Shown: positions 1 through 64,000 of the stretch, piece by piece | How positions within the stretch are numbered: the first letter of the stretch is position 1 | Layout: the number at the start of each line of letters is the position of its first letter | Assembly (NCBI GenBank): GCA_029547805.1 | Contig: JAKPOP010000015.1 | Coordinates: 21,556-85,555 of the forward strand | Direction: 5' to 3' | DNA from: Deltaproteobacteria bacterium | GTDB lineage: Bacteria; Myxococcota_A; UBA9042; DTJE01 | Length of the DNA: 64,000 bases | Position numbers and translations under genes: made by a program | The notes under the pieces: model-generated | What the model saw: the letters and a program-made list of their open reading frames with translations, nothing else | Database searches by the model: none | What the model was told of the DNA's origin: nothing

Positions 1-336
1 CCCCAGGAGCACCGGGTCCTCCGGCGTCGGGACCTCCTGCCCTCGATCCAGGGCCTCCAGGGCGGCCTGGAACCAGCGCCGGGCCTGCCGACATCGGTTT
101 CGAATGCCGCTGCGCATCTCGGCGGTCGCAGCCCGGGTGAAGGTCACCAGCAGGATCTCCCACGGCTGGACCCCCTCCGGTCGGTCGGGCCCCCGAGTCT
201 GGCCCGGGTCGATGACCATCCGGAGGAAGATCGAGGCGATGCTGTAGGTCTTCCCCGTCCCGGCGCTGGCCGCCAGGAGGGCATGGGACTGGTGAACGGG
301 CCCAGAGACGTCAAACGACGTGCGTCGTGCATTCAT
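1..336 (-). CDS. recB: RecB (exodeoxyribonuclease V beta subunit, UvrD-type helicase-nuclease), N-terminal fragment; the gene continues beyond the window start
   Basis: Hand translation of the minus strand from ATG 336..334 gives MNARRTSFDVSGPVHQSHALLAASAGTGKTYSIASIFLRMVIDPGQ... The Walker A motif AGTGKT sits at the position typical of RecB/AddA. There is an ATGA overlap with the recC stop. It is absent from the ORF track because it runs off the edge. Confidence 0.85.
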   Translation of the reverse strand, partial: MNARRTSFDVSGPVHQSHALLAASAGTGKTYSIASIFLRMVIDPGQTRGPDRPEGVQPWEILLVTFTRAATAEMRSGIRNRCRQARRWFQAALEALDRGQEVPTPEDPVLLG

Positions 337-3300
337 CGCGTCTTCCCCTCCGGATCGTCCTCGGTCTCCGATTCCTCCGTCAGAGGTTTCCGGGCGCGGA
401 GGATGGGCCCATAGACCTGGTGGGCGAGCCAGTCGGGGGCCCAGTCGTCGCGCATCCACTCGGGACGCTCGGGGCCCCAGGGATCGACCTCGCCGAAGAC
501 CCGTGCCACGTAGGGGTCCTCCAGGTCCCCCCTGGCCCCGTCACGGGCCGAATCGTGGTCCTGCGGAGCCCACTTCTTCGCGGCCTCCGTTCTGCCCTTC
601 GCATCGTCTCCGCCTGCGGATTGACGGGCATACTCGTAGGACGAGCGAGGAAACAGCGGCAGCGGCCCCATGGAGGCCTTCCGCCAGAGCACCAGGAGGG
701 ACCCGAGGGTGGCTCTCGCCTCTTCACAGGGCCGACCGTCGAAGCGGTAGCCTGCGACCGACTCCTGCGTCTCCGCGTCCTTCCACTTCATGGACTCCAG
801 TTGGAACAACCACGTCGGAGGCCCCTTGGGACGGCCCTCCATCGCCGAAACCGCCAGGTGCTGCAACCACAGCCGCAGCAGGATCCCGCCCCCCGCCTCC
901 CTGGGAGAGAGCACCAGGAGGCCCCGGTCGTGGAGTCCGGGAATCGCCCCGATGAGGCGGCACCGGGGCTGCTCGAAGACCAGGTCCACCTGGCAGCGCC
1001 TGGGCCGGGTCCTGCGGACCTCCCGCGCGGCCTCGTGGAGCAGCATCGCCCTGCGCCAGATCGCCGATGCGACCCGTCGCCCCGTGGTCCCCGAAGGAAT
1101 GTCCGCCTCGGCCTGCATTCGGGACAGGGCCCGTTCGAAATCGATCTCCTCGTCCTGAATCCAGCGAAGCAAACGCTCCAGCAGGTTCCAGTCGTCCACA
1201 TCCCCTTCGTCGATGGGGTCCATCTCGTCCCGGACCACCGAATCCAGGCTCAGTCCCGCCCGCAATCGGCGCTCCAGCAGATGGCGCGCCGGGTTGCGCA
1301 AGGCGATTTCAAGGTCCTTGATCGAGATCACCGGGATGTCCCCCGAAGCAGGTTCGCCCAGGGGTTCCGCGATGGAGGCGAAGGGCCTGGGGTCGCTCCG
1401 GGGGCCGACCAGGGCCCTGGCACCGGGAAGCATGCGTTGATCGAAGGATCGCCGGGAAGCATGCTCCAGCGCGGGGGAGAACTGATCAGGATGGAAGGGC
1501 TGCATCCGGTGATCGACGATCCATCGTCGTCGCTCCTCGTCCTGGTTTCCGTGAAACGTCTGGACCACCACGTCCAGCATCTCCTCGAGAGGCACGGGCA
1601 GCGGGCGAGGCTGGTTGTCCCGGACTCCCCGTCCGTTCCAGAAGACCCAGAATCGGTCCCGAGCGGACAGCAATGCCTCCAGCAGCAGGTGGCGGTCCTC
1701 GTCCCGAGGATTCCGGTCCCCGGGGGCCGGATGGCGCCCCAGGAGGTCGAAGGACGATCGATGGCCCTTTCGGGGGAAGGTCTCCTCGTCGAGCCCCAGC
1801 AGGGCCACCACCCGGAAGGGAATGGCCCGCATCGGGACCAGTCCCGAGAAGTTGATCCCCCCCTGGAGCAGTCCCTGGATCTGGACCCCTGATTCCAGCG
1901 AGGCCTCCAGGGCCGTCTGAAGGGCCCAGAGGTCGATGGGTCGGGCCGCCGCGGCGTTCGCCGTGCTGCCGGGCCCGAGTCCCGCCAGGGCCTCGAGCAC
2001 CCGATGCCACAGGAAGGCCCGGGTCTCGGAGATCCGGACCACCCGGGGCACCTCTCGGGACAGGTCCTCAAACCACCGGTCAGGGGAACGGGCGGTCCGT
2101 TCCGGGGTACAGGAGAGGTGGAACGGCGCCCCCCGGATCACCGCACAGACCTCCCGCAGGGTCCCGAAGAACCGGGCGAACCGCCCCACGCGTCGGAGGT
2201 CCTCGGGGTCTTCCAGCAGGTGAGGCGCCACGCCATGCATCGGGTCGGGAGCCGCGAAGGGCGATGCCGCGGCCCCGAACACCAGGCGATCGATCCCGAA
2301 CTCCCAGGTATGGCGCCGGCTCGCCGGGAGGTCCTCGGCGGCCCGGTGGCCCTCGTCCACCCCATGCCGGACCCCGGCCTCTTCCAGCAGCGCCGCCAGT
2401 CGATCGATGTCTTCCTGGCTCAAGTCGGCCTGCTCCCGGACCGGGTCCAGCGCCAGGAAGTCCAGCACCTCGCCCGCCCGGAAGCGTCCTCGGGCCAGTT
2501 CCAGCAACCGCATCAACGCATGGGCCACCGGGTTGGCGTCCCGAGGCCGACGGTCGGCGATCCCGACCGGGAGGGCCGGCAGCCCGGGCCCCGGGTTCCG
2601 GGCCCGGAGGCGTCCCCGGTCGTCCCGCACCAGACCGAAGACCGCCTGGATCAGCGGCGCCGTGGCCTCCACGTCGGCGCACATCACCAGGAAGTCCCGA
2701 GGTTGCAGCGTCGGGTCTTCCTCGAGGGCCGCCAGGACCTGATCCCTCAGGGCCTGGACCTGGCGGGCCAGGGTGTGGGTCGAGTGGAAGACGATGGATC
2801 CGTCGGGCTCCACCGGGGCATCGGGAGGCGACTCCAGGACCCCGTTCAGCATCTGTTGCTGGAGGATCCGCAACTGGGAGGTCTTGCCGTCCGGGGACGG
2901 GACCGGGTCCTCGCAGAGGTCCTCCGGGACGTCGCCCAGACGCTCCGCCAGCAACCGATTGAAGTCGATCCACATCCCGCCGAAGGACTGGACCAGGGGA
3001 TGGCCCGCATGGAGGTCCTCGTCCGACGCCGAGGGGTCCTCCCGGCGCAGGCGATGAACCTGGCGGGCCTTCGGGATGTCCCCCAGAAAGCCCCGGGTGC
3101 AGGTCAGAAGGTCCAGGCGCACCGTGATGTCGTCACGGCATCCCAGGGCAAAGAAGACGTCCAGGAAGGCCGGCGGCAAGGCCGAGATCCCGAACAGGGA
3201 CAGGCGGTTCGGCAGGCCGACGATGGGTCGCGGGTCTTCGAGGCGCCGGCACCCCTCCGGCAGCCTGGCCAGCGGATGGGGGCCCAGGCGCCTCTCCATC

Positions 3301-3872
3301 GCCTGCCAGAGGACCCGTTGCCACCGGGCACGGGCCCCCGCCTCGTCCACGGGATCCGGGCTTCCGGGCACCCGGAGCGGCTCGTCCCGGGACCAGGATC
3401 GCGCCCACTGGGGACGATAGGCCGCCACCTCGTCCAGCAGATTGGCCGCCATCCGGGCCAGGCGGTATTCCTCCCGCCGGACCTCGGTCCCCAGGGCCTC
3501 CATGCCCTCGAGGTACCGGGCCAGGTCCTGGAACTCGGGCACGCGGCGCAGGGCGGGGAACTCCTCCAGGATGGTCCAGGTCAGGGAGTCCGGGTCCCAG
3601 GGGTCGGCCACGTCCAGGTCGGGGTCGAAGGCCGAGTCCTCCAGGGCGCTTCGAAGCAGGGCCCGGACGATGCGCGCCGGAAAGGCATGGCGCACCTGGG
3701 CCGAGATGCCCGCGACCATCGCCAGATGATCCGCCAGGAACCGCTCCATGCCGCGGCTGGGGACCACGACCCACAGAGGCGCCATGGGGTCCTTCGGGGG
3801 ATCCCGGGCCAGGGTCCGGGCCAGATCCTCCGCCAGCCGCTCCATCCGGTTGCTCGAATGCACCTCGATCAT
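333..3872 (-). CDS. recC: RecC (exodeoxyribonuclease V gamma subunit)
   Basis: The 1199-aa ORF is 333..3932. The N-terminus from the internal Met (3872) reads MIEVHSSNRMERLAEDLARTL...PLWVVVPSRGMERFLADHLA, matching the conserved RecC N-terminus (SNRLE...vvV.s.gm..WL). The size (~1180 aa) and the position directly upstream of recB also fit. The start could instead be 3932. Confidence 0.88.
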   Translation of the reverse strand: MIEVHSSNRMERLAEDLARTLARDPPKDPMAPLWVVVPSRGMERFLADHLAMVAGISAQVRHAFPARIVRALLRSALEDSAFDPDLDVADPWDPDSLTWTILEEFPALRRVPEFQDLARYLEGMEALGTEVRREEYRLARMAANLLDEVAAYRPQWARSWSRDEPLRVPGSPDPVDEAGARARWQRVLWQAMERRLGPHPLARLPEGCRRLEDPRPIVGLPNRLSLFGISALPPAFLDVFFALGCRDDITVRLDLLTCTRGFLGDIPKARQVHRLRREDPSASDEDLHAGHPLVQSFGGMWIDFNRLLAERLGDVPEDLCEDPVPSPDGKTSQLRILQQQMLNGVLESPPDAPVEPDGSIVFHSTHTLARQVQALRDQVLAALEEDPTLQPRDFLVMCADVEATAPLIQAVFGLVRDDRGRLRARNPGPGLPALPVGIADRRPRDANPVAHALMRLLELARGRFRAGEVLDFLALDPVREQADLSQEDIDRLAALLEEAGVRHGVDEGHRAAEDLPASRRHTWEFGIDRLVFGAAASPFAAPDPMHGVAPHLLEDPEDLRRVGRFARFFGTLREVCAVIRGAPFHLSCTPERTARSPDRWFEDLSREVPRVVRISETRAFLWHRVLEALAGLGPGSTANAAAARPIDLWALQTALEASLESGVQIQGLLQGGINFSGLVPMRAIPFRVVALLGLDEETFPRKGHRSSFDLLGRHPAPGDRNPRDEDRHLLLEALLSARDRFWVFWNGRGVRDNQPRPLPVPLEEMLDVVVQTFHGNQDEERRRWIVDHRMQPFHPDQFSPALEHASRRSFDQRMLPGARALVGPRSDPRPFASIAEPLGEPASGDIPVISIKDLEIALRNPARHLLERRLRAGLSLDSVVRDEMDPIDEGDVDDWNLLERLLRWIQDEEIDFERALSRMQAEADIPSGTTGRRVASAIWRRAMLLHEAAREVRRTRPRRCQVDLVFEQPRCRLIGAIPGLHDRGLLVLSPREAGGGILLRLWLQHLAVSAMEGRPKGPPTWLFQLESMKWKDAETQESVAGYRFDGRPCEEARATLGSLLVLWRKASMGPLPLFPRSSYEYARQSAGGDDAKGRTEAAKKWAPQDHDSARDGARGDLEDPYVARVFGEVDPWGPERPEWMRDDWAPDWLAHQVYGPILRARKPLTEESETEDDPEGKTR

Positions 3873-4232
3873 CGTGCCCCCTCGATCCGCAGAAGCGTTG
3901 CCTCGACGTCCTTGGGAACGGCCTCCTGCCATCCGTGTGACCCGCGTGCAGGCAAGCCTACCATCCGGGTGGGACAGGGGTCATCATCGCCGACGGACCC
4001 GGATGCGCTCCCTGGTGCAGGGAGATTCCCGCCTGGACCTCGATGGAGGCATGTTCCCCGTCCAGAGCCGTCCATCGGCCTTCCCCATGGAAGGCCCGCC
4101 GGAAGGAGACCGATGGAACGGTGGTCGCGAACCGGCGTGGGATGGACAACGCCCCACGGAATCCTGCGCTAGGATCAGGTCCGGGCACGGAGGTTGCTAA
4201 TGGGCGAAGGGGCCCAGAAGGGAGAAACGGAC

Positions 4233-4901
4233 ATGGGATCGCCAGGGACATGGCCGGAGCGATTCCCGCTGCCCTGTCTCTCGGTCCGGTGGCAGGACCT
4301 GCGCAACGGCGTGCCGCCGGTTCCCTTTCCCATCCTGGTGGAGTGCCGCCTGGAGGGATTCCGTGGAAGCCCGGAGGACCTGGCGACGCTGCTGCGATCG
4401 CTGCCTCCGACCATCGCCACCTGCCACCACCCCGCCGGGGGAAAGGACCCGGCGACGCTGCTCCAGTGGGCCCTGGAGGCCGGCGCCGGGGCGGTGGACC
4501 TGGACCTCCAGGCGCCGGACGAGACGGTCCGGAAGGTCCTGCCCCTGGCCCGGGCGATCGGGGCCCGGGTGATCCGATCGGTCCATCGCTTCGAGGACAC
4601 TCCGCCCATCGAGGTGCTTCGGAGGCTCGCACGGGCATGCTTCGACGCCGGAGCGGAGATCGCCAAGGTCGTGACGATGGCCCAGAGCCCCGAAGACGGG
4701 TTGCGCATCCTGGACCTGTACCAGGACGCGCCCCGTCCCCTGGTGGCCTTCTGCATGGGCGAGGCCGGGCGGGAGAGCCGGTTCGGATCGGTGCGGCGGG
4801 GAGCCCCCTGGCTCTACTGCACGCTGCGCCCCGATGCGCCCACGGCCCCGGGGCAGCCGACCCTGGAAGAGGCGGCCCGGGCTCTGGGCATGGGGGACTA
4901 G
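4233..4901 (+). CDS. aroD: 3-dehydroquinate dehydratase, type I
   Basis: The ORF is 4194..4901. AroD-I-like features include VECRLEGF, DLDLQ, HRFEDTP, AKVVTMA and FCMGEAGRESR. It is the first gene of a shikimate operon. I chose the start at ATG 4233 (GGAG ~9 nt upstream); 4194 and 4200 are also possible. Confidence 0.82.
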   Translation: MGSPGTWPERFPLPCLSVRWQDLRNGVPPVPFPILVECRLEGFRGSPEDLATLLRSLPPTIATCHHPAGGKDPATLLQWALEAGAGAVDLDLQAPDETVRKVLPLARAIGARVIRSVHRFEDTPPIEVLRRLARACFDAGAEIAKVVTMAQSPEDGLRILDLYQDAPRPLVAFCMGEAGRESRFGSVRRGAPWLYCTLRPDAPTAPGQPTLEEAARALGMGD

Positions 4902-4902
4902 G

Positions 4903-6216
4903 ATGGGTCTTCACATCGTCGGGGTCGTTGGCAATCCCGTTGGACACAGCATCAGCCCAACCCTGCATCGCCACTGGATCCGGCTCCTGGGCCTCCCGGC
5001 GACCTACCTCGCGGTCCACGGCCGGGACCTCGCCTCCATCAGCCGCCTGTGGACCGGGGTCCCCTTCCGGGGCCTCAACGTCACGCGCCCCTTCAAGGAG
5101 GCCCTGGTTGCCCTGGCCGACGACCTGGAGCCGACGGCCCGTCGCATCGGGGCGGTGAACACCCTCTGGCGTCTGGAAGCCGGGGCCACCCATTGCATCG
5201 GGGCCAATACCGACCCGGATGGCGTCCAGGGAGCCCTTGCATCCACCGGGGTTCCCTGGGAGGGACGACCGGCCCTGGTGCTGGGCGCCGGGGGAGCCGC
5301 CCGGGGAGCCGTGGCGGCCCTGACCGATGCCCGGTGCCCGGTTCATGTGCTCAATCGCACGGTCGATCGGGCGAAGGATCTGGCCCGGGACCTCGGGGTG
5401 GGCTTCGGCCCCCTGGAGGACCTCCCCCGATGGCTTCCCCACGTGGGCGTCGTGGTATCGACGCTGCCCCGGGATGCCGTTGACGCCCTCGGAGATCCCG
5501 GTCCGATGGCCCCGGGGACGGTGGTGCTGGAGGCCGACTATGCCGGGGAAGCCCCCTCTCCCCTCGCCTCCCGGGGAGGAACGGTGATGGCCTCGCCCCG
5601 AGAGTGGCTGCTTCACCAGGGTGCCTCGGCCTTCCAGCGGTTCTTCGACCTTCCTCCGGCGCTGGAAGACGGTCGAACGGCCCTCTGGGCCGCCGCGCCG
5701 AGACCCCGACGGATCGCCCTGGTGGGGTTCATGGGTGCTGGCAAGACGACCCTGGCCCCTCAGGTCGCCCGACTCCTGGGGTGGTCCTCGGTGGACCTGG
5801 ACCAGGAGGTCGCGGACCGCCTGGGCATGTCGATCCCCGAGGTCTTGCGGCATCACGGCGAGGAGGTCTTCCGACAGGCCGAGGAGGACATGCTCCGGTC
5901 CCTGGCCCACCGGGATCGGATCGTGGTGGCCTGTGGGGGCGGTACACCGCTGCGCCCCGGTTCCCGGGCCGTCTTGAGAGGGGCCTTCTGGACGGTCTGG
6001 GTCTTCGTGACGCTGCCGGGTGCCCGGGAGCGCCTGGTCCGGGACGGCGGGGAGCGGCCCCTCTGGAAGGACGAGTCCCCGGCGGTCCAGGAGGCCCTCT
6101 GGACCGCTCGACGCGATGCCTGTGCCCAGGTGTCGGACCTGCTGGTGGACGGGGAAGGGGTGTCCCCGGAGATGCTGGCCCAGGAGATCGCCGATGAAGC
6201 GCGTGTGGCCCTCTGA
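4903..6216 (+). CDS. aroE/aroK: Bifunctional shikimate dehydrogenase (N-terminal) / shikimate kinase (C-terminal) fusion
   Basis: The N-terminus MGLHIVGVVGNPVGHSISPTLHRHW...GLNVTRPFKE...GANTDPDG...VLGAGGAARG is AroE-like. The C-terminus RRIALVGFMGAGKTTLAPQVARLLGWSSVDLDQEV...GEEVFRQAEEDML..ACGGG is AroK-like. ATG 4903 lies 1 nt after the aroD stop. Confidence 0.9.
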   Translation: MGLHIVGVVGNPVGHSISPTLHRHWIRLLGLPATYLAVHGRDLASISRLWTGVPFRGLNVTRPFKEALVALADDLEPTARRIGAVNTLWRLEAGATHCIGANTDPDGVQGALASTGVPWEGRPALVLGAGGAARGAVAALTDARCPVHVLNRTVDRAKDLARDLGVGFGPLEDLPRWLPHVGVVVSTLPRDAVDALGDPGPMAPGTVVLEADYAGEAPSPLASRGGTVMASPREWLLHQGASAFQRFFDLPPALEDGRTALWAAAPRPRRIALVGFMGAGKTTLAPQVARLLGWSSVDLDQEVADRLGMSIPEVLRHHGEEVFRQAEEDMLRSLAHRDRIVVACGGGTPLRPGSRAVLRGAFWTVWVFVTLPGARERLVRDGGERPLWKDESPAVQEALWTARRDACAQVSDLLVDGEGVSPEMLAQEIADEARVAL

Positions 6217-7450
6217 GGTCCGGGGCACGCTCCGGGCCCCGGCATCGAAGAGCATGGTGCAACGATGCATCGCCCTGGGGACCCTGTCGGAGGGGGTCAC
6301 CACGGTGGCGGGGGCGACGGAGTGCGACGACGTCCTGGCGGCCATCGCAGCCGCCCGGGGCCTCGGGGCACAGGTGTCCTGGGCCAGGGACGAGTTCCGG
6401 ATCCGGGGCCCCGAGGTCCTCCGGGCCGGGGACCTCCCGTGCGGAGAGTCGGGCCTCTGCCTGCGATCCTTCGCCCCCATCGCGGCCCTCGCCGATGGAT
6501 GGTCCACGCTTCGGGCCTCCGGGTCCCTGGCCCGCCGACCGGTGGGGATGATCGTGGAGCCTCTCGAAGCCCTCGGTGCCGCGTGCCGCACCGGCGGAGG
6601 CCTCCCGCCGGTGGAGGTTCGGGGTCCCCTGGCCGGCGGGAGGGCCGTTCTGGACGCGACCGTCACCTCCCAGGTCCTGACGGGGCTCCTGCTGGCCCTG
6701 CCCCGGGCGCCCGGGGACAGCGAGGTCGTCGTTCAGGGCCTCACGAGCCGCCCCTACGTCGAGATGACCCTGGACCTGCTCCGGCAGGCCGGGGCCCGAA
6801 TCGAGGCAGCACTGGACCGGACCTGGTTCCGCATCCCCGGCCACCAGCGACTGGTCGGCCGACATTGGACCGCCGAGGGAGATTTCAGCGGCGCCGCCTT
6901 CCTGCTGGTTGCGGGGGCCCTGGGCGGGGAGGTGACCGTGGAGGGCCTATCGGCGGCGTCCCGACAGGCGGACCGCCGGATCCTGGAGGCCCTGGAGGCA
7001 GCCGGCGCTTCCGTTGAGACGGGCCCCGACCGCGTCGTCTGCCGATCCAGGGTGCTGCATCCCTTCGAGTTCGACTGCACCGACTGCCCGGACCTGGTGC
7101 CGCCACTGGCGGCCCTGGCCGCGGCGATTCCCGGCCCAAGCCGCCTCCGGGGGTCCTTCCGGCTCCGGCACAAGGAGAGCGACCGATCCGCGACCCTCCG
7201 GGCAGCCTTCACGGCGATGGGCATCACCGCCGAGGACGACGGCGAGTCCCTCCGGGTCTTCGGCGGCCGTCCCCGGACCGGGGTCCTGGAGGCGGCCTCG
7301 GACCATCGAATCGCCATGGCTGGAGCCGTCGCGGCCCTCAGGGCCACGGGTCCCGTGACGATCCGGGGCGCCGAGTGCGTGTCGAAGTCCTATCCCGCTT
7401 TCTTCCAGGACCTCGCCCACCTGGGCGTGCGGGTCGAGGAGGCCCCATGA
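6194..7450 (+). CDS. aroA: 3-phosphoshikimate 1-carboxyvinyltransferase (EPSP synthase)
   Basis: MKRVWPSEVRGTLRAPASKSMVQRCIALG...; the motifs LARRPVGMIVEPL, RHKESDR and DHRIAMA are typical EPSPS signatures. The start at ATG 6194 overlaps the aroE/K end by 23 nt. Confidence 0.92.
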   Translation: MKRVWPSEVRGTLRAPASKSMVQRCIALGTLSEGVTTVAGATECDDVLAAIAAARGLGAQVSWARDEFRIRGPEVLRAGDLPCGESGLCLRSFAPIAALADGWSTLRASGSLARRPVGMIVEPLEALGAACRTGGGLPPVEVRGPLAGGRAVLDATVTSQVLTGLLLALPRAPGDSEVVVQGLTSRPYVEMTLDLLRQAGARIEAALDRTWFRIPGHQRLVGRHWTAEGDFSGAAFLLVAGALGGEVTVEGLSAASRQADRRILEALEAAGASVETGPDRVVCRSRVLHPFEFDCTDCPDLVPPLAALAAAIPGPSRLRGSFRLRHKESDRSATLRAAFTAMGITAEDDGESLRVFGGRPRTGVLEAASDHRIAMAGAVAALRATGPVTIRGAECVSKSYPAFFQDLAHLGVRVEEAP

Positions 7451-9732
7451 ACACCTTCGGCCGGGTCTTTCGGGTCACGATCTTCGGCGAGTCCCACGGC
7501 CCGGGCATCGGCGTCGTCGTCCAGGGATGCCCGCCAGGGATGCCCCTGTCGCCTGAGGACTTCGAGCCGGACCTGGCCCGGCGACGACCCGGCGCCCCCG
7601 GCACCACCGGGAGACGGGAACGGGACGCCGTGGACATCCTCTCGGGGGTCTTCCAGGGACGGACCACCGGGGCCCCGATCACCCTCTACGTCCCGAACCA
7701 GGACGTCCGGTCGGGCGATTATCCGCCCGATGCCCCGCCCCGTCCCGGCCATGGGGATCGGTCCCTCCAGGTGAAGTGGAGCGGTTTCCAGGACCCCCGG
7801 GGCGGGGGAACCGCCTCGGGACGCCTCACGGTGGGACTGGTCCTGGCGGGAACCCTGGCCCGGCGCCTGTTGCCTGGGGTCACCTTCGCGTCCCGGGTGA
7901 TTGAGGTGGGGGGGCGGACCGACATCGATGCAGCGGTGGCCGAGGCCCAGGCAGAAGGGGACTCGATCGGGGGCGTCGTGGAGTGCTCGGTGGCCGGTCT
8001 CCCGGCAGGACTGGGGGAGCCATGGTTCGATGCAGCGGAGTCCCTGATCGCCCACGTGGCCTTCGCGATCCCCGCCATCAAGGCCATCGAGTTCGGCAGC
8101 GGATTTCGGGCTGCGAGGATGCGGGGAAGCCAGCACAACGACCCCTTTGTGGGCCCCGACGGCCACCTGGCCACCCAACACGCCGGCGGCGTGCTCGGCG
8201 GCATCACGACCGGGGACCCGCTGACCTTCCGGGTCGCCGTGAAGCCCGCCGCCAGCATTGCGAGACCCCAGCGCACCTGGGACTTCCAGCGCGGCCAGAT
8301 GGTGACTCTGCGCATCGAGGGCCGGCATGACGCCTGCATCGCCCTGCGGGTTCCGGTGGTGCTGGAGGCTGCCGCGGCGATCGTGCTGGCGGACCTCCAG
8401 GCCATCCGCCAGACGGAAGCCCCGTTCAAGCCCGCTCGCCCGGCCGTGCGAAATGACACGCCGCCCCCGGAGGCGCCCCCGGAACCTGCGACGCCGAATC
8501 CCCCGATGGTGCCGCCTCCTCCGAGGGCCGACGACTCTGGCACGACCGTTGCTGAGATGCGTACCGGGCCCGCAGGGGAACCGCACATGACCATTCCTCG
8601 GGAGATCGACGACAACATCGAGTCCCTCCTTGGGCGCATCGACCAGGTGAACCTGCGATTGCTGGAGGACCTGTCGGAACGGGGACGCCTGGTCCAGGAG
8701 ATGCAGCGCCTGAAGGCCGCCTGGGACATCCCGATGCACAGCCCCGGTCGGGAGATGGCCATCCTGGAGGACCTGGTGGCCCAGAACCAGGGACCGTTCA
8801 GCGAAGCCACGATTCGCCACCTGTTCCGGGAGATCCTCCGGGCCTCCCTGGCCCTGATGGAGGAGCACGATCAGGACTCTCTCCGGGTCACCCGGCGCCC
8901 CGGGCAGCCCGACCGGGTGATTCCCGTCGGGTCCTGCACGATCGGCGAGGCCCCGGTCGTGATCGCCGGTCCCTGTTCGGTGGAAGGTGCAGAGCAGATG
9001 GACCTGGTGGCCTTCCACCTGAAACGCCTAGGGGTTCGATTCCTCCGGGGCGGGGCCTTCAAGCCCCGGACCTCTCCCTACGATTTCCAGGGTCTGGGCG
9101 AGGAGGGGTTGCGGCTGCTCCAGGAGGCCGGATGGCGCCACGGCCTGGCGACGGTCTCCGAGGTGGTGGACACGCGTCACGTGGAACTGGCGGCCCGATA
9201 TGTCGACGTGCTGCAGATCGGCAGCCGGAACATGTCCAACTACGAGCTGCTGAAGGTTGCGGCCGGCACCGGGCGACCCGTGCTGCTGAAACGGGGCTTT
9301 GCGGCGACCCTGGATGAATTCCTCCATGCGGCGGAGTACCTGGCCCAGGCCGGCAACCAGGACATCCTGCTCTGCGAGCGGGGAATCCGGTCCTTCGAGC
9401 GGGAGACCCGCTTCACGCTGGACATCTCGGCGGTGCCCCTGCTGCGACAGAGGACGCCGCTGCCGGTGCTGGTGGACGTGAGCCATGCCGCGGGGCGCCG
9501 GGACATCCTGATTCCGTTGGCCCGGGCGGCCCTGGCCGCCGGCGCCCAGGGCGTCATGGTCGAGGTGCACCCGGTGCCCCACCTGGCCCGGTCCGACGCC
9601 CAGCAACAACTGGATCTCCAGGAGTTCGATGCGTTCCTGAAGGCCCTGGCGGACCTCCTTCCCTCAGGGGCAACCCTGCCCGAGGTGCCTGCCAAGGACC
9701 TTCCATTGCCCGATCCCCAGGAATCGCCATGA
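7447..9732 (+). CDS. aroC: Single open frame encoding chorismate synthase, a Pro-rich linker, chorismate mutase and DAHP synthase (class I-beta, AroA(G)/KdsA-like)
   Basis: Chorismate synthase: MNTFGRVFRVTIFGESHGPGIGVVVQGCPPGM...GRHDACIALR. The linker is KPARPAVRNDTPPPEAPPEPATPNPPMVPPPPR. The CM-like helix region is IDQVNLRLLEDLSERGRLVQEMQRLK. DAHPS: VIAGPCSVEG...FLRGGAFKPRTSPYDFQGLGEEGL...LQIGSRNM...LLKRG...LCERGIR...VDVSHAAG. No in-frame stop occurs between the domains. There is an ATGA overlap with the aroA stop. Internal ATGs at 8557 and 8587 could also initiate a separate CM-DAHPS product. Confidence 0.85.
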   Translation: MNTFGRVFRVTIFGESHGPGIGVVVQGCPPGMPLSPEDFEPDLARRRPGAPGTTGRRERDAVDILSGVFQGRTTGAPITLYVPNQDVRSGDYPPDAPPRPGHGDRSLQVKWSGFQDPRGGGTASGRLTVGLVLAGTLARRLLPGVTFASRVIEVGGRTDIDAAVAEAQAEGDSIGGVVECSVAGLPAGLGEPWFDAAESLIAHVAFAIPAIKAIEFGSGFRAARMRGSQHNDPFVGPDGHLATQHAGGVLGGITTGDPLTFRVAVKPAASIARPQRTWDFQRGQMVTLRIEGRHDACIALRVPVVLEAAAAIVLADLQAIRQTEAPFKPARPAVRNDTPPPEAPPEPATPNPPMVPPPPRADDSGTTVAEMRTGPAGEPHMTIPREIDDNIESLLGRIDQVNLRLLEDLSERGRLVQEMQRLKAAWDIPMHSPGREMAILEDLVAQNQGPFSEATIRHLFREILRASLALMEEHDQDSLRVTRRPGQPDRVIPVGSCTIGEAPVVIAGPCSVEGAEQMDLVAFHLKRLGVRFLRGGAFKPRTSPYDFQGLGEEGLRLLQEAGWRHGLATVSEVVDTRHVELAARYVDVLQIGSRNMSNYELLKVAAGTGRPVLLKRGFAATLDEFLHAAEYLAQAGNQDILLCERGIRSFERETRFTLDISAVPLLRQRTPLPVLVDVSHAAGRRDILIPLARAALAAGAQGVMVEVHPVPHLARSDAQQQLDLQEFDAFLKALADLLPSGATLPEVPAKDLPLPDPQESP

Positions 9733-9943
9733 CCCGAGCGATCTCCCTGGTTCTTCTGGCCGGTCCCCGGGCCCGAGGGGACGACGGCGACCCGAACACC
9801 GACGGAACCGGGCGCTCCCTCGAAAGGTCCCCCGATGCCGGCATCGACCGTCGGGGATTGTCAACGGAGAGGTCACCGGCCATGCTTCCCGGCAGCCTGG
9901 TACGGCGGTCGCCGAGGGTGCCCGCCCCGGGGCCTGGGGGTGG

Positions 9944-10822
9944 ATGGAGGAGACCGTGGAGGCCTGCGGCAAGGCCATTCTGAACGGCGAGCATTTCGTC
10001 CTCCATGGATCGTCGGCCCTGGCGGTCCCCCTCCGGCGGGTCCGGCTCCGCCTGCGTACCGGGGGCGTCACCGGCGACCCCCGAATCGTGGCGGCCTGGT
10101 GCGCGGCCTGGGACCTCTTCGGACTCGCGGCCCACCCGTCCGGCCCGGCTCCCTTCACCATCGACAGCGACATCCCCCTCGGGGCTGGGATCGGGTCCAG
10201 CGCTGCCCTCTCGGTGGCCCTGGTCCGCTGGGCGGCGACCCAGGTCCAGCAGGCGCCCGGGCCCGCCGAGGTGGCCCGGTGGGCCCGGCTCGTCGAGGAC
10301 CTGTTCCATCGGCCGTCCAGTGGCCTGGACCCGGCGGTCGTGGCCTACGAGACCCCCCTGTACTGGCATCCCCCTGCAGCGCCGGTCGCCCTGCCCTGGC
10401 CCTTCCCGGACCTGGACGTGCTGGTGGCCATGGCCCCTGGCACCCGATCGACCGCCGAGGCCGTGGCCCGGGTGCGGGAGTTCGCCAGGACCCATCCCGA
10501 GGACTTCGATTCCTTGAAGGCCCGTTCCGAGGACCTGACCCTCCGTCTGGTCGATTCCCTGACCCGAGGCACCCCGCCCCAGAGAACCTGGCTTCGACAG
10601 GCCCACGGGATGCTCCGGGTCCTGGGTCTGTCCTCCCCGGCCATCGAGGACCTGGTTCGGGCCATGGAGTCCGCCGGGGCCCTGGGCGCGAAGATCTCCG
10701 GGGCCGGAATGGCCGGGGCCGTCCTGGCGCTGGTCCCGGTCCGGGATCGGGACCGGGTGGCTCGGGCGGCCATGTCCGCCGGGGCCCTGGCCACCTTCCC
10801 CGGAGACCTTCCGCTGCGATAG
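9944..10822 (+). CDS. mvk: Mevalonate kinase (GHMP kinase family)
   Basis: The N-terminal CGKAILNGEHFVLHG, the GHMP motif PLGAGIGSSAALSVA and the C-terminal GAKISGAGMAGAV support the call. It sits in the mevalonate gene cluster. Confidence 0.85.
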   Translation: MEETVEACGKAILNGEHFVLHGSSALAVPLRRVRLRLRTGGVTGDPRIVAAWCAAWDLFGLAAHPSGPAPFTIDSDIPLGAGIGSSAALSVALVRWAATQVQQAPGPAEVARWARLVEDLFHRPSSGLDPAVVAYETPLYWHPPAAPVALPWPFPDLDVLVAMAPGTRSTAEAVARVREFARTHPEDFDSLKARSEDLTLRLVDSLTRGTPPQRTWLRQAHGMLRVLGLSSPAIEDLVRAMESAGALGAKISGAGMAGAVLALVPVRDRDRVARAAMSAGALATFPGDLPLR

Positions 10823-10984
10823 GCGGACCCGAGCACTGGACGAGGTCTTCGACCAGGTCCCCGACGAGATCCCCGAGTCCCCATCGGCGTCTTCGATTTC
10901 ACAGCAACCTCCCGTTGATTGAGAAGACACCCCGGCCGTGCGGCGATCGCGAGAGCGGCGACAGGGCCCGAACGCCGCACGCCG

Positions 10985-11863
10985 TCAGGCGGTCCTCTCC
11001 ACGAAGAGTGCCGCGATGGCCCGCAGGGATTCCGCCTGGGGTCCGAAGGGCTGGAGGTCCGCCAGGGCATCCCGGACCAGGGCCTCGCCCAGGTGCCTCG
11101 CTCCCTCGATTCCCAGGAGGGTGACCATCGTGGTCTTGCCCTGGGCCTGGTCCTTCCCGGGGGTCTTCCCGAGGATCTCGGCGGTGGAGGTGACATCGAG
11201 GAGGTCATCCACGACCTGGAAGGCCAGTCCCAGGCGATCGGCACAGCGGGTCAGGATCGCCAGGTCGCGCGGGTCCGCACGGCCCAGCAGGGCGCCACAG
11301 CGCACGGCCGCACGGATCAGGGCCCCGGTCTTGCAGCGATGGAGGGTCTCCAGGTCGGCCCTCGAGATGGCCCGGCCCGTCGCCAGGAGGTCCAGGACCT
11401 GGCCCCCGACCATCCCGGCGGGACCGGCGGCCTCGGCGATCTCGCGCACCACCGCAATGCCCGTGGCATCGTCCGTTCCCCCGTAGGCCCGGGCCAGCAC
11501 GGCGAAGGCCTCCGTGAGCAGGGCGTCCCCCGCCAGGATGGCCATCGCCTCCCCGAAGCGTCGATGACAGGTCGGGCGGCCCCGCCGGAGGTCGTCGTCG
11601 TCCATCGCCGGCAGGTCATCGTGGATCAGCGAGTAGGTATGAATCATCTCCAGTGCGCAGGCCGCAGGCATCGGGTCCAATCCGTCCGGGAAGAGGCGTC
11701 GGGTCGCCAGGACGAGCAGGGGTCGCAGGCGCTTGCCCCCGTCCAGCAGAGACCAGGCCATCGCCTCCCGAAGGTCCGGCGGCGCGCCACTCTGGTCCAG
11801 CACCTCCCGGAGCGCCGCCTCGACCGGTTCCCGCATCGCCCGCAGGATTGCCGGCATTTCCAT
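10985..11863 (-). CDS. Polyprenyl diphosphate synthase (FPP/GGPP synthase family)
   Basis: Both Asp-rich motifs are present: LIHDDLPAMDDDDLRRGRPT and FQVVDDLLD. The start is at Met 11863 (MEMPAILRAM...), preceded by GGAGGAG. The longer ORF to 12064 is an unlikely N-terminal extension. Confidence 0.9.
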   Translation of the reverse strand: MEMPAILRAMREPVEAALREVLDQSGAPPDLREAMAWSLLDGGKRLRPLLVLATRRLFPDGLDPMPAACALEMIHTYSLIHDDLPAMDDDDLRRGRPTCHRRFGEAMAILAGDALLTEAFAVLARAYGGTDDATGIAVVREIAEAAGPAGMVGGQVLDLLATGRAISRADLETLHRCKTGALIRAAVRCGALLGRADPRDLAILTRCADRLGLAFQVVDDLLDVTSTAEILGKTPGKDQAQGKTTMVTLLGIEGARHLGEALVRDALADLQPFGPQAESLRAIAALFVERTA

Positions 11864-12035
11864 CGTCTCCTCCTGCCCCGAGGGCTCCTGTCCTCCCGAT
11901 GCCCGCCAGCAGGAACCCTGCCCCTCTCGGGGGTCTCCGGGTCCCCCATCTCCGCGCTTGCCTCCGGGCGGTTCGGTGGGATGATAGCACCCGCTGGCAT
12001 GGCTTCTGCTGGCGGTCCCGACGGAGGTCACGCCC

Positions 12036-13115
12036 ATGGACGTCCGGCCCATCGAACAACGCAAACGAGACCACCTGGAGCCGTTTCGCGGTCCTGGAGT
12101 CCCTGCCCGGGAGGCCTCGACCTGGCTCTCCTGCGTGCACCTGATCCATCAGGCCCTGCCGGAGTTGGACCTCCGGGACGTGGATCTCACGGTGGACTTC
12201 CTGGGCCATCGCCTCCGGGCCCCCCTCTGGGTGACCGGGATGACCGGGGGCACCCCCGAGGCCCGCCGGATCAACCAGGAGATCGCCCGGGTCTGCGACG
12301 ACCTGGGAATCGCCTTCGGCCTGGGAAGCCAGCGGGCGATGGTCGTGGACCCCTCGACCCAGGAGACCTATCAGGTCCGGGAGGTGGCCCCGACGGTGCT
12401 GCTGGCGGGCAACCTCGGAGGCGTCCAACTGGCCCGGATGCCCCTCGAAGCGGTGCGGCGCCTGATCGACGACGTGGGGGCCGACGCCCTCTGCGTCCAC
12501 CTGAACCCCGCCCAGGAACTGGCCCAGCCCGAGGGAGACCGGGACTTTCGGGGGATCGCCGAGGCCATCGCCCGGGCCTGTCGGGAACTGCCGGTGCCCG
12601 TGATCGTCAAGGAGGTCGGCTGCGGGATCTCCCGAGAGGCGGCCCGGCGGCTGGTCGAGGCGGGCGTCTCGGCCCTGGACGTCGCCGGGACCGGCGGGAC
12701 CTCCTGGGTGGGGCTGGAGATCGGTCGGGGTCCGGACTCCGGGGAGCCGGACCCCGAGGCCTTCTGGGACTGGGGCATCCCCACCGCCGCGGCAATCGTG
12801 GAGGCGGAGGGGATGGGAGTGCCCCTCATCGCCTCCGGCGGCATCCGGACCGCCCTGGACGCCCTGCGGGCACTGGCCCTGGGAGCCACCATGGTGGGCC
12901 TGGCGGCCCCGGTGATCCAGGCCTGGTTCCAGGGCGGTCAGGACGCCGTCCGACGGCGACTGGCGAGCCTCATCGACTGGATCGCCCGGGGAATGCTGCT
13001 CACCGGAGCCAGGAACCTGGCGGAATTGCGGAATGTTCCCCGTGTCCTGCTGCCCCCCCTGGCCGATTTCGTCCGGGAACGGCGCACCGGCCTGATCGGA
13101 GGAGAGGTCCGATGA
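12036..13115 (+). CDS. fni: Isopentenyl-diphosphate delta-isomerase, type 2 (FMN-dependent)
   Basis: MDVRPIEQRKRDHL..., WVTGMTGG, GSQRA, HLNPAQE, VIVKEVGCGIS and DVAGTGGTSW are typical IDI-2 signatures. GGAGG lies 9 nt upstream. Confidence 0.92.
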   Translation: MDVRPIEQRKRDHLEPFRGPGVPAREASTWLSCVHLIHQALPELDLRDVDLTVDFLGHRLRAPLWVTGMTGGTPEARRINQEIARVCDDLGIAFGLGSQRAMVVDPSTQETYQVREVAPTVLLAGNLGGVQLARMPLEAVRRLIDDVGADALCVHLNPAQELAQPEGDRDFRGIAEAIARACRELPVPVIVKEVGCGISREAARRLVEAGVSALDVAGTGGTSWVGLEIGRGPDSGEPDPEAFWDWGIPTAAAIVEAEGMGVPLIASGGIRTALDALRALALGATMVGLAAPVIQAWFQGGQDAVRRRLASLIDWIARGMLLTGARNLAELRNVPRVLLPPLADFVRERRTGLIGGEVR

Positions 13116-14095
13116 CCCGAAGCGCCCTGGCCGTGGCCCGGCCCAACATCGCCCTGATCAAGTACTGGGGGAAGCGAGACCGAGACCGCAACCTCCCGGC
13201 CACCGGGAGTCTCTCCCTGACCCTCTCGGGGATGTCCACCCGCACCCGGGTGACCTTCCGGGACGACCTCCCCCAGGACCACCTCGTGCTGGACGGGCAA
13301 CTGGCGTCGCCCGAGGCCCATGCGCGGGTCATCCGGGTGCTGGACCAGGTCCGGAGGCTGTCGGGAATCACAACCCCCGCCGAGGTCTTCTCGGACAACG
13401 ACTTCCCCACGGCGGCGGGCCTCGCCTCCTCGGCCTCGGGGATGGCGGCCCTGGCCGTTGCCGCCTCCCGGGCCGCAGGCCTGGACCTGGACCTGGGGAC
13501 CCTGGCGGGCCTCGCCCGGATGGGATCCGGTTCGGCGCCCCGCAGCCTCCTGGGGGGTCTCGTGTGGCTGCCCCGAGGCGAGGATCCCGAGGGCCTCGAC
13601 TGCGTGCCCCAATGCCTGCATCCCCCGGAGGAGGTCCCCTGGGGTCTGGTGATGGCCTGGACCGGCCGGGGTCCCAAGGCCGTCGGGTCCACCGACGGGA
13701 TGGAGCACACCCGCCTCTCGTCTCCCTACTACGATGCCTGGCTGGACCAGTCACGGCGGGACCTGGAACAGGCGCTGGTCCATGCGAGGGCCCTGGACCT
13801 GTCGGCCCTGGGACCCCTGGTGGAGGCCAATGCCTTTGCAATGCACGCCTGTGCCCTGGCCGCCCGCCCGCCCCTGCGCTACTGGAATGGCACGACCCTC
13901 GCGGTGATGGACCAGGTCCTCGTGCTTCGGCGGTCGGGCCTGCGAGGCTGGATGACCATCGATGCAGGACCCCACGTCAAGGTCCTGTGTCCCCGGGAGG
14001 ACGCCGAGACCTGGGCCGAGGCCCTGGCCCGGGTGCCGGGGGTCCTGGAGGTGCGCCAGGAGGTCCCGGGCCCGGGAGTGGAGGCTGCTCCATGA
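13112..14095 (+). CDS. mvaD: Diphosphomevalonate decarboxylase
   Basis: MTRSALAVARPNIALIKYWGKRD...NDFPTAAGLASSASGMAALA...MGSGSAPRS. There is an ATGA overlap with the fni stop. It occupies the C-terminal part of the artefactually long ORF 10919..14095. Confidence 0.92.
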   Translation: MTRSALAVARPNIALIKYWGKRDRDRNLPATGSLSLTLSGMSTRTRVTFRDDLPQDHLVLDGQLASPEAHARVIRVLDQVRRLSGITTPAEVFSDNDFPTAAGLASSASGMAALAVAASRAAGLDLDLGTLAGLARMGSGSAPRSLLGGLVWLPRGEDPEGLDCVPQCLHPPEEVPWGLVMAWTGRGPKAVGSTDGMEHTRLSSPYYDAWLDQSRRDLEQALVHARALDLSALGPLVEANAFAMHACALAARPPLRYWNGTTLAVMDQVLVLRRSGLRGWMTIDAGPHVKVLCPREDAETWAEALARVPGVLEVRQEVPGPGVEAAP

Positions 14096-15018
14096 CCATC
14101 CGGGTGCCCGGCAAGGCCTTCCTGTTCGGGGAATATGCGGTGCTCTTCGGGGCTCCCGCGGCGGTGATGGCCATTCGACGCCATGTTCGGGTGACCCCCG
14201 CCCCCGCCGGAACCCGGATGGCGCCACTGGTCCTGGCCGGGCGACGGCAGGCCCTGGCCTTCCTGGGGCGGTCCGAGGACCTGGCCCCCTGGGTGGCCGA
14301 TTCCTCGGGGTTCGAGGATGCCCGGGGCAAACTGGGACTGGGGAGTTCGTCGGCGGTGGCCGTGGGAGCCGTGGCCTCGGTCTTCGTGGAGGCCGGACTG
14401 GACCTCCGGGACCCGGCGATTCGACGACAGATTCGGACGCTGGCCCGGGCAGTCCATGACCGACACCAGGGGCAGCCGGGCAGCGGGGCCGACGTGTCGG
14501 CGGCCGTCCATGGAGGGCGGCTGATCCATCGTCGGGACGCTCCGGAACCCCTTCCCTGGACCCCTCCCCAGGGCCTGGAGGTTCGATTTGCCCGGTGCGA
14601 CCGCCCGGCCTCGACCGCGGACCGGATCGAGGTCCTGCACCGAGTCCGCGCCCAGGCCCCGGACCGCGTGAACGGCCCACTGGACCGAGCCCGGGACCTC
14701 GCGGAGGCCCTGGCTCGGGAGTCCCGGGACCTGGGGGCCTTTCTCCGTTCGGCGGAGGACTTCACCGGGGCCCTGATGGACCTGGGAACGGCCCTGGACC
14801 AACCCATGCTGGGATTGCCGGACGCCCGTCTCCGGGAGGCGGTTCAACGCCGCGGGGGCGTCCTGAAGCCGTCCGGGGCCGGTGGGGGGGACCTGCTGGT
14901 GGCCTTCCTCCCCGCGCCGGTGGCACCCCTGGAGTGGCGCCGTCTGGTGTGGGAATCCGGACTCCAACCCCTGGACCTGTCATTGGACGAGACGGGTGTC
15001 TTCCTGGAAGGAGCGTGA
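14092..15018 (+). CDS. Phosphomevalonate kinase (GHMP family)
   Basis: MTIRVPGKAFLFGEYAVL..., KLGLGSSSAVAVG, and KPSGAGGGD near the C-terminus. There is an ATGA overlap with the mvaD stop. Confidence 0.85.
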   Translation: MTIRVPGKAFLFGEYAVLFGAPAAVMAIRRHVRVTPAPAGTRMAPLVLAGRRQALAFLGRSEDLAPWVADSSGFEDARGKLGLGSSSAVAVGAVASVFVEAGLDLRDPAIRRQIRTLARAVHDRHQGQPGSGADVSAAVHGGRLIHRRDAPEPLPWTPPQGLEVRFARCDRPASTADRIEVLHRVRAQAPDRVNGPLDRARDLAEALARESRDLGAFLRSAEDFTGALMDLGTALDQPMLGLPDARLREAVQRRGGVLKPSGAGGGDLLVAFLPAPVAPLEWRRLVWESGLQPLDLSLDETGVFLEGA

Positions 15019-15021
15019 CCG

Positions 15022-16209
15022 ATGACGCAGCCCATCGACAGCCGCAGACCCGGCTGGCATCGTCTGTCGCCGGCCCAGCGCCGGGAGGCCCTGGCCCTGG
15101 ACCTAGACATCCCCCCGTCGGCCCTCGACGAGGCCCTGACCCACGGTGGCCTGTCCCTGGAGGCCGCCGACCGGATGGTCGAAGACGTGGTCGGGACCCT
15201 CAGCCTTCCCTTTGCCGTGGCCCCGAACTTTCGCATCGACGGGCGAGACGTCCTGGTCCCGATGGTGGTCGAGGAGGCCTCGGTCGTTGCCGCGGCGGCC
15301 CATGCGGCCCGGATGGTCCGGAAGGGCGGGGGCTTCCGGACCCTTGCCGATCCCCCCATCACCATCGGCCAGATCCAGATCTTCTGCCCGGACCCCGAGG
15401 AGGCAGCCCTCCGGGTGCTGGCCCTCCGGGAGGAGGCGCTGGACCTGGCCCGGGGTCTGGACCCGACGCTCGTGAGCCTGGGGGGAGGACCGCGGGACCT
15501 GGAGGTCCGGCCCTTCCCGGCAGCCCCCCCCGAGGAGTCCTTCCTGGTGGTGCATCTGCTGGTGGACACCCGGGACGCCATGGGGGCCAACGCCGTGAAC
15601 ACGATGAACGAGGCCCTGGCGCCTTTCCTGGCAGACCGGGTCGGCGGCCGCATCGGTCTCCGGATCCTCTCGAACCTGGCGGATCGGCGGAAGGTTCGGG
15701 TCGAGGCCCGGGTTCCCCTGGAGGCCCTGCAGGCCCCGGGATTCACCCCCGAGGAGGTCCGGGACGGCATCGTGGCGGCCTCCCGCTTTGCCGAGCGGGA
15801 CCCCTACCGGGCCGCCACGCACAACAAGGGGATCCTCAACGGCACCGACGCCGTGGTGCTGGCCACGGGCAACGACTGGCGCGCCGTCGAGGCCGGAGCC
15901 CATGCCTATGCGGCCCGAACCGGACGCTATGGCCCCCTCTGCACCTGGCATCGGGACGGGGACGACCTCCAGGGAGTCCTGGAGATGCCGGTCCAGGTGG
16001 GGCTGGTGGGGGGCGCCACCCGGGTGCATCCCGGGGCCCGCCTCGCCCTGCGGATCCTCGGCGTGACCACGGCGATGGAACTGGCGGCGGTGGCCGCTGC
16101 GACCGGGATGGCGAACAACCTCACGGCCCTCCGCGCCCTGGCCACCGAGGGCATTCAGGCGGGACACATGCGGCTGCACCGCCGAAGCCGGGACCTGGAG
16201 GTCCCATGA
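15022..16209 (+). CDS. mvaA: HMG-CoA reductase, class II (degradative/bacterial type)
   Basis: MVEDVVGTLSLPFAVAPNFRIDGRDVLVPMVVEEASVVAAAAHAA..., DAMGANAVNTM, ATHNKGILNG and VGLVGG are class-II HMGR signatures. Confidence 0.92.
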   Translation: MTQPIDSRRPGWHRLSPAQRREALALDLDIPPSALDEALTHGGLSLEAADRMVEDVVGTLSLPFAVAPNFRIDGRDVLVPMVVEEASVVAAAAHAARMVRKGGGFRTLADPPITIGQIQIFCPDPEEAALRVLALREEALDLARGLDPTLVSLGGGPRDLEVRPFPAAPPEESFLVVHLLVDTRDAMGANAVNTMNEALAPFLADRVGGRIGLRILSNLADRRKVRVEARVPLEALQAPGFTPEEVRDGIVAASRFAERDPYRAATHNKGILNGTDAVVLATGNDWRAVEAGAHAYAARTGRYGPLCTWHRDGDDLQGVLEMPVQVGLVGGATRVHPGARLALRILGVTTAMELAAVAAATGMANNLTALRALATEGIQAGHMRLHRRSRDLEVP

Positions 16210-16540
16210 CCCCCGCCGCCCCCTGGCCCTTCGATGTCCTCCCCTGGGATCTCCGGACCTTCCCCGAGGACGGATCCATCTGCCGGACTCCGATTTCCAG
16301 AACCTGAGGCTGGACCGGGGGAGGTGCTTTCGGGAACCGCCCAACGGCCGTCCTGCGCATGCGACGACCTGATGGACAAGACACCGGATCCCGATCGGGC
16401 CCGCCGGGAGATTCGGGCGCGAGATCGGGTCCACCGGCTCCCCGGCGAAACACGCCTCATCGCGGGCAATGTCCGAGGCCTCTACCACCGCCTGTCATTC
16501 CGGACTCCGGGAGACCCGGGCCGTCGTTTCACCGGGCATC

Positions 16541-17656
16541 TCATTCGCCCCGGAGGTCGGTGGAGACCTCCTGGACCTCCATCTCGATATAGGCGTAGTC
16601 CCCTGCCGGCGCGGCGTAGCGGGCCTCGCCGACGGCGGCCAGCCGGAACGGTCCCATCGTCCGGTACTCCTGGATGGGCGTGGACCAGCGCTGGGGGAGC
16701 AATGTCCTTCCGTCCTCGGCCAGGGCCGGGCGGTCGTCGGACTGAAAGTCCACCAGGGCGCCGGAGTCGTCGAAGACCAGGAGCGCCCGAACCAGATGGG
16801 GGCCCTTCTGCCAGGTGGCCTCCGCCCGGTGGTCGTCCACCGACCGCCACTGGATCGGCAGGTCCACCAGGACGCCCGGGGCGAAGAGGCAGGCGTCGTT
16901 GAGCAGGGTGACCGTCTCGCCACGGGTCATCTGGGGCCCCGACAGGGTCACCACGGGAAGCAGCGAGAGCAGGCGGATGCGCATCGAGGCGCCGTCCTCG
17001 CCGTAGGCGTGCAGCCCGCCCACGGGCAGGCCGCCCCGGGTGGCCTCGATCCAGAAATAGCGCCGGGGCGGGTCGTAGAAGTTGTATTGCTCGGCGGTGA
17101 ATGGCATCCAGGACGCCGTGGCCGCCCCCCGGATGCGGCCCGACATGCGGGCCCGAAACCCCTGGACCCTGGGTGTTCCGACGACGCCCGCAAATCGCAG
17201 GTAACGCTGGACCGGGGCCGGCAGCGGCGACAGGTCCTCGTCGGTGATGACCGGCGGTCGAGGCCGGGTGGACATCTCCTTCAGGCCGCTTTGGACCAGC
17301 CGGTCGTATTCGTCCCGGAGCCCGAAGGGACCCCAGGCGAAGGCGCCATGGATCACCGCCAGGGCCAGCACGGCGTTCGCGATCGTGCCGAAGCGGGCGT
17401 CGTTCCAGGCGGAGACGATGACGGCCTGGGAGACGATCAGCCCCGCCAGGCCCATCAGCCAGAACCAGCGGGGGGCCAGGAACATCCCGGCCACGGCCCC
17501 CAGCAGCGTCAACCCGGCGACCAGCCAGACCACCCCCATCGGCCGGCTGATGGGCATCTTCAGTTCCTCCAGGGCCGCCAGGTCGAAGGCCTTCGCGAAA
17601 CCCAGGAAGTGGATCAGGGCATGAACGGCGATCCACGCTGCGATGGCGATCCGCAT
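16541..17656 (-). CDS. Conserved membrane-anchored protein of unknown function (N-terminal ~4 TM helices plus a soluble domain; possibly DUF6544-like)
   Basis: The ORF is 16541..17692. Coding-like composition contrasts with the shadow ORFs. The hydrophobic N-terminus is MRIAIAAWIAVHALIHFLGF...GVVWLVAGLTLLGAV. I recognised no catalytic motif. The family assignment is from memory only. Confidence 0.6.
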   Translation of the reverse strand: MRIAIAAWIAVHALIHFLGFAKAFDLAALEELKMPISRPMGVVWLVAGLTLLGAVAGMFLAPRWFWLMGLAGLIVSQAVIVSAWNDARFGTIANAVLALAVIHGAFAWGPFGLRDEYDRLVQSGLKEMSTRPRPPVITDEDLSPLPAPVQRYLRFAGVVGTPRVQGFRARMSGRIRGAATASWMPFTAEQYNFYDPPRRYFWIEATRGGLPVGGLHAYGEDGASMRIRLLSLLPVVTLSGPQMTRGETVTLLNDACLFAPGVLVDLPIQWRSVDDHRAEATWQKGPHLVRALLVFDDSGALVDFQSDDRPALAEDGRTLLPQRWSTPIQEYRTMGPFRLAAVGEARYAAPAGDYAYIEMEVQEVSTDLRGE

Positions 17657-17761
17657 GGGCACCTCCGTCGGGTCTGCCGGTACCCCTGGCATCCTCCTGG
17701 AACCAAGGACCTTCTTCCATGTGGAAAGGAGGCCCCGGACGTCAGAAGTGGGGTCCTGCCC

Positions 17762-18358
17762 TCAGGGAGACCGTCGGTGGCCAATGCCTCCCCAGGATCC
17801 TCGATACCGGGACTCCAGACGTTGCAGGATCGCGACGGCCTCTTCGGCCGAGTCGAACCCGTACACGCGATCCTCCGGGATTTCCGGGTACCGGATGCGC
17901 CCATCGACCGGTCGATCGGCCAGCCGGCCGCTCCATCCGCCACCGCGCCAGGCGATGACCAGGCGCTGCATCTGCCAGGCCAGGGCCATCTCCGACAAGG
18001 TCCCTGCCCCACCCCCGATGGCGATCAGCGCGTCGGCATGGGCCACCAGGACGTTCCGGGCGATGTCGAGGCCCGTGGGCAGCGCGATGTCCACGAAGGG
18101 ATTTGCCGCGTCGGGAGCATGTCCCGGCAGAATCCCCAGGACCAGACCCTCGCGCCAGGCCGCCGAGGACCGGGCTCCCCGGCAGGCGGCCTCCATCACC
18201 CCGCCGAGCCCACCGGTGAGCAGCCGATGGCCCGCATCGACCAGTCGTCGACCGACCTCGAAGGCAAGACGGCCCTCGGGGGACTCCGGCTCCGCTCCGG
18301 CATCGCCGGCCACTGCGATCAGCCTGAGACGCGGGGGCCCCTTCGGCAACTCGTCCAT
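17762..18358 (-). CDS. LOG / TIGR00725-type Rossmann protein (lysine-decarboxylase-like nucleotide-binding family)
   Basis: LTGGLGGVMEAACRGA and IAIGGGAGTLSEMALAW (the PGGxGTxxE-like LOG signature). The start is at Met 18358 (MDELPKG), preceded by GGAGG. Confidence 0.7.
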   Translation of the reverse strand: MDELPKGPPRLRLIAVAGDAGAEPESPEGRLAFEVGRRLVDAGHRLLTGGLGGVMEAACRGARSSAAWREGLVLGILPGHAPDAANPFVDIALPTGLDIARNVLVAHADALIAIGGGAGTLSEMALAWQMQRLVIAWRGGGWSGRLADRPVDGRIRYPEIPEDRVYGFDSAEEAVAILQRLESRYRGSWGGIGHRRSP

Positions 18359-18548
18359 CGTCCCACCTCCCTGCCCCGGACCGGCGAATCCCTGAAGGCC
18401 CGGTTCTCGCGGCCGCAGTCTAGGCCGTCCCCGAGAACCGGTCGAGACCCCGAGCATCGATCGATCCCCCCGACGGGGAAGCCCCATCCCTGGGCCGGGA
18501 CGGGGCCATCCCAACCTCACGGGGGGCCCCCGACGGCCCGGCGTCGCA

Positions 18549-18577
18549 TTGACATGCGTTATGCACACTGCTACATA
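18549..18577 (+). promoter_or_regulatory. Sigma-70-like promoter (TTGACA-N17-TACATA)
   Basis: A consensus -35 TTGACA at 18549..18554, a 17-nt spacer, and TACATA at 18572..18577. It lies in a locally AT-richer patch ~35 nt upstream of the start codon at 18613. A 7-bp inverted repeat, CGTTATG (18557..18563) / CATAACG (18574..18580), overlaps it. Confidence 0.5.
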
Positions 18578-18612
18578 ACGTCCCGGTGGCCGGCGGGTGC
18601 CCTGGAGGACCG

Positions 18613-19254
18613 ATGATCGTCCATCGCAGTGAATCCCGGGGGTCCCCGGCGGCGGCCTGCGGTCCTGGATTCTGGCCCTGCGTGACGGCCTTCGGTGCCC
18701 TCTGGGGGTTGTCGGAGACGACCGTGGGCGCCTTCCTGCACGCGCTGCGCCTCCCGTTCACCGGCGTGCTGATGGCGTCCCTGGGCGCCGGGCTGCTCGT
18801 CGCCCAGCGGCAGGCCATGCCCCGCCGAGGCGCCTCCCTGGCCACCGGAGTGGTGGCGGCCATCTGCAAGTCCATGTCGCCGGGGGGGGTGATCCTGGGA
18901 CCGATGGTGGGCATCCTGGCCGAATCGGCCCTGGTGGAGGCGGCGTTGCTGCCGGCACCCCGCTGGTGGGCCACCGCGATGCTTGCTGGCATGTGGTCGG
19001 CCACCTGGGCGGCCTTCCAGAAGATCCTCACGCACTTCTTGCTCTACGGTGGGACCGTGCTGGACCTCTACCTCTCCCTGTTGCGCCAGGCGGCACGCAT
19101 GATCGGCCTCCCGGAAGGCGCCGGCTGGCCCCTGCTGGGAGGTCTGCTGCTGGTCATCGGGGCGGTGGGGGCGGCCGGGGGCCTCCTGGGCTGGCACATC
19201 GGCCGGGAGGGAATGGCCCGGATCACCACCGGAGACAGGGAGGTGGCGCCGTGA
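18613..19254 (+). CDS. Integral membrane protein, unknown function
   Basis: The ORF is 18586..19254. There are multiple hydrophobic segments (AFGALWGLSETTVGAFL, VLMASLGAGLLVA, LLGGLLLVIGAVGAAGGLLGW). I chose ATG 18613 because GGAGGA is at 18604..18609. Confidence 0.6.
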   Translation: MIVHRSESRGSPAAACGPGFWPCVTAFGALWGLSETTVGAFLHALRLPFTGVLMASLGAGLLVAQRQAMPRRGASLATGVVAAICKSMSPGGVILGPMVGILAESALVEAALLPAPRWWATAMLAGMWSATWAAFQKILTHFLLYGGTVLDLYLSLLRQAARMIGLPEGAGWPLLGGLLLVIGAVGAAGGLLGWHIGREGMARITTGDREVAP

Positions 19255-20411
19255 ACCCGGACCCCGTCGCCTCCCGCCGGAACCGGGTCCTCGCGGTGCT
19301 GGCCCTGGGCTGCATCGCGCTCCAGTTTCCGGGCCGCCTGCTGCCGTCGGCCCTGGCCCTGGCGGCCTGGCTCCTCGGACTGGCCTGGCTGGACCGGAAC
19401 GCCCTGAGCCGCATGGGCCGTCCTCGTTTCTGGGCGATCACGATCCTGCTGGCCCTGGCCACCGGCGTGGCCCTGGGGCGCAAGGACCTGGAGGTGCTGG
19501 GGGTCCCGATCTCCAGCGAGGGGCTCCTGGCCGGGGCCCTGATGGTTGTCCGGGGCGCGCTGATCTTCGGCATCGCCGCCTGGGCTGGTCCAGCCCTGGC
19601 CGGACGTCGGATGCCCCGGGGACTGGCCCGGCTGGGCCTCGCCCCCCTGGGAGGGGCGGCAACGGTGGCCCTCGGCCTCCTGCCGGCCCTGAAAGACCGG
19701 CTGGCCCTGGCCGGGGCCCCTGAGGGCGAACCGCCTCGAGGTCTTCGGGCACGGTTCGGCCGGGCCCAGGAACTGGCCGTCCAGGCCTTCTGCGAGACGG
19801 TCCGCCTGGCCCAGGAACTGGCAGAGGTCACCGGGCGTGCGCCGGGCCATCGCCTCGTCGCGGTCGTGGGGGACCCGGGCCAGGGCAAGACCTCCTGCGT
19901 CTCGGAGGTCGCCAGGAGGCTCCGGGAGGCGGGCCTGCAGGTGGGGGGCATCGTGCAACCGGCCATCGTCCAGGGGGGCCGGCGGGTCGGCTACGACCTG
20001 CAGGACCTGGCCACCGGAGAACGGCACCCCATCGCCCGGCTCCGGGAGGACGGGAGACCGGGAACCCCCCGGTTCGTCTTCGAAGAATCGGGCTGGGCCT
20101 GGGCCGCCGACCGCATCCGCCGGGCCCGGCGGGACACGGACGTGCTGGTGGTGGACGAACTGGGCCGACTGGAGGCGATCGGTGCGGGACACCTTCCGGC
20201 GATCCGGGAGGCCCTGCCGGGCGACCGGGCGCGATGGTGGGTCCTGGCCATCCGGCGGGACGCCCTGCCGGCGGTGACCCAGTGGGTGGGACGGGAATGG
20301 GACCGGGTCGACCTCTCGACCGGTCCTGGCGATCGGGACCGGGCCGTGGACCGGATCACGGACCGGATCCTGCAGGCTGAGGCTTCATCCGGACAGGAGG
20401 GTTCCCCATGA
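19251..20411 (+). CDS. Membrane-anchored P-loop NTPase (N-terminal multi-TM domain plus a C-terminal THEP1/DUF2478-like NTPase domain)
   Basis: The GTG at 19251 overlaps the upstream stop (GTGA). TM segments include VLAVLALGCIALQF, ALALAAWLLGLAWL, FWAITILLALATGVAL and ALIFGIAAWAG. The C-terminal domain has Walker A VVGDPGQGKTS and a Walker-B-like VLVVDELGRLE. Confidence 0.65.
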   Translation: MNPDPVASRRNRVLAVLALGCIALQFPGRLLPSALALAAWLLGLAWLDRNALSRMGRPRFWAITILLALATGVALGRKDLEVLGVPISSEGLLAGALMVVRGALIFGIAAWAGPALAGRRMPRGLARLGLAPLGGAATVALGLLPALKDRLALAGAPEGEPPRGLRARFGRAQELAVQAFCETVRLAQELAEVTGRAPGHRLVAVVGDPGQGKTSCVSEVARRLREAGLQVGGIVQPAIVQGGRRVGYDLQDLATGERHPIARLREDGRPGTPRFVFEESGWAWAADRIRRARRDTDVLVVDELGRLEAIGAGHLPAIREALPGDRARWWVLAIRRDALPAVTQWVGREWDRVDLSTGPGDRDRAVDRITDRILQAEASSGQEGSP

Positions 20412-20920
20412 AGACGCGACAGATGGCTCTGCGGACATGGTGTCGGGGCGTGGCGGTCATCGCGATGGCCCTGGCGTGGGCCGGATGCGAGGCGGCATCG
20501 GGCGGGACGAACGACACGACCACGGGCATCGACGCCGCCACCGACATTCCGGCAGAGGCCGCTCCTGCCGGGAAGACCGTGCGGGTGGTCCATGGCGACC
20601 AGACGAAGACGGCCGATCTGTCCCTGGAGCCCGTCGTGACCGTGAAGGACCTGCCCTTCGTGCGCCTGTCGGACGTCGTGGCCCAGGTCTTCCCGTCGCT
20701 GGACCTGTCCACCGTCACCGCCGACTTCACGGCGGGCGACGGCTTCCAGCCGGCCTCCTCCCCCAACTGCGCGACCCTGATCCCGGTGGACGGGAGTCTG
20801 CTGTCCCGGGGCTACATCAGCCCGGAGACCCGGAATCTCGCCTGGGACGACGACTTGCAGTACCCCGGGTGCATGCGGGTCCGGGACACCGCCGAGATCC
20901 GGCTGGTGGACCGCGAGTAG
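20408..20920 (+). CDS. Lipoprotein, unknown function
   Basis: A signal peptide with a lipobox (VIAMALAWAGC). There is an ATGA overlap with the upstream stop. It lies directly upstream of a TonB-dependent receptor. Confidence 0.65.
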   Translation: MKTRQMALRTWCRGVAVIAMALAWAGCEAASGGTNDTTTGIDAATDIPAEAAPAGKTVRVVHGDQTKTADLSLEPVVTVKDLPFVRLSDVVAQVFPSLDLSTVTADFTAGDGFQPASSPNCATLIPVDGSLLSRGYISPETRNLAWDDDLQYPGCMRVRDTAEIRLVDRE

Positions 20921-20938
20921 TGCCGGCAGGCGGGGATC

Positions 20939-22933
20939 ATGGGCCGTTTGGATCGACAGCCCCTGGGGTGGACCTGGGGTCTTGCGGCCGTGCTGGGCCT
21001 GGCGGCTCCGGGGCTGGCCCAGGAGTCCCCGCCGGGACCGGCACCCGAACCGGCCCATGAGACAGTGATCGTCGCGGACCCGGCGGCTCCGAGGGACCCC
21101 AACGTGACCCGGATCTCCCGGGACCGGATCGAGAACCAGGGGGCCCGGACCGCCGCCGAGGTGCTGGAGGGAGACCCGGGCATCTCGGCCACCACCGGGT
21201 CCCGGGGGGAACGGATCTTCCTGATCCGGGGCTTCGACCAGCGACAGGCCGCGGTCCTGTTGGACGGGATGCCGGCCTACATCCCCTACGACGGCCAGAT
21301 GGACCTGGGCATGGTGCCGGTGGAACTGGTGGACCACGTCACGATCGTGAAAGGCCCCGCCTCGGTGGTCTATGGCCCCAACGGCCTCGGCGGTGCCGTC
21401 AACGTGGTCACCCGCCTGCCGGGCGAGGGACCGCTGCTGGAGGTGCTGGAGGAGTTCCGGGATGCCTCGACCTATCGCCTGGCGGGCTATCACGCCCTGG
21501 GGGCGGGGCCGGTGGCATGGCAGGTCTTCGGGGGCCTGGACCAGATCGGGTCCTGGCCCCTGTCGGCGTCCTTCCGCCCCACGGCCAACCAGGGTCCCGG
21601 CAACCGCCTGTTGAGCGACTCGAGGAAAGTGCACGGCGGCGCGGGCCTCCGGGTCCGGGTCGCCCCGGGCCATGACCTCCGGCTGAGCCTGCTGGTCCTG
21701 GACGGCGAACGGGGCGTGCCTCCCTCCACCACTGAGATCCAGCCCCGCTACTGGCGCTTCACCGAGTGGCGCGCCTTCGGTGCCTCCCTGGTCCACGAGG
21801 GCGTCGCCGGTCCCCTGGGCATGGACGAGACGGCCTGGGTCCGCCTCTACGACAACCTGCTGGACGGCTATGACGATGCCACCTGCACGACCCAGGACAG
21901 CCCCCGGGCCCTGCACTCCCGGTACCGGGACCGGCAGTTCGGGGGACGGGTCCGCCTGCGATATCGGCGAGACCTGCCGAGGAACGTCTCCTGGACGTTC
22001 CGGACGTGGATCGGAGCCCAGCACGAGCAGCATGACGGCGATTCCGGCGGGTCCTCTCCGACCTGGTCCCGGACGCTGGTGACGCTGGCCCCCGAGAGCG
22101 AGTTTGGCCTGGGCCCCCGATGGGGCCTCCTGGCGGCCCTCCAGGTGGACGTCGAGGTGCCCGGGTCCCTGCCCCTCCAGGACCCCAGGACGACCGCCGG
22201 ATGGGGCCCTCTGCTCTCGGTCCGCTGGTCCCCCATCGAGATGGTCCGGGTGCAGGTCACCGGGGCCCGGCGGACCCGCTTCCCGTCCCTGAAGGAGCGC
22301 TTCTCGGACGCCCGGGGATACCGGCTCCCCAACCCCACCCTGGGCCCCGAGTCGGCCTGGCACGTCGGCCTGGACGTGTCCGCCCGCCCGGCCCGCTGGG
22401 TGAACGTCTCCGTCGCGGCCTGGGATGCCGAGGTGGACGACCTCATTGACCGGGTGGCCCTGGGAGGAGGCATCGACCAGTTGCAGAACCTGGGACGAGG
22501 ACGTCTGCTGGGGGTCGAGGCAGCGGTGGAACTGCACCCCTGGCGCTACCTGGACGCCCGACTGGGCTACGCCTTCCTGGACGCCCGGCGGCTGGACGCC
22601 AGCGCCACCCATGCCACCCTGCCCTACCGGCCCGCCCATCAGGCCGTCATGGCCATCGCCTCGGCTCCTCTGTCATGGCTGGAGGTCTCGACCCAGGTTC
22701 GGGTGGTGGGTCCCCGGGACTACCAGGACCCCGAGACCCGCCAGTGGGACCGCCTGCCGACCTCGGTGACCTGGGATGCCCGCCTGGAGGTTCGCCCCGC
22801 CCGGTGGCTGGACCTCTGGGTCCAGGCCCGGAACCTGCTCGACGCCGACATCCAGTCGGAATACGGCTTCCCGGAGCCGGGACGGCAGGTCTTCCTGGGG
22901 GCGCGCTTCCGGTCCTCCATCGATCGCCACTGA
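20939..22933 (+). CDS. TonB-dependent outer-membrane receptor
   Basis: A signal peptide (AAVLGLAAPGLAQE). Plug-domain motifs: TAAEVLEGDPGISA..., ERIFLIRGFDQRQAAVLLDGMP, and VDHVTIVKGPASVVYGPNGLGGAVNVVTR. It has a long beta-barrel-type C-terminus. Confidence 0.88.
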   Translation: MGRLDRQPLGWTWGLAAVLGLAAPGLAQESPPGPAPEPAHETVIVADPAAPRDPNVTRISRDRIENQGARTAAEVLEGDPGISATTGSRGERIFLIRGFDQRQAAVLLDGMPAYIPYDGQMDLGMVPVELVDHVTIVKGPASVVYGPNGLGGAVNVVTRLPGEGPLLEVLEEFRDASTYRLAGYHALGAGPVAWQVFGGLDQIGSWPLSASFRPTANQGPGNRLLSDSRKVHGGAGLRVRVAPGHDLRLSLLVLDGERGVPPSTTEIQPRYWRFTEWRAFGASLVHEGVAGPLGMDETAWVRLYDNLLDGYDDATCTTQDSPRALHSRYRDRQFGGRVRLRYRRDLPRNVSWTFRTWIGAQHEQHDGDSGGSSPTWSRTLVTLAPESEFGLGPRWGLLAALQVDVEVPGSLPLQDPRTTAGWGPLLSVRWSPIEMVRVQVTGARRTRFPSLKERFSDARGYRLPNPTLGPESAWHVGLDVSARPARWVNVSVAAWDAEVDDLIDRVALGGGIDQLQNLGRGRLLGVEAAVELHPWRYLDARLGYAFLDARRLDASATHATLPYRPAHQAVMAIASAPLSWLEVSTQVRVVGPRDYQDPETRQWDRLPTSVTWDARLEVRPARWLDLWVQARNLLDADIQSEYGFPEPGRQVFLGARFRSSIDRH

Positions 22934-23075
22934 TCCACCGGATTCCCCGAACAAGGCACACCGCTCCGCCCTCCCCCAGGCGCCGCGCACCGTCGTGATC
23001 CATCGGGCCGCCACGTCCCCGCGGCCCGCATGTCCGCGCAAGCGACGACGTTGCCTTGGCATCCCATCCTCCCCC

Positions 23076-23104
23076 TTGACGTCCCGGAGGCCCGGTAATA
23101 TATT
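23076..23104 (+). promoter_or_regulatory. Sigma-70-like promoter (TTGACG-N17-TATATT) of the thiol-redox operon
   Basis: TTGACG at 23076..23081, a 17-nt spacer, and TATATT at 23099..23104. It lies ~45 nt upstream of the ArsR-family gene. It is followed by the direct repeat ATATTCC...ATATTTCC, a possible operator. Confidence 0.5.
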
Positions 23105-23149
23105 CCTTTCCGTTCATATTTCCGGTTCGGCAACCGGGGAGGACGGAGC

Positions 23150-23491
23150 ATGGGAGATCAGGCACGAACGGCCCAGGTGACCGCGATGGCCGCGCTGCTG
23201 TCGGCACCGATCCGATGCGCCATCCTGCAGGCCCTCCGGTCGGGCCCCCGGATCGTGGGAGACCTGGTCGAGGCCCTGGGGGAAAGTCAGGCCACGGTCT
23301 CGAAGCAGATCGCCATCCTCCGGGAGGCCGGCGTGCTGGTGTGCCGTCCCGACGGCCGCTGCCGGGAGTACTCCCTGGTGGACCCGGACCTGGTGGGGGC
23401 GATCCTGGACGGACTGGAGGCCCTGGGGGAATCGGCCGCACGACAGGCTGCGGAATGCCGGGCGCGTCGGGCGTCCCGGATCGGCATGTGA
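23150..23491 (+). CDS. ArsR/SmtB-family winged-helix transcriptional regulator
   Basis: LLSAPIRCAILQALRSGPRIVGDLVEALGESQATVSKQIAILREAGVLV is a typical ArsR HTH. Confidence 0.85.
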   Translation: MGDQARTAQVTAMAALLSAPIRCAILQALRSGPRIVGDLVEALGESQATVSKQIAILREAGVLVCRPDGRCREYSLVDPDLVGAILDGLEALGESAARQAAECRARRASRIGM

Positions 23492-23530
23492 AGAACCGGG
23501 CGGCCTGGAGGCTGCCCCAAGGAGAAGACG

Positions 23531-23947
23531 ATGAAGAAGGACCGACCGGCGTACCTGGCGAACCGACCGACGAGCAACCAGCCGAAGAGCCTGGTCCGGA
23601 CCGTGACCGACGCCTCCTTCGAGCGGGAGGTCGTGCAGTCGGAGATCCCGGTCTTCGTGGACTTCTGGGCCCCCTGGTGCGGCCCGTGCCGGATGGTCGC
23701 CCCCATCGTGGAGGCCCTGGCCCAGGAATACCAGGGCCGGATCAAGTTCGTGAAACTGGACACCGAGGCCAACCCGGGCGTCCCCGGCCAGATGGGCATC
23801 CGGTCGATCCCGACCTTGCTGGTCTTCCGGGGCCGGGACGTGGTCGCGTCCCGGATCGGCGCCGGGTCCGCCGACGACCTGCGGCGGATGCTGGACGAGG
23901 TGCTCGGGGTCAAGAAGCCGGGCCTGCTGTCGAAACTGTTCGGTTGA
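23531..23947 (+). CDS. trxA: Thioredoxin
   Basis: VFVDFWAPWCGPCRMVAP...GIRSIPTLLVF carries the canonical WCGPC active site. Confidence 0.92.
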   Translation: MKKDRPAYLANRPTSNQPKSLVRTVTDASFEREVVQSEIPVFVDFWAPWCGPCRMVAPIVEALAQEYQGRIKFVKLDTEANPGVPGQMGIRSIPTLLVFRGRDVVASRIGAGSADDLRRMLDEVLGVKKPGLLSKLFG

Positions 23948-23958
23948 GGGAGGCATCG

Positions 23959-24576
23959 ATGATGCGCACCGTGGCGAACTACGAGGAACTGGCCGGGGCC
24001 ATCTCCGGCCGGAAGGGCCCGGTCATCGTCGGGTTTTTCGGGGACTTCTCGGACAAGTCTCGGGCGGCCTGGCCGAACTTCCAGGCCTTCTGCGAACGGC
24101 ACCCGGACCTGCCGGTGTTCGTGGTGGACGTGGGGCGGGTCAAGGACATCCACCGGCGCCTGGGCGTGACGCTGGTTCCCACCGTGGTGACCCTGCAGGG
24201 CGATGCGGTGATCCAGCAGGTCGTCGGGGTTCGATCCGTGGCGGAGTACGAGGCGACCCTGCTGGGACAGGCTCGGACGGCCTCGAACGCCAGCGGGGGA
24301 TCCCGCCCCTCCCATCGGGTCGTGGTGTACACCGGGGCCCACTGCCCGTGGTGCACGCGGGTCAAGGCCTACCTGCGCCAGCGCAACGTCCCCTTCACCG
24401 AGATCGACGTCTCCCGGGACCCGGCGGCGGCACAGGCCCTGGTCCGCAAGACCGGACAGACCGGCGTGCCCCAACTGGATATCGACGGCCGATACGTGAT
24501 CGGCTTCGACAAGGCGCGGATCGACGCCCTGCTGGGACTGGCCCCGCAGGCCGGCGGTCCGGAACTCTATCGATAG
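23959..24576 (+). CDS. Fusion of a thioredoxin-fold domain (no CxxC) and a glutaredoxin/NrdH-like domain (CPWC)
   Basis: The N-terminal VIVGFFGDFSDKSRAAWPNF...LVPTVVTL is Trx-like with the active-site Cys residues absent. The C-terminal VVVYTGAHCPWCTRVKAYLRQRNVPFTEIDV...GVPQLDIDGRYVIGFD is glutaredoxin-like. It occupies the C-terminal part of ORF 23215..24576. Confidence 0.8.
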   Translation: MMRTVANYEELAGAISGRKGPVIVGFFGDFSDKSRAAWPNFQAFCERHPDLPVFVVDVGRVKDIHRRLGVTLVPTVVTLQGDAVIQQVVGVRSVAEYEATLLGQARTASNASGGSRPSHRVVVYTGAHCPWCTRVKAYLRQRNVPFTEIDVSRDPAAAQALVRKTGQTGVPQLDIDGRYVIGFDKARIDALLGLAPQAGGPELYR

Positions 24577-24593
24577 GAAGGAGGACCTCCACC

Positions 24594-24878
24594 ATGACGA
24601 TCCAGCCCCTCAACGACCATGTCCTGCTGCGACCTGTGGACCCGGAGGAGAAGACCGCCGGGGGGCTCTACCTGCCGGACACGGCCAGGGAGAAGCCCAG
24701 CGAGGGCATCGTGCTGGCCGTGCCCGCCGGCGGAGCCGAGGGCATCGCCATCGGGGACCGGGTGATCTACAAGGCCCACGCCGGGGAGGAGATCCGGACC
24801 GACCGGGAGACCCTGCGGCTGGTCCCGATGGGCGACCTGCTGGCCAAGTACGTCGAGGCCGACGAGATCGCGGCCTGA
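24594..24878 (+). CDS. groES: Co-chaperonin GroES (Cpn10)
   Basis: MTIQPLNDHVLLRPVDPEEKTAGGLYLPDTAREKPSEGIVLAV...GDRVIYKAHAGEEI matches the GroES consensus. GGAGGA is upstream. No groEL follows. Confidence 0.88.
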   Translation: MTIQPLNDHVLLRPVDPEEKTAGGLYLPDTAREKPSEGIVLAVPAGGAEGIAIGDRVIYKAHAGEEIRTDRETLRLVPMGDLLAKYVEADEIAA

Positions 24879-24931
24879 TTCCCCACAAGGATGACACCGG
24901 GTCCCCAAGAGACCCGAGAAAGGAGCGCCCC

Positions 24932-25297
24932 ATGTTGCAGACCAACCTGAAGCACGTCGAGACCGTCCAGGACTACCGGGACCTGACCCAGCAGGGAAAG
25001 ACCGTGATCGTCTGCGGGCGGATGGGCCCCATGTGCATCCCGGTGTACGGGGTGATGGAGTCGCTGGAATCGAAGTACCCGGACATCCGCTTCCGGGACA
25101 TGGAGTTCGACAGCCCGGTGGCGATGCAGACGATCCGGGCCCTGCCGGAGGTGCGGAACTTCCACGGCCTGCCCTTCACGGTCTATTTCCGGGACGGCAA
25201 GGTGGTGGCCGCCACCAGCAGCATCCAGACGAAAGCGCAGGTCAAGGAGATCCTGGACTCCCGGATGGCCGACGGAACCGAGGCCCAGGCAGGATGA
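24932..25297 (+). CDS. Thioredoxin-fold protein with an atypical active-site region
   Basis: A Trx-like length and pattern (VIVCGRMGPMCIPVYG...GLPFTVYFRDGKVV). The canonical WCGPC is not present. Confidence 0.65.
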   Translation: MLQTNLKHVETVQDYRDLTQQGKTVIVCGRMGPMCIPVYGVMESLESKYPDIRFRDMEFDSPVAMQTIRALPEVRNFHGLPFTVYFRDGKVVAATSSIQTKAQVKEILDSRMADGTEAQAG

Positions 25298-25359
25298 CCC
25301 GGCCCGGTGCCCCTGGGGCTGCCTGGCATTGACCGGACTGTGGACCGGGGAGGAGTGCG

Positions 25360-26313
25360 ATGGAGGATTCCCGGTACGACGTGATCGTGATCGGGGCAGG
25401 TGCCGCGGGACTCACGGCGGCCATCTACCTGGCACGGGCTCGGATGAAGACCCTGGTGGTGGACCGGGGCACTCCCGGCGGCCAGATGATCCTGACCTAC
25501 GCGGTGGCCAACTACCCGGGAATCCCGGAGGCCTCCGGCGCCCAGATCGCCATGACCATGCGCCGCCAGGCCGAGGCCTTCGGGGCTCGGATCCTCGGCC
25601 AGGCCGAGGTGACGCGGATGGACCTCGGGGGTCCCTGGAAGACCATCGAGGTGGAGGATGAGGGGACCTTCACCGCTCGTTCGGTGATCCTGGCCACCGG
25701 GGGCGTGCCCCGGTCCCTGGGCCTGCCCTCGGAGGCGGTCTTCCGGGGACGGGGGATCTCGTACTGCGCGACCTGCGACGGGGATTTCTTCGCCGGACAG
25801 GACATCGCCGTGATCGGCGGCGGCAACTCGGCCCTGGAGGAGTCCGTGAGCCTGGCCAGGCAGGTCCGCTCCGTGACCATCATCCACGAGTTCGACCACT
25901 TCCAGGCCCAGGCCTGGGTGGTGGACCAGGCCCGCAGGGAGCCGAGGATCCGATTCCTGATGGAACAGGACGTGCGGGAGTTCGTCGGCGATGAGTCGCT
26001 CCGGGAGGTCGTCACGGTCCACAAGCGGACCGGCGAGGTGACCCGGGTCCCGGCGACCGGCGCCTTCATCTTCATCGGCTACGTCCCCGACACGGCCCGG
26101 TTCAAGGGCATCGTGGACCTGGACGAACGGGGCCAGATCGTGACCGACGACCTGCTCCGGACCAGCGTCCCGGGGGTCTTCGCGGCGGGGGATGCCCGGC
26201 AGAAGCGTTACCGCCAGATCACCACCGCCGTGGCCGACGGGACCATCGCGGCCCTGTCGGCCATCGAGTACCTGGGCACCTCCGGGGTCACCCTTCCTCC
26301 GCCTCCACCGTGA
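25360..26313 (+). CDS. trxB: Thioredoxin-disulfide reductase
   Basis: YDVIVIGAGAAGLTAAIY (FAD), the redox-active CATCDG, IAVIGGGNSALEE (NADPH) and GVFAAGD. Confidence 0.93.
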   Translation: MEDSRYDVIVIGAGAAGLTAAIYLARARMKTLVVDRGTPGGQMILTYAVANYPGIPEASGAQIAMTMRRQAEAFGARILGQAEVTRMDLGGPWKTIEVEDEGTFTARSVILATGGVPRSLGLPSEAVFRGRGISYCATCDGDFFAGQDIAVIGGGNSALEESVSLARQVRSVTIIHEFDHFQAQAWVVDQARREPRIRFLMEQDVREFVGDESLREVVTVHKRTGEVTRVPATGAFIFIGYVPDTARFKGIVDLDERGQIVTDDLLRTSVPGVFAAGDARQKRYRQITTAVADGTIAALSAIEYLGTSGVTLPPPPP

Positions 26314-26683
26314 ACTCCGGCGGGTTGGCAAGGGCCCGCTTCACCGCACAGAGTTCCGCCGACCGCACCAGGGCCTTGCGGTGCTTCTCGGGAAAACCGG
26401 ACGGGACGATGATCCGCAGGTCGATGCGGGCCATGCGGTGGTTCGCCGGGTCGTAGGTCATGCGCTGGACCAGCCGCACCCCCTCGGTCGGCAGTCCATG
26501 ATTCCGCAGGAACGACAGGACATAGACCCCCGCACAGGTCCCGATGGACGCCAGGAACAGGGTGTAGGGTTCCGGGGCGGTCCCCAGGCCGCCGGCGTGG
26601 ACCGGCTGGTCCGTGGCAATCACCCGCCCCTGGTACTCGGCATTCACCTGCAGGCCCTCTCCGAACGTGATCGTCATCTCCAT
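26288..26683 (-). CDS. OsmC/Ohr-family peroxiredoxin-like protein
   Basis: GLGTAPEPYTLFLASIGTCAGV...SAELCAVKRAL has the two conserved OsmC cysteines. The start is at Met 26683 (MEMTITF). The 3' end overlaps the trxB end convergently. Confidence 0.8.
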   Translation of the reverse strand: MEMTITFGEGLQVNAEYQGRVIATDQPVHAGGLGTAPEPYTLFLASIGTCAGVYVLSFLRNHGLPTEGVRLVQRMTYDPANHRMARIDLRIIVPSGFPEKHRKALVRSAELCAVKRALANPPEFTVEAEEG

Positions 26684-26904
26684 CGCCGTCTCCTTGTCCA
26701 GACATCCCGCACCCATCGCCGGACCAACGCCCGGTCGTGCTGCCGACAGCATGGATCATTCCCACTGACCCGCCAAGCCATCGCCCCGAAGAGTCACAAG
26801 GACGGCCGAGAAGCCCGGTTGTGGAGGCGTTGGTCTGACTCGCCGGCTTGGCACTCGCCGGGAGATGGTCACACAATGGGCCTGACGTCTTCCAGGAACT
26901 CCCG

Positions 26905-27798
26905 ATGGCATCGCTCCGGTGGCTCGCGGTTGCGGCGCTGATCCTGCTGCTCCCGGTCCTGGCCTGCCGCCGGCAGGAGAAGGACGAACCTGCCCCGCTG
27001 CGGGGACAGACGTGCACGGTGGATGCACCGGACCAGGGGTCGTCGGCCTCCCTGGCCCCCCAGCCGACGTCCCCCGGCGAGGGCTCGGCCCCTCCGGGCC
27101 TGCAGGACGAACCCGCCGCCGCCTCGGCACCCGAAGCCCCCCCTCCTGCGAGTCCGGACCCCTGTGCCAGGCCACGCCAGGCCCTTGGCACAGGCACGAC
27201 GGCGGAACCGAAGGCCCCCCTGGATTTCTGCAACGGCCCCATCCCGTTTCCGTCCACCATCGGCCTCCCGCTCGACGGCCCCGAGGAAGGGATTCGTATG
27301 CTGAACCTGAAAGACGGCATTTGGGAGTGCGAGGATCAGGACGAGGACGGCAGATACTCCTGCGGCCGCGTCGATCTGGACCACCTGCTGTCTTTGGACC
27401 TCGATCGGGACGGTCGGCCCGAGTGGGTGGCGACCTTCTTCGTCCACTGGGGAGGCAACACCGGCGACTGGATGACGTTCGTCTATGACGAACGACGAGG
27501 CCGCCCGCGGTTCAGGACCACGCTGGAGGCCATCGGCGAGTTCAGGGACGACGTCGTCCGGCTGGAGCCCTACGGCCAGCACTGCGTCCAGATCGTCGGA
27601 GAGTGCGACAAGCCATGCCACGCCTGTGAGGGCCAGAAGTGCCACCGCATCTACGCCTGGAACGGCCGCCGGTTTGAGATTGCGGAGACCTCCGTGAACC
27701 TCGAGACGGAACCGGGGGAGCCGCCCGAGGCCGAAATCCATCGCGACGAGCGCCTGCTGGCGCGGTGCCAGGCCCGTTCCTCCAGGCCTCGGAAATGA
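26905..27798 (+). CDS. Cys-rich lipoprotein, unknown function
   Basis: The signal peptide and lipobox are MASLRWLAVAALILLLPVLAC. A Pro/Ala-rich linker precedes a Cys-containing globular domain. No family was recognised. Confidence 0.55.
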   Translation: MASLRWLAVAALILLLPVLACRRQEKDEPAPLRGQTCTVDAPDQGSSASLAPQPTSPGEGSAPPGLQDEPAAASAPEAPPPASPDPCARPRQALGTGTTAEPKAPLDFCNGPIPFPSTIGLPLDGPEEGIRMLNLKDGIWECEDQDEDGRYSCGRVDLDHLLSLDLDRDGRPEWVATFFVHWGGNTGDWMTFVYDERRGRPRFRTTLEAIGEFRDDVVRLEPYGQHCVQIVGECDKPCHACEGQKCHRIYAWNGRRFEIAETSVNLETEPGEPPEAEIHRDERLLARCQARSSRPRK

Positions 27799-27816
27799 CG
27801 GCTCCCCGCCTCCGTC

Positions 27817-28533
27817 TCAGGCCTCTGGAACACCGCCGAAGACGCGCTTCAGTCGCTGCAGCAACTCGTCCCGGACCTCCCGGAAGGCCTGCAGGCGTGC
27901 CTCACTGTCCCCCGGGACCGCCGCCGGATCCGGCAGGCCCCAGTGAGCCCGGTGGGCCCTCCCGAGCCAGGCCGGGCAGACCTCCTCGGCGCAGAGCGTG
28001 ATCACCGCCTCGACGCGGTCTGCCGGGATATCCCCGATCCCCTTGCTCCAGTGATGGGCGATGTCGATGCCGATCTCGGCCAGGGCCTGGACCGCCAGCG
28101 GGTTCAGTCGCCCCGGGTTGGACCCTGCCGAGAAGACCTCGACGCCCGCCGGCGCCAGGGAACGGGCAATGCCCTCGGCCATCTGACTCCGGGCGGAGTT
28201 CGCCACGCACAGGAAGAGGATGCCCCGGGGCCCGATGGCCCGCAGAAGGGCGGCCTCGACCATCCAGCGGGGCGGCACCCCGGCCCCGCCAGGATAGACC
28301 CGACAGGACAGGCCCTTGACCGGCCCGGCCCGGCCCTCCACGTCCTGGCCGTTGACCCGGATCGACGGGGACCCCAGGAATCCGGCGGCCCGGGCCTCCT
28401 GGTCATCGGCCAGCAGGGTCGTCCGGACATCCGCCGTCACCCCCAGGCCCGCCACCGCTTCCCGGACCAGCGCCTCCGCCTCCGGCAGGTGCGGGCATCC
28501 CTCGAACCCGAGGACCTCGACCGCGATGCTCAT
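27817..28533 (-). CDS. arsC: Arsenate reductase (LMW-PTP type) fused to an N-terminal thioredoxin-fold domain
   Basis: The C-terminal ILFLCVANSARSQMAEG...ITLCAEE is the LMW-PTP ArsC CX5R P-loop. The N-terminal ~100 aa reads MSIAVEVLGFEGCPHLPEA...FLGSPSIRVNG (Trx-fold-like). It is the last gene of the ars operon. Confidence 0.82.
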   Translation of the reverse strand: MSIAVEVLGFEGCPHLPEAEALVREAVAGLGVTADVRTTLLADDQEARAAGFLGSPSIRVNGQDVEGRAGPVKGLSCRVYPGGAGVPPRWMVEAALLRAIGPRGILFLCVANSARSQMAEGIARSLAPAGVEVFSAGSNPGRLNPLAVQALAEIGIDIAHHWSKGIGDIPADRVEAVITLCAEEVCPAWLGRAHRAHWGLPDPAAVPGDSEARLQAFREVRDELLQRLKRVFGGVPEA

Positions 28534-28573
28534 GGTGTGTCTCCGATGGCGACCCCATCCGCCCTTCGGGCCG

Positions 28574-29671
28574 TCATCCCCCGGTTCTGCCAAGGCCAGG
28601 GGCATCGGCCGCCTCTTCCCCGAACCACCGTCCCCGGATCCACAGCGCCACGTGGACCAGCCCGATCAGCACGGGCACCTCGACGAGGGGCCCGATCACG
28701 GCCGCCAGGGCCGCCCCGTGGTGGATGCCGAACGTCGCCACCGCGACGGCGATCGCCAGTTCGAAGTTGTTGGACGCGGCGGTGAAGGACAGCGTGGCCG
28801 CCTGCCCGTAGTTGGCCCCGACCTTCTTCGAGACCCAGAACGACACCAGGAACATCAGCACAAAATAGACCAGCAGCGGGATCGCGATGCGCACCACGTC
28901 CAGAGGCAGTTCGATGATCTTCTCGCCCTTCAGGCTGAACATCACGACGATCGTGAACAGCAGTGCAACGAGCGTGATCGGGCTGATCTTCGGGATGAAC
29001 TTCTCCTGGTACCACGCCTTGCCCTTCAAGGCGATCAGGCTGAAGCGCGTCACGACCCCCGCAATGAAGGGGACCCCCAGGTAGATGAACACGCTCCGGG
29101 CAATCTCCCCGATCGTGATGTGGACCTCCATGCCCGGGAGCCCCAGCCAGGTGGGAACGACCGTGATGAAGATCCAGGCGTAGGCCGAGTAGAACAGCAC
29201 CTGGAACAGGGAGTTGAGGGCCACCAGGCCGGCACAGTACTCGGTGTCCCCCTTGGCCAGGTCGTTCCAGACGATGACCATCGCGATGCATCGGGCCAGA
29301 CCGATCAGGATCAGGCCGACCATGTAGTCCGGCTGGTCCCGGAGGAAGATCACCGCCAGGGCGAACATCAGCACCGGCCCGATGACCCAGTTCTGGAAGA
29401 GCGAGAGCAGCAGCACCCGCCAGTTGCGGAAGACGGGTCCCATCTCCTCGTAGCGGACCTTGGCCAGGGGCGGGTACATCATCAGGATCAGGCCGATGGC
29501 GATGGGAATGGAGGTGGTGCCGACGCTGAATCGATTCAGGAACGGCACGATGTCCGGAAACACGTAGAAGGACCCGATCCCGGCCGCCATGGCCAGGAAG
29601 ATCCACAGGGTCAGATACCGATCCAGGAACGAGAGTTGTCCGGCCACGCCGCGGGGCGTCTTGCCATTCAT
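28574..29671 (-). CDS. acr3: Arsenite efflux permease, ACR3 family
   Basis: [20 protein letters not shown]..., [24 protein letters not shown] and [14 protein letters not shown] are classic ACR3 motifs. The start at Met 29671 has an upstream GGAGGA. Confidence 0.92.
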
Positions 29672-29672
29672 G

Positions 29673-30056
29673 TCATCCTCCTCTTCCTGACATGCCGGTA
29701 GCCTGTCCCTGGCAGGTCCGATGGGGCAGGTGCCCCTCCCTCCAGGTGTCCAGACGGCGCTCCTCCTCCGACAGGTCCCGGGTCTCCAGCAACACCTGGA
29801 GAAACTGCAGCACGGCGGTGACGTCTGGAGACAGGCGATCGGGAAGGCGGTAGAAGACCCACACGGCGTCCCGGCGATCGGCCACCAGCCCCGCATGGGC
29901 CAGGTATCTCAGGTGCCTCGAGGCCTTCGACTGGGAGATGCCCAGGGCCTCGACGAAGTCGCAGACGCAGAGTTCGCCCCGCCGGAACAGCAACCCCATC
30001 ATCCGAAGCCGCGTCTCGTCCGAGAGGGCCTTGAAGATGCTGGCCAGGTCTCTCAT
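29673..30056 (-). CDS. arsR: Arsenic-responsive repressor ArsR
   Basis: [45 protein letters not shown] contains the As(III)-binding ELCVCD motif and the HTH. It is the first gene of the arsR-acr3-arsC operon. Confidence 0.9.
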
Positions 30057-30373
30057 GGGGACCTCTCCTCCACCGTCCTGTTCCGGTCCCCGAAGGTCCC
30101 GGTCGCCCCCGTTCACCGGGATTCTTTATAACCGCTTACTCGGAAGTCCACAACAGCTGGGGGATAAGCTGCAGCCCGCGGTGACCGCCCCGGCGCGATG
30201 AAGGCGCAAGTCGGGGCGGACATCCGGCGCGACGGCTGTCGACGCCGTCACGATACGCATTCAACTACCCTGCACAGACCGCGCCTGGGCGGCGAAGCCG
30301 CCTGCCAGCCGGCGTAACGGAAGCGGGCTGTCACCTGCATCCCCGAGTTCGCCCCCCTTCCTCCTGGGGCTGC

Positions 30374-31432
30374 TCACTTGGCCTGGACGAACTCGCGCAG
30401 GCGGGTGTGCTGAAGGAGCGACGGCAGGGTGGCGAGGGTGAAGACCTTTCCTTGCGTGGCGAGAAGCATGCTTCGCATGTCCTCTGCGCGGACGCCGAAG
30501 CCGCGCCCGTCGATGCAGGCGACGACCTCAAATGCGGGGCGGTTGGCCCTGATGCGCTCGTCTCGCATCCCTGCGAGAACCTTGAGGCGTGCGACCTTGT
30601 CTCTGGCGGTGCCATCGTCGTTGGTGATCTTGGCCTCGATGATGACCGCCGGGGCGAATTCAGTCGGCACGAAGAAGTCGGGAGCCTGCTCGAAGCCGGG
30701 AACGCGTTCGGCCCGGCGCGTTCGACGGAAGGTAATGCCATGGCCGATGAGAAGGTCGTCAATCGCTGACTCCATCACGTCCCCCACGAGTTCGGACACG
30801 GAGTCGCGGTGACTCGCGAAAGGGCGACCGAGGTAGCGCTCGTAGAGGAGGACCGCGTACGGAACGTGCTGGCTCGCAACATGGCGGAGGGATACCAGAC
30901 CTTCGTCCGTGTCGGCCTTCTTCAGGCGATGCACCGTGTTTTCGGCCCCGGCCGGCGCGCCCCGCGCAACGCATTGCGCAGCAATGGAGAGGAGGGCGCG
31001 GACACGAACGGCAGTCTTGCCTTGAGGGGTCTCTCGGAGGAGGTTCGCGAATAGGTCACGCTGATGACGGGCCTTGACGTCGAGCGACCTGGCGACGCCT
31101 TGCGCGACGTCGCTTCCCAGCTCGGAGCGGGCGAGTTCCGCCCACTCGGGCGGAGAGAAGCCGAGGATCGTGCGGAGCACGACGAAGCAAAGCGCGTCTG
31201 CCCTGACCGCTTCAGCCAGCGTAGCCTCGGTCACGTCGCCAAAACCTGACGTCACGCGCTTGAGCGTTTCGTAGGCATTCTGGAAGTCGTGGAACTCAAT
31301 GAAGTGCCTACCTTTCGGCAACACCAAAAACTGCGACTGCAAGTCTGCGAAGGTCGCACGGACCATTTCGTCCAGCCGCGTCTTCAACTGGTCGAGTGAC
31401 AGATGAAAGGGGCGGTCAGAAGTCGACGGCAT
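30374..31432 (-). CDS. Putative type II restriction endonuclease (PD-(D/E)xK fold)
   Basis: A candidate catalytic motif is PDFFVPTEFAPAVIIEAKITNDDGTARDK (D...E-x-K). The start at ATG 31432 overlaps the last codons of the upstream methylase gene. G+C is lower than in the flanks. No specific REase family was recognised. Confidence 0.6.
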   Translation of the reverse strand: MPSTSDRPFHLSLDQLKTRLDEMVRATFADLQSQFLVLPKGRHFIEFHDFQNAYETLKRVTSGFGDVTEATLAEAVRADALCFVVLRTILGFSPPEWAELARSELGSDVAQGVARSLDVKARHQRDLFANLLRETPQGKTAVRVRALLSIAAQCVARGAPAGAENTVHRLKKADTDEGLVSLRHVASQHVPYAVLLYERYLGRPFASHRDSVSELVGDVMESAIDDLLIGHGITFRRTRRAERVPGFEQAPDFFVPTEFAPAVIIEAKITNDDGTARDKVARLKVLAGMRDERIRANRPAFEVVACIDGRGFGVRAEDMRSMLLATQGKVFTLATLPSLLQHTRLREFVQAK

Positions 31433-33713
31433 CCACGTCCTCCGGTTCCCCATAGGCGGTCGAGTCTTCCCGCAGACCAGTCGCGTCGCAGCGGTGCGTG
31501 AGAACGTCGGGTGGAAGAAGCTTCTCGATCTCAGGCCAGCCCCCTCCGATGCAAACGGCTTCTTGAACCCGTTCGAGCTTCTGTTCCCACGGAGCCGTCT
31601 TGTCCCATGTTGTCCGCATGCGCCAAATTGCCAAGCGGACCAAGTGTCCATACGCAACGCAGCGCGCGTCACCACGCGTGACGCTCACACCACCCCGAGC
31701 AAGGCGAGCAAGATCGGCCAGGACCAACGTAGCTACGCCCGCAGGCGTTTCCACCAGAGTCGCGCGGGGCACCCGGCCGGTCGTCCGGCAAACGAACACG
31801 GTATCGATGATGGACGACTCGGTCCCGTGGATATGGATGGAGCCCCCCATCTCGCCCGGAGCTGGAAGCGAGGCGGTACAGGTCAAGCCCGCGTCAAGCA
31901 GACCCACGGCAATCGGGGCGTACGCATCGATGCTGTTGTGGTGGTAAGTAAAGGCGAGTGGAGCCCCTTCCTTCAGGGCTTGCGCCATGCGACAGAAGAC
32001 ACTGGACAAACCGGCGGCGAAGTTGGCCAAGCCCCTCGATAGAGTCGCGTTGCCTGTCAACTCGCCGGCGTTTCGCGTGGAGGTCGCGCGGAACGCCGGC
32101 TCTCTGTCGCCGATGAGGCGACGCAGCCACGCGTAGCAGAAGTCCATCAGTTCCGCGTACTGGACGTTCGCGAAGTACGGGGGATCCGTGAACACGGCGT
32201 CCAGACTCGCAGGCGAGAGAGACGATTCCGCCGAACTCCCGCAGTGCAATTGAACACTGCGCTTCTGGCGGGTCCCGGGCGCAAACTCACCGATCCACTC
32301 GCCCAAGATGGGAAAAACAACCTTCCGGCCGCGCTCGATCCTAACCTCAAACGGCCGCTCGCAGTACTCCTTCGCGCGCCGGAACTTTTCAACGATGTTC
32401 GTCCATCCGCCGCTGCCGACGTTCGTTCGAGTCACCGCGTGCCGGATCCCGAGGAGGTTCGACTCGCACTGCACCAAGCCAACCGGAAAGCCATGGACGG
32501 AGAAGATGTCGAGCGACTTCAACGCCCTGGTATCGTAGCGACAGAGCATGTTCTGGTAGCGCAGCATGTCCGAGACGTTAGTCGCCAAAGCACCTCGGAC
32601 TCGATCATCTGGCACCATCGCGACCTGTCGGCAAAGCAGTTCAAGACCCAGAATCTGTCGGGCGTTGAACAGATCCCGCCACTTCCTGTATCCCCATCTG
32701 AGGAGACGATTCGTCTCGTCCCCGGGTGGGATCGGATCGTCAGGGGCAAAGCGCAGACTGAGCCCGATCGCTCGTTCCTCCGCCTCTGCGTATCGAGCCA
32801 AGTCCTCCGCGTCGGGACGCTTAAAGAACCGGCCCTTGTGCGTCCCGCGACAGTGGTCGCAGTGGTACTCGATCGCGAACATGCGGTGCCGCGGGACACC
32901 CCCCGACGTCGCAGGGACTTGGTTTACCGTGGCGCAACGTGGGCAGAGGCATTTCCCGCGCCTTGCGGTTCCCTCCAGGCAAAGGTGGGTATTGCAGTAG
33001 GGACACTCACCGAGCGCCTCCAACGAACGAGCCTCGACGAGCGCGCCGCACCGCGCGCAGCAAACAACGTTCGCCGTGTGACGCGTGTCCTCCGCGACAA
33101 GGTACCCGGGGAATGCATCGAAGTCGCTTCCGCACTCAGTGCATCTCTGGACCTTGACCCACAGGAAGTACTTGACCCTAGCATCCGGGCGACCGCAGAC
33201 TTCGCACCGTGTGCGGTAGAGTGCGCCGACCGCTGAATCGAGGGCCGTGAGCACCTGTTCCGCAGCCTCCATGTAAGCGTGGAGATCGATCGATTCGATC
33301 TCCTGGCGGACGATCCACCAGGCCATCGGATTGATATCGAAACCAACCACATCACACCCGAGGCGGTTTGCCTCGATCAGGGGCGTCCCCCCGCCCATGA
33401 ACGGATCGGCTACTCGAAGCCCGGTCAGCGAGTGCGGGCGGTAGAAGTCGTCAGTGAGTGCACCTTCCCCGAATTCGGACAGGAGCAACGCACGAAAGAG
33501 GGTTCCGGGGCGTCGTGCGAACCACTTGTGGACTGCGATCACCGGCCGGTAGTTCTGCTGGACCTGCTTCTCGCGGAGGGCCAGATCGGCCACGAAGGCG
33601 ACATCGAACCGCGACTCGATCCCGCTCATCCGCTTCACAGACGCCCCGAGACGCGGACCTTCGAACAGGTCCAACGCGGAACTGCCATTCTGCGGACCTC
33701 GTCGCGCGGTCAT
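31416..33713 (-). CDS. DNA methyltransferase with multiple zinc ribbons (likely N6-adenine or N4-cytosine; COG1743/DUF1156-like)
   Basis: A DUF1156-like N-terminus (QQNYRPVIAVHKWFARRPGTLFRALL), SAM-binding motif I DPFMGGGT, catalytic motif IV TDPPY, and six CxxC pairs between them (CEVC, CTEC, CARC, CPYC, CPRC, CDHC). Confidence 0.85.
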   Translation of the reverse strand: MTARRGPQNGSSALDLFEGPRLGASVKRMSGIESRFDVAFVADLALREKQVQQNYRPVIAVHKWFARRPGTLFRALLLSEFGEGALTDDFYRPHSLTGLRVADPFMGGGTPLIEANRLGCDVVGFDINPMAWWIVRQEIESIDLHAYMEAAEQVLTALDSAVGALYRTRCEVCGRPDARVKYFLWVKVQRCTECGSDFDAFPGYLVAEDTRHTANVVCCARCGALVEARSLEALGECPYCNTHLCLEGTARRGKCLCPRCATVNQVPATSGGVPRHRMFAIEYHCDHCRGTHKGRFFKRPDAEDLARYAEAEERAIGLSLRFAPDDPIPPGDETNRLLRWGYRKWRDLFNARQILGLELLCRQVAMVPDDRVRGALATNVSDMLRYQNMLCRYDTRALKSLDIFSVHGFPVGLVQCESNLLGIRHAVTRTNVGSGGWTNIVEKFRRAKEYCERPFEVRIERGRKVVFPILGEWIGEFAPGTRQKRSVQLHCGSSAESSLSPASLDAVFTDPPYFANVQYAELMDFCYAWLRRLIGDREPAFRATSTRNAGELTGNATLSRGLANFAAGLSSVFCRMAQALKEGAPLAFTYHHNSIDAYAPIAVGLLDAGLTCTASLPAPGEMGGSIHIHGTESSIIDTVFVCRTTGRVPRATLVETPAGVATLVLADLARLARGGVSVTRGDARCVAYGHLVRLAIWRMRTTWDKTAPWEQKLERVQEAVCIGGGWPEIEKLLPPDVLTHRCDATGLREDSTAYGEPEDVDAVDF

Positions 33714-34040
33714 CGGTCGCCTCGGTCTTTCCCGTTTCCACTATCGAGCCAAACAGCCAACCGTTCCATCCCGGCAAGGATGACTCAACCGAGGTCATGC
33801 TACAACGAAGGTTCGACATCTGTCGAGGCGTCCATTCGCGCCCGCGGACTCCAGTGTCTCGCCTCGCTGGTCGGCACGAAGCGGCGCGAAAGCAGCGCGT
33901 GGAAGCTGGTGGGGCTGGGGTGGGTCGAACCCTTCTCCGAGGGACCCCGGCCGCCATGGGCCCCTTCTCCCGCAGTCGTGCTGGTCCGGCAGGGAGGTTC
34001 GTGCTAGCGTCCCGGGCCACGACACGTTCGAGGAGGTGAC

Positions 34041-34634
34041 ATGAACCCCCTGTCCGAAGAGGCATGGAATCAGGTCCTGAAGGAGGCCCGGACCCACCGG
34101 GCCTGGCAGCCGATCCCGGTGGAGGACGCCCTGCTGCGGCGTCTCTACGAACTGGTGCGCATGGGACCTACCGCAATGAACTGCCAGCCCCTGCGACTGG
34201 TCTTTGTCCGGAGCCCCGAGGCCAAGGAGCGGCTGCGACCGGTCCTGATGCCAGGCAACGTGGAGAAGACGATGGCGGCACCGGTGACGGCGATCGTGGC
34301 CTGGGACACGGCGTTTCACGAGCGGATCGGGGACCTGAACCCCACGATGCCCCAGGCCCGACGCATGCTGGAGGAGATGGCCCCCGAGGACCGGGAACGG
34401 ATGGGGCGATTCAGCGCCACCCTGCAGGCCGGGTACCTGATTCTGGCAGCCCGGGGACTGGGCCTGGACTGCGGGCCCATGGCCGGGTTCGATGCCGAGG
34501 CGCTGGACCGGGAGTTCTTCCCTGACGGCCGATGGAAGTCCCTGCTGCTGGTGAACCTGGGCGTCGGGGACCCGTCCCGGCTGCATCCCCGGGCCCCCAG
34601 GCCCTCCTTCGAGGAGGCCTGCCTGGTCCTGTGA
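34041..34634 (+). CDS. Nitroreductase-family protein, RutE-like (putative malonic semialdehyde reductase)
   Basis: ARTHRAW...LVRMGPTAMNCQPLRLVFV...LQAGYLILAARGLGLDCGPMAGFD resembles the RutE/YdjA nitroreductase subgroup. Confidence 0.75.
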   Translation: MNPLSEEAWNQVLKEARTHRAWQPIPVEDALLRRLYELVRMGPTAMNCQPLRLVFVRSPEAKERLRPVLMPGNVEKTMAAPVTAIVAWDTAFHERIGDLNPTMPQARRMLEEMAPEDRERMGRFSATLQAGYLILAARGLGLDCGPMAGFDAEALDREFFPDGRWKSLLLVNLGVGDPSRLHPRAPRPSFEEACLVL

Positions 34635-34639
34635 AGGGG

Positions 34640-35746
34640 TCAGGGCCGCCAGGCCCGGGCAATGGCCTCCAGCAGCCGCGTGTCCGCCAGGGCATCCTGA
34701 AGGTCGGTCTCGGGCCGACGGCCCGTCCGCACGCACTCGTGGAAGTGATGCAGTTCCAGGCGGAACGCCTCGTCGAGGGAGACGATCACCTCCCGGCCCT
34801 CGAACCGTCCATCGACCATCGACTCGACCCTGACGGGGGTCGGGAAATGGCGGTAGTAGGGCGACGGGAAGGTCAGGGTCACCCGGGACTCGGGACTCGC
34901 GAAGAAGAGTTCCTCCCGGTAGTGCCTCAGTCCCGGGAGATAGACCCAGGACAGGGTCCCCCGGACGTCTCCAGGCCAGCGAAGCACGACATGCATGCCA
35001 CGCCCGCCACGCCAGAACTCGCTGAACAGGACCTCCTCCGGCTCTCCCAGGATGCCGCGCAGCGCATTCACGTCGTGGATCAGGCTGTTGAACAGCAGGA
35101 AGGTGGAGACCTTCTGGCAGGCCGGGGCCTCCGGTCCGACGATGGCCTCGACGTTCTCCCGGGCCGCCCCACGAAGCACCATGTCAGTCAGGCCATCGGT
35201 CTCCTCCCGGTCCTCCCGGGCCTTCGTGTCAGGGTCCTTCGGCGGTTCCAGGACGTAGTGGTCCCGGGCCCGGGCATCCACCGGGTGCAGTACCTCGCAG
35301 CGGACCCACCGGAGGTCCCGGAGTCGTCTCACCTCCTCCCGGGCATGCCGGTAGCCAGGGTCATAGCGCTTGTGGTAGCCGACCATCAGGACCCGGTCGG
35401 TCGCCTCCGCCACCCGGGCGATGGCCTCGACCTCCTGCAGGTTCTCCCCGAGGGGCTTCTCCGTGAAGACGTGCTTCCCGGCGGCCAGCGCATCGATGAC
35501 CGGGTCCCGGTGGGACCCCCCGCTGGCAATCAGCACCGCCTCGACCGGCTCCTCCAGCAGTCGCCGGTAGTCCCCATGGAGGCGATCGACGTGATGGCGA
35601 CGGCCCATCGCCTCCAGCACCTGGGGGTTCGTGTCGGCCAGCGCCACCACCCGGAACAGGTCCGGCCGCTCCCACAGGAACGGCAGGTGCATCATCTGCG
35701 AGATCCCGCCACACCCGATGACACCGATCGAAATGGGGTCCGACAT
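34640..35746 (-). CDS. Gfo/Idh/MocA-family NAD(P)-dependent oxidoreductase (candidate inositol/inosose dehydrogenase)
   Basis: The N-terminal Rossmann region is ISIGVIGCGGISQMMHLPFL. Also present: FTEKPL and VGYHKRYDP. It lies in an iol-type locus. The start is at Met 35746. Confidence 0.82.
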   Translation of the reverse strand: MSDPISIGVIGCGGISQMMHLPFLWERPDLFRVVALADTNPQVLEAMGRRHHVDRLHGDYRRLLEEPVEAVLIASGGSHRDPVIDALAAGKHVFTEKPLGENLQEVEAIARVAEATDRVLMVGYHKRYDPGYRHAREEVRRLRDLRWVRCEVLHPVDARARDHYVLEPPKDPDTKAREDREETDGLTDMVLRGAARENVEAIVGPEAPACQKVSTFLLFNSLIHDVNALRGILGEPEEVLFSEFWRGGRGMHVVLRWPGDVRGTLSWVYLPGLRHYREELFFASPESRVTLTFPSPYYRHFPTPVRVESMVDGRFEGREVIVSLDEAFRLELHHFHECVRTGRRPETDLQDALADTRLLEAIARAWRP

Positions 35747-35775
35747 GTCCTGTCCCTCCTCCGGGCCCGTGACCG

Positions 35776-36681
35776 TCACAGGCCCATCCACCGCAGGGCC
35801 TCCCGACTCTGGCGGGCGCACAGGAACGGGTCTGGATCGAGCCGTCCCGTGTCATCCGCGACCGTGTCCTGCTCGACGATGACCCACCCCTCGTAGCCCC
35901 GGTCCCGCAGGAGGCCCGTCAACGCGGGAAAGTCCACGCATCCCTGGCCGATGGGGACGAAGACGCCCCGCCTCCAGGCCGCCTGCATGTCGAGTCCCTC
36001 CCGGTGCACCTCCGCCAGGCGGCCGGCATCCAGGTCCTTGTAGTGGACATAGCGCACCCGGTCCCCCCGGCGACGGACCAGGTCCACCGGGTCCCCGCCG
36101 CCATAGACGTAGTGCCCCGTGTCCAGCAGCAGGTCCACCCGTCCCGGGACGGTGCGGTCCAGCAGTTGCTCCACCTCCTCCGGTGTCTCCAGGTAGGTGC
36201 CCACGTGGTGGTGGACCACGACGCGCATGCCCCATCGCTGTCGCAGCGCCTCTTCGACGGCCTCGATGGTGCCGATGGCCGACTCCCACTGCGCGTCGGT
36301 CCAGCCCTGAGGATGGCGGCCGGCCTGGGCCTTCCGGGTCGCGTCGCCGGCGTCGGCCAGGATCACCTCGGGCACCCCCATTGCGGCCAGCAGACCACCC
36401 ACCTGCAGGACCTCCGCCACCGCCGCCTCCCGGGCATCCCGGTCCCCCAGGGCCACCGGCACGAAGGAGGAGCCCAGCGCGAGCCCCCGCCGGTCCAGTT
36501 CGGCGGCCAGCACGACCGGGTCCGTGGGCAGGTAGCCGTAGGGCCCCAGTTCGGTCCCCTCGTAGCCGGCCTCGGCGATGGCGTCCAGGACCCGGGGCCA
36601 GGGCAACTGCCGGGTCTCCCCGAACCCCGGTTCGAAGATGCCGAAACTGACCGGTGCGTTGCCGACGCGAATCCGTTCCAT
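35776..36681 (-). CDS. Xylose-isomerase-like TIM-barrel protein (IolE-like inosose dehydratase candidate)
   Basis: MERIRVGNAPVSFGIFE...AGYEGTELGPYGYLP...HHHVGTYLETPEE...DTGH...VHYKD...WVIVEQD. It has an iol-locus context. The start is at Met 36681. Confidence 0.78.
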   Translation of the reverse strand: MERIRVGNAPVSFGIFEPGFGETRQLPWPRVLDAIAEAGYEGTELGPYGYLPTDPVVLAAELDRRGLALGSSFVPVALGDRDAREAAVAEVLQVGGLLAAMGVPEVILADAGDATRKAQAGRHPQGWTDAQWESAIGTIEAVEEALRQRWGMRVVVHHHVGTYLETPEEVEQLLDRTVPGRVDLLLDTGHYVYGGGDPVDLVRRRGDRVRYVHYKDLDAGRLAEVHREGLDMQAAWRRGVFVPIGQGCVDFPALTGLLRDRGYEGWVIVEQDTVADDTGRLDPDPFLCARQSREALRWMGL

Positions 36682-36755
36682 GCCCTCCTCCTGTAGGTCC
36701 GCCTGTCCTCGCCGCCCGGAGCCGCCCTGCGTCGGGCCCTCGCGGACCCGGTGGA

Positions 36756-36769
36756 CGCAAACGTTTGCG
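36756..36769. promoter_or_regulatory. Perfect 14-bp LacI/GalR-type palindrome CGCAAACGTTTGCG
   Basis: It lies in the divergent intergenic region between the iolE-like gene and the MFS transporter gene. It matches the central AAACGTTT core typical of LacI-family operators. Confidence 0.6.
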
Positions 36770-36978
36770 GTCCGGTCCGGCTGGATACTTCCTTTGCCAG
36801 GGGTTGTCAATGGCATCGCTGGTCCGCCCTGCGGTTCCCCTCCGCCCGAGGGACTCCTGTTTCACGAGAGGGAGTGACGGTTCCATCGCGGAACCCGCCC
36901 CGTGCAATTTCCATTGGAGGGCCTCGCGGGGAGTGGTAGGGTTTCCCGTCGGGCATCTCGGCGCCGGAGGACCCTGAC

Positions 36979-38355
36979 ATGCCGAACCCCCTGGTGGCCT
37001 TCTTCCGGACCGGACCGGATCGAGTGCCCCCGATCGCCGATCGGGCCGTCGTGGACCAGACCTTCCGGCGGTACCGGACCCGAGTCTTCTGGGCGGTGAC
37101 GCTGGGCTACGCCTGGTTCTACGTGGCCCGGGTGAACTTCTCGGTCGTGAAGAAGCCCCTGTTGGACGAGGGCATCCTGACCGGCACCGAGATGGGCCTG
37201 ATCGGGTCGGCCATGCTGGGCGTCTATGCCTTCGGCAAGCTTTTCAACGGCTTTCTGGCAGACCACGCGAACATCCGTCGCTTCATGTCGGCCGCCCTGG
37301 CCGCCTCGGCGATCATCAACCTGGTCCTGGGCTTCACGACCTGGTTCTGGGCCTTCCTCGTCCTCTGGGCCCTGAACGGGTGGTTCCAGTCGGTGGGGTC
37401 GGCCCCCAGCGTCGTCTCCCTCTCCCAGTGGTTCTCCCCGGGGGAACTGGGGACCCGCTACGGCCTCTGGTCCGTGAGCCACAGCCTCGGGGAGGGCCTG
37501 TCGTTCCTGCTCACGGCGGCCCTGGTCTCGGCGCTGGGCTGGCGGTGGGGATTCTGGTGGCCCGGCCTGGCCTGCCTGGCCGTGGCCTGGGTGCTGTCCC
37601 GCACGCTCGCGGACCGTCCCGGGACCCTGGGCCTGCCGCCGGTGGCCGAGTGGCGCAACGACCATCCGTCCCCCAGGCCCGATCCCGGTCCCGAAGACCC
37701 GGGGCACCGTTCCGCCCAGTCCATCTGGGCCTCCCAGCGGGAGGTTCTGGGACACCCGGCCATCTGGGTGCTGGGCCTGGCGGGGGCCACCATGTCGGCC
37801 ACCCGGTACGGGGTGATGAACTGGGGCATGCTCTTCCTGCAGGAGTCCAGGGGCTACTCGATGAACGAGGCCGGTTCCATCCTGTCGGTCTATCCCGTCG
37901 CCGCCCTGGCCGGCGCCGGCCTGTCGGGGGTCCTCTCGGACCGCCTGTTCCACTCCCGGCGCAACGTGCCCGCATTGCTGATGGGCCTCGTCGTCACGGC
38001 CTCCCTGGTCGCCCTGGCGGTCCTTCCGGCCCGCAATCCCTGGCTGGACTCGGCCATCATGGTCTGCTTCGGGTTCCACATGGGGGGACTGCTGACCTAC
38101 CTCGGGGGCCTGATGGCCGTGGACCTGTCCCCGAAGCGGGCCGCCGGCGCGGCCATGGGGGTGATCGGGATCTTCTGCTACCTCGGCGCGGCGGTGCAGG
38201 ACACCGTCTCGGGCTGGCTGGTGGACCGGGGACGGACGGTGGTCGACGACGTGCCTGTTTACGACTTCGGGCCGCTGCTGGCCTTCTGGATTGGTTGCTC
38301 GGTGGTCTCCATCCTGATGACCCTGCTGGTCTGGAACGCCCGGCCCCGGGAGTGA
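36979..38355 (+). CDS. MFS transporter, organophosphate:Pi antiporter (GlpT/UhpC-like) family
   Basis: TRVFWAVTLGYAWFYVARVNFSVVKKPL...GSAMLGVYAFGKLFNGFLADH. It has 12-TM-like hydropathy and resembles the GlpT/UhpC N-terminal signatures. Confidence 0.8.
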   Translation: MPNPLVAFFRTGPDRVPPIADRAVVDQTFRRYRTRVFWAVTLGYAWFYVARVNFSVVKKPLLDEGILTGTEMGLIGSAMLGVYAFGKLFNGFLADHANIRRFMSAALAASAIINLVLGFTTWFWAFLVLWALNGWFQSVGSAPSVVSLSQWFSPGELGTRYGLWSVSHSLGEGLSFLLTAALVSALGWRWGFWWPGLACLAVAWVLSRTLADRPGTLGLPPVAEWRNDHPSPRPDPGPEDPGHRSAQSIWASQREVLGHPAIWVLGLAGATMSATRYGVMNWGMLFLQESRGYSMNEAGSILSVYPVAALAGAGLSGVLSDRLFHSRRNVPALLMGLVVTASLVALAVLPARNPWLDSAIMVCFGFHMGGLLTYLGGLMAVDLSPKRAAGAAMGVIGIFCYLGAAVQDTVSGWLVDRGRTVVDDVPVYDFGPLLAFWIGCSVVSILMTLLVWNARPRE

Positions 38356-38539
38356 CCCCGCCAGATCAGACGGCCCCAATGAGGCCGCCGGGTCCCCGCA
38401 ACCGTCCCGTTGGCCCTGCGACAGGCCCGCACGGCTCCCAGGGTCCCGCCAGCCACTCCCGGATGTCTTCCACCCAGCGCCATCGAGGGACCGCGACCCG
38501 AGGTCGGCAGCCTCCTTGACAGGACCGCGGACCCGGGGT

Positions 38540-38555
38540 ACGTAATCGTTTGCGT
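38540..38555. promoter_or_regulatory. Imperfect LacI-type palindrome ACGTAATCGTTTGCGT
   Basis: 12 of 16 positions are self-complementary, and the GTTTGCG half matches the 36756 site. It lies ~50 nt upstream of the LacI-family gene start. Confidence 0.4.
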
Positions 38556-38607
38556 GGACGTCGCCTCCTGCGGCCCGTCCCGCCCCCGGTCCTCCGAGGA
38601 CGTTGCG

Positions 38608-39645
38608 ATGACCGCGCGCCTGATCGAGATCGCCCGGATCGCCAGGGTGTCCGTCGCCACGGTCTCCCGGGCCCTCAACGGCCGCCCCGGCGTCGGTGAG
38701 CACACCCGGCGTCGCATCCAGGCCCTGGCGACCCAGATGAGATACCACCCCCACGCGAATGCCCGGGCGCTGGTGACCGGCCAGATCCCCTTCCTGGGCC
38801 TCGTCGTGCCCGACATCACGAACCCCTTCTTCCCCTCCCTGGCCCGGGGGGCCGAGGAGGAGGCCTTTCGCCGGGGCTACAGCCTGCTGCTGCTGAACAC
38901 GAACTGGGCCCCGGAGCGGCTGCGGCAGGCCTTCGACCTCCTGACCTCCCGGCGTGTCGGCGGCCTGCTGCTGGCCCATTCCATCCGCCTGTCGGACCTC
39001 CCTGGCCAGGACCCGGAGGTCCTGCGCCAGACGATGGTGATGGCCGGGGTCGAGGCCCCGTCGGGAACGGGAATCCGGGCCGTGACGGTGGACGACCGGG
39101 CGGGCGGCGCGATGGTGGCCCGCCACCTGCTGGAACAGGGCTACCGGCGCCTGGGGTTCATCGGCGGTCCGCGACAGGACCCCTCGTGCCGACTGCGCCA
39201 CGAGGGATTCCGGGAGGTCCTTTCCAGGGCGGGTCGGTCCCGGATGGGCCAGGTCTCCTTCGGAGAGTGGTCGGTCGAGAGCGGCTACCGCCAGGTGAAG
39301 GCCCTCCTGGCTCGTCGGGAGTGGCCCGATGCCCTCTTCGCCGCCAACGACCTGCTGGCCCTCGGCGCCGCCGAGGCGATGCGGGAGATGGGTCTCTCCC
39401 CAGGTCCGGCCATGGGACTGGTGGGGTACGACGACATCGAGAGCGTCCGGTGGACCGCAGTGCCCATCTCCTCGGTGGCCCAGCCGGAGTCGGACGTGGG
39501 CCGGGAAGCGGTCCGACGGCTGATCGCGATGATCGCCGGGGAGACGCCGGAACCGGACGTCCGCCTGTTGCCGCGCCTCTCGGTGCGGGCCAGCAGTCGC
39601 CGGTTTCCCGACCCCTGCCCTGCCCCACAGGAGGATCCGCAATGA
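38608..39645 (+). CDS. LacI-family transcriptional regulator
   Basis: MTARLIEIARIARVSVATVSRALNGRPGVGEHTRRRIQALATQMRYHPHANARAL is a LacI HTH. A periplasmic-binding-fold body follows. Confidence 0.9.
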   Translation: MTARLIEIARIARVSVATVSRALNGRPGVGEHTRRRIQALATQMRYHPHANARALVTGQIPFLGLVVPDITNPFFPSLARGAEEEAFRRGYSLLLLNTNWAPERLRQAFDLLTSRRVGGLLLAHSIRLSDLPGQDPEVLRQTMVMAGVEAPSGTGIRAVTVDDRAGGAMVARHLLEQGYRRLGFIGGPRQDPSCRLRHEGFREVLSRAGRSRMGQVSFGEWSVESGYRQVKALLARREWPDALFAANDLLALGAAEAMREMGLSPGPAMGLVGYDDIESVRWTAVPISSVAQPESDVGREAVRRLIAMIAGETPEPDVRLLPRLSVRASSRRFPDPCPAPQEDPQ

Positions 39646-41123
39646 CCCCCACCGTGCTGTCGAACTACTGGAATGGCGCCTTCACCCCGTCGGCGGCCGA
39701 CCGGACCCTGGACGTCGAGAACCCCTCCACCGGGGAGGTCATCAGCCGGGTCCCCCTGTCGCCTCCCGAAGAGGTGGACCGGGCCGTGAGGGCCGCCGCG
39801 GCCGCCTTCCCGGCATGGCGGGCCACCCCGGTCGCCCGACGCGTGCAGCCGCTCTTCCGGCTGGCGGAACGCCTCCGGCAGGAGGAAGAGGCCCTCTGCC
39901 GCATCCTGGTGGCCGAGATGGGCAAGTCGCTGCCCGACGCCCGGGCCGAGATGAAGCGGGCCATTGAGAACGTCGAGGCGGCGACCGCGATGCCCCTGAT
40001 CCAGGTCGGGGAGGTGCTGACCGGAGCCTCCTTCGAGATGGATGGCGAGGTGCTGCCGATGCCCCTGGGGGTCTTCGGCATGATCGCCCCGTACAACTTC
40101 CCCGCGATGGTGCCGTTCTGGTTCCTGCCCTACGCCGTCGCCACCGGGAACACCTTCGTGTTGAAGCCCAGCGAGCGGGTCCCCAACACGATGCAGCGCA
40201 TCTTCGAGATTCTCGACGAGGTGGGACTGCCGCCGGGGGTCGTCTCGATGGTCCATGGGGACCGGACCACCGCCGAGGCCCTGATCGACCACCCGGACGT
40301 CCGGGGGATCTCCTTCGTGGGGTCCACCGCGGTCGCCCGGCAGGTGGCGATTCGCTGCGCCACGCTGGGCAAGCGATGCCAGGCCTTCGGGTCGGCCAAG
40401 AACCACCTGGTCGTGATGCCCGACGCGCCGATGGACGAGGCGATTCGCAACATGGTCACCTCCTGCTATGGCTGCGCCGGGCAGCGGTGCATGGCGGCCT
40501 CGGTGATCGTGGCGGTGGGCTCCCGGACCTGCCGGGAGGTGCTGGACCGCTTCCTGGACGCCTCCCGGAAGGTCTCTGTGGGCAACCCCCTCGACCCCCG
40601 GTTCGCCGACGAGGCCATGCTGATGGGACCGGTCATCTCGGCCCGACACCGGCAGTCGATCCTGGACCGGATCGCCGAGGGAGTCCGGGAGGGAGCCACG
40701 CTGGCCCTGGACGGTCGGGGGCTGGTGGTCCCGGACTGCCCCGGCGGTCACTTCCTGGGCCCCACGGTGCTGGCCGACGTGCGGCCTGGAATGGCCTGCC
40801 ACCGGCAGGAGATCTTCGGCCCGGTCGTGGCGGTCATGGAGGTGGCATCGTTTGACGAGGCCATCCGGGTCATCAACGACCACCCCTACGGGAACGGGGC
40901 GTCCCTCTATACCCGGAGCGGCTACTGGGAACGGCGCTTCAAGATGGAGGCCCAGGCCGGGATGCTGGGGATCAACGTCGGGATCCCGGCCCCGGTGGCC
41001 TTCCTGCCCTTTGGCGGCACCCGGGCGTCGATGCTCTCGGACATCAAGGCCCAGGGCCGGGAGGTGGTGCGCTTCTTCACCGAGTCGCGGATCGTGACCA
41101 GGCGCTTCTGGCCGGAGGACTGA
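39642..41123 (+). CDS. iolA: CoA-acylating methylmalonate/malonate-semialdehyde dehydrogenase
   Basis: FVLKPSERVP, FVGSTAVAR, and the catalytic GQRCMA with the preceding KNH are typical of MmsA/IolA. There is an ATGA overlap with the LacI stop. Confidence 0.88.
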   Translation: MTPTVLSNYWNGAFTPSAADRTLDVENPSTGEVISRVPLSPPEEVDRAVRAAAAAFPAWRATPVARRVQPLFRLAERLRQEEEALCRILVAEMGKSLPDARAEMKRAIENVEAATAMPLIQVGEVLTGASFEMDGEVLPMPLGVFGMIAPYNFPAMVPFWFLPYAVATGNTFVLKPSERVPNTMQRIFEILDEVGLPPGVVSMVHGDRTTAEALIDHPDVRGISFVGSTAVARQVAIRCATLGKRCQAFGSAKNHLVVMPDAPMDEAIRNMVTSCYGCAGQRCMAASVIVAVGSRTCREVLDRFLDASRKVSVGNPLDPRFADEAMLMGPVISARHRQSILDRIAEGVREGATLALDGRGLVVPDCPGGHFLGPTVLADVRPGMACHRQEIFGPVVAVMEVASFDEAIRVINDHPYGNGASLYTRSGYWERRFKMEAQAGMLGINVGIPAPVAFLPFGGTRASMLSDIKAQGREVVRFFTESRIVTRRFWPED

Positions 41124-41125
41124 CC

Positions 41126-42235
41126 ATGCCCCGAGGACCCGAGGACAGCCCCCTGTCGCGGTCGGTCCGGCAGACCCCGACCGTCTTCTGGAACGACTCC
41201 TGTGCCGAGGACGAACTGCGGGATGCCATCGCCCACGGCGCCGTCGGCGGCACGACGAACCCGACCATCGTGCTGGAGGTGCTCCGGAAGGAGTACCGGA
41301 AGTGGCAGCCCCGCATCCTGGCCCTGGCGAAGGAGATGCCCACGGCGTCGGAGGTGGAGATCACCTGGCGCCTGGTGGAGGAGATGGCCCTGGCAGGGGC
41401 GGCGCTGCTGCGGCCGGTCTTCGATGACCTCGGAGGACGCGGAGGACGGATCTCGATCCAGACCAACCCCCAGTTCTACCGGGACGCCCGGGCCCTGGTG
41501 GACCAGGCGGTGCACTTCGCGGGGCTGGCCCCGAACCTCCAGGTGAAGATCCCCGCCACCCGGGCCGGCATCATGGCGATCGAGGAGGCCACCTTCCGGG
41601 GCGTGAACATCAATGCCACGGTCAGTTTCACGGTCCCCCAGGCCCTGGCGGTGGCCGAGGCCGTGGAGCGGGGGCTGGATCGGCGACGGGCGGCAGGTCT
41701 GGACACCGAGTCGATGACCCCGGTCTGCACGATCATGGTGGGACGCCTGGACGACTGGCTGAAGGTCGTCGCGAAACGGGACGGCATCGTCTGCACCCCC
41801 GGGGACCTGGACTGGGCCGGCATCGCCGTGATCAAGAGGGCGTACGGGATCTACCGGGAACGGGGCTACCGGACGCGGCTCCTGGCGGCGGCCTACCGCC
41901 ATCACCTCCACTGGTCCGAGCTGATCGGCGGCGACCTGATCCTGACGATCCCCCATGCGTGGCAGCGACTGTTCCACGACTCGGACATCGAGGTGCGGCC
42001 CCGGTTCGACGACCCGGTGGACCCGGGGATCCTGCAGGGACTGCTGCGGCGATTCCCGGACTTCCGGATGGCCTGTGAACCGGATGGCCTGTCGGTGGAA
42101 CAGTTCGACCGTTACGGGGCCACGGTGCGAACGCTGCGGACCTTCCTGGGGTCCTACGGGGACCTGCTGGCCACGGTGCGGGACGTGCTGCTGCCCGATC
42201 CCGACGTCCGACAGGCCGACGGAGTCGCGCGATGA
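41126..42235 (+). CDS. Transaldolase-family protein (class I aldolase fold)
   Basis: VFWNDSC...GAVGGTTNPTIV...ISIQTNP...NLQVKIPATRAGI...NINATVSFT includes the Schiff-base Lys context of transaldolases. Confidence 0.82.
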   Translation: MPRGPEDSPLSRSVRQTPTVFWNDSCAEDELRDAIAHGAVGGTTNPTIVLEVLRKEYRKWQPRILALAKEMPTASEVEITWRLVEEMALAGAALLRPVFDDLGGRGGRISIQTNPQFYRDARALVDQAVHFAGLAPNLQVKIPATRAGIMAIEEATFRGVNINATVSFTVPQALAVAEAVERGLDRRRAAGLDTESMTPVCTIMVGRLDDWLKVVAKRDGIVCTPGDLDWAGIAVIKRAYGIYRERGYRTRLLAAAYRHHLHWSELIGGDLILTIPHAWQRLFHDSDIEVRPRFDDPVDPGILQGLLRRFPDFRMACEPDGLSVEQFDRYGATVRTLRTFLGSYGDLLATVRDVLLPDPDVRQADGVAR

Positions 42236-43050
42236 CGGACCACCCCTGGCACCTGCGGCATCCCGCTCCATTTTCCCAGGGCACGACGGCCATCACCGGG
42301 ATCGAAAGCGCACCGGGCACGGGCATGGCCTTCGAGGTCGTCGCACTGGCCCCGGGGGAGGTCCGGCAGGAGGTCTTCCAGGAGGAGTCGGCCTGGCTGC
42401 TCATGGAGGGACACGCCGGGCTGACCTGGCCCGGGGGATCGGCCGAGGTCTCGCGCGACTCCCTCTTCGAGGAACTGCCCACGGTGCTGCACCTGCCTCC
42501 GGAGGCCCCCCTGCGCATCGAGGCCCGGTCCCCCGTGGAGTTCGCCCGCATTCGCGTCCCCAATGAACGGACCTTTGATCCGCGGCTGTTCGATCCCGCC
42601 TCGGCGCCGCCGGAGGAGCACCGAGACCTGGGCCGCTGGGACGACATGGCCCACCGCATCGTCCGGACGGTCATCGACCTCGCCAGTCGGCCGGAATCCA
42701 ATCTGGTGCTGGGGGAGGTCATCACGCTGCCGGGACGCTGGTCCAGTTATCCGCCCCACCACCATCCCCATCCCGAGATCTACCACTACCGCTTCACCCG
42801 TCCCCAGGGATACGGCCACGGGGAACTGGGCGACGAGGTCCGGAAGGTCCGCCATCGGGACACGCTGCTGATCCTGGACGGGGTGGACCATGGCCAGGTC
42901 GCCGCCCCGGGATACGGCATGTACTACCTCTGGGTCATCCGGCACCTGCCGGGCCATCCCTACCGGGCGCCGGAGTTCACGAAGGACCACCAGTGGCTGC
43001 AACAGCCGGGGGTCGAGATGCCCCGTTGCGGCAGCAGGAGGAATCCATGA
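42232..43050 (+). CDS. iolB: 5-deoxy-glucuronate isomerase
   Basis: GRWSSYPPHHHPHPEIYHYRF...YGMYYLWVI is an IolB cupin signature. There is an ATGA overlap with the upstream stop. Confidence 0.88.
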   Translation: MTDHPWHLRHPAPFSQGTTAITGIESAPGTGMAFEVVALAPGEVRQEVFQEESAWLLMEGHAGLTWPGGSAEVSRDSLFEELPTVLHLPPEAPLRIEARSPVEFARIRVPNERTFDPRLFDPASAPPEEHRDLGRWDDMAHRIVRTVIDLASRPESNLVLGEVITLPGRWSSYPPHHHPHPEIYHYRFTRPQGYGHGELGDEVRKVRHRDTLLILDGVDHGQVAAPGYGMYYLWVIRHLPGHPYRAPEFTKDHQWLQQPGVEMPRCGSRRNP

Positions 43051-44924
43051 CGGTGCGCCTGACGGTCGCCCAGGCCCTGATCCGCTATCTGTGGAACCAG
43101 CACGTCCGCCGGGACGGCTCGGAGCGACGGTTCTTCGGCGGGGTCTTCGGCATCTTCGGTCATGGCAACGTCGCCGGCATCGGCCAGGCCCTCCAGGAGC
43201 ACCCGGAGGTGCCCTTCGTGCCGTTCCGCAACGAGCAGGCCCAGGTCCACGCCGCCGTGGCCTATGCCCGGACCTGCCGCCGAATGGGGGCGATGGCCTG
43301 CACCTCGTCCATCGGCCCGGGGGCCACCAACATGGTCACCGGCGCGGCGATGGCGACGGTCAACCGGCTGCCGGTGCTGCTGCTCCCCGGGGACCTCTTC
43401 GCCCGGCGCAACGTGGCCCCGGTGCTGCAACAACTGGAGTCGGAGGCGACCCAGGACGTGTCGGTGAACGACTGCTTCCGGCCGGTCTCTCGGTACTTCG
43501 ACCGGATCCAGCGCCCGGAGCAGTTGATCACGTCGCTGCCCGAGGCGATGCGGGTGCTGACGTCCCCGGCCCAGACCGGGGCCGTGACGCTGGCCCTCCC
43601 CCAGGACGTCCAGGCCGAGGCCTTCGACTGGCCCGAGGAGATGTTCCGACGGCGGGTCTGGGTCGTGCCCCGCACGCCGCCGGACCCGGCCCTGCTGGAC
43701 CTGGCGGCGGCGTGGGTCCGGACCTCCCGGCGGCCCCTGGTCGTGGCCGGGGGCGGCGTCCACCACAGCGAGGCCCACGAGGCCCTGGCGCAGTTCTGCG
43801 AGGCCACCGGGATCCCCGTCGGGGAGACCCAGGCCGGCAAGGGAGCCCTGCCCTGGGACCACCCCTGCGCGCTGGGCGGCATCGGGGTCACTGGGGGCCT
43901 GGCGGCGAATCGACTGGCCCGGGAGGCCGACCTGGTGATCGGCATCGGGACCCGCTACTCGGACTTCACCACGGCGTCGAAGACCCTCTTCCAGCACCCC
44001 TCGGTGCGGTTCGTGAACCTGAACGTCGCGGAGTTCGACGCCTTCAAGCACGCGGCCCTGCCGGTCGTCGGGGATGCCCGGACGGCCCTTCAGGGACTGA
44101 CGGCACGCCTTCCGGACTGGCAGGTGGACCCGGCCTTCCGGCAGGAGGTCGAGTCCCTGAAGCGCCAATGGGAGGCCGAGGTCGAACGCCTGCAGGCGCC
44201 CTCCGGTCGGCGCCCCATGACCCAGGCGGAGGTCATCGGCATCCTGAACCGGACGATCCGCCCCGACGGCGTGGTGATCAACGCCGCCGGCAGCGCTCCC
44301 GGAGACCTGCACAAGATCTGGCGCGCCTCCCATCCGGGCCAGTATCACGTCGAGTACGGCTACTCGACGATGGGCTACGAGATCCCGGCAGGTCTCGGGG
44401 TCCGGATGGCGGCGCCGGACCGGGAGGTCATCGTGCTGGTGGGCGACGGCACCTTCCTGATGATGCCCACCGAACTGGTCACGGCGGTCCAGGAGGGGAT
44501 CCGGATGACGGTGGTGCTGGTGGACAACCACGGTTTCGCCAGCATCGGCGGCCTGTCGGAGTCCCTGGGGAGCGGGGGCTTCGGGACCGAGTTCCGCCGC
44601 CGTGCCCCGAACGGGACCCTGTCGGGGGACCGGTTGCCCATCGACTACGTGGCCATTGCCCGGGGACTGGGCGTCCACGGGGTCCGGGCCGAGGATGGAG
44701 AGGCCCTGGCCCGGGAGATCGAGGCGGCCCGGGAACGGCCGGGCACCACGGTGATCGTGGTCGAATGCGACCGGGAGGCCCGCGTCCCAGGATACGAGGC
44801 CTGGTGGGACGTCCAGGTCGCCGAGGTCTCGACGATGGAACCGGTCGTCCAGGCAAGAAGGACGTGGGTCGAGAACGCCCGCCAGGAACGGCACTTCCAC
44901 GGCCCCGAGGGGGAGTCGGCATGA
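43047..44924 (+). CDS. iolD: 3D-(3,5/4)-trihydroxycyclohexane-1,2-dione acylhydrolase (ThDP-dependent)
   Basis: MTVRLTVAQALIRYLWNQ...GIFGHGNVAGIGQAL...NEQAQVHAAVAYAR... and the ThDP motif GDGTFLMMPTELVTAV...N. There is an ATGA overlap with the iolB stop. Confidence 0.9.
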   Translation: MTVRLTVAQALIRYLWNQHVRRDGSERRFFGGVFGIFGHGNVAGIGQALQEHPEVPFVPFRNEQAQVHAAVAYARTCRRMGAMACTSSIGPGATNMVTGAAMATVNRLPVLLLPGDLFARRNVAPVLQQLESEATQDVSVNDCFRPVSRYFDRIQRPEQLITSLPEAMRVLTSPAQTGAVTLALPQDVQAEAFDWPEEMFRRRVWVVPRTPPDPALLDLAAAWVRTSRRPLVVAGGGVHHSEAHEALAQFCEATGIPVGETQAGKGALPWDHPCALGGIGVTGGLAANRLAREADLVIGIGTRYSDFTTASKTLFQHPSVRFVNLNVAEFDAFKHAALPVVGDARTALQGLTARLPDWQVDPAFRQEVESLKRQWEAEVERLQAPSGRRPMTQAEVIGILNRTIRPDGVVINAAGSAPGDLHKIWRASHPGQYHVEYGYSTMGYEIPAGLGVRMAAPDREVIVLVGDGTFLMMPTELVTAVQEGIRMTVVLVDNHGFASIGGLSESLGSGGFGTEFRRRAPNGTLSGDRLPIDYVAIARGLGVHGVRAEDGEALAREIEAARERPGTTVIVVECDREARVPGYEAWWDVQVAEVSTMEPVVQARRTWVENARQERHFHGPEGESA

Positions 44925-45802
44925 CGATCACTTTCCTGGGAGACCTCTGCCGGGATGTCAACATCATCCACGGGGAGGCCCACGCGATGATCGGCGGCGG
45001 GGTCCTGCACAACGGGATGACCGCCCGGGGCATCGGTGCCCACGCGGTGGTGGTCACCCGGTGTTCCCCGGAGGACGAACCGGAGATGACCCGCATGCTG
45101 CGGGAGGCCGGGGTGGAGGTGCATGCCGGAAACGGCCCCACGACCTCCATCGAGAACCTCTACCCCGATCACCACCCGGACCACCGGGTCTCCCGGTTGC
45201 TGTCCCGGTGCGCCCCCTTCACCGAGTCCGACCTCGCCCACGTCCGGGGGGAGGTGGCCCATGTCAATCCCCTCTGGGCCGGGGCCTTCCCGGAGGCGCT
45301 GCTCCCGGTCCTGCGGGCCAGGGTCCGGGTGCTGGGGGCCGATGCCCAGGGGTTCCTGCGACAGGCCGACGAGTCGGGCCGACTGGTCCTGCGGCCATGG
45401 GCCGGCCAGGAGCGCTGGCTCCCGCTGTTCGACGTCTTCAAGGCCGACCTCACCGAGGCGGCGGTGATGACCGGGACCGAGGACCCCCGGGAGGCGGCCC
45501 GGTCCCTGACGGCGATGGGGGTCCGGGAGGTCCTGCTGACCCACCGGGATGGGGTCTGCGTTTCCGACGGCCAGTCCTTCCACGAGGCGGCCTTCGGGCC
45601 CTACCCCCTCTCGGGGCGCACCGGCCGCGGCGACACGTGTTCCGCGGCCTACCTGGTCGCCCGCCAGCGCCTGGCCCCCGGCCCTGCCACCCACTACGCG
45701 GCCCGGGTCACCGCCCTGAAACTCCAGCACCCCGGCCCCTTCGGGGGACAGGGAGCGCCCTACCCATCCCAACTCGCGGAGATCCTGAACGTTTCGCAAT
45801 AG
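44921..45802 (+). CDS. iolC: PfkB-family carbohydrate kinase (candidate 5-dehydro-2-deoxygluconokinase)
   Basis: The PfkB C-terminal signature is GRTGRGDTCSAAYL. There is an ATGA overlap with the iolD stop. It is the last gene of the iol operon. It is shorter and more divergent than a classical IolC. Confidence 0.72.
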   Translation: MTITFLGDLCRDVNIIHGEAHAMIGGGVLHNGMTARGIGAHAVVVTRCSPEDEPEMTRMLREAGVEVHAGNGPTTSIENLYPDHHPDHRVSRLLSRCAPFTESDLAHVRGEVAHVNPLWAGAFPEALLPVLRARVRVLGADAQGFLRQADESGRLVLRPWAGQERWLPLFDVFKADLTEAAVMTGTEDPREAARSLTAMGVREVLLTHRDGVCVSDGQSFHEAAFGPYPLSGRTGRGDTCSAAYLVARQRLAPGPATHYAARVTALKLQHPGPFGGQGAPYPSQLAEILNVSQ

Positions 45803-45872
45803 GTCCCGGAACAAGGTCCCTCGCCGCCTGCTTCCGCGATAGGATCGGACGGATTCCTTCGAGGAAAGACCG

Positions 45873-46289
45873 ATGGGTGCGGTGGTTCGCTTCAGTGCGT
45901 CGATCGAGGAGGACCTGTTCCGGCAGTTCGAGGAGGCAACCCGCCGCCGGGGCTATTCCAATCGATCCGAGGCCCTGCGGGACCTGATCCGGGACTCCCT
46001 GGTCCGGGAGGAGTGGGAAGGCGACCAGGAGATCGTCGGGACGGTCACGCTGGTCTATGACCACCACATCCGGGAACTCTCGGACCGCCTCACGGCCCTG
46101 CAGCACGACCATCACCGCGTGATCCTGTCGGCCATGCACGTCCACCTGGACCATGACAACTGCCTGGAGGTCATCGCGGTGAAGGGCCGGGCCTCGAAGG
46201 TCCAGAAGATCGCCGACGCCCTGATCGGTACCCGGGGAGTCAAGCACGGCCGCCTGACGGCCACCACCACCGGCAAGCGCCTCAGATAG
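45873..46289 (+). CDS. nikR: Nickel-responsive regulator NikR (ribbon-helix-helix plus ACT-like metal-binding domain)
   Basis: RFSASIEEDLFRQFEEATRRRGYSNRSEALRDLIR is the RHH domain. HHIRELSDRLTALQHDHHRVILSAMHVHLDHDNCLEV carries the His/Cys Ni-site residues. Confidence 0.9.
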   Translation: MGAVVRFSASIEEDLFRQFEEATRRRGYSNRSEALRDLIRDSLVREEWEGDQEIVGTVTLVYDHHIRELSDRLTALQHDHHRVILSAMHVHLDHDNCLEVIAVKGRASKVQKIADALIGTRGVKHGRLTATTTGKRLR

Positions 46290-47004
46290 GCCCCCGGTGA
46301 TCGGCAGGCATGCGTTCGGCCCACCACCGGGCCACCCGTCCAGGGTCCTCCGTGTCCAGGCAGACCCGGCCCCCATCGAGGACCAGGAAGCGGGAGCAGA
46401 CCGTCCTGGCGAACTCCAGGTCATGGGTGGCCAGGAGGATCGCGGTGTCCAGCCGGCCCAGGAGCAGGGCCAGGCTCCGGCGTCCCACGGGGTCCAGGGA
46501 GGCCGAGGGCTCGTCCAGCAGCAAGAGTTCGGGCCCCGTGACCAGGACCCCGGCCAGGGCCACCCGTTGCTTCTCGCCGTGGGAGAGGTGGTGAACCGGG
46601 GCCTCGGCCAGGGACGCGACGCCAAGGTCCGCCAGGACCTCCCGGGCCCGGATCAGGGCCTCGGAGGCCGGCATCCCCCTCCGCAACAGACTGAAGGCGA
46701 CGTCCTCCTCCACGGTCGGGAACAGCAACTGGTCCTCGGGAACGTTGAACAGGAACCCGACCTGCCGACGAATCTCCCCCAGCGAGTGCCGGTCGAGCCG
46801 CCGGCCGCCAACGTGGATCAGGCCCCGGTGCGGAACCAGACCCACCGCGGCCTTCAACAGCGTCGTCTTGCCACTCCCGTTCCGTCCCACCAGGGCGACC
46901 CGCTCTCGGTGCCCCACCACCAGGGAGACCCCCTCGAGGACCCCGGGCCCTGGGGACTCGTAACAGACCGCGACGTCCTCGAATGCGATGGCCGGGGGAG
47001 TCAT
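46282..47004 (-). CDS. cbiO: ECF/ABC transporter ATPase (CbiO/EcfA-like)
   Basis: Walker A GRNGSGKTT, signature LSHGEKQRVA and Walker B LLLLDEP. The start at ATG 47004 overlaps the cbiQ stop (ATGA). Confidence 0.9.
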   Translation of the reverse strand: MTPPAIAFEDVAVCYESPGPGVLEGVSLVVGHRERVALVGRNGSGKTTLLKAAVGLVPHRGLIHVGGRRLDRHSLGEIRRQVGFLFNVPEDQLLFPTVEEDVAFSLLRRGMPASEALIRAREVLADLGVASLAEAPVHHLSHGEKQRVALAGVLVTGPELLLLDEPSASLDPVGRRSLALLLGRLDTAILLATHDLEFARTVCSRFLVLDGGRVCLDTEDPGRVARWWAERMPADHRGPI

Positions 47005-47747
47005 CGCGCCCCCCAGATCCACAGGGAGACGACCAGAGACAGGACCGCCAGTCCCAGGGCCACCCGGTCCCGTCCCCCGGGACGACAGGATCGAAGAGGC
47101 GCCGGGTCCGCCTCGGCATATCCCCGGATGGCCATCGCCTCCCCCACCCGCTCGGCCCGGGAGGCCACCCGGGGAAGCCAGACCCGAGGCAGCGCCCGGG
47201 CCAGTGCCACCGCCCCCCTGCCCCGCCCGGTCGCGCCCCGAAGGTTCCAGGCCGCGGCGACGGCCCCGGTCTCCGACGCCAATGTCGCGGTCTGGTGGAC
47301 AATCTGCAACAGGATGGCAGTGACGATGGCCGGAATCGGCAGCCTGACCAGGGCCTCCCGGAGGTCGCTCGCCGTCAGGGACGCAAGGGTCGCTCCGCAG
47401 ATCAGGATCCCGCCGATGCCTCGAATGATCACGGCGGCAGGAACGGCCAGGGCCTCCCGGACCCCTCCCCCCTCGGGGACCGAGACCCATGGAACCAGCA
47501 GGAAGTACGGCAGGAACAGGGCCAGGCCCAGCAGGAGGCCGGCACCGACCAGTCGGAGCGGGGGACGGATCGCCACCACCCAGGCCCCCAGAACCACCAG
47601 GGCCCAGAGGGTCCCAGGGACCGACGGGACCGGCGACGACAGGTACGCCGCCAGCACCAGCAGACCGGCCCCCAGGCGGGTTGGGGGACACAGGGACCGC
47701 ACCGGACCGGTCGCCGATCCCCACAGCCGGTGCCAGGAGGTCCGCAT
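47001..47747 (-). CDS. cbiQ: ECF transporter transmembrane (T) component, CbiQ-like
   Basis: A multi-TM protein with the ARG-type coupling region (AAWNLRGATGRGRG...AMAIRGY). It is positioned between the S-like component and the ATPase. Confidence 0.8.
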   Translation of the reverse strand: MRTSWHRLWGSATGPVRSLCPPTRLGAGLLVLAAYLSSPVPSVPGTLWALVVLGAWVVAIRPPLRLVGAGLLLGLALFLPYFLLVPWVSVPEGGGVREALAVPAAVIIRGIGGILICGATLASLTASDLREALVRLPIPAIVTAILLQIVHQTATLASETGAVAAAWNLRGATGRGRGAVALARALPRVWLPRVASRAERVGEAMAIRGYAEADPAPLRSCRPGGRDRVALGLAVLSLVVSLWIWGAR

Positions 47748-47752
47748 CCCGC

Positions 47753-48364
47753 CTACTCCCGTGGCTTCTCCCCGGTCACCAGGTAGCGCCGTTCCGTGTC
47801 TTCCATCGTCCGGACCTGGAACCCGACGGTCTCCAGCAGCGCCGCGGTCTGGTCCCCTGGCGCCAGCAGGTCCGATCCCACGGGGCCTCCCTTGCCCTGG
47901 TGGATCTCATTGACCCGCTGCCGGGAGATCAGGTGCCAGACGTGCAACAGGCCGCCGGGCCGGAGCACCCGGAAGACCTCCCTGGCCACCCCGTCCGGAT
48001 CTCGGAAGTGGGGCCATACGCCGAGGCAAAAGACCCGGTCGCACCGGCCATCCCCGATGGGCAGCCGGCAGGCGTCGGCGACATTCCAGGACACGCGCCC
48101 ATCGTGGATCTTCTCCCGAGCGACGGCGATCATCGCCGGGGAAAAGTCCACCGCCACCACCCGGCCCTCCGGCGAGAGGCAGTCCAGGATCGCCCGGGTC
48201 AGGTTGCCGGTGCCGCACCCGATATCCACCACCGTCTCCCGAGGCCCCACGCCGAGTTCCGACAGGCCCTCCTGGAGCAGCAGGCGCAACCGATCCAGGT
48301 CCTCCCATCCGTCCCAGTCCCGGGCGATGGCATCGAAGAAGGCCACTCTGGGGTCATCAGGCAT
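47753..48364 (-). CDS. Class I SAM-dependent methyltransferase
   Basis: Motif I is VVDIGCGTGNLT. Also present: VVAVDFSPAMI and LRPGGLL. It is embedded inside the ECF transporter operon and overlaps the upstream gene by 8 nt. Confidence 0.85.
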   Translation of the reverse strand: MPDDPRVAFFDAIARDWDGWEDLDRLRLLLQEGLSELGVGPRETVVDIGCGTGNLTRAILDCLSPEGRVVAVDFSPAMIAVAREKIHDGRVSWNVADACRLPIGDGRCDRVFCLGVWPHFRDPDGVAREVFRVLRPGGLLHVWHLISRQRVNEIHQGKGGPVGSDLLAPGDQTAALLETVGFQVRTMEDTERRYLVTGEKPRE

Positions 48365-48908
48365 CGGTTTCCTCCAGGGAATGGGGCTCGCCGGTCCGCC
48401 CCAGGGATCGCCGGGACGCCCGAACCACCGGCGGAATCACCGCCATCATGAGCAGGATCCCAGGCCACCCGCTCAGGAAGGAGACCCCGGCCAGGAAGGA
48501 CGCTGGCAGGTCGATCCACCACGAGAAGGCATAGACCAGGCCCACCTGCAGCAGGCGCCCTCCCGCGAGCACCGGGGCCAGCACGAGCCACTCCGGGACC
48601 CGGGGCCACCGGTGGGACACCACCGAGATCACCAGCGCCATGGCCCCCAGTTCCAGGGCCATGAAGACCGCCACCGGAGGATAGAACGGCGGCATCCCGG
48701 TGGCCGCCCCGGACAGCAGGGGCGTCACCAGGGCCGTGACCGCCGCAGCCGCAGGCCCCACGAAGAACGGCAGCGTGCACAGGGGCAGGTACATGGGCAT
48801 GAAGACGGACCCGAGGTGCAGCAGGTGGAACAGCACCGGCAGCAGCAACGCCGCAGCCCCGAAAAGGCCGCACCAGGCCAGTTCCCGGGGCGTCAACCGA
48901 CCGCTCAT
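48357..48908 (-). CDS. Small polytopic membrane protein, putative ECF substrate-capture (S) component (family unassigned)
   Basis: It has ~6 hydrophobic segments (GLFGAAALLLPVLFHLL, PLCTLPFFVGPAAAAV, PVAVFMALELGAMALVI...). The start at ATG 48908 overlaps the TonB-receptor stop (ATGA). It is not a canonical CbiM (no MHI..G N-terminus). Confidence 0.55.
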   Translation of the reverse strand: MSGRLTPRELAWCGLFGAAALLLPVLFHLLHLGSVFMPMYLPLCTLPFFVGPAAAAVTALVTPLLSGAATGMPPFYPPVAVFMALELGAMALVISVVSHRWPRVPEWLVLAPVLAGGRLLQVGLVYAFSWWIDLPASFLAGVSFLSGWPGILLMMAVIPPVVRASRRSLGRTGEPHSLEETDA

Positions 48909-50818
48909 CCGCCCAACCCCACCTTCAGGCCCGCCAGGACGTGGAACCCGGGCATCTCGTAGCCCCGGATGTATTCGTACTTCCGATTCATCAGGTTGCG
49001 AAGGACCAGCCAGGGCTCCAGGGTCCAGTCCTTGCCAGGGGGCTCCAGGCGGTAACGCACCGCCAGGTCCAGGAAGAAGGGGTCCGGGATCGGTTCCCGG
49101 CGGTAGTTGGCCATGTAGAGGCCATGCACCCACTCGCCGCTGACCTCCCCTTCCAGGCGATGGGAACCCCACCGGTGTCCCAGCGTAGCGGCGAAGTCCA
49201 GCATCGCCTCGGGATTCTGGCGGGTGTAGCGGCCGACCCGCTGCCAGGACCCGGCCACCGTCGCCCCGAAGGGTCCCAGGTCCCGGACTCGGACCCGCCC
49301 CTCGAGGCCCCAGACCGTGTAGGCATCGATGTTGACCACCTCAGCGGCCGGCCAGGACCCGAAGTACCGGATCAGGTTCCGGGCCTGCGATCGATAGGCG
49401 GTCAGGGAGACCTCCAGGTGCCGGAAGTCCTCGTAGCCCAGCGTGGCGTCCCAGTTCAGGGAGGTCTCGGGCCGCAGGTCCGGGTTCGCGACGGGATAGG
49501 GCAGATAGAGTTCCCGGATCGTCGGCTGGCGGTAGTTCCGGGTGACCCGGGTGCGCACGGACCATCCCCGCCAGAAGTTCCAGCGGACCCCGGCCTTCCC
49601 GAGCCAGAGGAACCCCCATCTCAGGCTGTAGAGTTCCCGGGACCCGACCACCAGGGACAGCCCCTGGACGGGCCGCCAGAGGACCTGTTGCCAGGCCGCC
49701 AGGTCCACCATCGCCCGGACATCCGTCGCGGTCCCCTGGATGCGGTTGCGGACCTCCCCGTCCATGTCCTGGGCCTCAACCCCCCCCAGGACCTCCCAGT
49801 TCCGATGTGGCCGCCAGCAGACCTCGCCCCGGCCACCCAGGGTCCAGTCCAACGACTGGAATCCATCATGGAGCCGGTGGCGACCCAGGGTCGCGTAGGG
49901 CAGCAGGGTCACCCGGAGCCCCGGGCGCTGGTACTCGAGGGCCCCCGAGAGGTTGTCCCTCCAGACATCGAAGGTGTGGTCCGTGAAGGGATGCTGGACC
50001 GTGCCGGGGTCACCGCCGGTGACGTGGACCGCCTTGTTGCGCAGCACCAGGGACCACCCCGGGGCGAGCCGAAGGCGCCCGGCGCTCTGGATCACCAGCA
50101 CGCTGCCGCCGGCCCCGTCCCGGTGGCCATCGGTTCGCATCCCATGGAGGGCGAAGGCCCCCTCCCATCCATCCTTCCGTCCCAGGGCCGTCACGGTGCC
50201 CTGGAGGGTCGCAAAACTGCCGTAGGCGGCGTCCGAGCGTACCTCCCATCCATCCTCGGGCAACCAGCGGCTCCGGAGCACGATGGCGGCCCCCATCGCG
50301 TTGCTGCCGTAGAGCACCGAGTCGCCGCCCTCCACCACGACGGCCTGGTCGATCAGGTCCGGGACATAGGCATCCGGAAGGGGATGTCCGAAGATGCCCT
50401 GGACGTCGGGCACGCCGTCCTCGACCACCAGGACCTGGGTGTTGGGGCTTCCTCCGAGCCCCCGGACCGTCAGGCCCCCGGCGGCGCCGCTGGCAACCCC
50501 CGCGGGCCCGACACCGCGCCGAGTGACGTGGATGGACGCCGATTCCTGGGCCAGGGCCTCGAGCAGGGTCGGTCTGGGGCTCTCCCGCAACCGCTCGCCG
50601 GGAACGGCCACCTGGTCCTGGGTCTGGTCCGGCGACACGGGCCGCGAAGCCTGGATCACGGTCTGGTGGTCCGGCGCCGCACCGGGCGTCGGCACGGCAG
50701 CATCCCCCGGCTCCTCCCCCTCCTCGGGCGGCGGGGACGGGGCCTCCTCGGGGGATCCGGCCCTGGCCGGCGGACCCAGCACCAGCAACAGGAACACCAG
50801 CCACGGAGCGCCGCGCAT
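48905..50818 (-). CDS. TonB-dependent outer-membrane receptor
   Basis: The signal peptide is MRGAPWLVFLLLVLGPPARAG. Plug motifs include LLEALAQESASIHV, GLTVRGLGGSPNTQVLVVEDGVP and VVVEGGDSVLYGSNAMGAAIVLRSR. The start is at Met 50818. Confidence 0.88.
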   Translation of the reverse strand: MRGAPWLVFLLLVLGPPARAGSPEEAPSPPPEEGEEPGDAAVPTPGAAPDHQTVIQASRPVSPDQTQDQVAVPGERLRESPRPTLLEALAQESASIHVTRRGVGPAGVASGAAGGLTVRGLGGSPNTQVLVVEDGVPDVQGIFGHPLPDAYVPDLIDQAVVVEGGDSVLYGSNAMGAAIVLRSRWLPEDGWEVRSDAAYGSFATLQGTVTALGRKDGWEGAFALHGMRTDGHRDGAGGSVLVIQSAGRLRLAPGWSLVLRNKAVHVTGGDPGTVQHPFTDHTFDVWRDNLSGALEYQRPGLRVTLLPYATLGRHRLHDGFQSLDWTLGGRGEVCWRPHRNWEVLGGVEAQDMDGEVRNRIQGTATDVRAMVDLAAWQQVLWRPVQGLSLVVGSRELYSLRWGFLWLGKAGVRWNFWRGWSVRTRVTRNYRQPTIRELYLPYPVANPDLRPETSLNWDATLGYEDFRHLEVSLTAYRSQARNLIRYFGSWPAAEVVNIDAYTVWGLEGRVRVRDLGPFGATVAGSWQRVGRYTRQNPEAMLDFAATLGHRWGSHRLEGEVSGEWVHGLYMANYRREPIPDPFFLDLAVRYRLEPPGKDWTLEPWLVLRNLMNRKYEYIRGYEMPGFHVLAGLKVGLGG

Positions 50819-50828
50819 CCGGGCCTCC

Positions 50829-51248
50829 TCAGTGCCCGTAAGGGCCCGGAATGGAAAAATCCTGCTCCAGCGCGTCGCCCCCCTGGACCTCGATGACCCG
50901 GAAGTCCCCGGCGTCGACGGTCCACTGGGCCACGGTCTGGTAGTTGAACCACAGGGGCCCGGTGGTTGCCTCCTCGGGGTCCATCCGTTGCTCCGCGAAC
51001 TGGTCCAGGTCCAGTTTCTGGAAGTGCACCTGGTCCCGACCCGGAAGGCAACGCCTGGGGACCGTCGCATCCCCGTAGTTGAGGGTCGCCTCCCAGCGGC
51101 ACCCGTTGAAGGAGGGATTGCGGATCACCACCGCGGTGTCGATGCGGTTCACGACGACGACCTCCGGGTAGCGGAGGTCGCAGCCCAACAGGCCCCCGAT
51201 GGCCAGCAGCCAGAGGCGAGACCGGGGAACCTGGCGGCGGCGTTTCAC
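50829..51248 (-). CDS. Small lipoprotein, unknown function
   Basis: The GTG start at 51248 gives VKRRRQVPRSRLWLLAIGGLLGC (a lipobox). It is a ~139-aa Cys-containing protein directly upstream of the TonB receptor. Confidence 0.5.
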   Translation of the reverse strand: MKRRRQVPRSRLWLLAIGGLLGCDLRYPEVVVVNRIDTAVVIRNPSFNGCRWEATLNYGDATVPRRCLPGRDQVHFQKLDLDQFAEQRMDPEEATTGPLWFNYQTVAQWTVDAGDFRVIEVQGGDALEQDFSIPGPYGH

Positions 51249-51258
51249 CCGCGCCTCG

Positions 51259-51756
51259 CTACTCTGGCAGGCACTGGGTGTTCTCCGTGCGCTGGGCATA
51301 GGGCTTGAATCCGTACTCGGGGTACAGTTCCAGGATGCGGTTATAGACCGTCTCCGGAATGGGCGGAACCCCCTCCGGCGGGCAGGGGCCCTGGTGGCTG
51401 GGCTTCCCGATGGCAATCGTCCGGGTCTGGCCGTCCACCACCTCCTCCTCATTTTTCGATGCGATGGGCAGGCAGTTCTCCGGGTGGCACTCCGGGTCGT
51501 CCCAGGCGGCGACCATGAGCACGTAGTCCAGCCCCGGCTCGACCTTCTGGGGCGCCGAGGTCTCTCCGATGCCGATCCGGCCGAACTCCACCCCCAGGTA
51601 GGTGGCCCGGCAGATCGTCCACGGGGGCTTGAACCCCTCCACTGCAGGGTTGTTGAAGTCATTCTGGATCTGCACCGTCGCCGACTCGGTACCCGTCTCG
51701 CACCCTGCGACGGCCACGGTCCACAGCCCCAACGCCACGAGCATCCGCCTGTCCAT
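51259..51756 (-). CDS. Small lipoprotein, unknown function
   Basis: MDRRMLVALGLWTVAVAGC (a lipobox). It is 165 aa with several Cys residues and is the first gene of the lipoprotein / TonB receptor / ECF operon. Confidence 0.6.
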   Translation of the reverse strand: MDRRMLVALGLWTVAVAGCETGTESATVQIQNDFNNPAVEGFKPPWTICRATYLGVEFGRIGIGETSAPQKVEPGLDYVLMVAAWDDPECHPENCLPIASKNEEEVVDGQTRTIAIGKPSHQGPCPPEGVPPIPETVYNRILELYPEYGFKPYAQRTENTQCLPE

Positions 51757-51782
51757 GCCTCCTCCGGTTCCGGGTTCCCCCG

Positions 51783-51811
51783 GATATTACGACTGTCCCG
51801 GAAGTAATATC
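51783..51811. promoter_or_regulatory. Perfect dyad GATATTAC-N13-GTAATATC (candidate NikR operator)
   Basis: A perfect 8-bp inverted repeat separated by 13 nt, 27-55 nt upstream of the first gene (start 51756) of the putative Ni/Co uptake operon. The two half-sites separated by more than one helical turn match the architecture of known NikR operators. Confidence 0.5.
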
Positions 51812-52013
51812 ACCGGCACTGCGGCCTTGCAATCCGGAGGGACAGTCACCGGCTGACCCACTTCAACCTACCGTATCCACTGCTGTTTCCAAGAACCTCG
51901 CGACCCACGGGGTCGAGTCCGACGCCGAGTGGGGCAGGACCCGCTCCCGGACGCCTCGACCATCCGGTCGGCCGTGGAAGCACCGATGGGCCTCAGGAAG
52001 GCGGGATCGCCGG

Positions 52014-54179
52014 TCAACGTCCCGGCGGGCGGAACGACGGGGATCGCGTGAGGCCGTCCCACCGGTGATCCAGCAGGGCCAGCAACAGCCCCAGCAGACG
52101 ACGGTCCCCGGGTTCGCCGGCGGGAGTCTCCCGGAGCAGGCACAGGCGAAAATGTCGGGACGCCAGGAAGGCCTCGGTCCGACTCTCGCCCCCGAACAGG
52201 TCCCCCTGCAAGACCCGATCCCCCACCCGGATCCCCAGGCGCAGGGCCCCCTCCTCCGATCCCTCCACCGGGCGCAGAGAGGCGATGCGGAGACTGCCGA
52301 GGTCCCCGGGAAGCCCCCGGGCCAGCACCCGAGCCACGTCCCGGACCACCCGGGCCTCCCGTGGCAGGGTCTCCTCGCCCACCAGGGGGTCGAGCCAGTC
52401 GGCCACCGGGGTCGCCCCCCTTTCCTGGGAGGCCCTCAGCACCACCCTGGGGTCCTCCCGGAGCCGCCGATGCCGGGGCCGGGGGTCCTCGTCCAGGGGG
52501 CATCGCCGGGCCGCCTCGGCCAGAGCACCGGACAGCAGCGCCCGGGGGTCCTGCTCCACGCCGTCCCGTTCCACCCGGTCCAGCAGCACCAGTCCCAGGT
52601 CCAGCGGCAGGAACCGGGCCCCCTGGACCAGATCCCGGATCCACGGGAAGTCCGGGTCGTCGCGGAAGTACCAGCACTCCGCTCCGTCGTTCCAGGCCGC
52701 GAAGGCCCGGACGAACCATCGGAAGAAGCAGGCAGTGCGCGGGTCCAGGAAGTGCCAGGGAAGGGCCCCGTGGATGTCCTCGAACAGGGTCACCGGCACA
52801 TAGAGGATTCCCCGGTCCTCGTAGTGGTCCCGGAGGATGCCTCCCTGGGCCCGTGCCAGGGCGGTGATGGGCGTCGTGCGGACCAGGAGCAGGGTCGACA
52901 CCATCCAGAAGCCCGTCGGGTCCAGGCCCAGCCGCCGCCCCTCCTCCAGGTTGATCCGGATGTCCTCCGGGAGGGTCCAGGGGGTGAAGAAAATGAAGGA
53001 CCAGGCCGATCGTCCGCCGTCGCCGTGGAAGAACTCGAACCCCTCGGGGAAGCGCTGCTGCCACTCCTGCTGCAACGCGATGACCCCCTCGATGTGGTCC
53101 ATGGTCAGGCGCTTGTTGAACCGGGCCATCTCCGCCGGAGAGAAGGTCTCGATGCCCATGATCAGGGTCTTCAGCACGTGCCCCGCGGCCAGCATCCCGG
53201 GAATCGCCGCCTCGATGGCCTCCCGCTCGCGCAGCACATCATCCAGCCGAGGAGCGAAATAGAACGTCGAGGGGGGCATCTCCAGGTCCAGCACCATCCG
53301 ACAGAAGCGCTGCACCTCCGAGAGCATGTCGTAGTCAAAGACCATGTAGGCATTCTTGTTCCGCAGCGACCGTCCCGGCGGCGCGGCCAGGATGCGCCGC
53401 AACTGGCTCTCGATCAGGGCCAGGCGATCGACGCGGGGCGAGTGCAGGGGCGGTGTCGGGGAGCCGCCGCAATAGGAGCAGCCCGTGATGACTCGACACT
53501 CCTTGAGGTCCACCCCGTCGAAGATCGGGTTGTCGGCCACCGACGGCTTGCCCCCGCAGGAGACCCCGCTGACCAGCACCAGGTTGCTCCCGGCGGCGGC
53601 ACTCTCCTGGTCCAGGGGCTCCGCGTCGTAGTGCGGCGTCACGTGTTCCACCAGGTACCGGGTCGCCTCCTCGGGGGCCTCGATGCCCAGGAATCGCAGG
53701 AACCAGTAGGGACGGGCGTAGTACCAGGGATTGTCCCGCGGATGAAGGGTCCGGGCCACCTGGGCCAGCACCGGGTCCGGACCCTGGAGATACTCCTCGC
53801 GACGGAAGTGGAATTCCTTGCCGGCGGGCATCGACAGGATGACCAGCCCCGGCGGGGTTGCGCCCCGGATGGCCTCCTCGGTCTCCCGGGAGAGGTCCTC
53901 CGTGACCACCAGATGGGTCGGGGCGAAGTCCCGAAGACGGCGGGCCAGCGTCTCCAACTGTCCCGGTTCCAGGTCGGCGTGGAGCAGCCGCCCCTCCTGC
54001 CGATCCTCATGGCGACGGATCCGGGAGAGGGCGAACCACCACTGGGCCTCCACCCCGTGCTCTCGGGCCGTCCCCAGCAGGAACGGGAAGAACATGCTCC
54101 GCTCGTTGACCCGGTCGTACTGGACCAGGAATTCCAGCAGGACCAGCCTCGGGGGCGCTCCCGCCTCGGGTCGTTCCAT
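52014..54179 (-). CDS. Large radical-SAM-like protein (N-terminal Rossmann/B12-binding-like region, CX5CX2C motif, long unique C-terminal region)
   Basis: The 721-aa ORF has coding-like composition. The Cys cluster is KECRVITGCSYCGG (53469..53498). A radical-SAM-core-like stretch is TLIMGIETFSPAEMARFNKRLTMDHIEG. It is the last gene of the minus-strand nitrogenase-like operon. The family assignment is tentative. Confidence 0.55.
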   Translation of the reverse strand: MERPEAGAPPRLVLLEFLVQYDRVNERSMFFPFLLGTAREHGVEAQWWFALSRIRRHEDRQEGRLLHADLEPGQLETLARRLRDFAPTHLVVTEDLSRETEEAIRGATPPGLVILSMPAGKEFHFRREEYLQGPDPVLAQVARTLHPRDNPWYYARPYWFLRFLGIEAPEEATRYLVEHVTPHYDAEPLDQESAAAGSNLVLVSGVSCGGKPSVADNPIFDGVDLKECRVITGCSYCGGSPTPPLHSPRVDRLALIESQLRRILAAPPGRSLRNKNAYMVFDYDMLSEVQRFCRMVLDLEMPPSTFYFAPRLDDVLREREAIEAAIPGMLAAGHVLKTLIMGIETFSPAEMARFNKRLTMDHIEGVIALQQEWQQRFPEGFEFFHGDGGRSAWSFIFFTPWTLPEDIRINLEEGRRLGLDPTGFWMVSTLLLVRTTPITALARAQGGILRDHYEDRGILYVPVTLFEDIHGALPWHFLDPRTACFFRWFVRAFAAWNDGAECWYFRDDPDFPWIRDLVQGARFLPLDLGLVLLDRVERDGVEQDPRALLSGALAEAARRCPLDEDPRPRHRRLREDPRVVLRASQERGATPVADWLDPLVGEETLPREARVVRDVARVLARGLPGDLGSLRIASLRPVEGSEEGALRLGIRVGDRVLQGDLFGGESRTEAFLASRHFRLCLLRETPAGEPGDRRLLGLLLALLDHRWDGLTRSPSFRPPGR

Positions 54180-54238
54180 CTTCCCCTCGCAGTTCTCTCG
54201 GATGCCAGGCCGGGAGTCCCGGGGCCTGCTTGTGCCCC

Positions 54239-55060
54239 TCAGACGTCCAGGTCCCGCAACAAGCCCATCAGTTCCCGCCGCTCCAGGGGGACCGGCAGCG
54301 GCAGGTCCGGGGGCAGCGGGGCCCGGACTGCCTCGGCCAGGGCACGGAACCGCTCCGCCGCCTCGCTGGTCGGGGCATCGTCAATCACGGTCCGGTTGCG
54401 CCGCTCTGCCTCCCGGACCTCGCGACTCCAGGGAATGAAGCCGAGCACCCGGGCCTTCAGGCGCCCGGCAAAACCCCTCAAGGCCTCCTCGATGGCCGGG
54501 TCCAGGGCCTTCACGTTGAAGACGATCCCTGCGAGTTGCACCCCGTCGTCCACATGGTTCAGCAGGGCCTTGCAGACGTTGTTCGCGGCGTAGAGGGCCA
54601 TCGGTTCCGCCGAGGCCACGATCACGACCCGGTTGCCCAGGCCGTAGCGCAGGGGAGCCACGAAGCCTCCACAGACCAGGTCCCCCAGGACGTCGAACAA
54701 CGCCACGTCGTACGGCCACGAGAGGAGATCCCGGGCCTCCAGCCAGTCGAAGAGGTTCGCGACGCCGCGACCCGCGCACCCGACCCCCGGGTCCGGGCCC
54801 CCGATCTCGATGGTGTCCACCCCCGTGGGCCCGGGCACGATCACCTCGTCGGGACGGCGCCTGTTCAGGGACCGGTCCGCGATGAAATCCAGCACTGCCG
54901 GGCCCTCCCGGTCCCCCCGCAGACGAAGGGACGAGTCCATCTTGGGGTCGCACCCCACGTGGAGCACCCGGAGCCCGGCCTCGCGCCACGCGGCGCTCAG
55001 GTGCACCGCCACCGTGGACTTGCCGATTCCCCCCTTGCCGTAGAGCACCACCCGCAACAT
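54239..55060 (-). CDS. NifH/BchL-family ATPase (nitrogenase-like reductase component 2), copy 1
   Basis: MLRVVLYGKGGIGKST (P-loop), GCDPKMDS (switch I), GGPDPGVGCAGRGV and FDVLGDLVCGGF (the two [4Fe-4S] Cys ligands), and YAANNV. The start is at Met 55060. Confidence 0.9.
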   Translation of the reverse strand: MLRVVLYGKGGIGKSTVAVHLSAAWREAGLRVLHVGCDPKMDSSLRLRGDREGPAVLDFIADRSLNRRRPDEVIVPGPTGVDTIEIGGPDPGVGCAGRGVANLFDWLEARDLLSWPYDVALFDVLGDLVCGGFVAPLRYGLGNRVVIVASAEPMALYAANNVCKALLNHVDDGVQLAGIVFNVKALDPAIEEALRGFAGRLKARVLGFIPWSREVREAERRNRTVIDDAPTSEAAERFRALAEAVRAPLPPDLPLPVPLERRELMGLLRDLDV

Positions 55061-55079
55061 CCGCCCGTCCCTCCCGGTC

Positions 55080-56375
55080 TCAGAGCGGGGTTCGAAACCC
55101 GCGCACCAGGGCCGCATCCCTCCACTGGGACGCCTCGACCAGCCGATCCGTGAGCCACAGCGCCCCCTCGAATCCCAGCCAGGGCTCCGGCCGCGTGGGA
55201 TGGCGCAGGAAGTTCGGGTACCCCAGGGGAAGCAGCCCCGGAACCGGCAGCGGATCCGGGAAGGCCGTCGATGCGATGCGCAGGTCGGCCTCCGGCTCCG
55301 GAACCTCGTCATGCGGCGCCTCGAAGACCCAGGAGCCGTCCACCACCGGGTCCCCGTCCAGGTGCTCCCGTCTCCCCAGGACGTCCACGAGCACCGTCTC
55401 CACCCCCAGGTCATCCAGGAAGTCCCGAAGTCCCCGGACCAGGAAGGGGTCCCCCTGGATCACCGCCTGCCGCCCGTGCAGGAATCGAAAGGCCCGGTCC
55501 CGGACCAGTGGCACGACCCGGGTCAGTTCGCGGTCCAGGAAGGTCTCGCCCGTCTCCCGCAGCCCCAGGGCCTCGGCGACGGCCCGGACAAAGGCGCCGG
55601 TCCCCCGCAATCCCACCGGGAGCGGGGCCTGCACGCAGGGAACTCCCAGGCGTCCCGCGAGGATCCGCCCCGCCGCCCGCCCGTATGGAAGGGTCACCAC
55701 CGCCGAGGCCCGCCCCGCCCGGGCCAGATCGGTGACCAGGCGGCCGTCGAGCCACAGAGAGGCGATGTCCGCCCCGACACCACGAACGAGCCGGTAAATC
55801 TCGTCGACGTTGCCCAGGCAGTCCCCCTCCCGCCGATCCATCAGGTGCCCCACCACGGCCACCTGCCCCGGCAGCGGTCCCCCAGGGTCCAGGTCCAGGT
55901 CCGCCGCCAGCCGCTCCAGCACCCGGGAGTGACCGTCGATCCAGTCCGCCTCGAGGGACTCGGAAGGGACCCGGACCACCCGGGCATGCCCCTTCGCCTG
56001 GGCCCGCCGGCGATGCTGCTCCAGCGGCTCGTTGAGCAGGTGGTTGAAGTCCATGCTGGACACGACGACCAGACGAAAGCGGGGGTCCTGGGCAGCGCCC
56101 TCCAGCACCTCGCCGATGTCGCGGCTGCGGTTCAAGGCCATGCTGGGAACGACGCTGGTGTTGAACCGGATGTCGGTGTGGAGCAGGCGACCGGGCCCGT
56201 CGGCCCGCACCAGGTCCGAGGCGGGGTCGTGGGCCATGTGCAACTCGGCCTTCTGGACCAGACAGTAGGGACCGTCGACCACGAGGGCCGCGTCCCGGAT
56301 GGCGCTGACGGCGAGGTAGAGTCCATTCAGAAACGGGAGGTTGTGGGGGATCGGGGGCCGGGAGGCGCGAGTCAC
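55080..56375 (-). CDS. Nitrogenase component-1-like subunit, small (431 aa), copy 1
   Basis: It is a paralogue of 61663..62967 and has an Oxidored_nitro-like architecture (VVDGPYC..., VAVVGHLMDRREGD..., LPYGRAAGRILAGRLGVP...LPVGLRGT). The GTG at 56375 overlaps the upstream stop (GTGA). Confidence 0.75.
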   Translation of the reverse strand: MTRASRPPIPHNLPFLNGLYLAVSAIRDAALVVDGPYCLVQKAELHMAHDPASDLVRADGPGRLLHTDIRFNTSVVPSMALNRSRDIGEVLEGAAQDPRFRLVVVSSMDFNHLLNEPLEQHRRRAQAKGHARVVRVPSESLEADWIDGHSRVLERLAADLDLDPGGPLPGQVAVVGHLMDRREGDCLGNVDEIYRLVRGVGADIASLWLDGRLVTDLARAGRASAVVTLPYGRAAGRILAGRLGVPCVQAPLPVGLRGTGAFVRAVAEALGLRETGETFLDRELTRVVPLVRDRAFRFLHGRQAVIQGDPFLVRGLRDFLDDLGVETVLVDVLGRREHLDGDPVVDGSWVFEAPHDEVPEPEADLRIASTAFPDPLPVPGLLPLGYPNFLRHPTRPEPWLGFEGALWLTDRLVEASQWRDAALVRGFRTPL

Positions 56376-58498
56376 CGGGCACCTCCGGCCAGGTAGGTCG
56401 CAAAGGCCCGCAGAGGCAGGTGTTCCGCTGCCCGAAGCCACCGTTCCAGGGACCTCCGGGCCCCCTGGAGGCCCATCTCCAGGTCGTGTTCCGAAAAGAC
56501 CCCCTTGCCGGCCCGGGTGACCCGGGGGTCGGCGGTGAAGTGGGAATAGACCAGGGAGACATCCTGCGCGGCCATCTTGCGAGTCAGGTCGTCGGGGTCT
56601 TCGAAGAACTGCATCGACAGGCGTCGGGCCAGGGGGTGACGTGCCAGTCGCTCCTGCAGGAAGGCCGGGTCATTGCCCTCGGGCCAGACCAGGAAGCGAA
56701 CCAGGAAGCCCATCTCCAACAGCACGTCCAGCATCGAGAAGGCATTCACCGGGGTGGTGTCCAGCAGGAGGTCCAGTTCCTCCAGGTCCGTCACGAAGGC
56801 CAGCACATGGCCCGAGGCCCGTCCTCGCAGGGTCTCCCAGGCATCGCGGCTTCGCTGATCCAGGGTGTCCACTGCCTGGAGCGCGGCCTCCGGATCCGGG
56901 AGATGACGAGCGACCTCCCTCAGCCAGGCCAGCGTTCCCTCCCGTCCGAACGGGGCCCGGGGGCGCACGAGCCGCACCGGAAGCCCGTCGAAGGCCAGTT
57001 CGGAGATGTCCGACAGGGCCGTCTGGCGGGCCCAGACCAGCACCGAGGCCTCGGCGATTCGTTGAAACTCCTCCCGGCCCACCCGGGGGAGCACGACCCC
57101 CAGGGGTCTGGCACCGATGGTTCCTGTGAGTTCCAACAGTTCCCTGTCCTCTTCTGAAGAACCACCGCCCAGCACCGCGACTCCCCGGGGGTCCCGCGGG
57201 GCCTGGGCGGGAGCCGCGGCCTCCAGGCGATCCCGGAGGAGGCGAGAGGTGTAGCCCCCGAAGTCGTTGGCCGCCCCCAACCAGTAGAACCGGGCCCGCG
57301 TCCTGGCTGCGGCCTTCCGGAACAGTGGCACAGGATTGTCCCCGATGACGTCCGGCAGGCACCCCGTCATCAGCACCACGGCGTCGCGGTCCGGATCCGC
57401 AACGGCTCCCTCGATGGCCTGCTCCAGTCGCCGCATCGTGTGGCCAGCCAGCACCACGGGTCCATGGAGGTCCGTCATGCGGACGTCGCACTCCCGGTGC
57501 CAGCCGCCGACCTGGACGTCCCGGCCATAGCGGAAGAAGGTCCCGTCCGGAGGAACCCAGGGGGACTCTGAGAAGACGCACTCCCGGGACTCGTGGATCA
57601 CCAGCGAGTCCTTGGGCCCCGGCTGGAACAGGTTCACGATGCAGCGGCTCAAGGGATAGTGGAAGCGCCGCCAGCGATCCGTGGCGTCCCAGCGCCGGAT
57701 GAACGCCTCGTGGCGAACCCGCGGGTAGAAGCGCTGGAGGTAGGAGTCCGGGGCCAGCGGAGGCGCGGCGGAATCCTGCACCGGCGGGTCCTCGACGCCC
57801 CCCGGGGGCACCCGGAGGCGGGCTCCCCGGACCAGCAGGCGGGCGACGGCGAAGCCGGCCAGGCGCTCCGGCTGTTCCGCGAGGCGGCCCCGTTCGCCTG
57901 GAGGCCGAGGATCCTGGACCACGCGAAACGACAGTTCCCGGAGGCCGCAGAGGCGAACTCCCGGCGGGTCCCCGGGAACCCGGATCGGCGCCAGGCGGAA
58001 GACCAGGGGAGGTTGGTCCGGCTGCTGGAACCGGAACTCCAACCCGTCCGGCACCGGACGAAAGAGGTCCACCAGCCGGTAGGTCCCCCAGGTGGTCACG
58101 CCGGGGATCAACCACGGGGACAGGACCGCGGCCCATGTCTGCTCCGTGAACGGCAGAACGGCCTCCTCCCCAGGGCCCCATCCCAGGAGGGGCTCCGTGG
58201 AGGCCAGTGCCGCCAGGCGGTCCGGGAAGTCCCCCAGGTCCTCGGGGGCGAGGTCATGGAGCCAGAGGAGGCCCGGCAGTCCCGGATGGGACAGCGACGG
58301 GTCCACCGGAACTCCAGGGGGAACCCATCGCACCGCGGCCCGTCGCCCGGCTCCCAGGAACCGGAAGGTCACGGAACCGTCCCGCTCCAGCAGGACCTGG
58401 CGACAGGCCATGCCCGGAAGCCCCAGGCGATCCGCCCAGAGGGGCAGGCAGTCCCAGAGTCCCGGCGTCCCTTCCGTTCCGCGAGGCGGTTCCTGCAT
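56372..58498 (-). CDS. Nitrogenase component-1-like subunit, large (708 aa, with a ~297-aa N-terminal extension), copy 1
   Basis: The C-terminal ~410 aa has NifD/E/BchN-like motifs: VIHESREC, RECDVRMTDLHGPVVLAG and VLMTGCLPDVIGDN. I chose the start at Met 58498 (MQEPPRG); the ORF extends to 58687. Confidence 0.75.
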   Translation of the reverse strand: MQEPPRGTEGTPGLWDCLPLWADRLGLPGMACRQVLLERDGSVTFRFLGAGRRAAVRWVPPGVPVDPSLSHPGLPGLLWLHDLAPEDLGDFPDRLAALASTEPLLGWGPGEEAVLPFTEQTWAAVLSPWLIPGVTTWGTYRLVDLFRPVPDGLEFRFQQPDQPPLVFRLAPIRVPGDPPGVRLCGLRELSFRVVQDPRPPGERGRLAEQPERLAGFAVARLLVRGARLRVPPGGVEDPPVQDSAAPPLAPDSYLQRFYPRVRHEAFIRRWDATDRWRRFHYPLSRCIVNLFQPGPKDSLVIHESRECVFSESPWVPPDGTFFRYGRDVQVGGWHRECDVRMTDLHGPVVLAGHTMRRLEQAIEGAVADPDRDAVVLMTGCLPDVIGDNPVPLFRKAAARTRARFYWLGAANDFGGYTSRLLRDRLEAAAPAQAPRDPRGVAVLGGGSSEEDRELLELTGTIGARPLGVVLPRVGREEFQRIAEASVLVWARQTALSDISELAFDGLPVRLVRPRAPFGREGTLAWLREVARHLPDPEAALQAVDTLDQRSRDAWETLRGRASGHVLAFVTDLEELDLLLDTTPVNAFSMLDVLLEMGFLVRFLVWPEGNDPAFLQERLARHPLARRLSMQFFEDPDDLTRKMAAQDVSLVYSHFTADPRVTRAGKGVFSEHDLEMGLQGARRSLERWLRAAEHLPLRAFATYLAGGAR

Positions 58499-58755
58499 TG
58501 TGCTGCACCCCGAGCCCGAAGGCAGTCTATGCCCAGGGCCCGCGCCTATCAAGGCGACCCCGCGATGTCGGGCCCCGGACCGACGCGCGACAGGAACCTC
58601 CGGGTGTTGGAGGAGAATCCCATCCACGACACCGCCATCGTTCGAGGCGGCGGGTCCCCCTCGCGGTTCGATGGCCCCCAGGGCCACGGCCGAGGATTCC
58701 GGGTCTCGTTTCGCCGCGTCCGCGAGTAGAATCCTTCCGCACCGGGGAGGCTCCG

Positions 58756-59586
58756 ATGCGAGAGATCGTGATCGCCGGCAAGGGGGGCATCGGCAAGTCC
58801 ACGCTGGTGACCAACCTGGCCGTGCTGGCGGCCCGGCGGGGCCTCAAGGTCCTCCAGGTGGGCTGCGACCCGAAGCACGACTCCTGCACCCGGCACTTCG
58901 ACCGACGGTTGCCCACGGTGATGGACCTCTTCAAGGAGAAGGGCCGGGTGGACCGGCAGGACATCGAGGGCATCCTGGCCCAGGGCCGCACCGGGGTCTT
59001 CGGGGTCGAGGCGGGGGGACCCTCCCCCGGGGAGGGCTGCGCCGGGAGGGCCATCTCCCTGCTGCTGGAGTTCATGCGCAGCGCAGGGGACCTCTTCGAC
59101 CGCTTCGACCTGGTCCTTTACGACCTCCTGGGGGACGTGGTCTGCGGGGGCTTTGCCGCCCCGATCCGCCGAGGCCCCGACACCGCCATCTATCTGGTCA
59201 CGTCGGGAGAGATCCTGCCCACCTACGCCGCGAACAACATCGCCCAGGGCATCCGGAACCTGTCCCGGCGCGGGGGCGGACGCCTGGGGGGCATCCTGGC
59301 CAATCTCCGGGGGACTCCCGGCGAGCGGCAGATCCTGGAACGCTTCGCCGCGGGTCTTGGCACCCAGGTGACGGGCTGGATCCCCCGGGATCCGGCGGTC
59401 TTCGCCGCCGAGCAGGCCCGGCGCACGCTGATGGAACACGCCCCGGACTCCCCGGCCGCCCGGGCCATCGAGGCCCTGGCCCGGAGGATCCTCGACGAGC
59501 CGCCGGACCTGGTCGTGCCGACCCCCCTGGAGGAGGAGGCCTTCGAGGCCCTGTTCTCGCCCTGGCGGGAAGGGGAGGTTCGATGA
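58756..59586 (+). CDS. NifH/BchL-family ATPase (nitrogenase-like reductase component 2), copy 2
   Basis: MREIVIAGKGGIGKST, VLQVGCDPKHDS, GGPSPGEGCAGRA, YDLLGDVVCGGFAAPIR, SGEILPTYAANNI and RLGGILAN. GGGGAGG is upstream of ATG 58756. Confidence 0.9.
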   Translation: MREIVIAGKGGIGKSTLVTNLAVLAARRGLKVLQVGCDPKHDSCTRHFDRRLPTVMDLFKEKGRVDRQDIEGILAQGRTGVFGVEAGGPSPGEGCAGRAISLLLEFMRSAGDLFDRFDLVLYDLLGDVVCGGFAAPIRRGPDTAIYLVTSGEILPTYAANNIAQGIRNLSRRGGGRLGGILANLRGTPGERQILERFAAGLGTQVTGWIPRDPAVFAAEQARRTLMEHAPDSPAARAIEALARRILDEPPDLVVPTPLEEEAFEALFSPWREGEVR

Positions 59587-61655
59587 TGCCCCTGGACCAG
59601 GTCCTCCGACGGCTCGTGCAGGCCCTCCGGGATCAGGGGATCCCGGCGACCTGGGCCGCGCCGACACTGGCCGGACATCTGGTGGTGGCCATCGAGGCCC
59701 CCGGGGGGGGCTGGAGGGCCGTGGTGTCCATCCGCCCGCCCCGACCCTCGGAGGGCGTGGTGGCCCGGGTCGGGGATCTGTTCCTCCGGGGCATCGGACC
59801 CAAGGAAGGCCCGTCGCCGGCCGACTTCCAGGGCTTCGTGGCCGCCTGGCGCCGGGTTGTCGCGGGGGACCTGGCCCCCTTCCTGGACCTCCACAACCGG
59901 GAGGTCCGGGAGGTGGAGGCGACCCCTGCAGGACTGTCGCGGCTGCTGGCCTGGATGGTCCACCCGGGTGCCCCGTTGCTGACGGGCTGGGTCCTGCGGG
60001 AGGTCCGGCGGGCCCCGGGACCTCGACCGCGCCTGCTGCTGGAGATGGCCCGGGAGGGGCAGGAGACCCCGGAGGTCCTCCTGGCCCTGGACCCCGAGGG
60101 GCCCGAGGGACCGGAGGAGGAGGTCCTGGCGACACTGCCCCTCGGGCTGCTGGTCCGCCGGGTCGCGGGGGCGACCGCCGCTGCAGACCGGGATCGGGTC
60201 CTGGCCGAGTCGGCCCTGGTCCTTGTCCTGAGGATGTCGATGCCCGCGTCCCTGCGATGGGGTCCCTGGCCCGCCCCGGAGAACCCGGCCCCCCGTCCGC
60301 CCGCAAGGCGCCAGGACGACACGCTGATCGTCCACAGCTACCGCACCGACCACGAGTGGCACGTCCCCCGGAGTCGCTTTTTCGGCACCTGGGGCGACAA
60401 GGACTGGTTCATCCTGCTGGCACTGCTCGACCGCCCGACCATGAACGTCTTCCACGGAAACCGGGAGTGCCAGCAGGTCCGGCAGCCCCTCAGCGACCGC
60501 TTCGCCCACGGTGCCAACCCCTTCCACCCCTCCCGTCGCCACTGGGCCTGGATGGTGACCCACACCCGATTCACCGACACCGACGACCGGGCGGCGATCT
60601 TCGGCGGCGAGGACCGGCTCCAGGGCCTGCTGGACCGGATCGAGTCCGAGGGCCCCGGCCAGGAGGTCCGGGTGCTGGTGGGCTGCGATGCCGAGGTGGT
60701 CGGGGACGACGTTCCCGGGGTCTGCCGGATGGTCCGATCCGAGGGACGCAACGTCGCCTGCTTCAACCCTCCCCTGCCCCGCTTCACCGATGCCTCCGAC
60801 CGGAACTGGTGGCTGCAGTTCCTGCAGGACCGGGACCGGGGCGTGGCGCCGGAGCCAGGAACCGTGAATCTGGGGGGATTCCAGTGGCCTGATCACCCGG
60901 CCATGGCAGAAACGGAGGCCCTCCTGGCCCGGGTTGGAGTGCGGGTCGCCTGCCGGATGCTCCCGGGCCACTCGCCCGACCTGCGGACCGCCGTGGGCGC
61001 CGGCCAGGTGACCGTGCTGTCGCCGTGGTTCCCGGTCCAGGAGGTGCTGGGGTCCGCCCTGGCCCAGGAGGGACTGCCGTTTCAGACGCTGCCGCTGCCC
61101 TACGGGGAAGGGCCGACCCGGGCCTGGCTGGCGGCGACGGCCCGGGCGGCGGGACGGGATCCCCCGACAGAGGCCTCCTGGGAGGACATGACGCGCCCCT
61201 GGCGGTCGGCCCTCGACGAGATGCGGATCCGGGCTGGGAAGGTCCGGGTCGCCCTGGTGGCCGACTGGGGCACCGCGACGGAGATGTGCGACCCGGCCTT
61301 CTTCTTCGGGCTGGACCCGCTGGCGTTGCTGCAGGACCTGGGCTTCCCGGTGGTCGTGTTGGGCCGGGAGGCCCACGACGTCGTGGAGCGGACCCGAAGA
61401 CAATGGCCGGAGGCGCGCCTGGAAGCGGTGGAGATGGACCCGGTCCACGGGGATGTCGTCGCCCGGGTCCGGGAGGTCCGGCCGGACCTGGTCTATTGCG
61501 ACCGGGAGGATGCCACCGCCGTGAAGGCCGTGGGCGCGGTGCCCTTCGGCATCGGGGACCTGGAGCCGGGGCTGGCCGGGGCGACCCGGACCCTGCGTCG
61601 GCTCCTGGCGAGGTCGGGGCTCCAGATCTACCGGCGCTACCCGGTCTGGAAGTGA
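59583..61655 (+). CDS. Nitrogenase component-1-like subunit, large (690 aa, with a ~286-aa N-terminal extension), copy 2
   Basis: VFHGNREC, FTDTDDRAAIFGGEDRL (compare the NifD TTD..E.DIVFGG motif) and VLVGCDAEVVGDDV. There is an ATGA overlap with the NifH-like stop. It is a paralogue of 56372..58498. Confidence 0.75.
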   Translation: MMPLDQVLRRLVQALRDQGIPATWAAPTLAGHLVVAIEAPGGGWRAVVSIRPPRPSEGVVARVGDLFLRGIGPKEGPSPADFQGFVAAWRRVVAGDLAPFLDLHNREVREVEATPAGLSRLLAWMVHPGAPLLTGWVLREVRRAPGPRPRLLLEMAREGQETPEVLLALDPEGPEGPEEEVLATLPLGLLVRRVAGATAAADRDRVLAESALVLVLRMSMPASLRWGPWPAPENPAPRPPARRQDDTLIVHSYRTDHEWHVPRSRFFGTWGDKDWFILLALLDRPTMNVFHGNRECQQVRQPLSDRFAHGANPFHPSRRHWAWMVTHTRFTDTDDRAAIFGGEDRLQGLLDRIESEGPGQEVRVLVGCDAEVVGDDVPGVCRMVRSEGRNVACFNPPLPRFTDASDRNWWLQFLQDRDRGVAPEPGTVNLGGFQWPDHPAMAETEALLARVGVRVACRMLPGHSPDLRTAVGAGQVTVLSPWFPVQEVLGSALAQEGLPFQTLPLPYGEGPTRAWLAATARAAGRDPPTEASWEDMTRPWRSALDEMRIRAGKVRVALVADWGTATEMCDPAFFFGLDPLALLQDLGFPVVVLGREAHDVVERTRRQWPEARLEAVEMDPVHGDVVARVREVRPDLVYCDREDATAVKAVGAVPFGIGDLEPGLAGATRTLRRLLARSGLQIYRRYPVWK

Positions 61656-61662
61656 GGTACCG

Positions 61663-62967
61663 ATGCCGCCGCCCTTCGATGCGACCCTGAGGCTCTCCCC
61701 GACCTTCATGGACGGGGTCTTCCTGTCGGTGGCGGCCATCCCGGACGCGGCGCTCCTCTATGTCGGATCCACCTGCATCAACGAGCACTTCCGCCACAGT
61801 CTGCAACTGGCCGACTGGGGCCAGGACCTCCTGCGGGATGGCCAGCAGAGCCGACTGCTGCTGACCTTCAGCGACAAGACCGTGGCCCCGATGGGCGTGG
61901 GTCACCAGGTCGATCTGGTGGTCCGGCGGATGTTGCCGACGATGCGCCCCGCATTGCTGGTCCTGGCCGAACTCACCCGCGTGACGCTGGCCGGCGAGGA
62001 CCTGGAGACGCTGGCGGAGTCGGTCACGGGGGAGACGGGGCTCCCGACGATCGCTGCGACGAGCCGACTCCTGGTCCGGGACTGGCAGACGGCCTTCCGG
62101 CGCATCCTGGTCGGGCTCGCGGAGGGGATCCCAGATGCGGCCTTCGAGGGAGGCCCGGTTCCGGGAACCGTGGCGGTGATCGGCCACCTCTTCCAACGAA
62201 ACGAGGCGGATCAGCACGCCGATGTCCGGGAGTGGAAAACCCTCCTGCGCATGGCCGGGCTGGAGCCCCTGTCCATCTGGCTGTCCCGGGAGACGGTCCC
62301 CGAGCTGCACCGTGCGGCCCGGGCCTCGTGGCTGGTGGCATTGCCCCAGGGGCGGGAGGCGGCGCGTCGCATCGCCCGGCGGTCCGGAGCGCAGGTGATT
62401 GACCTGGACCTGCCGATCGGGCTCCAGGGCACCGAGGAGGTCGTATTGCGGCTGGCCGATGCCAGTGGGAATGAGGGCCCGGCCCGGACCCGCCTGGACG
62501 AGGCATTGCGCGCGGTGCTGCCCCTGGTGGATCAGGCTGCGGGTCACCGGCTGGCGGGACGGAGGGTGGCCCTGGCGGCACTGCCGGACTGGTCGGATGG
62601 CACTGCGCGGATGTTCCGGGAGGACTTCGGGCTCGACGTCGCCGCGACGACGCGACGTTGTCGGCTGATCACCCCCGAAGAGGAGGCGGCGGGGGTCTCC
62701 CAGGACCTCCTCCGGGACCACGACCCCAGCGTGGCGTCCTGGAATGAGGTCCTGCGACGGGCGATGGACGAGGGTCCCCTGGACCTGATCGTGGGCAGTT
62801 CCTGGGAGCGAAACGCCCTTCAGGGTCTCGTGACGAAGGTTCCCTTCGTGGAGTTCGGGTATCCCTGTCTATCCTGGCACGACCTGGTGGGCCTCCCGGG
62901 AATGGGACTGGGGGGCGTGGTGGCCTGGGCCCATCGCCTGTGCGCCGCACTGGAGGACCGTTTCTGA
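61663..62967 (+). CDS. Nitrogenase component-1-like subunit, small (434 aa), copy 2
   Basis: YVGSTCINEHF (compare the BchN/ChlN VGSRTC motif), VAVIGHLFQRNEAD and LPQGREAARRIARRSGAQ...LPIGLQGT. It is a paralogue of 55080..56375. Confidence 0.75.
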   Translation: MPPPFDATLRLSPTFMDGVFLSVAAIPDAALLYVGSTCINEHFRHSLQLADWGQDLLRDGQQSRLLLTFSDKTVAPMGVGHQVDLVVRRMLPTMRPALLVLAELTRVTLAGEDLETLAESVTGETGLPTIAATSRLLVRDWQTAFRRILVGLAEGIPDAAFEGGPVPGTVAVIGHLFQRNEADQHADVREWKTLLRMAGLEPLSIWLSRETVPELHRAARASWLVALPQGREAARRIARRSGAQVIDLDLPIGLQGTEEVVLRLADASGNEGPARTRLDEALRAVLPLVDQAAGHRLAGRRVALAALPDWSDGTARMFREDFGLDVAATTRRCRLITPEEEAAGVSQDLLRDHDPSVASWNEVLRRAMDEGPLDLIVGSSWERNALQGLVTKVPFVEFGYPCLSWHDLVGLPGMGLGGVVAWAHRLCAALEDRF

Positions 62968-63054
62968 CCGGTCTTCGCCGCTGAGAGGACCCTTGCGCCC
63001 GGTGCCGCTTTGGGACACCATGACCGGGAACGTCTTTCTTGAGGAGGTTCGACC

Positions 63055-64000
63055 ATGCGACATGGCGGTTGGCTGGTGTTGGCCTTGCTGTGGGCCGCCT
63101 GCGGGTCCAGTTCGGGCGGAGACGACCTCGGTGCGCGGGATGTCCCTTCCGACACGGAGGTGCCCAGCCTCACCGATCTGCCCGCCGGGGCCGAGGAATC
63201 GATGGACGCCCAGGACCTGGGCGAGGCACCGGACCATCAGGAGATCGGCCCCGATTTCACCGTGGTGACCTACAACACGGGCCTGGCGGTGGGCTACGTG
63301 GACTGGGCCCCCCAGCGCGTGCCCTTCATCGGAGAGGCGATCCGGTCCCTGGAGGCCGACGTGGTCTGCCTGCAAGAGGTCTGGGCCGATATGGACGGGG
63401 ACGCCATCATCCAGGCGACCTCCACGGTCTTCCCCCACTCCTTCCGCATGCTGACCTCCGACGAAAGTGGCGGAGAAGCGGCCGCCTGCACGTCCCAGGA
63501 ACTGGATCCCCTGGCGGCCTGCACCCGAGACCACTGCAGCGACGTCCCGCCCGAGAACCTGGCGAACTGCGTGCTCGGGAACTGCGGCGACCAGTTCAAC
63601 GCCATCAGCAGCACCTGCCAGACCTGCCTTGTGAGCCAGTTGGGCAACACCCTGGACGACATGGTTGCTGCGTGCAGCGGGGGGGCCGGGGGACAGTATG
63701 CCTACGGTGGGCGCAACGGCCTCCTGCTGCTCTCGCGACACCCACTGACGAACCAGGAGACGCTGGTCTTCGAGTCCTACCTGAACCGCCGGGTGGCGCT
63801 GCATGTCGTGGTGCAGGACCCCAGCCTGGGGGCCGTGGACGTCTACTGCACCCACCTCACGGCGGACCTCTCGGACGTCCCCTACGGCGGCACGAAGGGG
63901 TCCTGGGGCGCGGAGCAGGGCCTCCAGGTCGATGCGTTGACCCAATGGGTGGAACAGACCCGCTCCGCGGTGGTCGTGGTGGTGGCCGGGGACATGAACT
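63055..64000 (+). CDS. Endonuclease/exonuclease/phosphatase (EEP)-family lipoprotein, 5' part; continues past the window end
   Basis: Hand translation from ATG 63055 (GAGGAGG upstream) reads MRHGGWLVLALLWAACGSSSGG... (a lipobox). Further on: FTVVTYNTGLAVG..., VVCLQEVW, LLLSRHPL and VVVVVAGDMN, which are EEP-like catalytic strand motifs. No stop occurs before position 64000. Confidence 0.7.
   Translation, partial: MRHGGWLVLALLWAACGSSSGGDDLGARDVPSDTEVPSLTDLPAGAEESMDAQDLGEAPDHQEIGPDFTVVTYNTGLAVGYVDWAPQRVPFIGEAIRSLEADVVCLQEVWADMDGDAIIQATSTVFPHSFRMLTSDESGGEAAACTSQELDPLAACTRDHCSDVPPENLANCVLGNCGDQFNAISSTCQTCLVSQLGNTLDDMVAACSGGAGGQYAYGGRNGLLLLSRHPLTNQETLVFESYLNRRVALHVVVQDPSLGAVDVYCTHLTADLSDVPYGGTKGSWGAEQGLQVDALTQWVEQTRSAVVVVVAGDMN

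Follow-up and report, generated by a model that had tools for sequence, protein, structure and literature searches.

The seven-gene minus-strand operon that converges on nikR in this genome is probably a nickel-repressed operon for high-affinity nickel acquisition in a diderm Myxococcota bacterium. We infer both the substrate and the repression by NikR, and put the probability of this reading at about two in three. The window, the whole stretch of DNA that was analysed, covers 64,000 nt of Deltaproteobacteria bacterium GCA_029547805.1 (contig JAKPOP010000015.1, positions 21,556 to 85,555 of the forward strand). The locus has the following features, numbered within the window:

45873..46289, plus strand: nikR, nickel-responsive ribbon-helix-helix repressor (Pfam RHH_1 and NikR_C, E 1.7e-33)
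46282..47004, minus strand: cbiO, ECF A component (CbiO-type ABC ATPase), encoded last in the operon (PF00005, ABC_tran, 96 bits)
47001..47747, minus strand: cbiQ, ECF T component of the CbiQ family (PF02361, 37.9 bits against a cutoff of 25)
47753..48364, minus strand: class I SAM-dependent methyltransferase, between the S and T genes (Methyltransf_25/11/12/31, E 1e-24 to 1e-16)
48357..48908, minus strand: S (substrate-capture) component of a new ECF family, 183 aa (AlphaFold fold and Foldseek)
48905..50818, minus strand: TonB-dependent outer-membrane receptor (Plug, 42 bits; TonB_dep_Rec_b-barrel, 77.8 bits)
50829..51248, minus strand: lipoprotein 2, 139 aa, GTG start (signal peptide and lipobox Cys23)
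51259..51756, minus strand: lipoprotein 1 of 165 aa, encoded first in the operon (signal peptide and lipobox Cys19)
51783..51811, no strand assigned: candidate NikR operator, perfect inverted repeat GATATTAC-N13-GTAATATC
51806..51832, minus strand: possible sigma-70-like promoter, TTGCAA (51832-51827), 17-nt spacer, TATTAC

All eight genes lie at the positions and in the order described in the earlier note, as judged from Pfam and NCBIfam searches and from an independent gene caller that gave identical gene models on the source contig. The operon runs lipoprotein, lipoprotein, TonB-dependent receptor, S-like component, SAM methyltransferase, CbiQ and CbiO, and the convergent nikR overlaps cbiO by 8 nt. 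The tight coupling reported before is also found, with ATGA overlaps at the receptor/S and cbiQ/cbiO junctions, an 8-nt overlap between the S and methyltransferase genes and gaps of 5-10 nt at the remaining junctions of the operon. The arrangement is not due to chance because the same gene order is found again in dozens of species-level genomes. Its conserved core is S-methyltransferase-CbiQ-CbiO (66 of 70 loci), and the receptor, the lipoproteins and nikR are common but optional among the related loci; all 80 related genome loci come from MAGs. Low-level transcript fragments of two genes are present in a sludge metatranscriptome, a short contig of nikR spanning 45937-46117 and a contig of the methyltransferase gene spanning 47900-48078.

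NikR scores 199 bits on the NCBIfam NikR equivalog NF003381, against a cutoff of 105, and keeps all four high-affinity nickel ligands, H78, H89, H91 and C97, which we take to be the counterparts of H76, H87, H89 and C95 in E. coli NikR. The candidate operator, an 8+8 palindrome, is placed 27 nt upstream of the lipoprotein 1 ATG. It is unique in the 64-kb window, and none of 100 shuffles has a match even when three mismatches are allowed. Compared with the published delta-proteobacterial NikR signal, GTGTTAC-[N13/14]-GTAACAC (PMC545781), it has two symmetric mismatches. The upstream half of the box is overlapped by the TATTAC of the possible promoter, which was read by eye from the sequence and failed a consensus scan.

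Among 80 related loci, 24 have a NikR box with no more than two mismatches at the equivalent position of the operon leader. These boxes stand 38-350 nt ahead of the gene that opens the operon and often read exactly GTGTTAC-N13-GTAACAC. Boxes are also present in the leaders of related loci that have no nikR nearby. The leaders of the related loci amount to 36.8 kb and hold these 24 sites, against 16 in the remaining 1.16 Mb, the majority of which immediately precede a neighbouring nikR or receptor gene; a control of 1.02 Mb of unrelated Nfl loci contains four weak sites. Of 50 related loci, 20 encode nikR no further than 3.7 kb away, and its placement follows at least three different patterns. 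In the locus L095 it separates the cassette from a canonical transporter of the CbiM/NikM type that comes with a DUF4198 protein. The proposal that the locus serves NikR-linked metal uptake is strengthened by the operator candidate in the leader, by its conservation in orthologous leaders and by the recurring proximity of nikR. As a counterpoint to nickel, a NikR box is recognisable in about 30% of the related loci and a linked nikR in about 40%.

The locus had previously been described as one for nickel or cobalt uptake. The nickel part of this description agrees with the NikR box, but the cobalt part does not stand, as there is no cobalamin riboswitch in the operon leader, even at E values up to 1. 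Nickel is favoured over cobalt because the box is present, the nickel ligands are kept and the B12 riboswitch is absent. Uptake of cobalt or a B12-type corrinoid by a BtuB-like receptor and an ECF-CbrT-like importer would be consistent with the CbiQ and CbiO family names of the T and A components, with the vitamin-type S component and with weak similarities of the receptor to TonB-B12 models (48 bits, with the cutoff at 600) and of the methyltransferase to the corrinoid-protein-associated methyltransferase CpaM (47 bits against 180). However, every B12-related score is far under its cutoff, the riboswitches found in seven related loci all face away from the cassette, the conserved regulatory element is a NikR box and the ligand set of NikR is of nickel type, which makes this explanation very unlikely.

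The earlier note had also proposed an importer resembling ECF/CbiMNQO systems. A TonB receptor is indeed combined with an ECF-type importer, but the comparison fails for the substrate-binding part, since neither CbiM/NikM nor NikN, NikK or NikL is encoded in the operon. The S component has a sub-threshold score on PF12822 (20.6 bits against a cutoff of 30.7) and gave no CbiM match in Pfam, no NCBIfam match and no sequence match in PDB. Its AlphaFold model (pLDDT 87.6) predicts a vitamin-type six-helix ECF subunit, and all top 14 Foldseek matches in PDB are vitamin-type S components (RibU, ThiT, BioY, FolT and 4hzu_S) with TM scores of 0.5-0.65. The homologue search returned 879 clusters with 60-75% identity from about ten phyla, and the family is unnamed. 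Together with the methyltransferase built into the operon, the S component makes up a previously undescribed family that is widespread among uncultured anaerobes. Invariant residues include H28, E86, M37, M72, M83 and M90, and C13 is at least 90% conserved. The likeness to vitamin-type S components, and not to CbiM/NikM, is a counterpoint to nickel in that an organic substrate could fit.

The other transport components belong to recognisable families, and the lipoproteins do not. CbiQ has two x-Arg-Gly coupling motifs (LRG and IRG) that are kept across 74 homologues, and CbiO, 41-64% identical across 74 related loci, has its best NCBIfam matches in cbiO (TIGR01166) and ECF ATPases, all under the equivalog cutoffs. 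The receptor gives remote matches only, to models of haem, B12 and siderophore receptors and to solved receptors. Of 57 related loci, 33 have a receptor gene immediately ahead of S, and L003 and L020 have ExbB-ExbD-TonB downstream of the operon. The lipobox Cys is invariant across 31-33 homologues of the two lipoproteins (31 in the case of lipoprotein 2). Lipoprotein 1, with 51-81% identity among 19 aligned homologues, has conserved C49, C90, C125 and C162 in its mature part, an invariant H121 in HQGPCPPEG and an EEE motif; no match was found in Pfam, NCBIfam or PDB. Lipoprotein 2, for which no Pfam or NCBIfam family was found, has invariant C67, P98, W100 and Y103 and an extreme C-terminal GPYGH-COOH, and C50 and H75 are 90% conserved.

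Of 70 related loci, 66 have the methyltransferase gene in this same place, and the relatives of the enzyme in PDB are generic small-molecule methyltransferases. The best NCBIfam match is the DVU_1556 family, to which it does not belong because it scores 76 bits against a cutoff of 155. Among 77 sequences the SAM motif DIGCGTG, C113, W117-P118-H119, H141, H144 and H155 are at least 90% conserved. The orthologous gene is missing in one or two lineages, L071 having no methyltransferase and L015/L093 only a non-orthologous one. A methyltransferase is without precedent in nickel uptake, and the role proposed for it below is a guess.

A possible refinement of the nickel reading, though a clearly less probable one, is that nickel enters not as the free ion but bound in an organic chelate (a nickelophore), and that the methyltransferase then modifies the ligand in the cytoplasm, which would release nickel or trap the product. 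This is consistent with the six-helix vitamin-type fold, which lacks the N-terminal metal-binding extension of CbiM/NikM, with chelates as the usual cargo of TonB-dependent receptors, with a methyltransferase that is more constant than the receptor and with the conserved His/Cys cluster beside its intact SAM site. The canonical NikM-type ion transporter alongside the cassette in L095 likewise suggests different substrates for the two. On the other hand, genes for biosynthesis or export of a chelator are not linked, the conserved His, Cys, Glu and Met of the S component could bind bare Ni(II), and the orthologous methyltransferase is not universal.

The imported compound might also contain no nickel and be needed specifically in nickel starvation, for example as substrate or cofactor of a nickel-independent back-up pathway. 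NikR regulons may hold nickel-independent isoenzymes and other such functions, for instance a predicted Fe-only hydrogenase (PMC545781), and a vitamin-type S component paired with a small-molecule methyltransferase would suit such a compound. This is improbable because the repeated independent ties to nikR, to NikR boxes and to the nickel transporter in L095 make nickel import the simplest explanation, and genes of a back-up pathway are not linked.

In the preferred nickel reading, Ni-NikR would bind the 51783-51811 palindrome, over the likely promoter and the 5' leader, when nickel is sufficient. This would silence the seven genes and also stop any transcription that runs on from the Nfl operon upstream. 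When nickel is scarce the operon would be expressed. The TonB-dependent receptor would then carry nickel, most likely in the form of a small chelate, through the outer membrane, probably assisted by the two putative lipoproteins, which bear Cys and His residues. The inner-membrane step would fall to a dedicated ECF transporter, in which the new S component works with a T component of CbiQ type and a homodimer of the CbiO ATPase. The cytoplasmic methyltransferase might act on what is imported or on its ligand, for example in metal release or trapping. A counterpoint to this reading is that no nickel enzyme is encoded in the window.

The first gene of the operon is 257 bp from the stop (52014) of the last Nfl-cluster gene, close to the roughly 260 bp reported before. 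The functional link suggested on this basis finds no support in other genomes, where the two loci are almost always unlinked, the outcome that the earlier note had named as speaking against it. For 45 cassette loci the sequence extends at least 9.5 kb upstream, and one of them, the sister lineage L008, has Nfl genes beside the cassette. No cassette genes were found in 80 metagenome loci encoding NflK relatives (28-83% identity) or at five places from three further Nfl relatives (L088-L092). The 80 loci are also without a good NikR box, and the Nfl operons have none. The adjacency to nitrogenase-like genes is a quirk of one lineage, and the Nfl cluster is outside the uptake system. The upstream 721-aa protein, previously called radical SAM, has no Pfam or NCBIfam match, and that designation is not confirmed.

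That the nickel locus and the Nfl/721-aa cluster form one functional unit, with the transporter providing nickel or cobalt for a nickel-tetrapyrrole or for another cofactor that the nitrogenase-like enzymes make or use, is accordingly a most doubtful explanation. The loci are co-directional with no terminator-like site between them, and the same adjacency is found in L008 and probably also on the contig carrying P0003 and P0123. But this adjacency is restricted to near relatives (82-85% identity), and the NikR box between the two operons implies separate regulation. The NflH-like protein scores about equally on the CfbC and NifH models (246 and 249 bits), both far under the cutoffs (402 for CfbC). 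Unlike CfbCD, the Ni-sirohydrochlorin a,c-diamide reductive cyclase of F430 synthesis, the cluster encodes a pair of Oxidored_nitro subunits (708 and 431 aa) in place of a single CfbD, is linked to the nickel cassette only within the source lineage and has no cfbA, cfbB or cfbE-like gene in the window.

The closest known systems are the group-I ECF nickel/cobalt transporters under NikR, NikMNQO/NikKMLQO and CbiMNQO (Rodionov et al. 2004, PMC545781; Rodionov 2006 via PMC11247825). Like them, the operon encodes an ECF module of its own, in which a T component of CbiQ type is joined by a single ATPase of CbiO type, has a GTGTTAC-N13-GTAACAC-type operator for predicted control by NikR and contains genes for extra extracytoplasmic components. 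It differs in having an unrelated vitamin-type S component in place of CbiM/NikM (PF01891), no NikN, two novel lipoproteins instead of NikK (DUF4198) and NikL, and a methyltransferase gene between S and T. The S component resembles RibU, ThiT, BioY, FolT and HmpT in predicted fold and in size (about 180 aa), but has 12-18% identity and no significant sequence match to solved S components, appears to be controlled by NikR and not by a vitamin riboswitch or regulator, and has a dedicated instead of a shared T/A module.

The methyltransferase has the Rossmann fold and intact DxGxGxG motif of DVU_1556-family and UbiE/ArsM-like class I enzymes, but differs from the DVU_1556 family in its own C113/WPH119/H141/H144/H155 signature and its fixed place inside an ECF operon. 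A TonB receptor with a nickel ABC or ECF importer under NikR is not in itself unusual, contrary to the earlier note, as such receptors have been predicted by comparative genomics (PMC11247825). FrpB4 and FecA3 of H. pylori are known NikR-regulated nickel receptors, and Bll6948, Daro_3944 and NikH are predicted ones (PMC11247825). The receptor described here is like these in type and setting, and differs in matching characterised receptors only remotely, in being translationally coupled to an ECF S gene and in being preceded by two lipoproteins.

The nickel operon (46282-51756) consists of seven minus-strand genes facing nikR on the plus strand. Its gene list, as claimed in an earlier note, was reproduced exactly by ORF mapping, inspection of start sites and HMM scans, and independent gene calls on public contigs bearing the window sequence gave identical gene models.

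Genes of the nickel operon, in order of transcription, and nikR
51756-51259, minus strand, lipoprotein 1 (first gene)
51248-50829, minus strand, lipoprotein 2
50818-48905, minus strand, TonB-dependent receptor
48908-48357, minus strand, S-like membrane protein
48364-47753, minus strand, class I SAM methyltransferase
47747-47001, minus strand, CbiQ
47004-46282, minus strand, CbiO (seventh and last gene)
45873-46289, plus strand, nikR, converging on the operon and overlapping cbiO by 8 nt

The receptor/S and CbiQ/CbiO junctions are ATGA overlaps, the S and methyltransferase genes overlap by 8 nt, and the other gaps within the operon are 5-10 nt; the next gene on the upstream side, whose stop is at 52014, is 257 bp away. 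The window stems from a metagenome of sludge or a digester, and its closest genome is that of a Myxococcota MAG, L008, a sister lineage whose S protein is 85% identical. The receptor is a TonB-dependent transporter with Plug and barrel HMMs above cutoffs, and has remote matches only among PDB sequences. A second TonB-dependent receptor in the window (20939-22933) is unrelated to it (28% identity, plug only); with a 170-aa lipoprotein it forms a plus-strand pair (20408-22933), upstream of which lies an ORF with an NTPase_1/DUF2478 domain (18966-20411).

The leader of the operon contains a perfect inverted repeat, GATATTAC-N13-GTAATATC, at 51783-51811, with 27 nt between its end and the first ATG. 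No second copy exists in the 64-kb window (about 70% G+C), and none of 100 shuffles matched it, even at 3 mismatches. The enclosed box ATATTAC-N13-GTAATAT (51784-51810) has two symmetric mismatches to the delta-proteobacterial NikR signal GTGTTAC-[N13/14]-GTAACAC (PMC545781). When 80 orthologous loci were scanned for GTRTTAC-N13/14-GTAAYAC with at most 2 mismatches (leader: 510 bp of the first operon gene), boxes were found in 24 leaders, nine of them perfect to the degenerate pattern and five with exactly GTGTTAC...GTAACAC. These 24 sites occur in 36.8 kb of leader. The other 1.16 Mb hold 16, mostly a short way 5' of a neighbouring nikR or receptor gene. Unrelated nitrogenase-like (Nfl) loci, used as a control of 1.02 Mb, contained four weak NikR-like sites. 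Several related loci have a box and no nearby nikR (L012, L014, L020, L035, L054, L056, L058, L060 and L081), which is expected if the cassette is a regulon member controlled in trans. The proposal that the locus is linked to NikR is borne out, and the candidate operator, which the earlier note did not contain, adds support.

The NikR protein has ribbon-helix-helix and NikR_C domains and scores 199 bits on the NCBIfam equivalog model (cutoff 105). It retains H78, H89, H91 and C97, a His3Cys set equivalent to the high-affinity nickel site of the E. coli protein. The window showed no riboswitch and no other RNA element that might control the operon, and the leader gave no Rfam match at E up to 1. 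Cobalamin uptake of the BtuB/ECF-CbrT kind was rejected, as the leader lacks a riboswitch and the receptor reaches 48 bits on the TonB-B12 model, whose cutoff is 600. One related locus, L021, has two cobalamin riboswitches in tandem (7790-8669, minus strand; 116 and 80 bits), placed 1.3-2.2 kb from the cassette on its upstream side but on the other strand; they point away from it and would control the divergent genes, not the cassette. Because of the NikR box and its conservation, the NikR equivalog with its nickel site and the lack of a riboswitch, we conclude that the operon is a predicted member of the nickel regulon. The original label of nickel and cobalt uptake thus keeps its nickel half, on the box and the nickel-site NikR, and loses its cobalt half for want of a riboswitch.

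A consensus promoter scan found nothing, and the proposed promoter was read by eye. No terminator is predicted between the Nfl operon and the nickel operon, so some read-through from the former might occur; the NikR box between both operons would insulate the nickel genes from it.

CbiQ is an ordinary ECF T component (PF02361, 37.9 bits, cutoff 25) and CbiO an ordinary A component (PF00005, 96 bits). The two x-Arg-Gly coupling motifs of CbiQ, LRG and IRG, are conserved in 74 homologues, and the best NCBIfam models for CbiO are cbiO and ECF_ATPase_1/2, all under their equivalog cutoffs. The only profile matching the 183-aa S protein is the generic ECF S model PF12822 (20.6 bits, cutoff 30.7); there was no match to PF01891 (CbiM/NikM) at E up to 0.01, none in NCBIfam, and none when a profile of the S component was compared with PDB sequences. 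An AlphaFold model based on a 16-sequence alignment (pLDDT 87.6) gave 14 top Foldseek matches in the PDB that are all vitamin-type S components (RibU, ThiT, BioY, FolT and 4hzu_S; TM 0.5-0.65), and CbiM structures were absent among the matches. As modelled, the protein is a true S component of the small six-helix kind and not of the metal-specific CbiM kind. The family comprises 879 clusters at 60-75% identity; its invariant residues include H28, E86 and several methionines, and C13 is at least 90% conserved.

To survey the cassette, one genome per GTDB species was scanned for the S protein, and the window proteins were then run by tblastn on the loci. The S protein occurs in at least 132 species. 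The best 80 loci of these were examined, all from MAGs, and belong to Myxococcota, Acidobacteriota/Aminicenantes, Verrucomicrobiota, Kiritimatiellia, Lentisphaerae, Planctomycetota, Fibrobacterota, Bacteroidota, Ignavibacteriota, Bdellovibrionota and candidate phyla.

Conservation of the cassette, counted among loci with enough flank
S, methyltransferase, CbiQ and CbiO in that order: 66 of 70 loci
receptor directly upstream of S: 33 of 57 loci
both lipoproteins: 29 of 57 loci, mainly Myxococcota
nikR within 3.7 kb: 20 of 50 loci

The arrangements found by tblastn agree with the gene-call contexts. Since the order of the four genes is kept almost throughout whereas the receptor, the lipoproteins and nikR are less frequent, the core of the system is S, methyltransferase, T and A, to which the outer-membrane components and a local nikR are accessory. 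Where present, nikR is arranged in at least three ways: downstream and convergent, immediately 5' of S, or ahead of the receptor gene. ExbB, ExbD and TonB are encoded right after the cassette in L003 and L020. At a further locus, L095 (10871-15899), nikR lies between the four-gene cassette and a canonical nickel ECF system, the latter with an ABC ATPase, a 190-aa protein, a CbiM-family protein, two unknowns and a DUF4198 (NikK-like) protein, so that the new and canonical transporter types coexist under one regulator gene.

What sets the locus apart most is the methyltransferase gene that stands almost universally between S and T. The enzyme is a class I methyltransferase of the small-molecule type whose SAM motif is intact. 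Among named families it comes closest to DVU_1556 (NF045667), and membership was rejected because the score, 76.2 bits, is under half of the cutoff of 155; its PDB relatives gave no pointer to the substrate. Among 77 orthologues C113, W117-P118-H119, H141, H144 and H155 are at least 90% conserved, a cysteine and histidine pattern suggestive of a site for a metal or a metal ligand. One locus, L071, has no methyltransferase. In another, L093 (the same locus as L015; 3743-10748), genes for NifU_N, cysteine desulfurase, ARMT1-like, radical SAM and Lactamase_B proteins precede S, and S, CbiQ and CbiO are followed by a class I methyltransferase, with no receptor or nikR nearby. This last enzyme was rejected as a retained orthologue because it is 30% identical over the SAM domain only and lacks the WPH motif. 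A literature search combining NikR or nickel with ECF (CbiQ/CbiO) and methyltransferase gave no account of the cassette, an absence that is not proof of novelty. To our knowledge, and as far as was found, ECF transport offers no precedent for a near-invariant methyltransferase partner.

The lipobox cysteine of both lipoproteins is kept in all homologues. In lipoprotein 1 four cysteines are conserved and a histidine within HQGPCPPEG is invariant, and lipoprotein 2 ends in an invariant GPYGH-COOH. Neither has a family match in Pfam or NCBIfam or a PDB match, a profile of lipoprotein 1 gave nothing significant against PDB sequences, and the single-sequence structure model of lipoprotein 1 (pLDDT 35) is too low for a fold assignment. 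They may be partners of the receptor that capture nickel or a chelate, or periplasmic shuttles.

The best-supported model is nickel acquisition across both membranes, repressed by NikR. The receptor, together with the lipoproteins, would take in nickel at the outer membrane; the new S component with CbiQ and CbiO would carry out the inner-membrane step; and the methyltransferase would act in the cytoplasm. TonB-dependent receptors usually take chelates, and this together with the vitamin-type fold of S makes a nickel-organic complex a serious possibility as the substrate. In anaerobes nickel is needed by key enzymes, hydrogenases and CO dehydrogenase among them. The bolder reading is that the four-gene core is a new ECF class with a SAM-dependent methyltransferase as obligate partner, in which a nickelophore, a nickel-organic complex picked up in anoxic surroundings, is imported and then chemically processed, ligand methylation being coupled to transport. 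This is unlikely as it stands, at roughly one chance in five. If true, many uncultured phyla of anaerobes would rely on such transport-coupled methylation, instead of NikMNQO or beside it.

The Nfl genes upstream of the operon are real nitrogenase-like genes.

Nitrogenase-like genes and the neighbouring gene
52014-54179, minus strand, 721-aa protein, between the Nfl genes and the nickel operon
54239-58687, minus strand, NflD (708 aa), NflK (431 aa) and NflH (273 aa)
58756-62967, plus strand, divergent nitrogenase-like set
58756-59586, plus strand, second NifH-like gene, in the divergent set
about 59.6-61.66 kb and 61663-62967, plus strand, two Oxidored_nitro genes after the second NifH-like gene

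On the NifH and CfbC models the NifH-like protein of the cluster scores 249 and 246 bits, respectively, under the cutoff in each case, and it is accompanied by two Oxidored_nitro proteins (708 and 431 aa) and the 721-aa protein. The NflK clade is rare, with 11 matches at E up to 1e-10 in a large protein search. A functional link between the nickel and Nfl genes had been suggested from their adjacency, and co-localisation fails in both directions. Among 45 cassette loci whose upstream sequence extends for 9.5 kb or more, one has Nfl genes, namely that of the sister lineage L008. Conversely, 80 metagenome loci with NflK relatives (28-83% identity) contained no cassette gene, no nikR and no good NikR box, the two closest (82-83%) being on contigs of less than 4 kb that stop short of the downstream region and score neither way. 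Five places from three further contexts of NflK relatives also had no cassette gene and no nikR. The comparative check thus found the two loci unlinked in related genomes, the outcome that the earlier note had named as refuting its suggestion. Both systems are encoded in one MAG (locus-tag prefix FJ087_), seemingly on separate contigs. No cfbA/B/E-like genes or nickel enzymes were found in the window. Recognising the adjacency as lineage-specific keeps an unsupported link between nickel and nitrogenase-like genes out of annotation.

The 721-aa protein had been labelled radical SAM, a label that no HMM backs; it has no Pfam or NCBIfam match. It is rare, with three matches in a large protein search (itself, 84% and 82%). 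Because weak homologues (25-35% identity) stand beside NflD/K/H genes in 10 fetched metagenome loci, it is assigned to the Nfl system and not the nickel system. A 660-aa homologue in L090 (E 7e-44) shares with it a C...GCS[YF]C cysteine pattern and an MG[IV]E[TN]FS stretch, and the protein appears to be an accessory, so far uncharacterised, that goes with this Nfl clade. At a distant Nfl locus (L088, 1934-13154) an IcmF-like fused B12 mutase/MeaB gene lies upstream, and the downstream side has a 601-aa unknown and a genuine radical SAM gene of the B12-binding type; these flanks hint at an association with cobalamin rather than nickel for that clade.

In one sludge metatranscriptome run, short contigs matched nikR, the methyltransferase gene, the 721-aa gene and NflH/K/D. 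With nine short contigs at a depth of about 3 from a single run, too sparse for co-transcription or regulation, they show at most that the region is transcribed. Elsewhere in the window a carbohydrate/inositol-type catabolic cluster (39186-45802, plus strand; aldehyde dehydrogenase, TAL_FSA, KduI/IolB-like, TPP enzyme and a 293-aa protein) ends just before nikR and is unrelated to nickel. A shikimate-pathway cluster (4194-9732, plus strand) has apparent gene fusions, predicted by current start sites: one joins shikimate dehydrogenase to shikimate kinase (4834-6216), and a single ORF (7375-9732) combines domains of chorismate synthase, chorismate mutase and DAHP synthase. Mevalonate/isoprenoid genes follow at 9944-16209 (GHMP kinase, polyprenyl synthetase, IDI-2-type FMN-dependent dehydrogenase and HMG-CoA reductase).

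The combination of a TonB-dependent receptor with an ECF importer under NikR had been described as uncommon; a TonB-dependent receptor with a nickel ABC or ECF importer under this regulator is in fact a known theme (PMC11247825; PMC545781). What is new here is the S family, undescribed and widespread, with its near-universal methyltransferase partner, and the Nfl adjacency is no part of the interest. The near-constant partner may point to uptake of chemically modified or chelated nickel. The known inner-membrane routes for nickel are NikABCDE, NiCoT-type permeases and NikMNQO, and the locus would add a fourth, which has no name, or at the least a new family of substrate-binding subunits. Because the route and the S family lack names, and the family is spread over at least 132 species-level genomes, with the 80 examined all MAGs of many phyla, a likely nickel importer is currently missed by automated annotation in the surveyed groups. 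The comparison of the importer with CbiMNQO applies to its T and A parts and fails for its substrate-binding part, which has the vitamin-type fold. NikMNQO and CbiMNQO systems have CbiM/NikM with an N-terminal metal-binding segment, whereas the operon in the window encodes no PF01891 protein. These systems also have the accessory NikN, or NikK (DUF4198) with NikL, in contrast to the two lipoproteins here, which match no Pfam or NCBIfam family.

Follow-up and report, generated by a model that had tools for sequence, protein, structure and literature searches.

A minus-strand gene in the 64,000-nucleotide stretch of DNA that we analyzed (the window) encodes a 721-aa protein belonging to a large, unnamed, and very divergent radical-SAM-type family that is invisible to Pfam and NCBIfam. 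On balance, this protein (the target) probably belongs to the radical-SAM superfamily as a very divergent enzyme with a class B-like layout, acting in a tailoring role beside a putative Group VI nitrogenase-like reductase. The pairing of Group VI with radical-SAM genes was already known in general terms; what is new is an unrecognized radical-SAM subfamily linked to Group VI.

The gene, its family, and its predicted fold

The gene and the domains of its product are as follows.

52014 to 54179, minus strand: target gene, 721-aa divergent radical-SAM-like protein (open reading frame and translation, coding GC3 of 0.87, orthologs, 552 related clusters)
53832 to 54149, minus strand: N-terminal α/β (Rossmann/flavodoxin-like) domain, aa 11 to 116 (AF2; no PF02310 match)
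53592 to 53822, minus strand: helical linker, aa 120 to 196 (AF2 secondary structure)
52740 to 53588, minus strand: radical-SAM-like partial barrel core, aa 198 to 480 (A4 profile match to OxsB, PF04055 in relatives, AF2 β/α alternation)
52500 to 52742, minus strand: helical bundle, aa 480 to 560 (AF2 helices 480 to 501, 511 to 519, 525 to 539, and 545 to 559)
52044 to 52379, minus strand: C-terminal α/β domain, aa 601 to 712 (AF2 block with pLDDT of about 85 to 97; no Pfam match)

The open reading frame described in the original prediction, which left the strand unstated, is real. It runs from ATG to stop on the minus strand, and all of the peptides quoted from it were found in the translation (RLVLLEFLVQYD at aa 11 to 22, KECRVITGCSYCGG at aa 226 to 239, and TLIMGIETFSPAEMARFNKRLTMDHIEG at aa 338 to 365). 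Its GC content by codon position (0.74/0.50/0.87) is typical for real genes in a window of 70% GC, the same 721-aa product appears in public gene calls on 11 contigs, and a word-indexed search found two close orthologs (84% and 82% identity). The coding GC pattern, the orthologs, and the size of the family rule out a chance ORF or a pseudogene. Repeating the word-indexed search with an 89-sequence alignment again yielded just the two close orthologs; it was an exhaustive HMMER search that revealed the family, comprising 552 related protein clusters (at 50% identity), and every member that we checked was named “hypothetical.”

The target itself matched nothing in Pfam or NCBIfam, even at an E value of ≤10, and the comparison with PF04055 and PF02310 that had been proposed as a check likewise gave no significant match at that threshold, whether the protein was searched whole or in three segments. 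PF04055 was matched weakly by 8 of 20 relatives over the core region (aa 198 to 480), with a best E value of 1.8e-5. None reached the gathering cutoff; the best scorer, P0116 (28.5 bits versus a cutoff of 29.5 bits), aligned with profile positions 10 to 138, that is, beginning at the second Cys. NCBIfam searches of ten relatives gave just faint matches to the ArsL and CUAEP-tail radical-SAM models (E values of 2e-4 to 0.02), too weak for use.

A core-only profile of the family (A4) matched OxsB at a marginal E value of 0.004 among 177,635 PDB sequences. In this alignment the family GCsFC falls on OxsB SRCTFC and mGvEnfS..n.rfNKg falls on iGVESGS...YgKG, so that the stretch earlier described as core-like is indeed aligned with a corresponding segment of OxsB. 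The PDB matches obtained with full-length profiles (for example, USP4 and copper nitrite reductase) were chance. We also compared the core profile by local hhalign with single canonical radical-SAM sequences, nine in all, taken from fetched loci and fusions; every probability was <5%, although two alignments were in the expected register. These nine are SPASM or MiaB types and not class B, which makes the test a weak one.

An AF2 model of the target built from 89 relatives had a pLDDT of 89.2 and a pTM of 0.80 (a model built from three sequences was unusable, with a pLDDT of 40). Foldseek returned just two significant PDB matches for it, each with a probability of 1.0, namely, OxsB (5ul2; E value of 2e-9 over 703 aligned columns) and CysS (9n1d; E value of 5e-6). 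Whole-chain TM-scores were low (0.39 for OxsB and 0.31 to 0.34 for CysS), as expected for multidomain matches, but the expectation is no proof. OxsB is a cobalamin-dependent radical-SAM enzyme of oxetanocin biosynthesis (PDB 5ul2), and CysS is a myxobacterial cobalamin-dependent radical-SAM methyltransferase of cystobactamid biosynthesis (PDB 9n1d). Like the target, OxsB is a multidomain protein (744 versus 721 aa) with a helical bundle after the barrel and a near-full-length fold match, and it is the sole marginally significant PDB sequence match of the family, in register at CxxC and GxExxS...KG. It differs in its low identity to the target (12%), in its canonical CX3CX2C motif (last two cysteines at 318 and 321), and in lacking the extra C-terminal α/β domain, and the barrel of the target starts ~100 residues earlier. 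The target presumably has one N-terminal domain fewer than OxsB. CysS shares the class B architecture, whereas its identity to the target is 11%, it has no sequence-level match, and its Cys motif is another one.

The predicted structure thus contains a partial (β/α)6 barrel, and the AF2 model and the two fold matches are in keeping with the class B-like layout (N-terminal α/β module, barrel, and C-terminal extension) put forward in the original prediction. Its radical-SAM-like identity is likewise supported by these fold matches, the A4 profile match, and the weak PF04055 matches in relatives. In the model, the N-terminal domain (strands 11 to 18, 44 to 51, 89 to 92, and 113 to 116; helices 31 to 40, 72 to 85, and 98 to 107) occupies the place of the cobalamin-binding domain of class B enzymes. 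The suggested binding of B12 has no support in the sequence: no cobalamin-binding signature was detected, and PF02310 matched neither the N-terminal 210 aa of the target at an E value of ≤10 nor eight long relatives at ≤0.001. The ~330-aa C-terminal tail, earlier called unassignable, can be assigned in part in the model, as barrel up to about aa 480, helical bundle, and α/β domain, but the domain at aa 601 to 712, which is carried by just part of the family, is still without assignment.

Conserved cysteines and the putative SAM site

The residues discussed below are encoded at the following positions.

53556 to 53558, minus strand: Cys208 codon, invariant first Cys of the triad, five residues past strand β1 (246/246)
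53496 to 53498, minus strand: Cys228 codon, first Cys of the CX5CX2C motif of the original prediction, unconserved (60/204)
53469 to 53480, minus strand: C234-S-Y-C237, the invariant CxxC, whose second Cys follows an aromatic residue (247/247; aligns with OxsB C318-T-F-C321)
53109 to 53159, minus strand: MGIETFSPAEMARFNKR, aa 341 to 357, strand-4 motif (aligns with OxsB IGVESGSNQQLKRYGKG)
52974 to 52994, minus strand: IFFTPWT, aa 396 to 402 (P400 in 251/251, W401 in 250/251, and T402 in 248/251)

Conservation was assessed over 253 distinct relatives, with denominators that vary from position to position. C208 (246 of 246 relatives), C234 (247 of 247), and C237 (247 of 247) form an invariant family triad, C208-x25-C234-x2-C237, in which the spacing between the first two cysteines ranges from 18 to 33, with a mode of 25 (178 of 246). 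The canonical CX3CX2C motif is absent from the target, and CX3C was seen in just 1 of 247 sequences. The CX5CX2C motif that had been singled out earlier (C228/C234/C237) is present in the target, but its first Cys is found in just 29% of the relatives and so is not the conserved feature; two of its three cysteines, C234 and C237, are invariant, and C228 is not.

Because C228 is not conserved, the HmdB-style reading of CX5CX2C fails. We consider it very unlikely that the cluster is held by C228-x5-C234-x2-C237 as in HmdB, with C208 incidental: the motif is literally present, is common to the nearest relatives (P0001 to P0005), and has a precedent in HmdB, but the 8 residues upstream of C234 are devoid of Cys in 184 of 247 relatives, and the family therefore could not bind a three-Cys cluster via C228. 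Moreover, no search returned any homology to HmdB.

A QueE variant with CX14CX2C and an extended first loop is an accepted radical-SAM member (PMC4389238), so the absence of CX3CX2C does not exclude the target from the superfamily. QueE shares with the target an extended loop between the first and second cysteines, although it belongs to another subfamily and is a small single-domain enzyme with a spacer of 14 rather than 25 residues. DSSP assigned isolated bridge residues at 213 and 232 of the AF2 model, as if the segment inserted between C208 and C234 formed a closed hairpin, with C208 probably close to C234 and C237 in the fold. In the mechanism that we favor, C208, C234, and C237 would hold a [4Fe-4S] cluster, C208 replacing the first Cys of the canonical motif, and a hairpin insertion of ~20 residues would lengthen the loop to CX25CX2C in parallel with that of QueE. 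If so, CX25CX2C joins the list of noncanonical radical-SAM sites, which matters for genome annotation.

Conservation extends beyond the cysteines. Position 236, just before C237, carries an aromatic residue (F or Y) in 246 of 247 relatives, E344 is kept in 249 of 250, and K356 is invariant. We take IFFTPWT to resemble the “GxPGET” strand-5 motif of MiaB, HemN, and class B radical-SAM enzymes, and we likewise presume that the aromatic residue at position 236 and the strand-4 and strand-5 motifs are SAM-contact motifs. The aromatic residue, E344, K356, and PWT would then do for SAM binding what the corresponding strand-4 and strand-5 motifs do in other radical-SAM enzymes, and the target would cleave SAM reductively.

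The same residues bear on whether the fold might be degenerate, binding an Fe-S cluster without cleaving SAM. Such a protein would carry electrons, act as a scaffold, or present a substrate. Loss of the canonical motif and failure to match the Pfam model speak for this reading, as does a fourth nearby Cys at position 228 in the target and the minority of relatives noted above; in the subclade of the target, the cluster could be fully ligated by C208, C228, C234, and C237, with no iron site left open for SAM. However, the SAM-related positions (F/Y, E344, K356, and P400-W401-T402) are conserved as strongly as the cysteines, which would be surprising in a simple carrier, 71% of the family has just three conserved cysteines, an arrangement that leaves a unique iron, and the extended loop of QueE is compatible with normal chemistry. 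We therefore regard a degenerate fold as unlikely.

Nitrogenase-like neighbors and genomic linkage

Upstream of the target lie two sets of nitrogenase-like genes.

54239 to 55060, minus strand: NifH-like Fe protein 1, 273 aa, with P-loop and Cys95/Cys130 (PF00142, 1e-70)
55080 to 56375, minus strand: NifK-like subunit 1, 431 aa (PF00148, 1.3e-31; public gene call of 431 aa)
56372 to 58498, minus strand: NifD-like subunit 1, 708 aa, of which ~340 aa form an N-terminal extension (PF00148 on the C-terminal half only)
58524 to 58552, minus strand: sigma-70-like promoter match, TTGATA-17-TAGACT, upstream of NifD-like 1 (consensus match only)
58756 to 62967, plus strand: second nitrogenase-like set, divergently transcribed (PF00142 and PF00148)
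58756 to 59586, plus strand: NifH-like 2 (PF00142/PF00148 search)
59583 to 61655, plus strand: NifD-like 2 (PF00142/PF00148 search)
61663 to 62967, plus strand: NifK-like 2 (PF00142/PF00148 search)

The target sits in an apparent 12-kb operon, 59 bp downstream of NifH-like 1. The intervening gap holds a GAGGGG ribosome-binding-like element and no terminator-like site was found in it, so the earlier description of the target as co-operonic with nitrogenase-like genes fits the sequence. Both NifH-like proteins contain GKGGIGKST, Cys95 (GCAGRG), and Cys130 (CGGF); the [4Fe-4S] cysteines of the Fe protein are Av Cys97 and Cys132. NifH-like 1 scores well under the cutoffs of the nifH, CfbC, BchL, and BchX models. 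The PF00148 matches of the NifD/K-like proteins are weak (50 to 110 bits), with just 3 to 7 Cys per subunit, and Pfam gave no match on the N-terminal extension of NifD-like 1. The arrangement of the divergent second set recurs at orthologous loci L003 and L008. Pfam and NCBIfam searches found no NifB-like gene in the window's cluster, nor was a tetrapyrrole biosynthesis gene found there; no photosynthesis or sulfonate genes were found at the target locus, and Rfam had no match anywhere in the window.

The original prediction knew of no described system with such a pairing, but Group VI nitrogenase paralogs flanked by radical-SAM suites have been reported in general terms from Elusimicrobia, Gracilibacteria, and 14 Myxococcales genomes (Meheust et al. 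2020, bioRxiv 10.1101/765248). These clusters lack NifB and have a proposed tetrapyrrole substrate (Meheust et al. 2020; Chem Rev 2026, section 7), their NifD/K proteins, in which the FeMo-co ligands and most of the P-cluster cysteines are missing, are predicted to hold simple [4Fe-4S] clusters (Chem Rev 2026, section 7), and, with no characterized member, the function of Group VI is a main open problem (2026 review, Chem Rev). The published clusters have a NifH with a P-loop and two cluster cysteines, highly divergent NifD/K, no NifB, and adjoining radical-SAM genes, in Elusimicrobia and Myxococcales; the taxa and gene contexts of the target family fit this description, and the nitrogenase-like proteins of the window are putative Group VI members. 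The Group VI publication counted radical-SAM genes recognized by models, some with B12-binding or HemN_C domains, whereas the target family escapes the Pfam and NCBIfam models, is annotated as hypothetical, and may have been overlooked; earlier counts of radical-SAM genes at Group VI loci are thus probably incomplete.

Other radical-SAM enzymes also share a pathway or locus with a nitrogenase-like reductase, namely, BchE with DPOR/COR and IsrB with isethionate reductase, itself a nitrogenase-like enzyme that is paired with a radical-SAM partner (PMC11423573). The target has no detected similarity to BchE or to IsrB/NifB, and kinship with BchE, NifB, or HmdB was rejected, none having been returned by any search.

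The link to nitrogenase-like genes is real and extends well beyond the window. Of the 79 family loci located in species-representative genomes (contig profile scan with 13 closer sequences as the query), 26 have NifH/D/K-like genes at a distance of up to 10 kb and 14 at up to 500 bp, and the linked loci span two phyla, Elusimicrobiota and Myxococcota. All orthologous loci keep the order NifD-K-H-target, and the NifH-like proteins beside family members in Elusimicrobia are 38 to 55% identical to NifH-like 1. Two thirds of the family loci, including those of cultured Polyangium species, have no nitrogenase-like gene within 10 kb, so linkage to nitrogenase-like enzymes is not a property of the entire family. 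De novo clustering of ORFs from 87 loci (86 fetched plus the 40- to 64-kb part of the window) was dominated by antisense ORFs of GC-rich genomes and added little.

Elusimicrobia loci carry tandem paralogs of the family, at one locus a member is embedded among five canonical radical-SAM genes, and canonical radical-SAM/SPASM domains occur as fusion partners of some members. Because of these three features we favor a tailoring role, in which the target would perform a radical step (methylation, cyclization, or similar) on a molecule handled by the adjoining Group VI reductase, perhaps the tetrapyrrole proposed in the literature. The finding does not reveal the chemistry of the target; it provides a concrete protein to coexpress with the nitrogenase-like components in a substrate search.

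We also weighed whether the target might be a metallocluster maturase for the NifD/K-like proteins that replaces NifB, building or inserting an Fe-S cofactor and acting on no organic substrate. The target directly adjoins the NifH/D/K-like genes, NifB homologs colocalize with Group IV nitrogenase-like systems and are absent from Group VI genomes (Chem Rev 2026, section 7), and a SAM-using Fe-S enzyme in this position would parallel MarB and IsrB. However, the simple clusters predicted for Group VI NifD/K need no NifB-type chemistry, and the NifD1/K1 proteins of the window have few cysteines. The family is not similar to NifB, its resemblance being to class B enzymes, whose substrates are organic; many of its members have no nitrogenase-like neighbor, and the tandem paralogs and SPASM fusions look like tailoring chemistry. 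We therefore judge a maturase quite unlikely, and tailoring remains the reading that we prefer.

Downstream transport genes and a candidate NikR operator

On the other side of the target, the window contains the following features.

51783 to 51811, unstranded: perfect palindrome GATATTAC-N13-GTAATATC, candidate NikR operator separating the target from the transport genes (unique in the window)
46282 to 51756, minus strand: downstream same-strand gene block (Pfam and NCBIfam)
51259 to 51756 and 50829 to 51251, minus strand: two small lipoprotein-like ORFs
48905 to 50821, minus strand: TonB-dependent receptor (Pfam/NCBIfam)
48357 to 48905, minus strand: ECF S-component-like protein (Pfam/NCBIfam)
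47753 to 48364, minus strand: SAM methyltransferase (Pfam/NCBIfam)
47001 to 47747, minus strand: CbiQ (Pfam/NCBIfam)
46282 to 47004, minus strand: CbiO ATPase (Pfam/NCBIfam)
45873 to 46289, plus strand: NikR nickel-responsive regulator, convergent with cbiO (NikR_C, 1.7e-33, and RHH_1)

A 257-bp gap separates the target from the transport genes, whose order is kept at L001 to L003 and L008. The palindrome in this gap had no match in 100 shuffles, and it is kept at L001, L003, and L008 amid flanking sequence that is not conserved. It is the sole candidate; no NikR-operator-like inverted repeat was found at the divergent nif-like promoter or upstream of nikR. NikR itself is 85 to 92% identical across the orthologous loci.

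The target and its nitrogenase-like neighbors lie directly upstream of a suboperon that is preceded by the conserved candidate operator and encodes a SAM methyltransferase, a TonB-dependent receptor, and an ECF-type importer whose S-component is of the vitamin type. For this reason we entertain the speculative idea, to which we give only a small chance, that the CX25CX2C family is a dedicated catalytic partner of Group VI reductases and that here the pair builds or dismantles an imported nickel-containing macrocycle or nickel chelate. If true, Group VI would gain its first functional handle, and a new type of radical-SAM reaction would come to light.

The same genes could mean that adjacency to the nitrogenase-like genes is incidental and that the target works with the NikR-controlled uptake genes or in an unrelated pathway. 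The candidate operator and the 257-bp gap part the target from the transport genes and make the locus look modular, and distant family members are found in unrelated gene contexts. Nevertheless, we hold this to be highly improbable. The association recurs in two phyla, often at ≤500 bp, and because nitrogenase-like genes are rare, chance adjacency at such a rate is implausible. The short gap to NifH-like 1, with no terminator-like site found in it, points the same way, and at the Elusimicrobia loci the transport genes are missing while the Nif-like genes stay.

The target gene and its locus

The ORF originally called at 52014-54179 was present, running from ATG to stop over 721 codons on the minus strand; translation of the plus strand over these coordinates gives a proline/arginine-rich sequence, which was rejected as the described protein. 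The minus-strand frame has a codon-position GC content of 0.74/0.50/0.87, a pattern typical of genuine genes in this window of 70% GC, all of the peptides quoted from it were found (aa 11-22, 226-239 and 338-365), and public gene calls include an identical 721-aa product on 11 metagenomic contigs. The ATG of the target lies 59 bp past the stop codon of the NifH-like gene and has a GAGGGG element ahead of it, and no terminator-like site was found between the two genes. A sigma-70-like match at 58552-58524 heads the minus-strand series, in which genes overlap or are separated by gaps of ≤59 bp, the sole exception being a 257-bp gap after the target.

Features of the locus
58756-62967, plus: second complete NifH/D/K-like set, transcribed divergently from the first
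56372-58498, minus: NifD-like 1, 708 aa
55080-56375, minus: NifK-like 1, 431 aa
54239-55060, minus: NifH-like 1, 273 aa
After the target, minus, in order: two small lipoprotein-like ORFs, TonB-dependent receptor, ECF S-component-like membrane protein
Then, minus: UbiE-type SAM methyltransferase, CbiQ, CbiO ATPase
Convergent with cbiO: NikR gene

The full arrangement is kept in the three other known orthologue-bearing loci (L001/L002, L003 and L008, the last from a Myxococcota MAG), with orthologue identities of 81 to 84%. With an unrelated inositol-catabolism cluster upstream of NikR and an endonuclease/phosphatase-family gene downstream of the second nif-like set, we took the locus to extend from ~45.9 to 63.0 kb.

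Homology to the radical-SAM superfamily and the proposed cluster site

Scans of the target against Pfam-A and NCBIfam returned nothing at E ≤ 0.01, and Pfam at E ≤ 10 returned nothing relevant, whether the target was scanned whole or as three overlapping segments; the lack of a significant radical-SAM or B12-binding model match, which the original prediction had named as evidence against itself, is thus literally what these scans gave. A word-indexed homologue search found two orthologues only. HMMER, run exhaustively over 1.84 billion representatives, recovered 552 clusters at E ≤ 1e-3 (173 at E ≤ 1e-30), and the named members that we looked up were all annotated “hypothetical protein.” A scan of species-representative genomes yielded 79 loci. 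Nearly all of them belong to Elusimicrobiota or to Myxococcota (counting those still labeled “Deltaproteobacteria”), and genomes with multiple paralogs are common.

AlphaFold produced noise from three sequences (pLDDT 40) and a confident model from 89 relatives (pLDDT 89.2, pTM 0.80). When this model was compared with the PDB by Foldseek, there were two significant matches only, OxsB (5ul2; E 2e-9 over 703 aligned columns) and CysS (9n1d; E 5e-6), each with a probability of 1.0 and both cobalamin-dependent (class B) radical-SAM enzymes; the next matches (E > 0.01) were to generic Rossmann-type folds. The architecture of the model suggests that the target may be cobalamin dependent, but no signature in its sequence supports this.

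Domains of the AlphaFold model
aa 11-116: alpha/beta domain
aa 120-196: helical linker
aa 198 to ~480: beta/alpha barrel region
aa 480-560: helical bundle
Between the helical bundle and the alpha/beta domain at 601-712: low-confidence linker
aa 601-712: confident alpha/beta domain

By these predicted boundaries, the C-terminal 330 aa, previously described as unassignable, therefore comprise the end of the barrel and two more domains, the final one of which is still unassigned.

Sequence comparison pointed the same way. A profile restricted to the family core region (A4), run against 177,635 PDB sequences, matched OxsB at E 0.004, and the alignment is in register at the two sites of interest, placing the family tGCsFC on S-R-C318-T-F-C321 of OxsB and mGvEnfS-x6-fNKg on iGVESGS-x6-YgKG, the latter being exactly the segment that the original prediction had picked out as “core-like.” When 20 core sequences were scanned singly, 8 matched PF04055 (best E 1.8e-5); the match of one relative, P0116, reached 28.5 bits against a cut-off of 29.5 bits and spans profile positions 10 to 138, so that it starts at the second cysteine. 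Single-sequence hhalign comparisons with canonical radical-SAM domains from neighboring genes were not significant. In two other relatives, P0018 and P0101, the strand-4/5 region matches the NCBIfam model of ArsL, the arsinothricin radical-SAM enzyme, too faintly for interpretation (E 2e-4 and 7e-3). From the fold and the sequence evidence together, we regard homology of the family to the radical-SAM superfamily as well supported, and this homology is beyond the reach of curated models.

We assessed conservation by hmmalign of 253 distinct family sequences. Three cysteines were invariant wherever aligned: C208 (246/246), C234 (247/247) and C237 (247/247). The CX5CX2C motif of the original prediction is present in the target, but its first cysteine, C228, is a cysteine in just 60 of 204 relatives; the eight residues before C234 lack cysteine in 184 of 247 sequences, form CX5C in 59 and form CX3C in one. 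We read C228 as a subclade-specific extra cysteine, and that CX5CX2C is the cluster site, as in the HmdB precedent named in the original prediction (PMC4389238), we regard as very unlikely. Our reading, from the alignment, is that the cluster triad is C208/C234/C237, i.e., CX25CX2C; the spacing between the first two is 25 in 178 of 246 sequences and ranges from 18 to 33. C208 lies five residues past the end of strand 1 (E198-203), the usual place of the first cysteine of the canonical motif, and DSSP assigns isolated bridge residues at 213 and 232 of the model, which suggests that the residues inserted between C208 and C234 form a hairpin with a closed base, which would place C208 near C234. 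A canonical site with one extended loop has been published for QueE (CX14CX2C; PMC4389238). An F or Y precedes the last cysteine in 246 of 247 sequences; no sequence varies at K356 or P400, and ≤3 sequences differ at each of E344, W401 and T402. That the target is instead a noncatalytic Fe-S partner is, in our judgment, unlikely.

We favor, with moderate confidence, the reading that the target is an active radical-SAM enzyme of class-B-like architecture, in which C208, C234 and C237 would hold the cluster and which would carry out a tailoring step on the molecule that the adjacent, putatively Group VI, reductase handles.

Linkage to nitrogenase-like genes, probably of Group VI

In the window, a P-loop and the two cluster cysteines occur in the NifH-like proteins, cysteines are few in the NifD/K-like proteins, and NifH-like 1 falls under the cut-offs of the nifH, CfbC, BchL and BchX models; as sequences, these proteins are consistent with Group VI, an uncharacterized group of nitrogenase-like NifH/D/K genes. 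In both NifD-like proteins (56372-58498, minus, and 59583-61655, plus; ~700 aa), the nitrogenase component-1 domain occupies the C-terminal half only, and the N-terminal 300 to 340 aa have no Pfam match. The two NifH copies are ~36% identical (judged by cross-hits on the orthologous locus L002) and the second set is transcribed divergently, and the window thus holds two distinct nitrogenase-like systems, whereas the radical-SAM-like family is present in a single copy.

A recent review lists no characterized member of Group VI, describes its NifD/K-like proteins as lacking FeMo-co ligands and probably carrying simple clusters, and reports that NifB is absent from genomes with Group VI only (Chem Rev 2026). 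That the target serves such a system as a NifB-like maturase is, we judge, decidedly unlikely.

Local tblastn with the six Nif-like proteins of the window against the 79 genome loci with 10-kb flanks found NifH/D/K-like genes in 26, many of the negative loci being short contigs, and in 14 they lie ≤500 bp from the family gene. The linked loci include Elusimicrobiota (e.g., L009-L013, L015 and L020-L022) and Myxococcota (L008, L028, L031, L036, L041 and L047), and Elusimicrobia loci often carry two to four tandem family paralogs, which in L011, L012, L013, L017 and L020 stand beside the nitrogenase-like genes. Remoter members have other contexts or no Nif-like neighbor, including those of cultured Polyangium species, and in some loci adjoin a nitroreductase or glycyl-tRNA-synthetase-like gene; only some members of the family are therefore associated with nitrogenase-like genes. 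That the adjacency at the target is incidental we consider highly improbable. In four metagenomic proteins (P0045, P0061, P0064 and P0132), the family domain is joined to a canonical Radical_SAM domain, accompanied by a SPASM domain in P0061 and P0132, and each fused protein therefore has two radical-SAM-type modules. At another locus (L087), five canonical radical-SAM genes surround a family member, and two of the five are MiaB-like.

We concluded that the target is a member of an unrecognized, sizeable radical-SAM subfamily with a predicted CX25CX2C site that is linked to nitrogenase-like systems, probably of the uncharacterized Group VI. The pairing itself had been thought undescribed, but Group VI paralogs with sets of radical-SAM genes alongside were published from Elusimicrobia, and similar loci from Gracilibacteria and 14 Myxococcales genomes, with tetrapyrrole reduction proposed (Meheust et al., bioRxiv 10.1101/765248). 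Isethionate reductase is another nitrogenase-like enzyme with a radical-SAM partner (PMC11423573), so that the pairing has precedents. The apparent novelty is that a family invisible to domain models is a recurrent radical-SAM-type neighbor. The original prediction was thus partly confirmed in its observations and partly supported in its interpretation, and the finding sharpens, without solving, the acknowledged open problem of Group VI function.

In L004 and L005 (~8004-12076), a 36%-identical member comes right after a glycyl-tRNA-synthetase-alpha-like gene (PF02091), with a run of ~ten small unannotated ORFs upstream, which may be a peptide-modification context.

The transport module, its possible nickel control and the flanking genes

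A perfect palindrome, GATATTAC-N13-GTAATATC (51783-51811), lies inside the 257-bp gap, ~27 bp ahead of the first lipoprotein-like gene. The palindrome occurs once in the window, had no matches in 100 shuffles and is kept in three orthologous loci although the flanking sequence diverges. It seems to resemble the TTAC-N13-GTAA type of NikR box and, given the NikR gene at the end of the locus, is a good candidate for a NikR operator of the lipoprotein/TonB/ECF/methyltransferase suboperon; no comparable palindrome was found at the nif-like promoter.

The ~180-aa membrane protein at 48357-48905 (minus), whose gene is flanked by those for the TonB receptor and the methyltransferase, would make up an ECF-type importer together with CbiQ and CbiO. 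Given its weak match to PF12822 (ECF S-component; E 5e-4) and the absence, on reading of its sequence, of an N-terminal metal-binding motif, it appears to be an S-component of vitamin type and not of CbiM/NikM type, and the substrate could be an organic compound, not a bare metal ion. With a seemingly vitamin-type S-component and no NikR-like site at the nif-like promoter, nickel control may thus be limited to the transport module. The Elusimicrobia loci lack the transport genes. That the nif-like/radical-SAM pair builds or dismantles a nickel macrocycle is possible but speculative.

The inositol-catabolism-like cluster (34640-45802), unrelated to the target, encodes an IolG-type oxidoreductase, a xylose-isomerase-like TIM barrel, an MFS transporter, a LacI regulator, an aldehyde dehydrogenase, an aldolase, IolB/KduI and an IolD-type TPP enzyme, and a nitroreductase-family gene (34008-34634) lies just upstream of it. 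A minus-strand segment at 30374-33713 has a GC content of 0.63 to 0.64 (versus ~0.70). It carries the gene for a 765-aa protein that faintly matches DNA-methyltransferase and DUF1156 models, together with a 433-aa ORF that matches nothing, and may represent an acquired island for restriction or defense.

Follow-up and report, generated by a model that had tools for sequence, protein, structure and literature searches.

Two old, paralogous nitrogenase-like gene sets with an OxsB-like partner gene in an uncultured Myxococcota genome fragment

Analysis of a 64,000 bp stretch of a MAG fragment from an uncultured member of the Myxococcota (hereafter the window) revealed two divergently transcribed gene sets, A and B, each encoding a three-component nitrogenase-like (NFL) system, with the gene of an OxsB-like protein, X, following set A. 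The reading preferred here, at a probability of about one half, is that these sets encode two ancient paralogous ATP-dependent NFL reductases, of which A would work in a complex with X and B would carry out a second reduction, in the pathway of one macrocycle or metabolite. The earlier note on this DNA had described an uncharacterised double reductase system; the kind is not new, set A belonging with the Elusimicrobia-type NFL sets known as 'Group VI'. The locus adds clues to the Group VI enzymes without revealing their function.

All seven open reading frames described in that note are present, and their coordinates bear out the permuted gene order, which is large-small-H on the minus strand in set A and H-large-small on the plus strand in set B. 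The span that it gave for the locus encloses the six NFL genes, but the gene of the 721-aa protein X lies outside it.

52014-54179, minus strand: X, predicted OxsB-like cobalamin-type radical-SAM-like protein, 721 aa (OxsB fold match, E 2e-10)
54239-55060, minus strand: set A H protein (NflH-like ATPase), 273 aa (PF00142, E 3e-71)
55080-56375, minus strand: set A small subunit (NflK-like), 431 aa (PF00148, E 1e-31)
56372-58498, minus strand: set A large subunit (NflD-like), 708 aa (PF00148, E 2e-13)
58499-58755, no strand: divergent intergenic region between the set A large-subunit and set B H genes, 257 bp (from the sequence)
58756-59586, plus strand: set B H protein (NflH-like ATPase), 276 aa (PF00142, E 3e-79)
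59583-61655, plus strand: set B large subunit, 690 aa (PF00148, E 2e-20)
61663-62967, plus strand: set B small subunit, 434 aa (PF00148, E 1e-28)

The small-subunit gene of set A has a GTG start after GGAGG and overlaps the stop of the large-subunit gene, and the X gene starts 59 bp downstream of the H gene. The intergenic region presumably holds the promoters of both sets; a promoter scan returned one sigma-70-like site in it (58552-58524, minus strand), no significant excess over the 0.6 expected. When almost every ORF of the window was scanned with Pfam, genes of the nifB/E/N/V, bch, cfb and chelatase types were all absent, the lack of nif, bch and cfb genes having been noted before. No gene that would identify the substrate came to light there or in the related loci, and the same holds for tetrapyrrole, chelatase and precursor genes.

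Membership of known families was judged by the gathering score for Pfam and by curated HMM cut-offs for the characterised families. As anticipated in the earlier note, all six NFL proteins exceeded the Pfam thresholds, both H proteins for PF00142 and the other four proteins for PF00148, and all stayed below the curated cut-offs, so that by this measure both sets fall outside NifHDK/EN, DPOR, COR and CfbC. The H protein of set A scored 249 bits with the nifH model and 246 bits with the CfbC model, and that of set B scored 277 and 268 bits, against cut-offs of 394 and 402, respectively. The former has the Walker A motif GKGGIGKS and the [4Fe-4S] cysteines in GVGCAGRG and LVCGGF; the latter keeps Walker A and both cluster cysteines. 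The component-1 identity of the set A large subunit is further upheld by its AlphaFold model, which matches NifEN, MarDK, NifDK and ChlN structures with E about 1e-14. Twelve cluster representatives of this subunit were found in 5.8 billion proteins. Both large subunits begin with an N-terminal domain of ~250-290 residues, for which no relatives could be detected, followed by the component-1 core; in set A a domain of ~230 residues leads into a linker, poorly modelled by AF2, with the motif RHEAFIRRW..YP, and the core covers residues ~340-690.

For the cluster ligands, the set A large subunit was aligned with NifD, BchN and BchY, and the small subunit with NifK, BchB and BchZ. Four of the six P-cluster cysteines are kept in set A and three in set B. 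In the set A large subunit C286, C307 and C380 are invariant, the last two aligning with cluster ligands of NifD, BchN and BchY, while the small subunit has one invariant cysteine at a cluster position, C38, opposite NifK 'HGSQGC' and Asp36 of BchB in the alignment. The set B large subunit is devoid of the first cluster cysteine; its invariant residues include C381 and C639 as well as C296 and C368, of which the latter two match NifD 'HGPVGC' and 'TCPVGLIGDD'. C38 and H42 are invariant in the small subunit. Only three candidate cluster ligands are found in set B, namely C296, C368 and small-subunit C38. In the alignments neither set has a cysteine at the position of NifD Cys275, the position matching the histidine of NifD 'QLHNYDY' is not conserved, and FeMo-cofactor ligands are absent from both. 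This absence, together with the reduced number of P-cluster cysteines, suggests that sets A and B are most likely [4Fe-4S]-only reductases working like DPOR, COR or CfbCD.

The two sets are related to each other with identities of 40% for the H proteins, 32% for the small subunits and, by BLASTP, 25% for the large subunits over their C-terminal ~330 residues, and the large-subunit profiles align over their full length in hhalign (E 3e-25). The strongly diverged paralogy proposed before is, as judged from sequence comparison, real but old. Trees were built by the neighbour-joining method with few references, which did not include CfbC, IsrH, NfaH or the originally published Group VI sequences. 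On these trees the H, D and K proteins of set A cluster with an Elusimicrobia NFL set, with bootstrap values of 97%, 100% and 99.5%, respectively, and because of this strong grouping set A is placed in the Group VI radiation. The H protein of set B forms its own clade (87%), outside both the NifH+MarH clade (91%) and the A/Elusimicrobia cluster. Sets A and B and the Elusimicrobia set form one superclade (89.5% for D and 100% for K) apart from NifDK, BchNB and BchYZ, and set B appears as a deeper sister lineage to the set A/Elusimicrobia radiation. Within this limited sampling, both H proteins lay outside NifH+MarH.

Protein X has no Pfam or NCBIfam match. Its description as a B12-type radical-SAM-like protein gains support from an AF2 model (pLDDT 85.8), for which OxsB was the only significant fold match, over ~650 aligned columns. 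It carries a non-canonical C208-x25-C234-x2-C237 motif (Cx25CxxC) plus GxE..NK, and PF04055 was matched by 11 of 37 X-family members. The X family comprises 543 representatives, far more than that of set A, and at least one member has no NFL gene nearby (L026).

X or its homologue adjoins set A in the window and in the related loci L009, L001, L004, L005, L008 and L014. Clusters of A, B and X occur in two lineages only ~40% identical, the window and L001, in which X follows set A and set B, respectively. L005, L008 and L014 have set A and X on contigs without set B in view. Set B stands amid unrelated genes in L023, where neither set A nor X lies in the 10 kb to each side, and in L025, with neither in the visible part, and A-B coupling is therefore not obligatory. 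In L014, an in-frame fusion joins residues 7-537 of X to the NflD core in place of the N-terminal domain, and GC3 stays at 0.88-0.96 throughout the junction. This fusion was found in one MAG contig only, with no second case among 149 of the top X-family representatives. The two-step action on one substrate envisaged in the earlier note is favoured by the recurrence of A, B and X together in L001 but not by the B-only and A+X-only contigs, and is considered possible.

By analogy with characterised NFL systems, each H2 dimer, with its bridging [4Fe-4S] cluster, would use MgATP hydrolysis to deliver low-potential electrons into the (large/small)2 component. The latter is expected to lack clusters of FeMo-cofactor or P type and to hold a single [4Fe-4S] cluster between its subunits; this cluster, as in DPOR, COR and CfbCD, would reduce an organic substrate directly in the large/small cavity. 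Set A may form a physical complex with X, which could perform a radical step of methylation or rearrangement type on the same molecule, with the N-terminal domain of the large subunit as a likely docking or substrate-handling module. Set B would catalyse a second, different reduction, and A, B and X would serve one pathway wherever they are clustered, as in the window. The most plausible target is a conjugated macrocycle (tetrapyrrole-derived cofactor) or other unsaturated secondary metabolite.

Alternatively, the sets may encode bond-cleaving reductases of MarBHDK/IsrBHDK type that break C-S, C-P or comparable bonds of small organic nutrients, for assimilation or catabolism, and build no cofactor. 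The combination of an NFL enzyme with a radical-SAM protein that it cannot do without is known from IsrBHDK, whose IsrB is unlike NifB and whose clusters are predicted to be simple, and the set B H protein is placed weakly (56%) beside the NifH+MarH clade. Such a role is nevertheless unlikely, since no genes of sulfur, sulfonate or phosphonate metabolism or transport lie beside any A or B set examined, the D and K proteins group with the Elusimicrobia-type set rather than NifDK (in a tree without Mar or Isr D/K references), and the ligands with which Mar binds its P- and L-clusters are absent. Just as unlikely is that A and B are functionally unrelated isoenzymes, neighbours by chance that act on their own substrates with no sequential action. 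Contigs with only B or only A, the further NFL sets on other contigs of some MAGs (L013 and L015 represent one MAG) and the different clades of the two H proteins fit this view; against it, the two sets lie side by side in a pair of lineages ~60% diverged in sequence, and the X gene shared by both lineages adjoins A in the one case and B in the other. Somewhat more doubtful still is a reductive activase, in which the NFL proteins would feed electrons, driven by ATP, to the cobalamin or Fe-S cluster of X as the sole true catalyst; RACE-type activators and the ATP-driven MCR activation complex are analogous. Set A is strictly adjacent to X, with one in-frame fusion, NifH-type proteins perform ATP-coupled low-potential reduction, and B12-dependent enzymes commonly need reductive reactivation. 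However, set B lacks X in L023 and L025, X-family members exist without NFL, a mere electron donor would not need large, conserved D and K proteins that have an extra domain and the fold of a substrate cavity, and no characterised NFL acts in that manner.

A nickel-cofactor pathway, producing an F430-like Ni tetrapyrrole or another Ni cofactor and fed by a NikR-controlled TonB receptor and ECF transporter, relates to the adjacent Ni/Co uptake locus to which the earlier note had drawn attention. The NikR gene is genuine (199 bits against a cut-off of 105), and a NikR-box-like palindrome, TATTAC-N13-GTAATA (0 expected by chance), is found at 51785-51809 and is conserved in L009. This palindrome lies 257 bp downstream of X, ahead of the lipoprotein/TonB/ECF genes, which therefore form a transcription unit separate from the NFL genes. 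The uptake operon adjoins the NFL sets only in the window and in L009, its 78%-identical relative, and not in L001, L004, L005, L008, L014 or L023. Neither Pfam nor NCBIfam gave a match for the ECF S component, whose start, MSGRL, is presumably unlike those of CbiM/NikM-type S components. The H proteins score almost equally on the CfbC and nifH models, but far under the CfbC cut-off, and Pfam scans found no CfbA/B/E-like genes in the window. Nickel uptake is thus a weak clue to NFL function, and a nickel-cofactor pathway is very unlikely.

The preferred reading, two old reductases with X as partner, can be compared with several known systems. OxsB of oxetanocin A synthesis (PDB 5UL2-4) is similar in size to X (~744 and 721 residues), and the CxxC of its cluster motif and its GxES..KG motif (GVES..KG) align with the X-family profile. 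However, the identity is only 12-14% with a TM-score of 0.41, the first cysteine of the OxsB CX3CX2C motif is missing in X, probably replaced by C208 located 26 residues upstream, and X has an extra C-terminal alpha/beta domain. NFL reductases are encoded beside X, whereas the genomic context of OxsB includes an HD-domain phosphohydrolase.

DPOR (BchLNB) and COR (BchXYZ) of bacteriochlorophyll synthesis likewise form a pair of paralogous three-component NFL reductases within a single organism. They have no complex cofactor, and their single [4Fe-4S] cluster lies between the subunits, with three ligands contributed by the N/Y-type subunit and the fourth by the B/Z-type subunit, an arrangement to which that of the locus may be likened. 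BchE, a radical-SAM enzyme dependent on B12, also takes part in the anaerobic bacteriochlorophyll pathway. The locus differs in scoring far below the cut-off with the curated BchL/X/N/B/Z models, in D and K only 13-21% identical to BchN/B/Y/Z, in a cysteine instead of Asp as the putative fourth ligand, in the extra N-terminal domain, and in a non-phototrophic Myxococcota host with no bch/chl genes nearby. CfbCD is an NFL enzyme that uses only a [4Fe-4S] cluster on a tetrapyrrole, and the similar CfbC and nifH scores and the nickel-regulated neighbouring operon recall it, but CfbD is a single homodimeric subunit in contrast to the distinct large and small subunits of the locus, the H scores of 246 and 268 bits compare with a CfbC cut-off of 402, and cfbA/B/E genes are missing. 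IsrBHDK/MarBHDK (Group IV) are three-component NFL operons with a radical-SAM protein, which in IsrBHDK is needed; the partner here is the 721-aa OxsB-like protein and not NifB/MarB or BciD-like, MarH groups with NifH and not with either H protein of the locus, and both the P- and L-cluster ligands of Mar and a sulfur-metabolism context are lacking.

The closest likeness is to the Group VI NFL of Elusimicrobia, Gracilibacteria and Myxococcales, described in 2020 by a paper that found more than one copy of nifHDK in a genome, radical-SAM/B12 genes alongside and homologues in Myxococcales, and that suggested a role in tetrapyrrole reduction (Meheust et al. 2020, bioRxiv 10.1101/765248). Reduction of a cofactor or tetrapyrrole is what the literature proposes for the group, which a 2026 review still lists without a function (North & Shafaat 2026). 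Group VI and the locus have in common an H protein ~40% identical to NifH with Walker A and two cluster cysteines, very divergent D and K that lack FeMo-cofactor ligands and keep no more than four of the six P-cluster cysteines, the lack of nifB, several sets per genome, radical-SAM neighbours including the B12 type, and Myxococcales hosts. The locus departs from Group VI in set B, a separate, deeper lineage with an H protein outside the A/Elusimicrobia cluster, and in the long N-terminal domain of both large subunits, where the Elusimicrobia D protein examined has only ~100 extra residues.

The window holds two complete nitrogenase-like (NFL) gene sets of the Group VI radiation, with [4Fe-4S]-type ligand patterns and a dedicated OxsB-like partner of set A. 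Set A is encoded on the minus strand in the order large-small-H, and set B on the plus strand in the order H-large-small; the partner, protein X, is the product of the gene just downstream of set A. In this DNA of about 70% G+C, open reading frames were filtered by codon-position G+C and their start codons were checked. Chance reading frames in GC-rich DNA were ruled out by third-position G+C values of 0.83-0.89 and by conserved orthologues. The genes are the following:

56372-58498, minus strand: set A large subunit, 708 aa, Oxidored_nitro match
55080-56375, minus strand: set A small subunit, 431 aa, Oxidored_nitro match, GTG start preceded by GGAGG, overlap with the upstream stop codon
54239-55060, minus strand: set A H protein, 273 aa, Fer4_NifH (E 3e-71)
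52014-54179, minus strand: protein X, 721 aa, 59 bp past the 273-aa set A H gene
58756-59586, plus strand: set B H protein, 276 aa, Fer4_NifH (E 3e-79), 257 bp from the 708-aa gene
59583-61655, plus strand: set B large subunit, 690 aa, Oxidored_nitro match
61663-62967, plus strand: set B small subunit, 434 aa, Oxidored_nitro match

The proposal of the earlier note that these are two NFL sets is borne out by Pfam profiles, as both H proteins belong to Fer4_NifH and all four large and small subunits exceed the gathering score of Oxidored_nitro. The component-1 signatures that it had noted in the large subunit are borne out by the fold, since the C-terminal ~450 residues of the set A AlphaFold model match structures of NifEN, MarDK, NifDK and ChlN with E about 1e-14. 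Both H proteins keep the Walker-type GKGGIGKS motif and the [4Fe-4S] cysteine motifs (GVGCAGRG/GEGCAGRA and LVCGGF/VVCGGF). The two sets are homologous yet strongly diverged, as first described, with A-B identities of 40% for the H proteins, 32% for the small subunits and 25% for the C-terminal part of the large subunits, whose profiles align end to end (E 3e-25).

Both large subunits start with about 250-290 residues beyond the Pfam match. In the set A model, residues 11-230 of this region fold confidently into an alpha/beta domain (pLDDT by block mostly 84-94), followed by a poorly modelled linker with a strongly conserved motif, RHEAFIRRW..W..F.YP, found also in the large subunit of an Elusimicrobia set. 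Neither Pfam at E values up to 10, nor profile comparison with PDB sequences, nor hhalign with the protein X family detected relatives of the N-terminal domain, and the 50 listed PDB fold matches of the set A model include no separate match to it.

None of the locus proteins reached an NCBIfam equivalog cut-off. The H proteins of sets A and B scored 249 and 277 bits with the nifH model (cut-off 394) and 246 and 268 bits with the CfbC model (cut-off 402); their scores were 168-171 bits with BchL (345) and 153-155 bits with BchX (331). In comparisons with solved structures their scores were 180-224 bits for NifH and MarH, as against about 130 bits for BchL/ChlL. The large and small subunits, 13-20% identical to NifD/K, scored at most 45 bits with any D/K model, all of which have cut-offs above 320; this includes at most 45 bits with BchN/B/Z (cut-offs 420-529) and at most 40 bits with nifD/K (cut-offs above 400). 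With BchL and BchX as outgroups in the H tree, these scores uphold the placement of the six proteins outside the NifHDK/EN, DPOR, COR and CfbC families. A true nitrogenase (Nif/Vnf/Anf) was rejected on the nifH/D/K scores, the incomplete P-cluster set and the absence of FeMo-cofactor ligands. DPOR/COR (Group V) was rejected on the BchL/X/N/B/Z scores, the outgroup position of BchL and BchX and the lack of bch genes in the window. CfbCD (Group IV-B) was likewise discarded, given the CfbC scores and the lack of cfb genes; moreover, its catalytic CfbD is a single, homodimeric protein, whereas sets A and B each have two different catalytic subunits.

Phylogenetic trees were built by the neighbour-joining distance method with 200 bootstraps and few references, leaving out CfbC, Isr, Nfa and the original Group VI sequences and having no Mar D/K references. 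The set A H protein grouped with that of a third kind of set in another Myxococcales MAG (locus L015) and with that of the Elusimicrobia set (L019, GCA_016218545.1) at 97% bootstrap, nested in a 43-sequence Myxococcota/Elusimicrobia cluster (75%). The same two sets joined the set A large subunit at 100% and the small subunit at 99.5%, among limited references. The set A small subunit shares 38% identity with its Elusimicrobia counterpart and 31% with the neighbouring set B one. The set B H proteins formed their own clade (87%) outside the A/Elusimicrobia group, placed weakly (56%) beside NifH and MarH in this tree lacking the Group VI originals, CfbC, IsrH and NfaH. The set B large and small subunits were sister to the A+Elusimicrobia clade (89.5% and 100%, respectively), apart from NifDK, BchNB and BchYZ. 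The grouping with the Elusimicrobia set in all three trees identifies set A as a predicted Group VI-type system, and the position of set B in the H, D and K trees points to an older sister lineage and not a recent duplicate.

Group VI nitrogenase paralogues were defined in groundwater Elusimicrobia by Meheust et al. (2020), who described multiple copies of nifHDK in lineage IV genomes, numerous radical-SAM genes close by, part of them with B12-binding domains, and homologues in 14 Myxococcales genomes, and who proposed tetrapyrrole reduction. The finding of the earlier note is real and well described, but less novel than its author thought, the family having been flagged in 2020. A search of 5.8 billion proteins gave no more than 12 cluster representatives for the set A large subunit, and all matches of this subunit in species-representative genomes are Myxococcota, Myxococcales or 'Deltaproteobacteria' MAGs; the closest, at L009 of Myxococcota bacterium Go_SlDig_bin_299, is 78% identical with full synteny. 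Homologues of the set A H protein fall into a tight orthologue group with 57-91% identity and a second, broad tier with 44-51%, labelled 'AAA family ATPase' and belonging to Myxococcales, Polyangia, Nannocystaceae or Elusimicrobia. The L019 operon has the order D(545)-K(412)-H(280). The third D-K-H kind (L015, 9518-13518), which resembles the Elusimicrobia set more closely than either set A or set B, comes from the same MAG as a set A locus (L013), so that two or three NFL systems, or more, exist in some Myxococcota. A widespread Myxococcales variant, seen at L020 (10001-11946) and in many homologues of the set A H protein, consists of two genes, for a ~350-aa NifH-like protein with a C-terminal extension and a short 295-aa Oxidored_nitro protein; its 15 sampled sequences form one clade with 100% support.

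In the set A large subunit, C307 and C380 are invariant and align with the cysteines of NifD 'HGPVGC' and 'TCPVGLIGDD' and with BchN/BchY ligands, and C286, invariant in the A family, is at the expected position of the first ligand. The set B large subunit has only C296 and C368 of the aligned ligand cysteines, along with extra invariant cysteines at 381 and 639. C38, invariant in both small subunits, aligns with NifK 'HGSQGC', BchZ 'DGPVGC' and BchB Asp36, and is the only P-cluster cysteine of these subunits in the alignment. The cluster cysteines of large and small subunits number 3+1 in set A and 2+1 in set B, compared with six in total for a P-cluster. No cysteine occupies the NifD Cys275 position in the aligned large subunits, and the FeMo-cofactor His aligns with a His in the window's close relatives only, the position not being conserved. 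The reported lack of nifB, nifE/N and nifV holds throughout the 64-kb window. The simplest reading of these residues is that a single [4Fe-4S] cluster would lie between the subunits of each set, like that of DPOR, COR and CfbCD.

Protein X has no Pfam or NCBIfam match. An exhaustive search yielded 543 representatives of its family, against only three close relatives from a word-index search. Across 37 diverse members the invariant residues include C208, C234, C237, R311, D313, G342, E344, K356, P400 and W401, and 11 of the 37 match Radical_SAM (PF04055), some possibly through fused extra domains. The AlphaFold model (pLDDT 85.8, pTM 0.79) gave OxsB as its sole Foldseek PDB match below 1e-3 (E 2e-10, probability 1.00, ~650 columns), and OxsB was also the best PDB sequence for the family profile (E 0.05), which pairs C234-x2-C237 with the OxsB CxxC and 'GIETFS..NK' with 'GVESGS..KG'. 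From the Foldseek match and the profile alignment, protein X is thus an OxsB-like, putative cobalamin-type radical-SAM protein. While OxsB-type enzymes have CX3CX2C, it lacks the first cysteine of that motif and has instead C208-x25-C234-x2-C237, invariant in the 37 members, in which C208 probably replaces the missing cysteine. A literature search found nothing relevant tying OxsB-type enzymes or Myxococcota to nitrogenase-like proteins.

Neighbourhoods were compared by tblastn mapping and called genes. Protein X accompanies set A in the window and at L009, L001, L004, L005, L008 and L014. The conserved seven-gene neighbourhood suggested earlier stands in part: A, B and X are clustered also at L009 and at L001, a lineage only ~40% identical, where sets A and B are likewise adjacent but X ends the B operon, not the A operon; at L023 and L025, by contrast, an isolated H-large-small set B (50-53% identity) lies among glycosyltransferase and malate dehydrogenase genes. 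An X relative at L026 has no NFL genes nearby. Since most related contigs are short, a genome may still contain a partner set that is missing from the contig. A Zn-dependent alcohol dehydrogenase adjoining X at L005 and L008 was considered as BchC-like and proved an ordinary L-threonine 3-dehydrogenase (445 bits, cut-off 380). An endonuclease/exonuclease/phosphatase-family gene follows the set B small subunit in the window (63043-63999), at L009 (4626-5543) and at L021 (3842-4759), and in the unrelated contig L026 (~1487-1627) a weak N-terminal match to this gene is divergent from an X homologue.

The strongest evidence for X binding the catalytic subunit is a single fusion at L014 (7802-11365) in one Myxococcales MAG, where X and the core of the large subunit, NflD, share one ~1187-aa reading frame. 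It comprises X residues 7-537 (hhalign E 1e-93) and set A residues 252-699, the NflD core (E 4e-134), joined by acidic linkers, with the usual N-terminal domain of NflD replaced or absent; third-position G+C across the junction is 0.88-0.96. No further X-NflD fusions were present among 149 of the top X-family representatives. The architecture suggests that the N-terminal domain may normally mediate the contact between X and the catalytic subunit.

Downstream of X, an unusual uptake operon (46282-51756, minus strand) encodes two lipoproteins, a TonB receptor, an S-like protein, a methyltransferase and CbiQ-like and CbiO-like proteins, and is followed by a convergent nikR:

51259-51756, minus strand: lipoprotein
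~50829-51248, minus strand: second lipoprotein
48905-50818, minus strand: TonB-dependent receptor, without subfamily assignment
48357-48908, minus strand: putative ECF S component, 183-aa membrane protein without family match
47753-48364, minus strand: SAM methyltransferase, embedded between the S component and CbiQ-like genes
47001-47747, minus strand: CbiQ-like protein
46282-47004, minus strand: CbiO-like protein
45873-46289, convergent to the uptake operon: genuine nikR

A perfect palindrome, TATTAC-N13-GTAATA, lies in an AT-rich patch at 51785-51809, at a distance of 257 bp from X and shortly before the first lipoprotein gene. The window has no second copy, and chance would give 0; the palindrome is kept at L009 (16618-16642) and resembles published NikR operators. 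It looks like an operator for the nikR product and marks the lipoprotein/TonB/ECF genes as a putative separate nickel-regulated unit, which might take up a nickel complex and not the free ion. The methyltransferase was rejected as an orthologue of the one adjacent to set A at L004 (23% identity over 100 residues, generic class I similarity); the best NCBIfam match of both is 'DVU_1556 family', below cut-off, and a literature search for that name found nothing. Rfam and tRNA scans of the window were empty, with no cobalamin riboswitch.

Directly upstream of nikR, an inositol-catabolism-like cluster (34640-45800) encodes IolB/KduI, a TPP enzyme (IolD-like), an aldehyde dehydrogenase, a transaldolase-family protein, a LacI regulator, an MFS transporter and an ORF at ~44907-45800, and seems to have nothing to do with the NFL sets. 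The window also contains two apparent fusion genes of the shikimate pathway: a shikimate dehydrogenase-shikimate kinase fusion (4834-6216, 460 aa) and a single 785-aa ORF (7375-9732) that combines domains of chorismate synthase, chorismate mutase and DAHP synthase and may be two genes. An island of lower G+C (~30100-34000, 63-64% vs ~70%) may be acquired DNA and has two long ORFs:

30374-31675, minus strand: ORF of 433 aa, no family match
31416-33713, minus strand: ORF of 765 aa, weak DNA-methylase match only

In the mechanism that we favour, the H dimer would drive ATP-dependent electron transfer into a (large/small)2 core, which would directly reduce an organic substrate; protein X would act on the same molecule by a radical step, and set B would carry out a second reduction where the A, B and X genes cluster. 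By analogy with DPOR/COR/CfbCD and the published Group VI proposal, the substrate might be tetrapyrrole-derived or another conjugated molecule. A bond-cleaving assimilatory role like that of Mar or Isr (Groups IV-C and IV-F) has some support, but sulfur genes are absent nearby, MarH pairs with NifH (91%) to the exclusion of both H proteins in a tree without Isr sequences, and the P-cluster ligands are incomplete here, while Mar has P-/L-cluster ligands. A nickel-cofactor pathway also draws some support, yet nickel-type neighbours occur at no A or B locus other than the window and L009, so the link is weak and the Ni/Co uptake locus loses much of the value as a functional clue that it had been given. 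There is some support, too, for the NFL proteins acting as a reductive activase for protein X, and for A and B being two unrelated isoenzymes. A more far-reaching reading, that Myxococcota and by extension bacteria with Elusimicrobia-type Group VI systems make a new reduced, radical-modified macrocyclic cofactor or natural product by two DPOR/COR-like reductases in sequence with a docked or fused OxsB-like enzyme, is a tentative one, with a probability of about 0.2.

If true, it would represent a new type of radical-SAM/nitrogenase-like enzyme complex, and confirmation of the complex would bear on the unexplained need for a radical-SAM partner in isethionate reductase; the understanding of nitrogen fixation itself would stay as before. 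Group VI is the sole numbered group of the nitrogenase superfamily without an assigned reaction, a situation shared only by some Group IV sub-clades. The analysis defines set B as a distinct sister lineage, together with the unrecognised N-terminal domain, the specific non-canonical B12/radical-SAM partner and the natural partner-reductase fusion. Set A has a defined constant partner in the OxsB-like radical-SAM protein, and the fusion argues for its direct binding to the catalytic subunit. With A, B and X, the locus forms a compact unit of seven genes suited to heterologous expression, and it clearly predicts chemistry by [4Fe-4S] clusters alone.

In a 2026 Chemical Reviews article, Group VI is still entered under 'unknown cofactor synthesis'; its members are described as having four or fewer of the six P-cluster cysteines and as lacking both FeMo-cofactor ligands and NifB. 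The article calls these systems 'elusive' and finds gene context of little help. Sets A and B resemble Group VI in their H proteins, which retain the nucleotide-binding motif and both [4Fe-4S] cysteines (positions Av Cys97 and Cys132), in their highly divergent D/K subunits, where no more than four P-cluster cysteines out of six remain and the Cys/His FeMo-cofactor ligands are absent, and in a 64-kb setting that lacks nifB/E/N/V and includes an OxsB-like radical-SAM neighbour.
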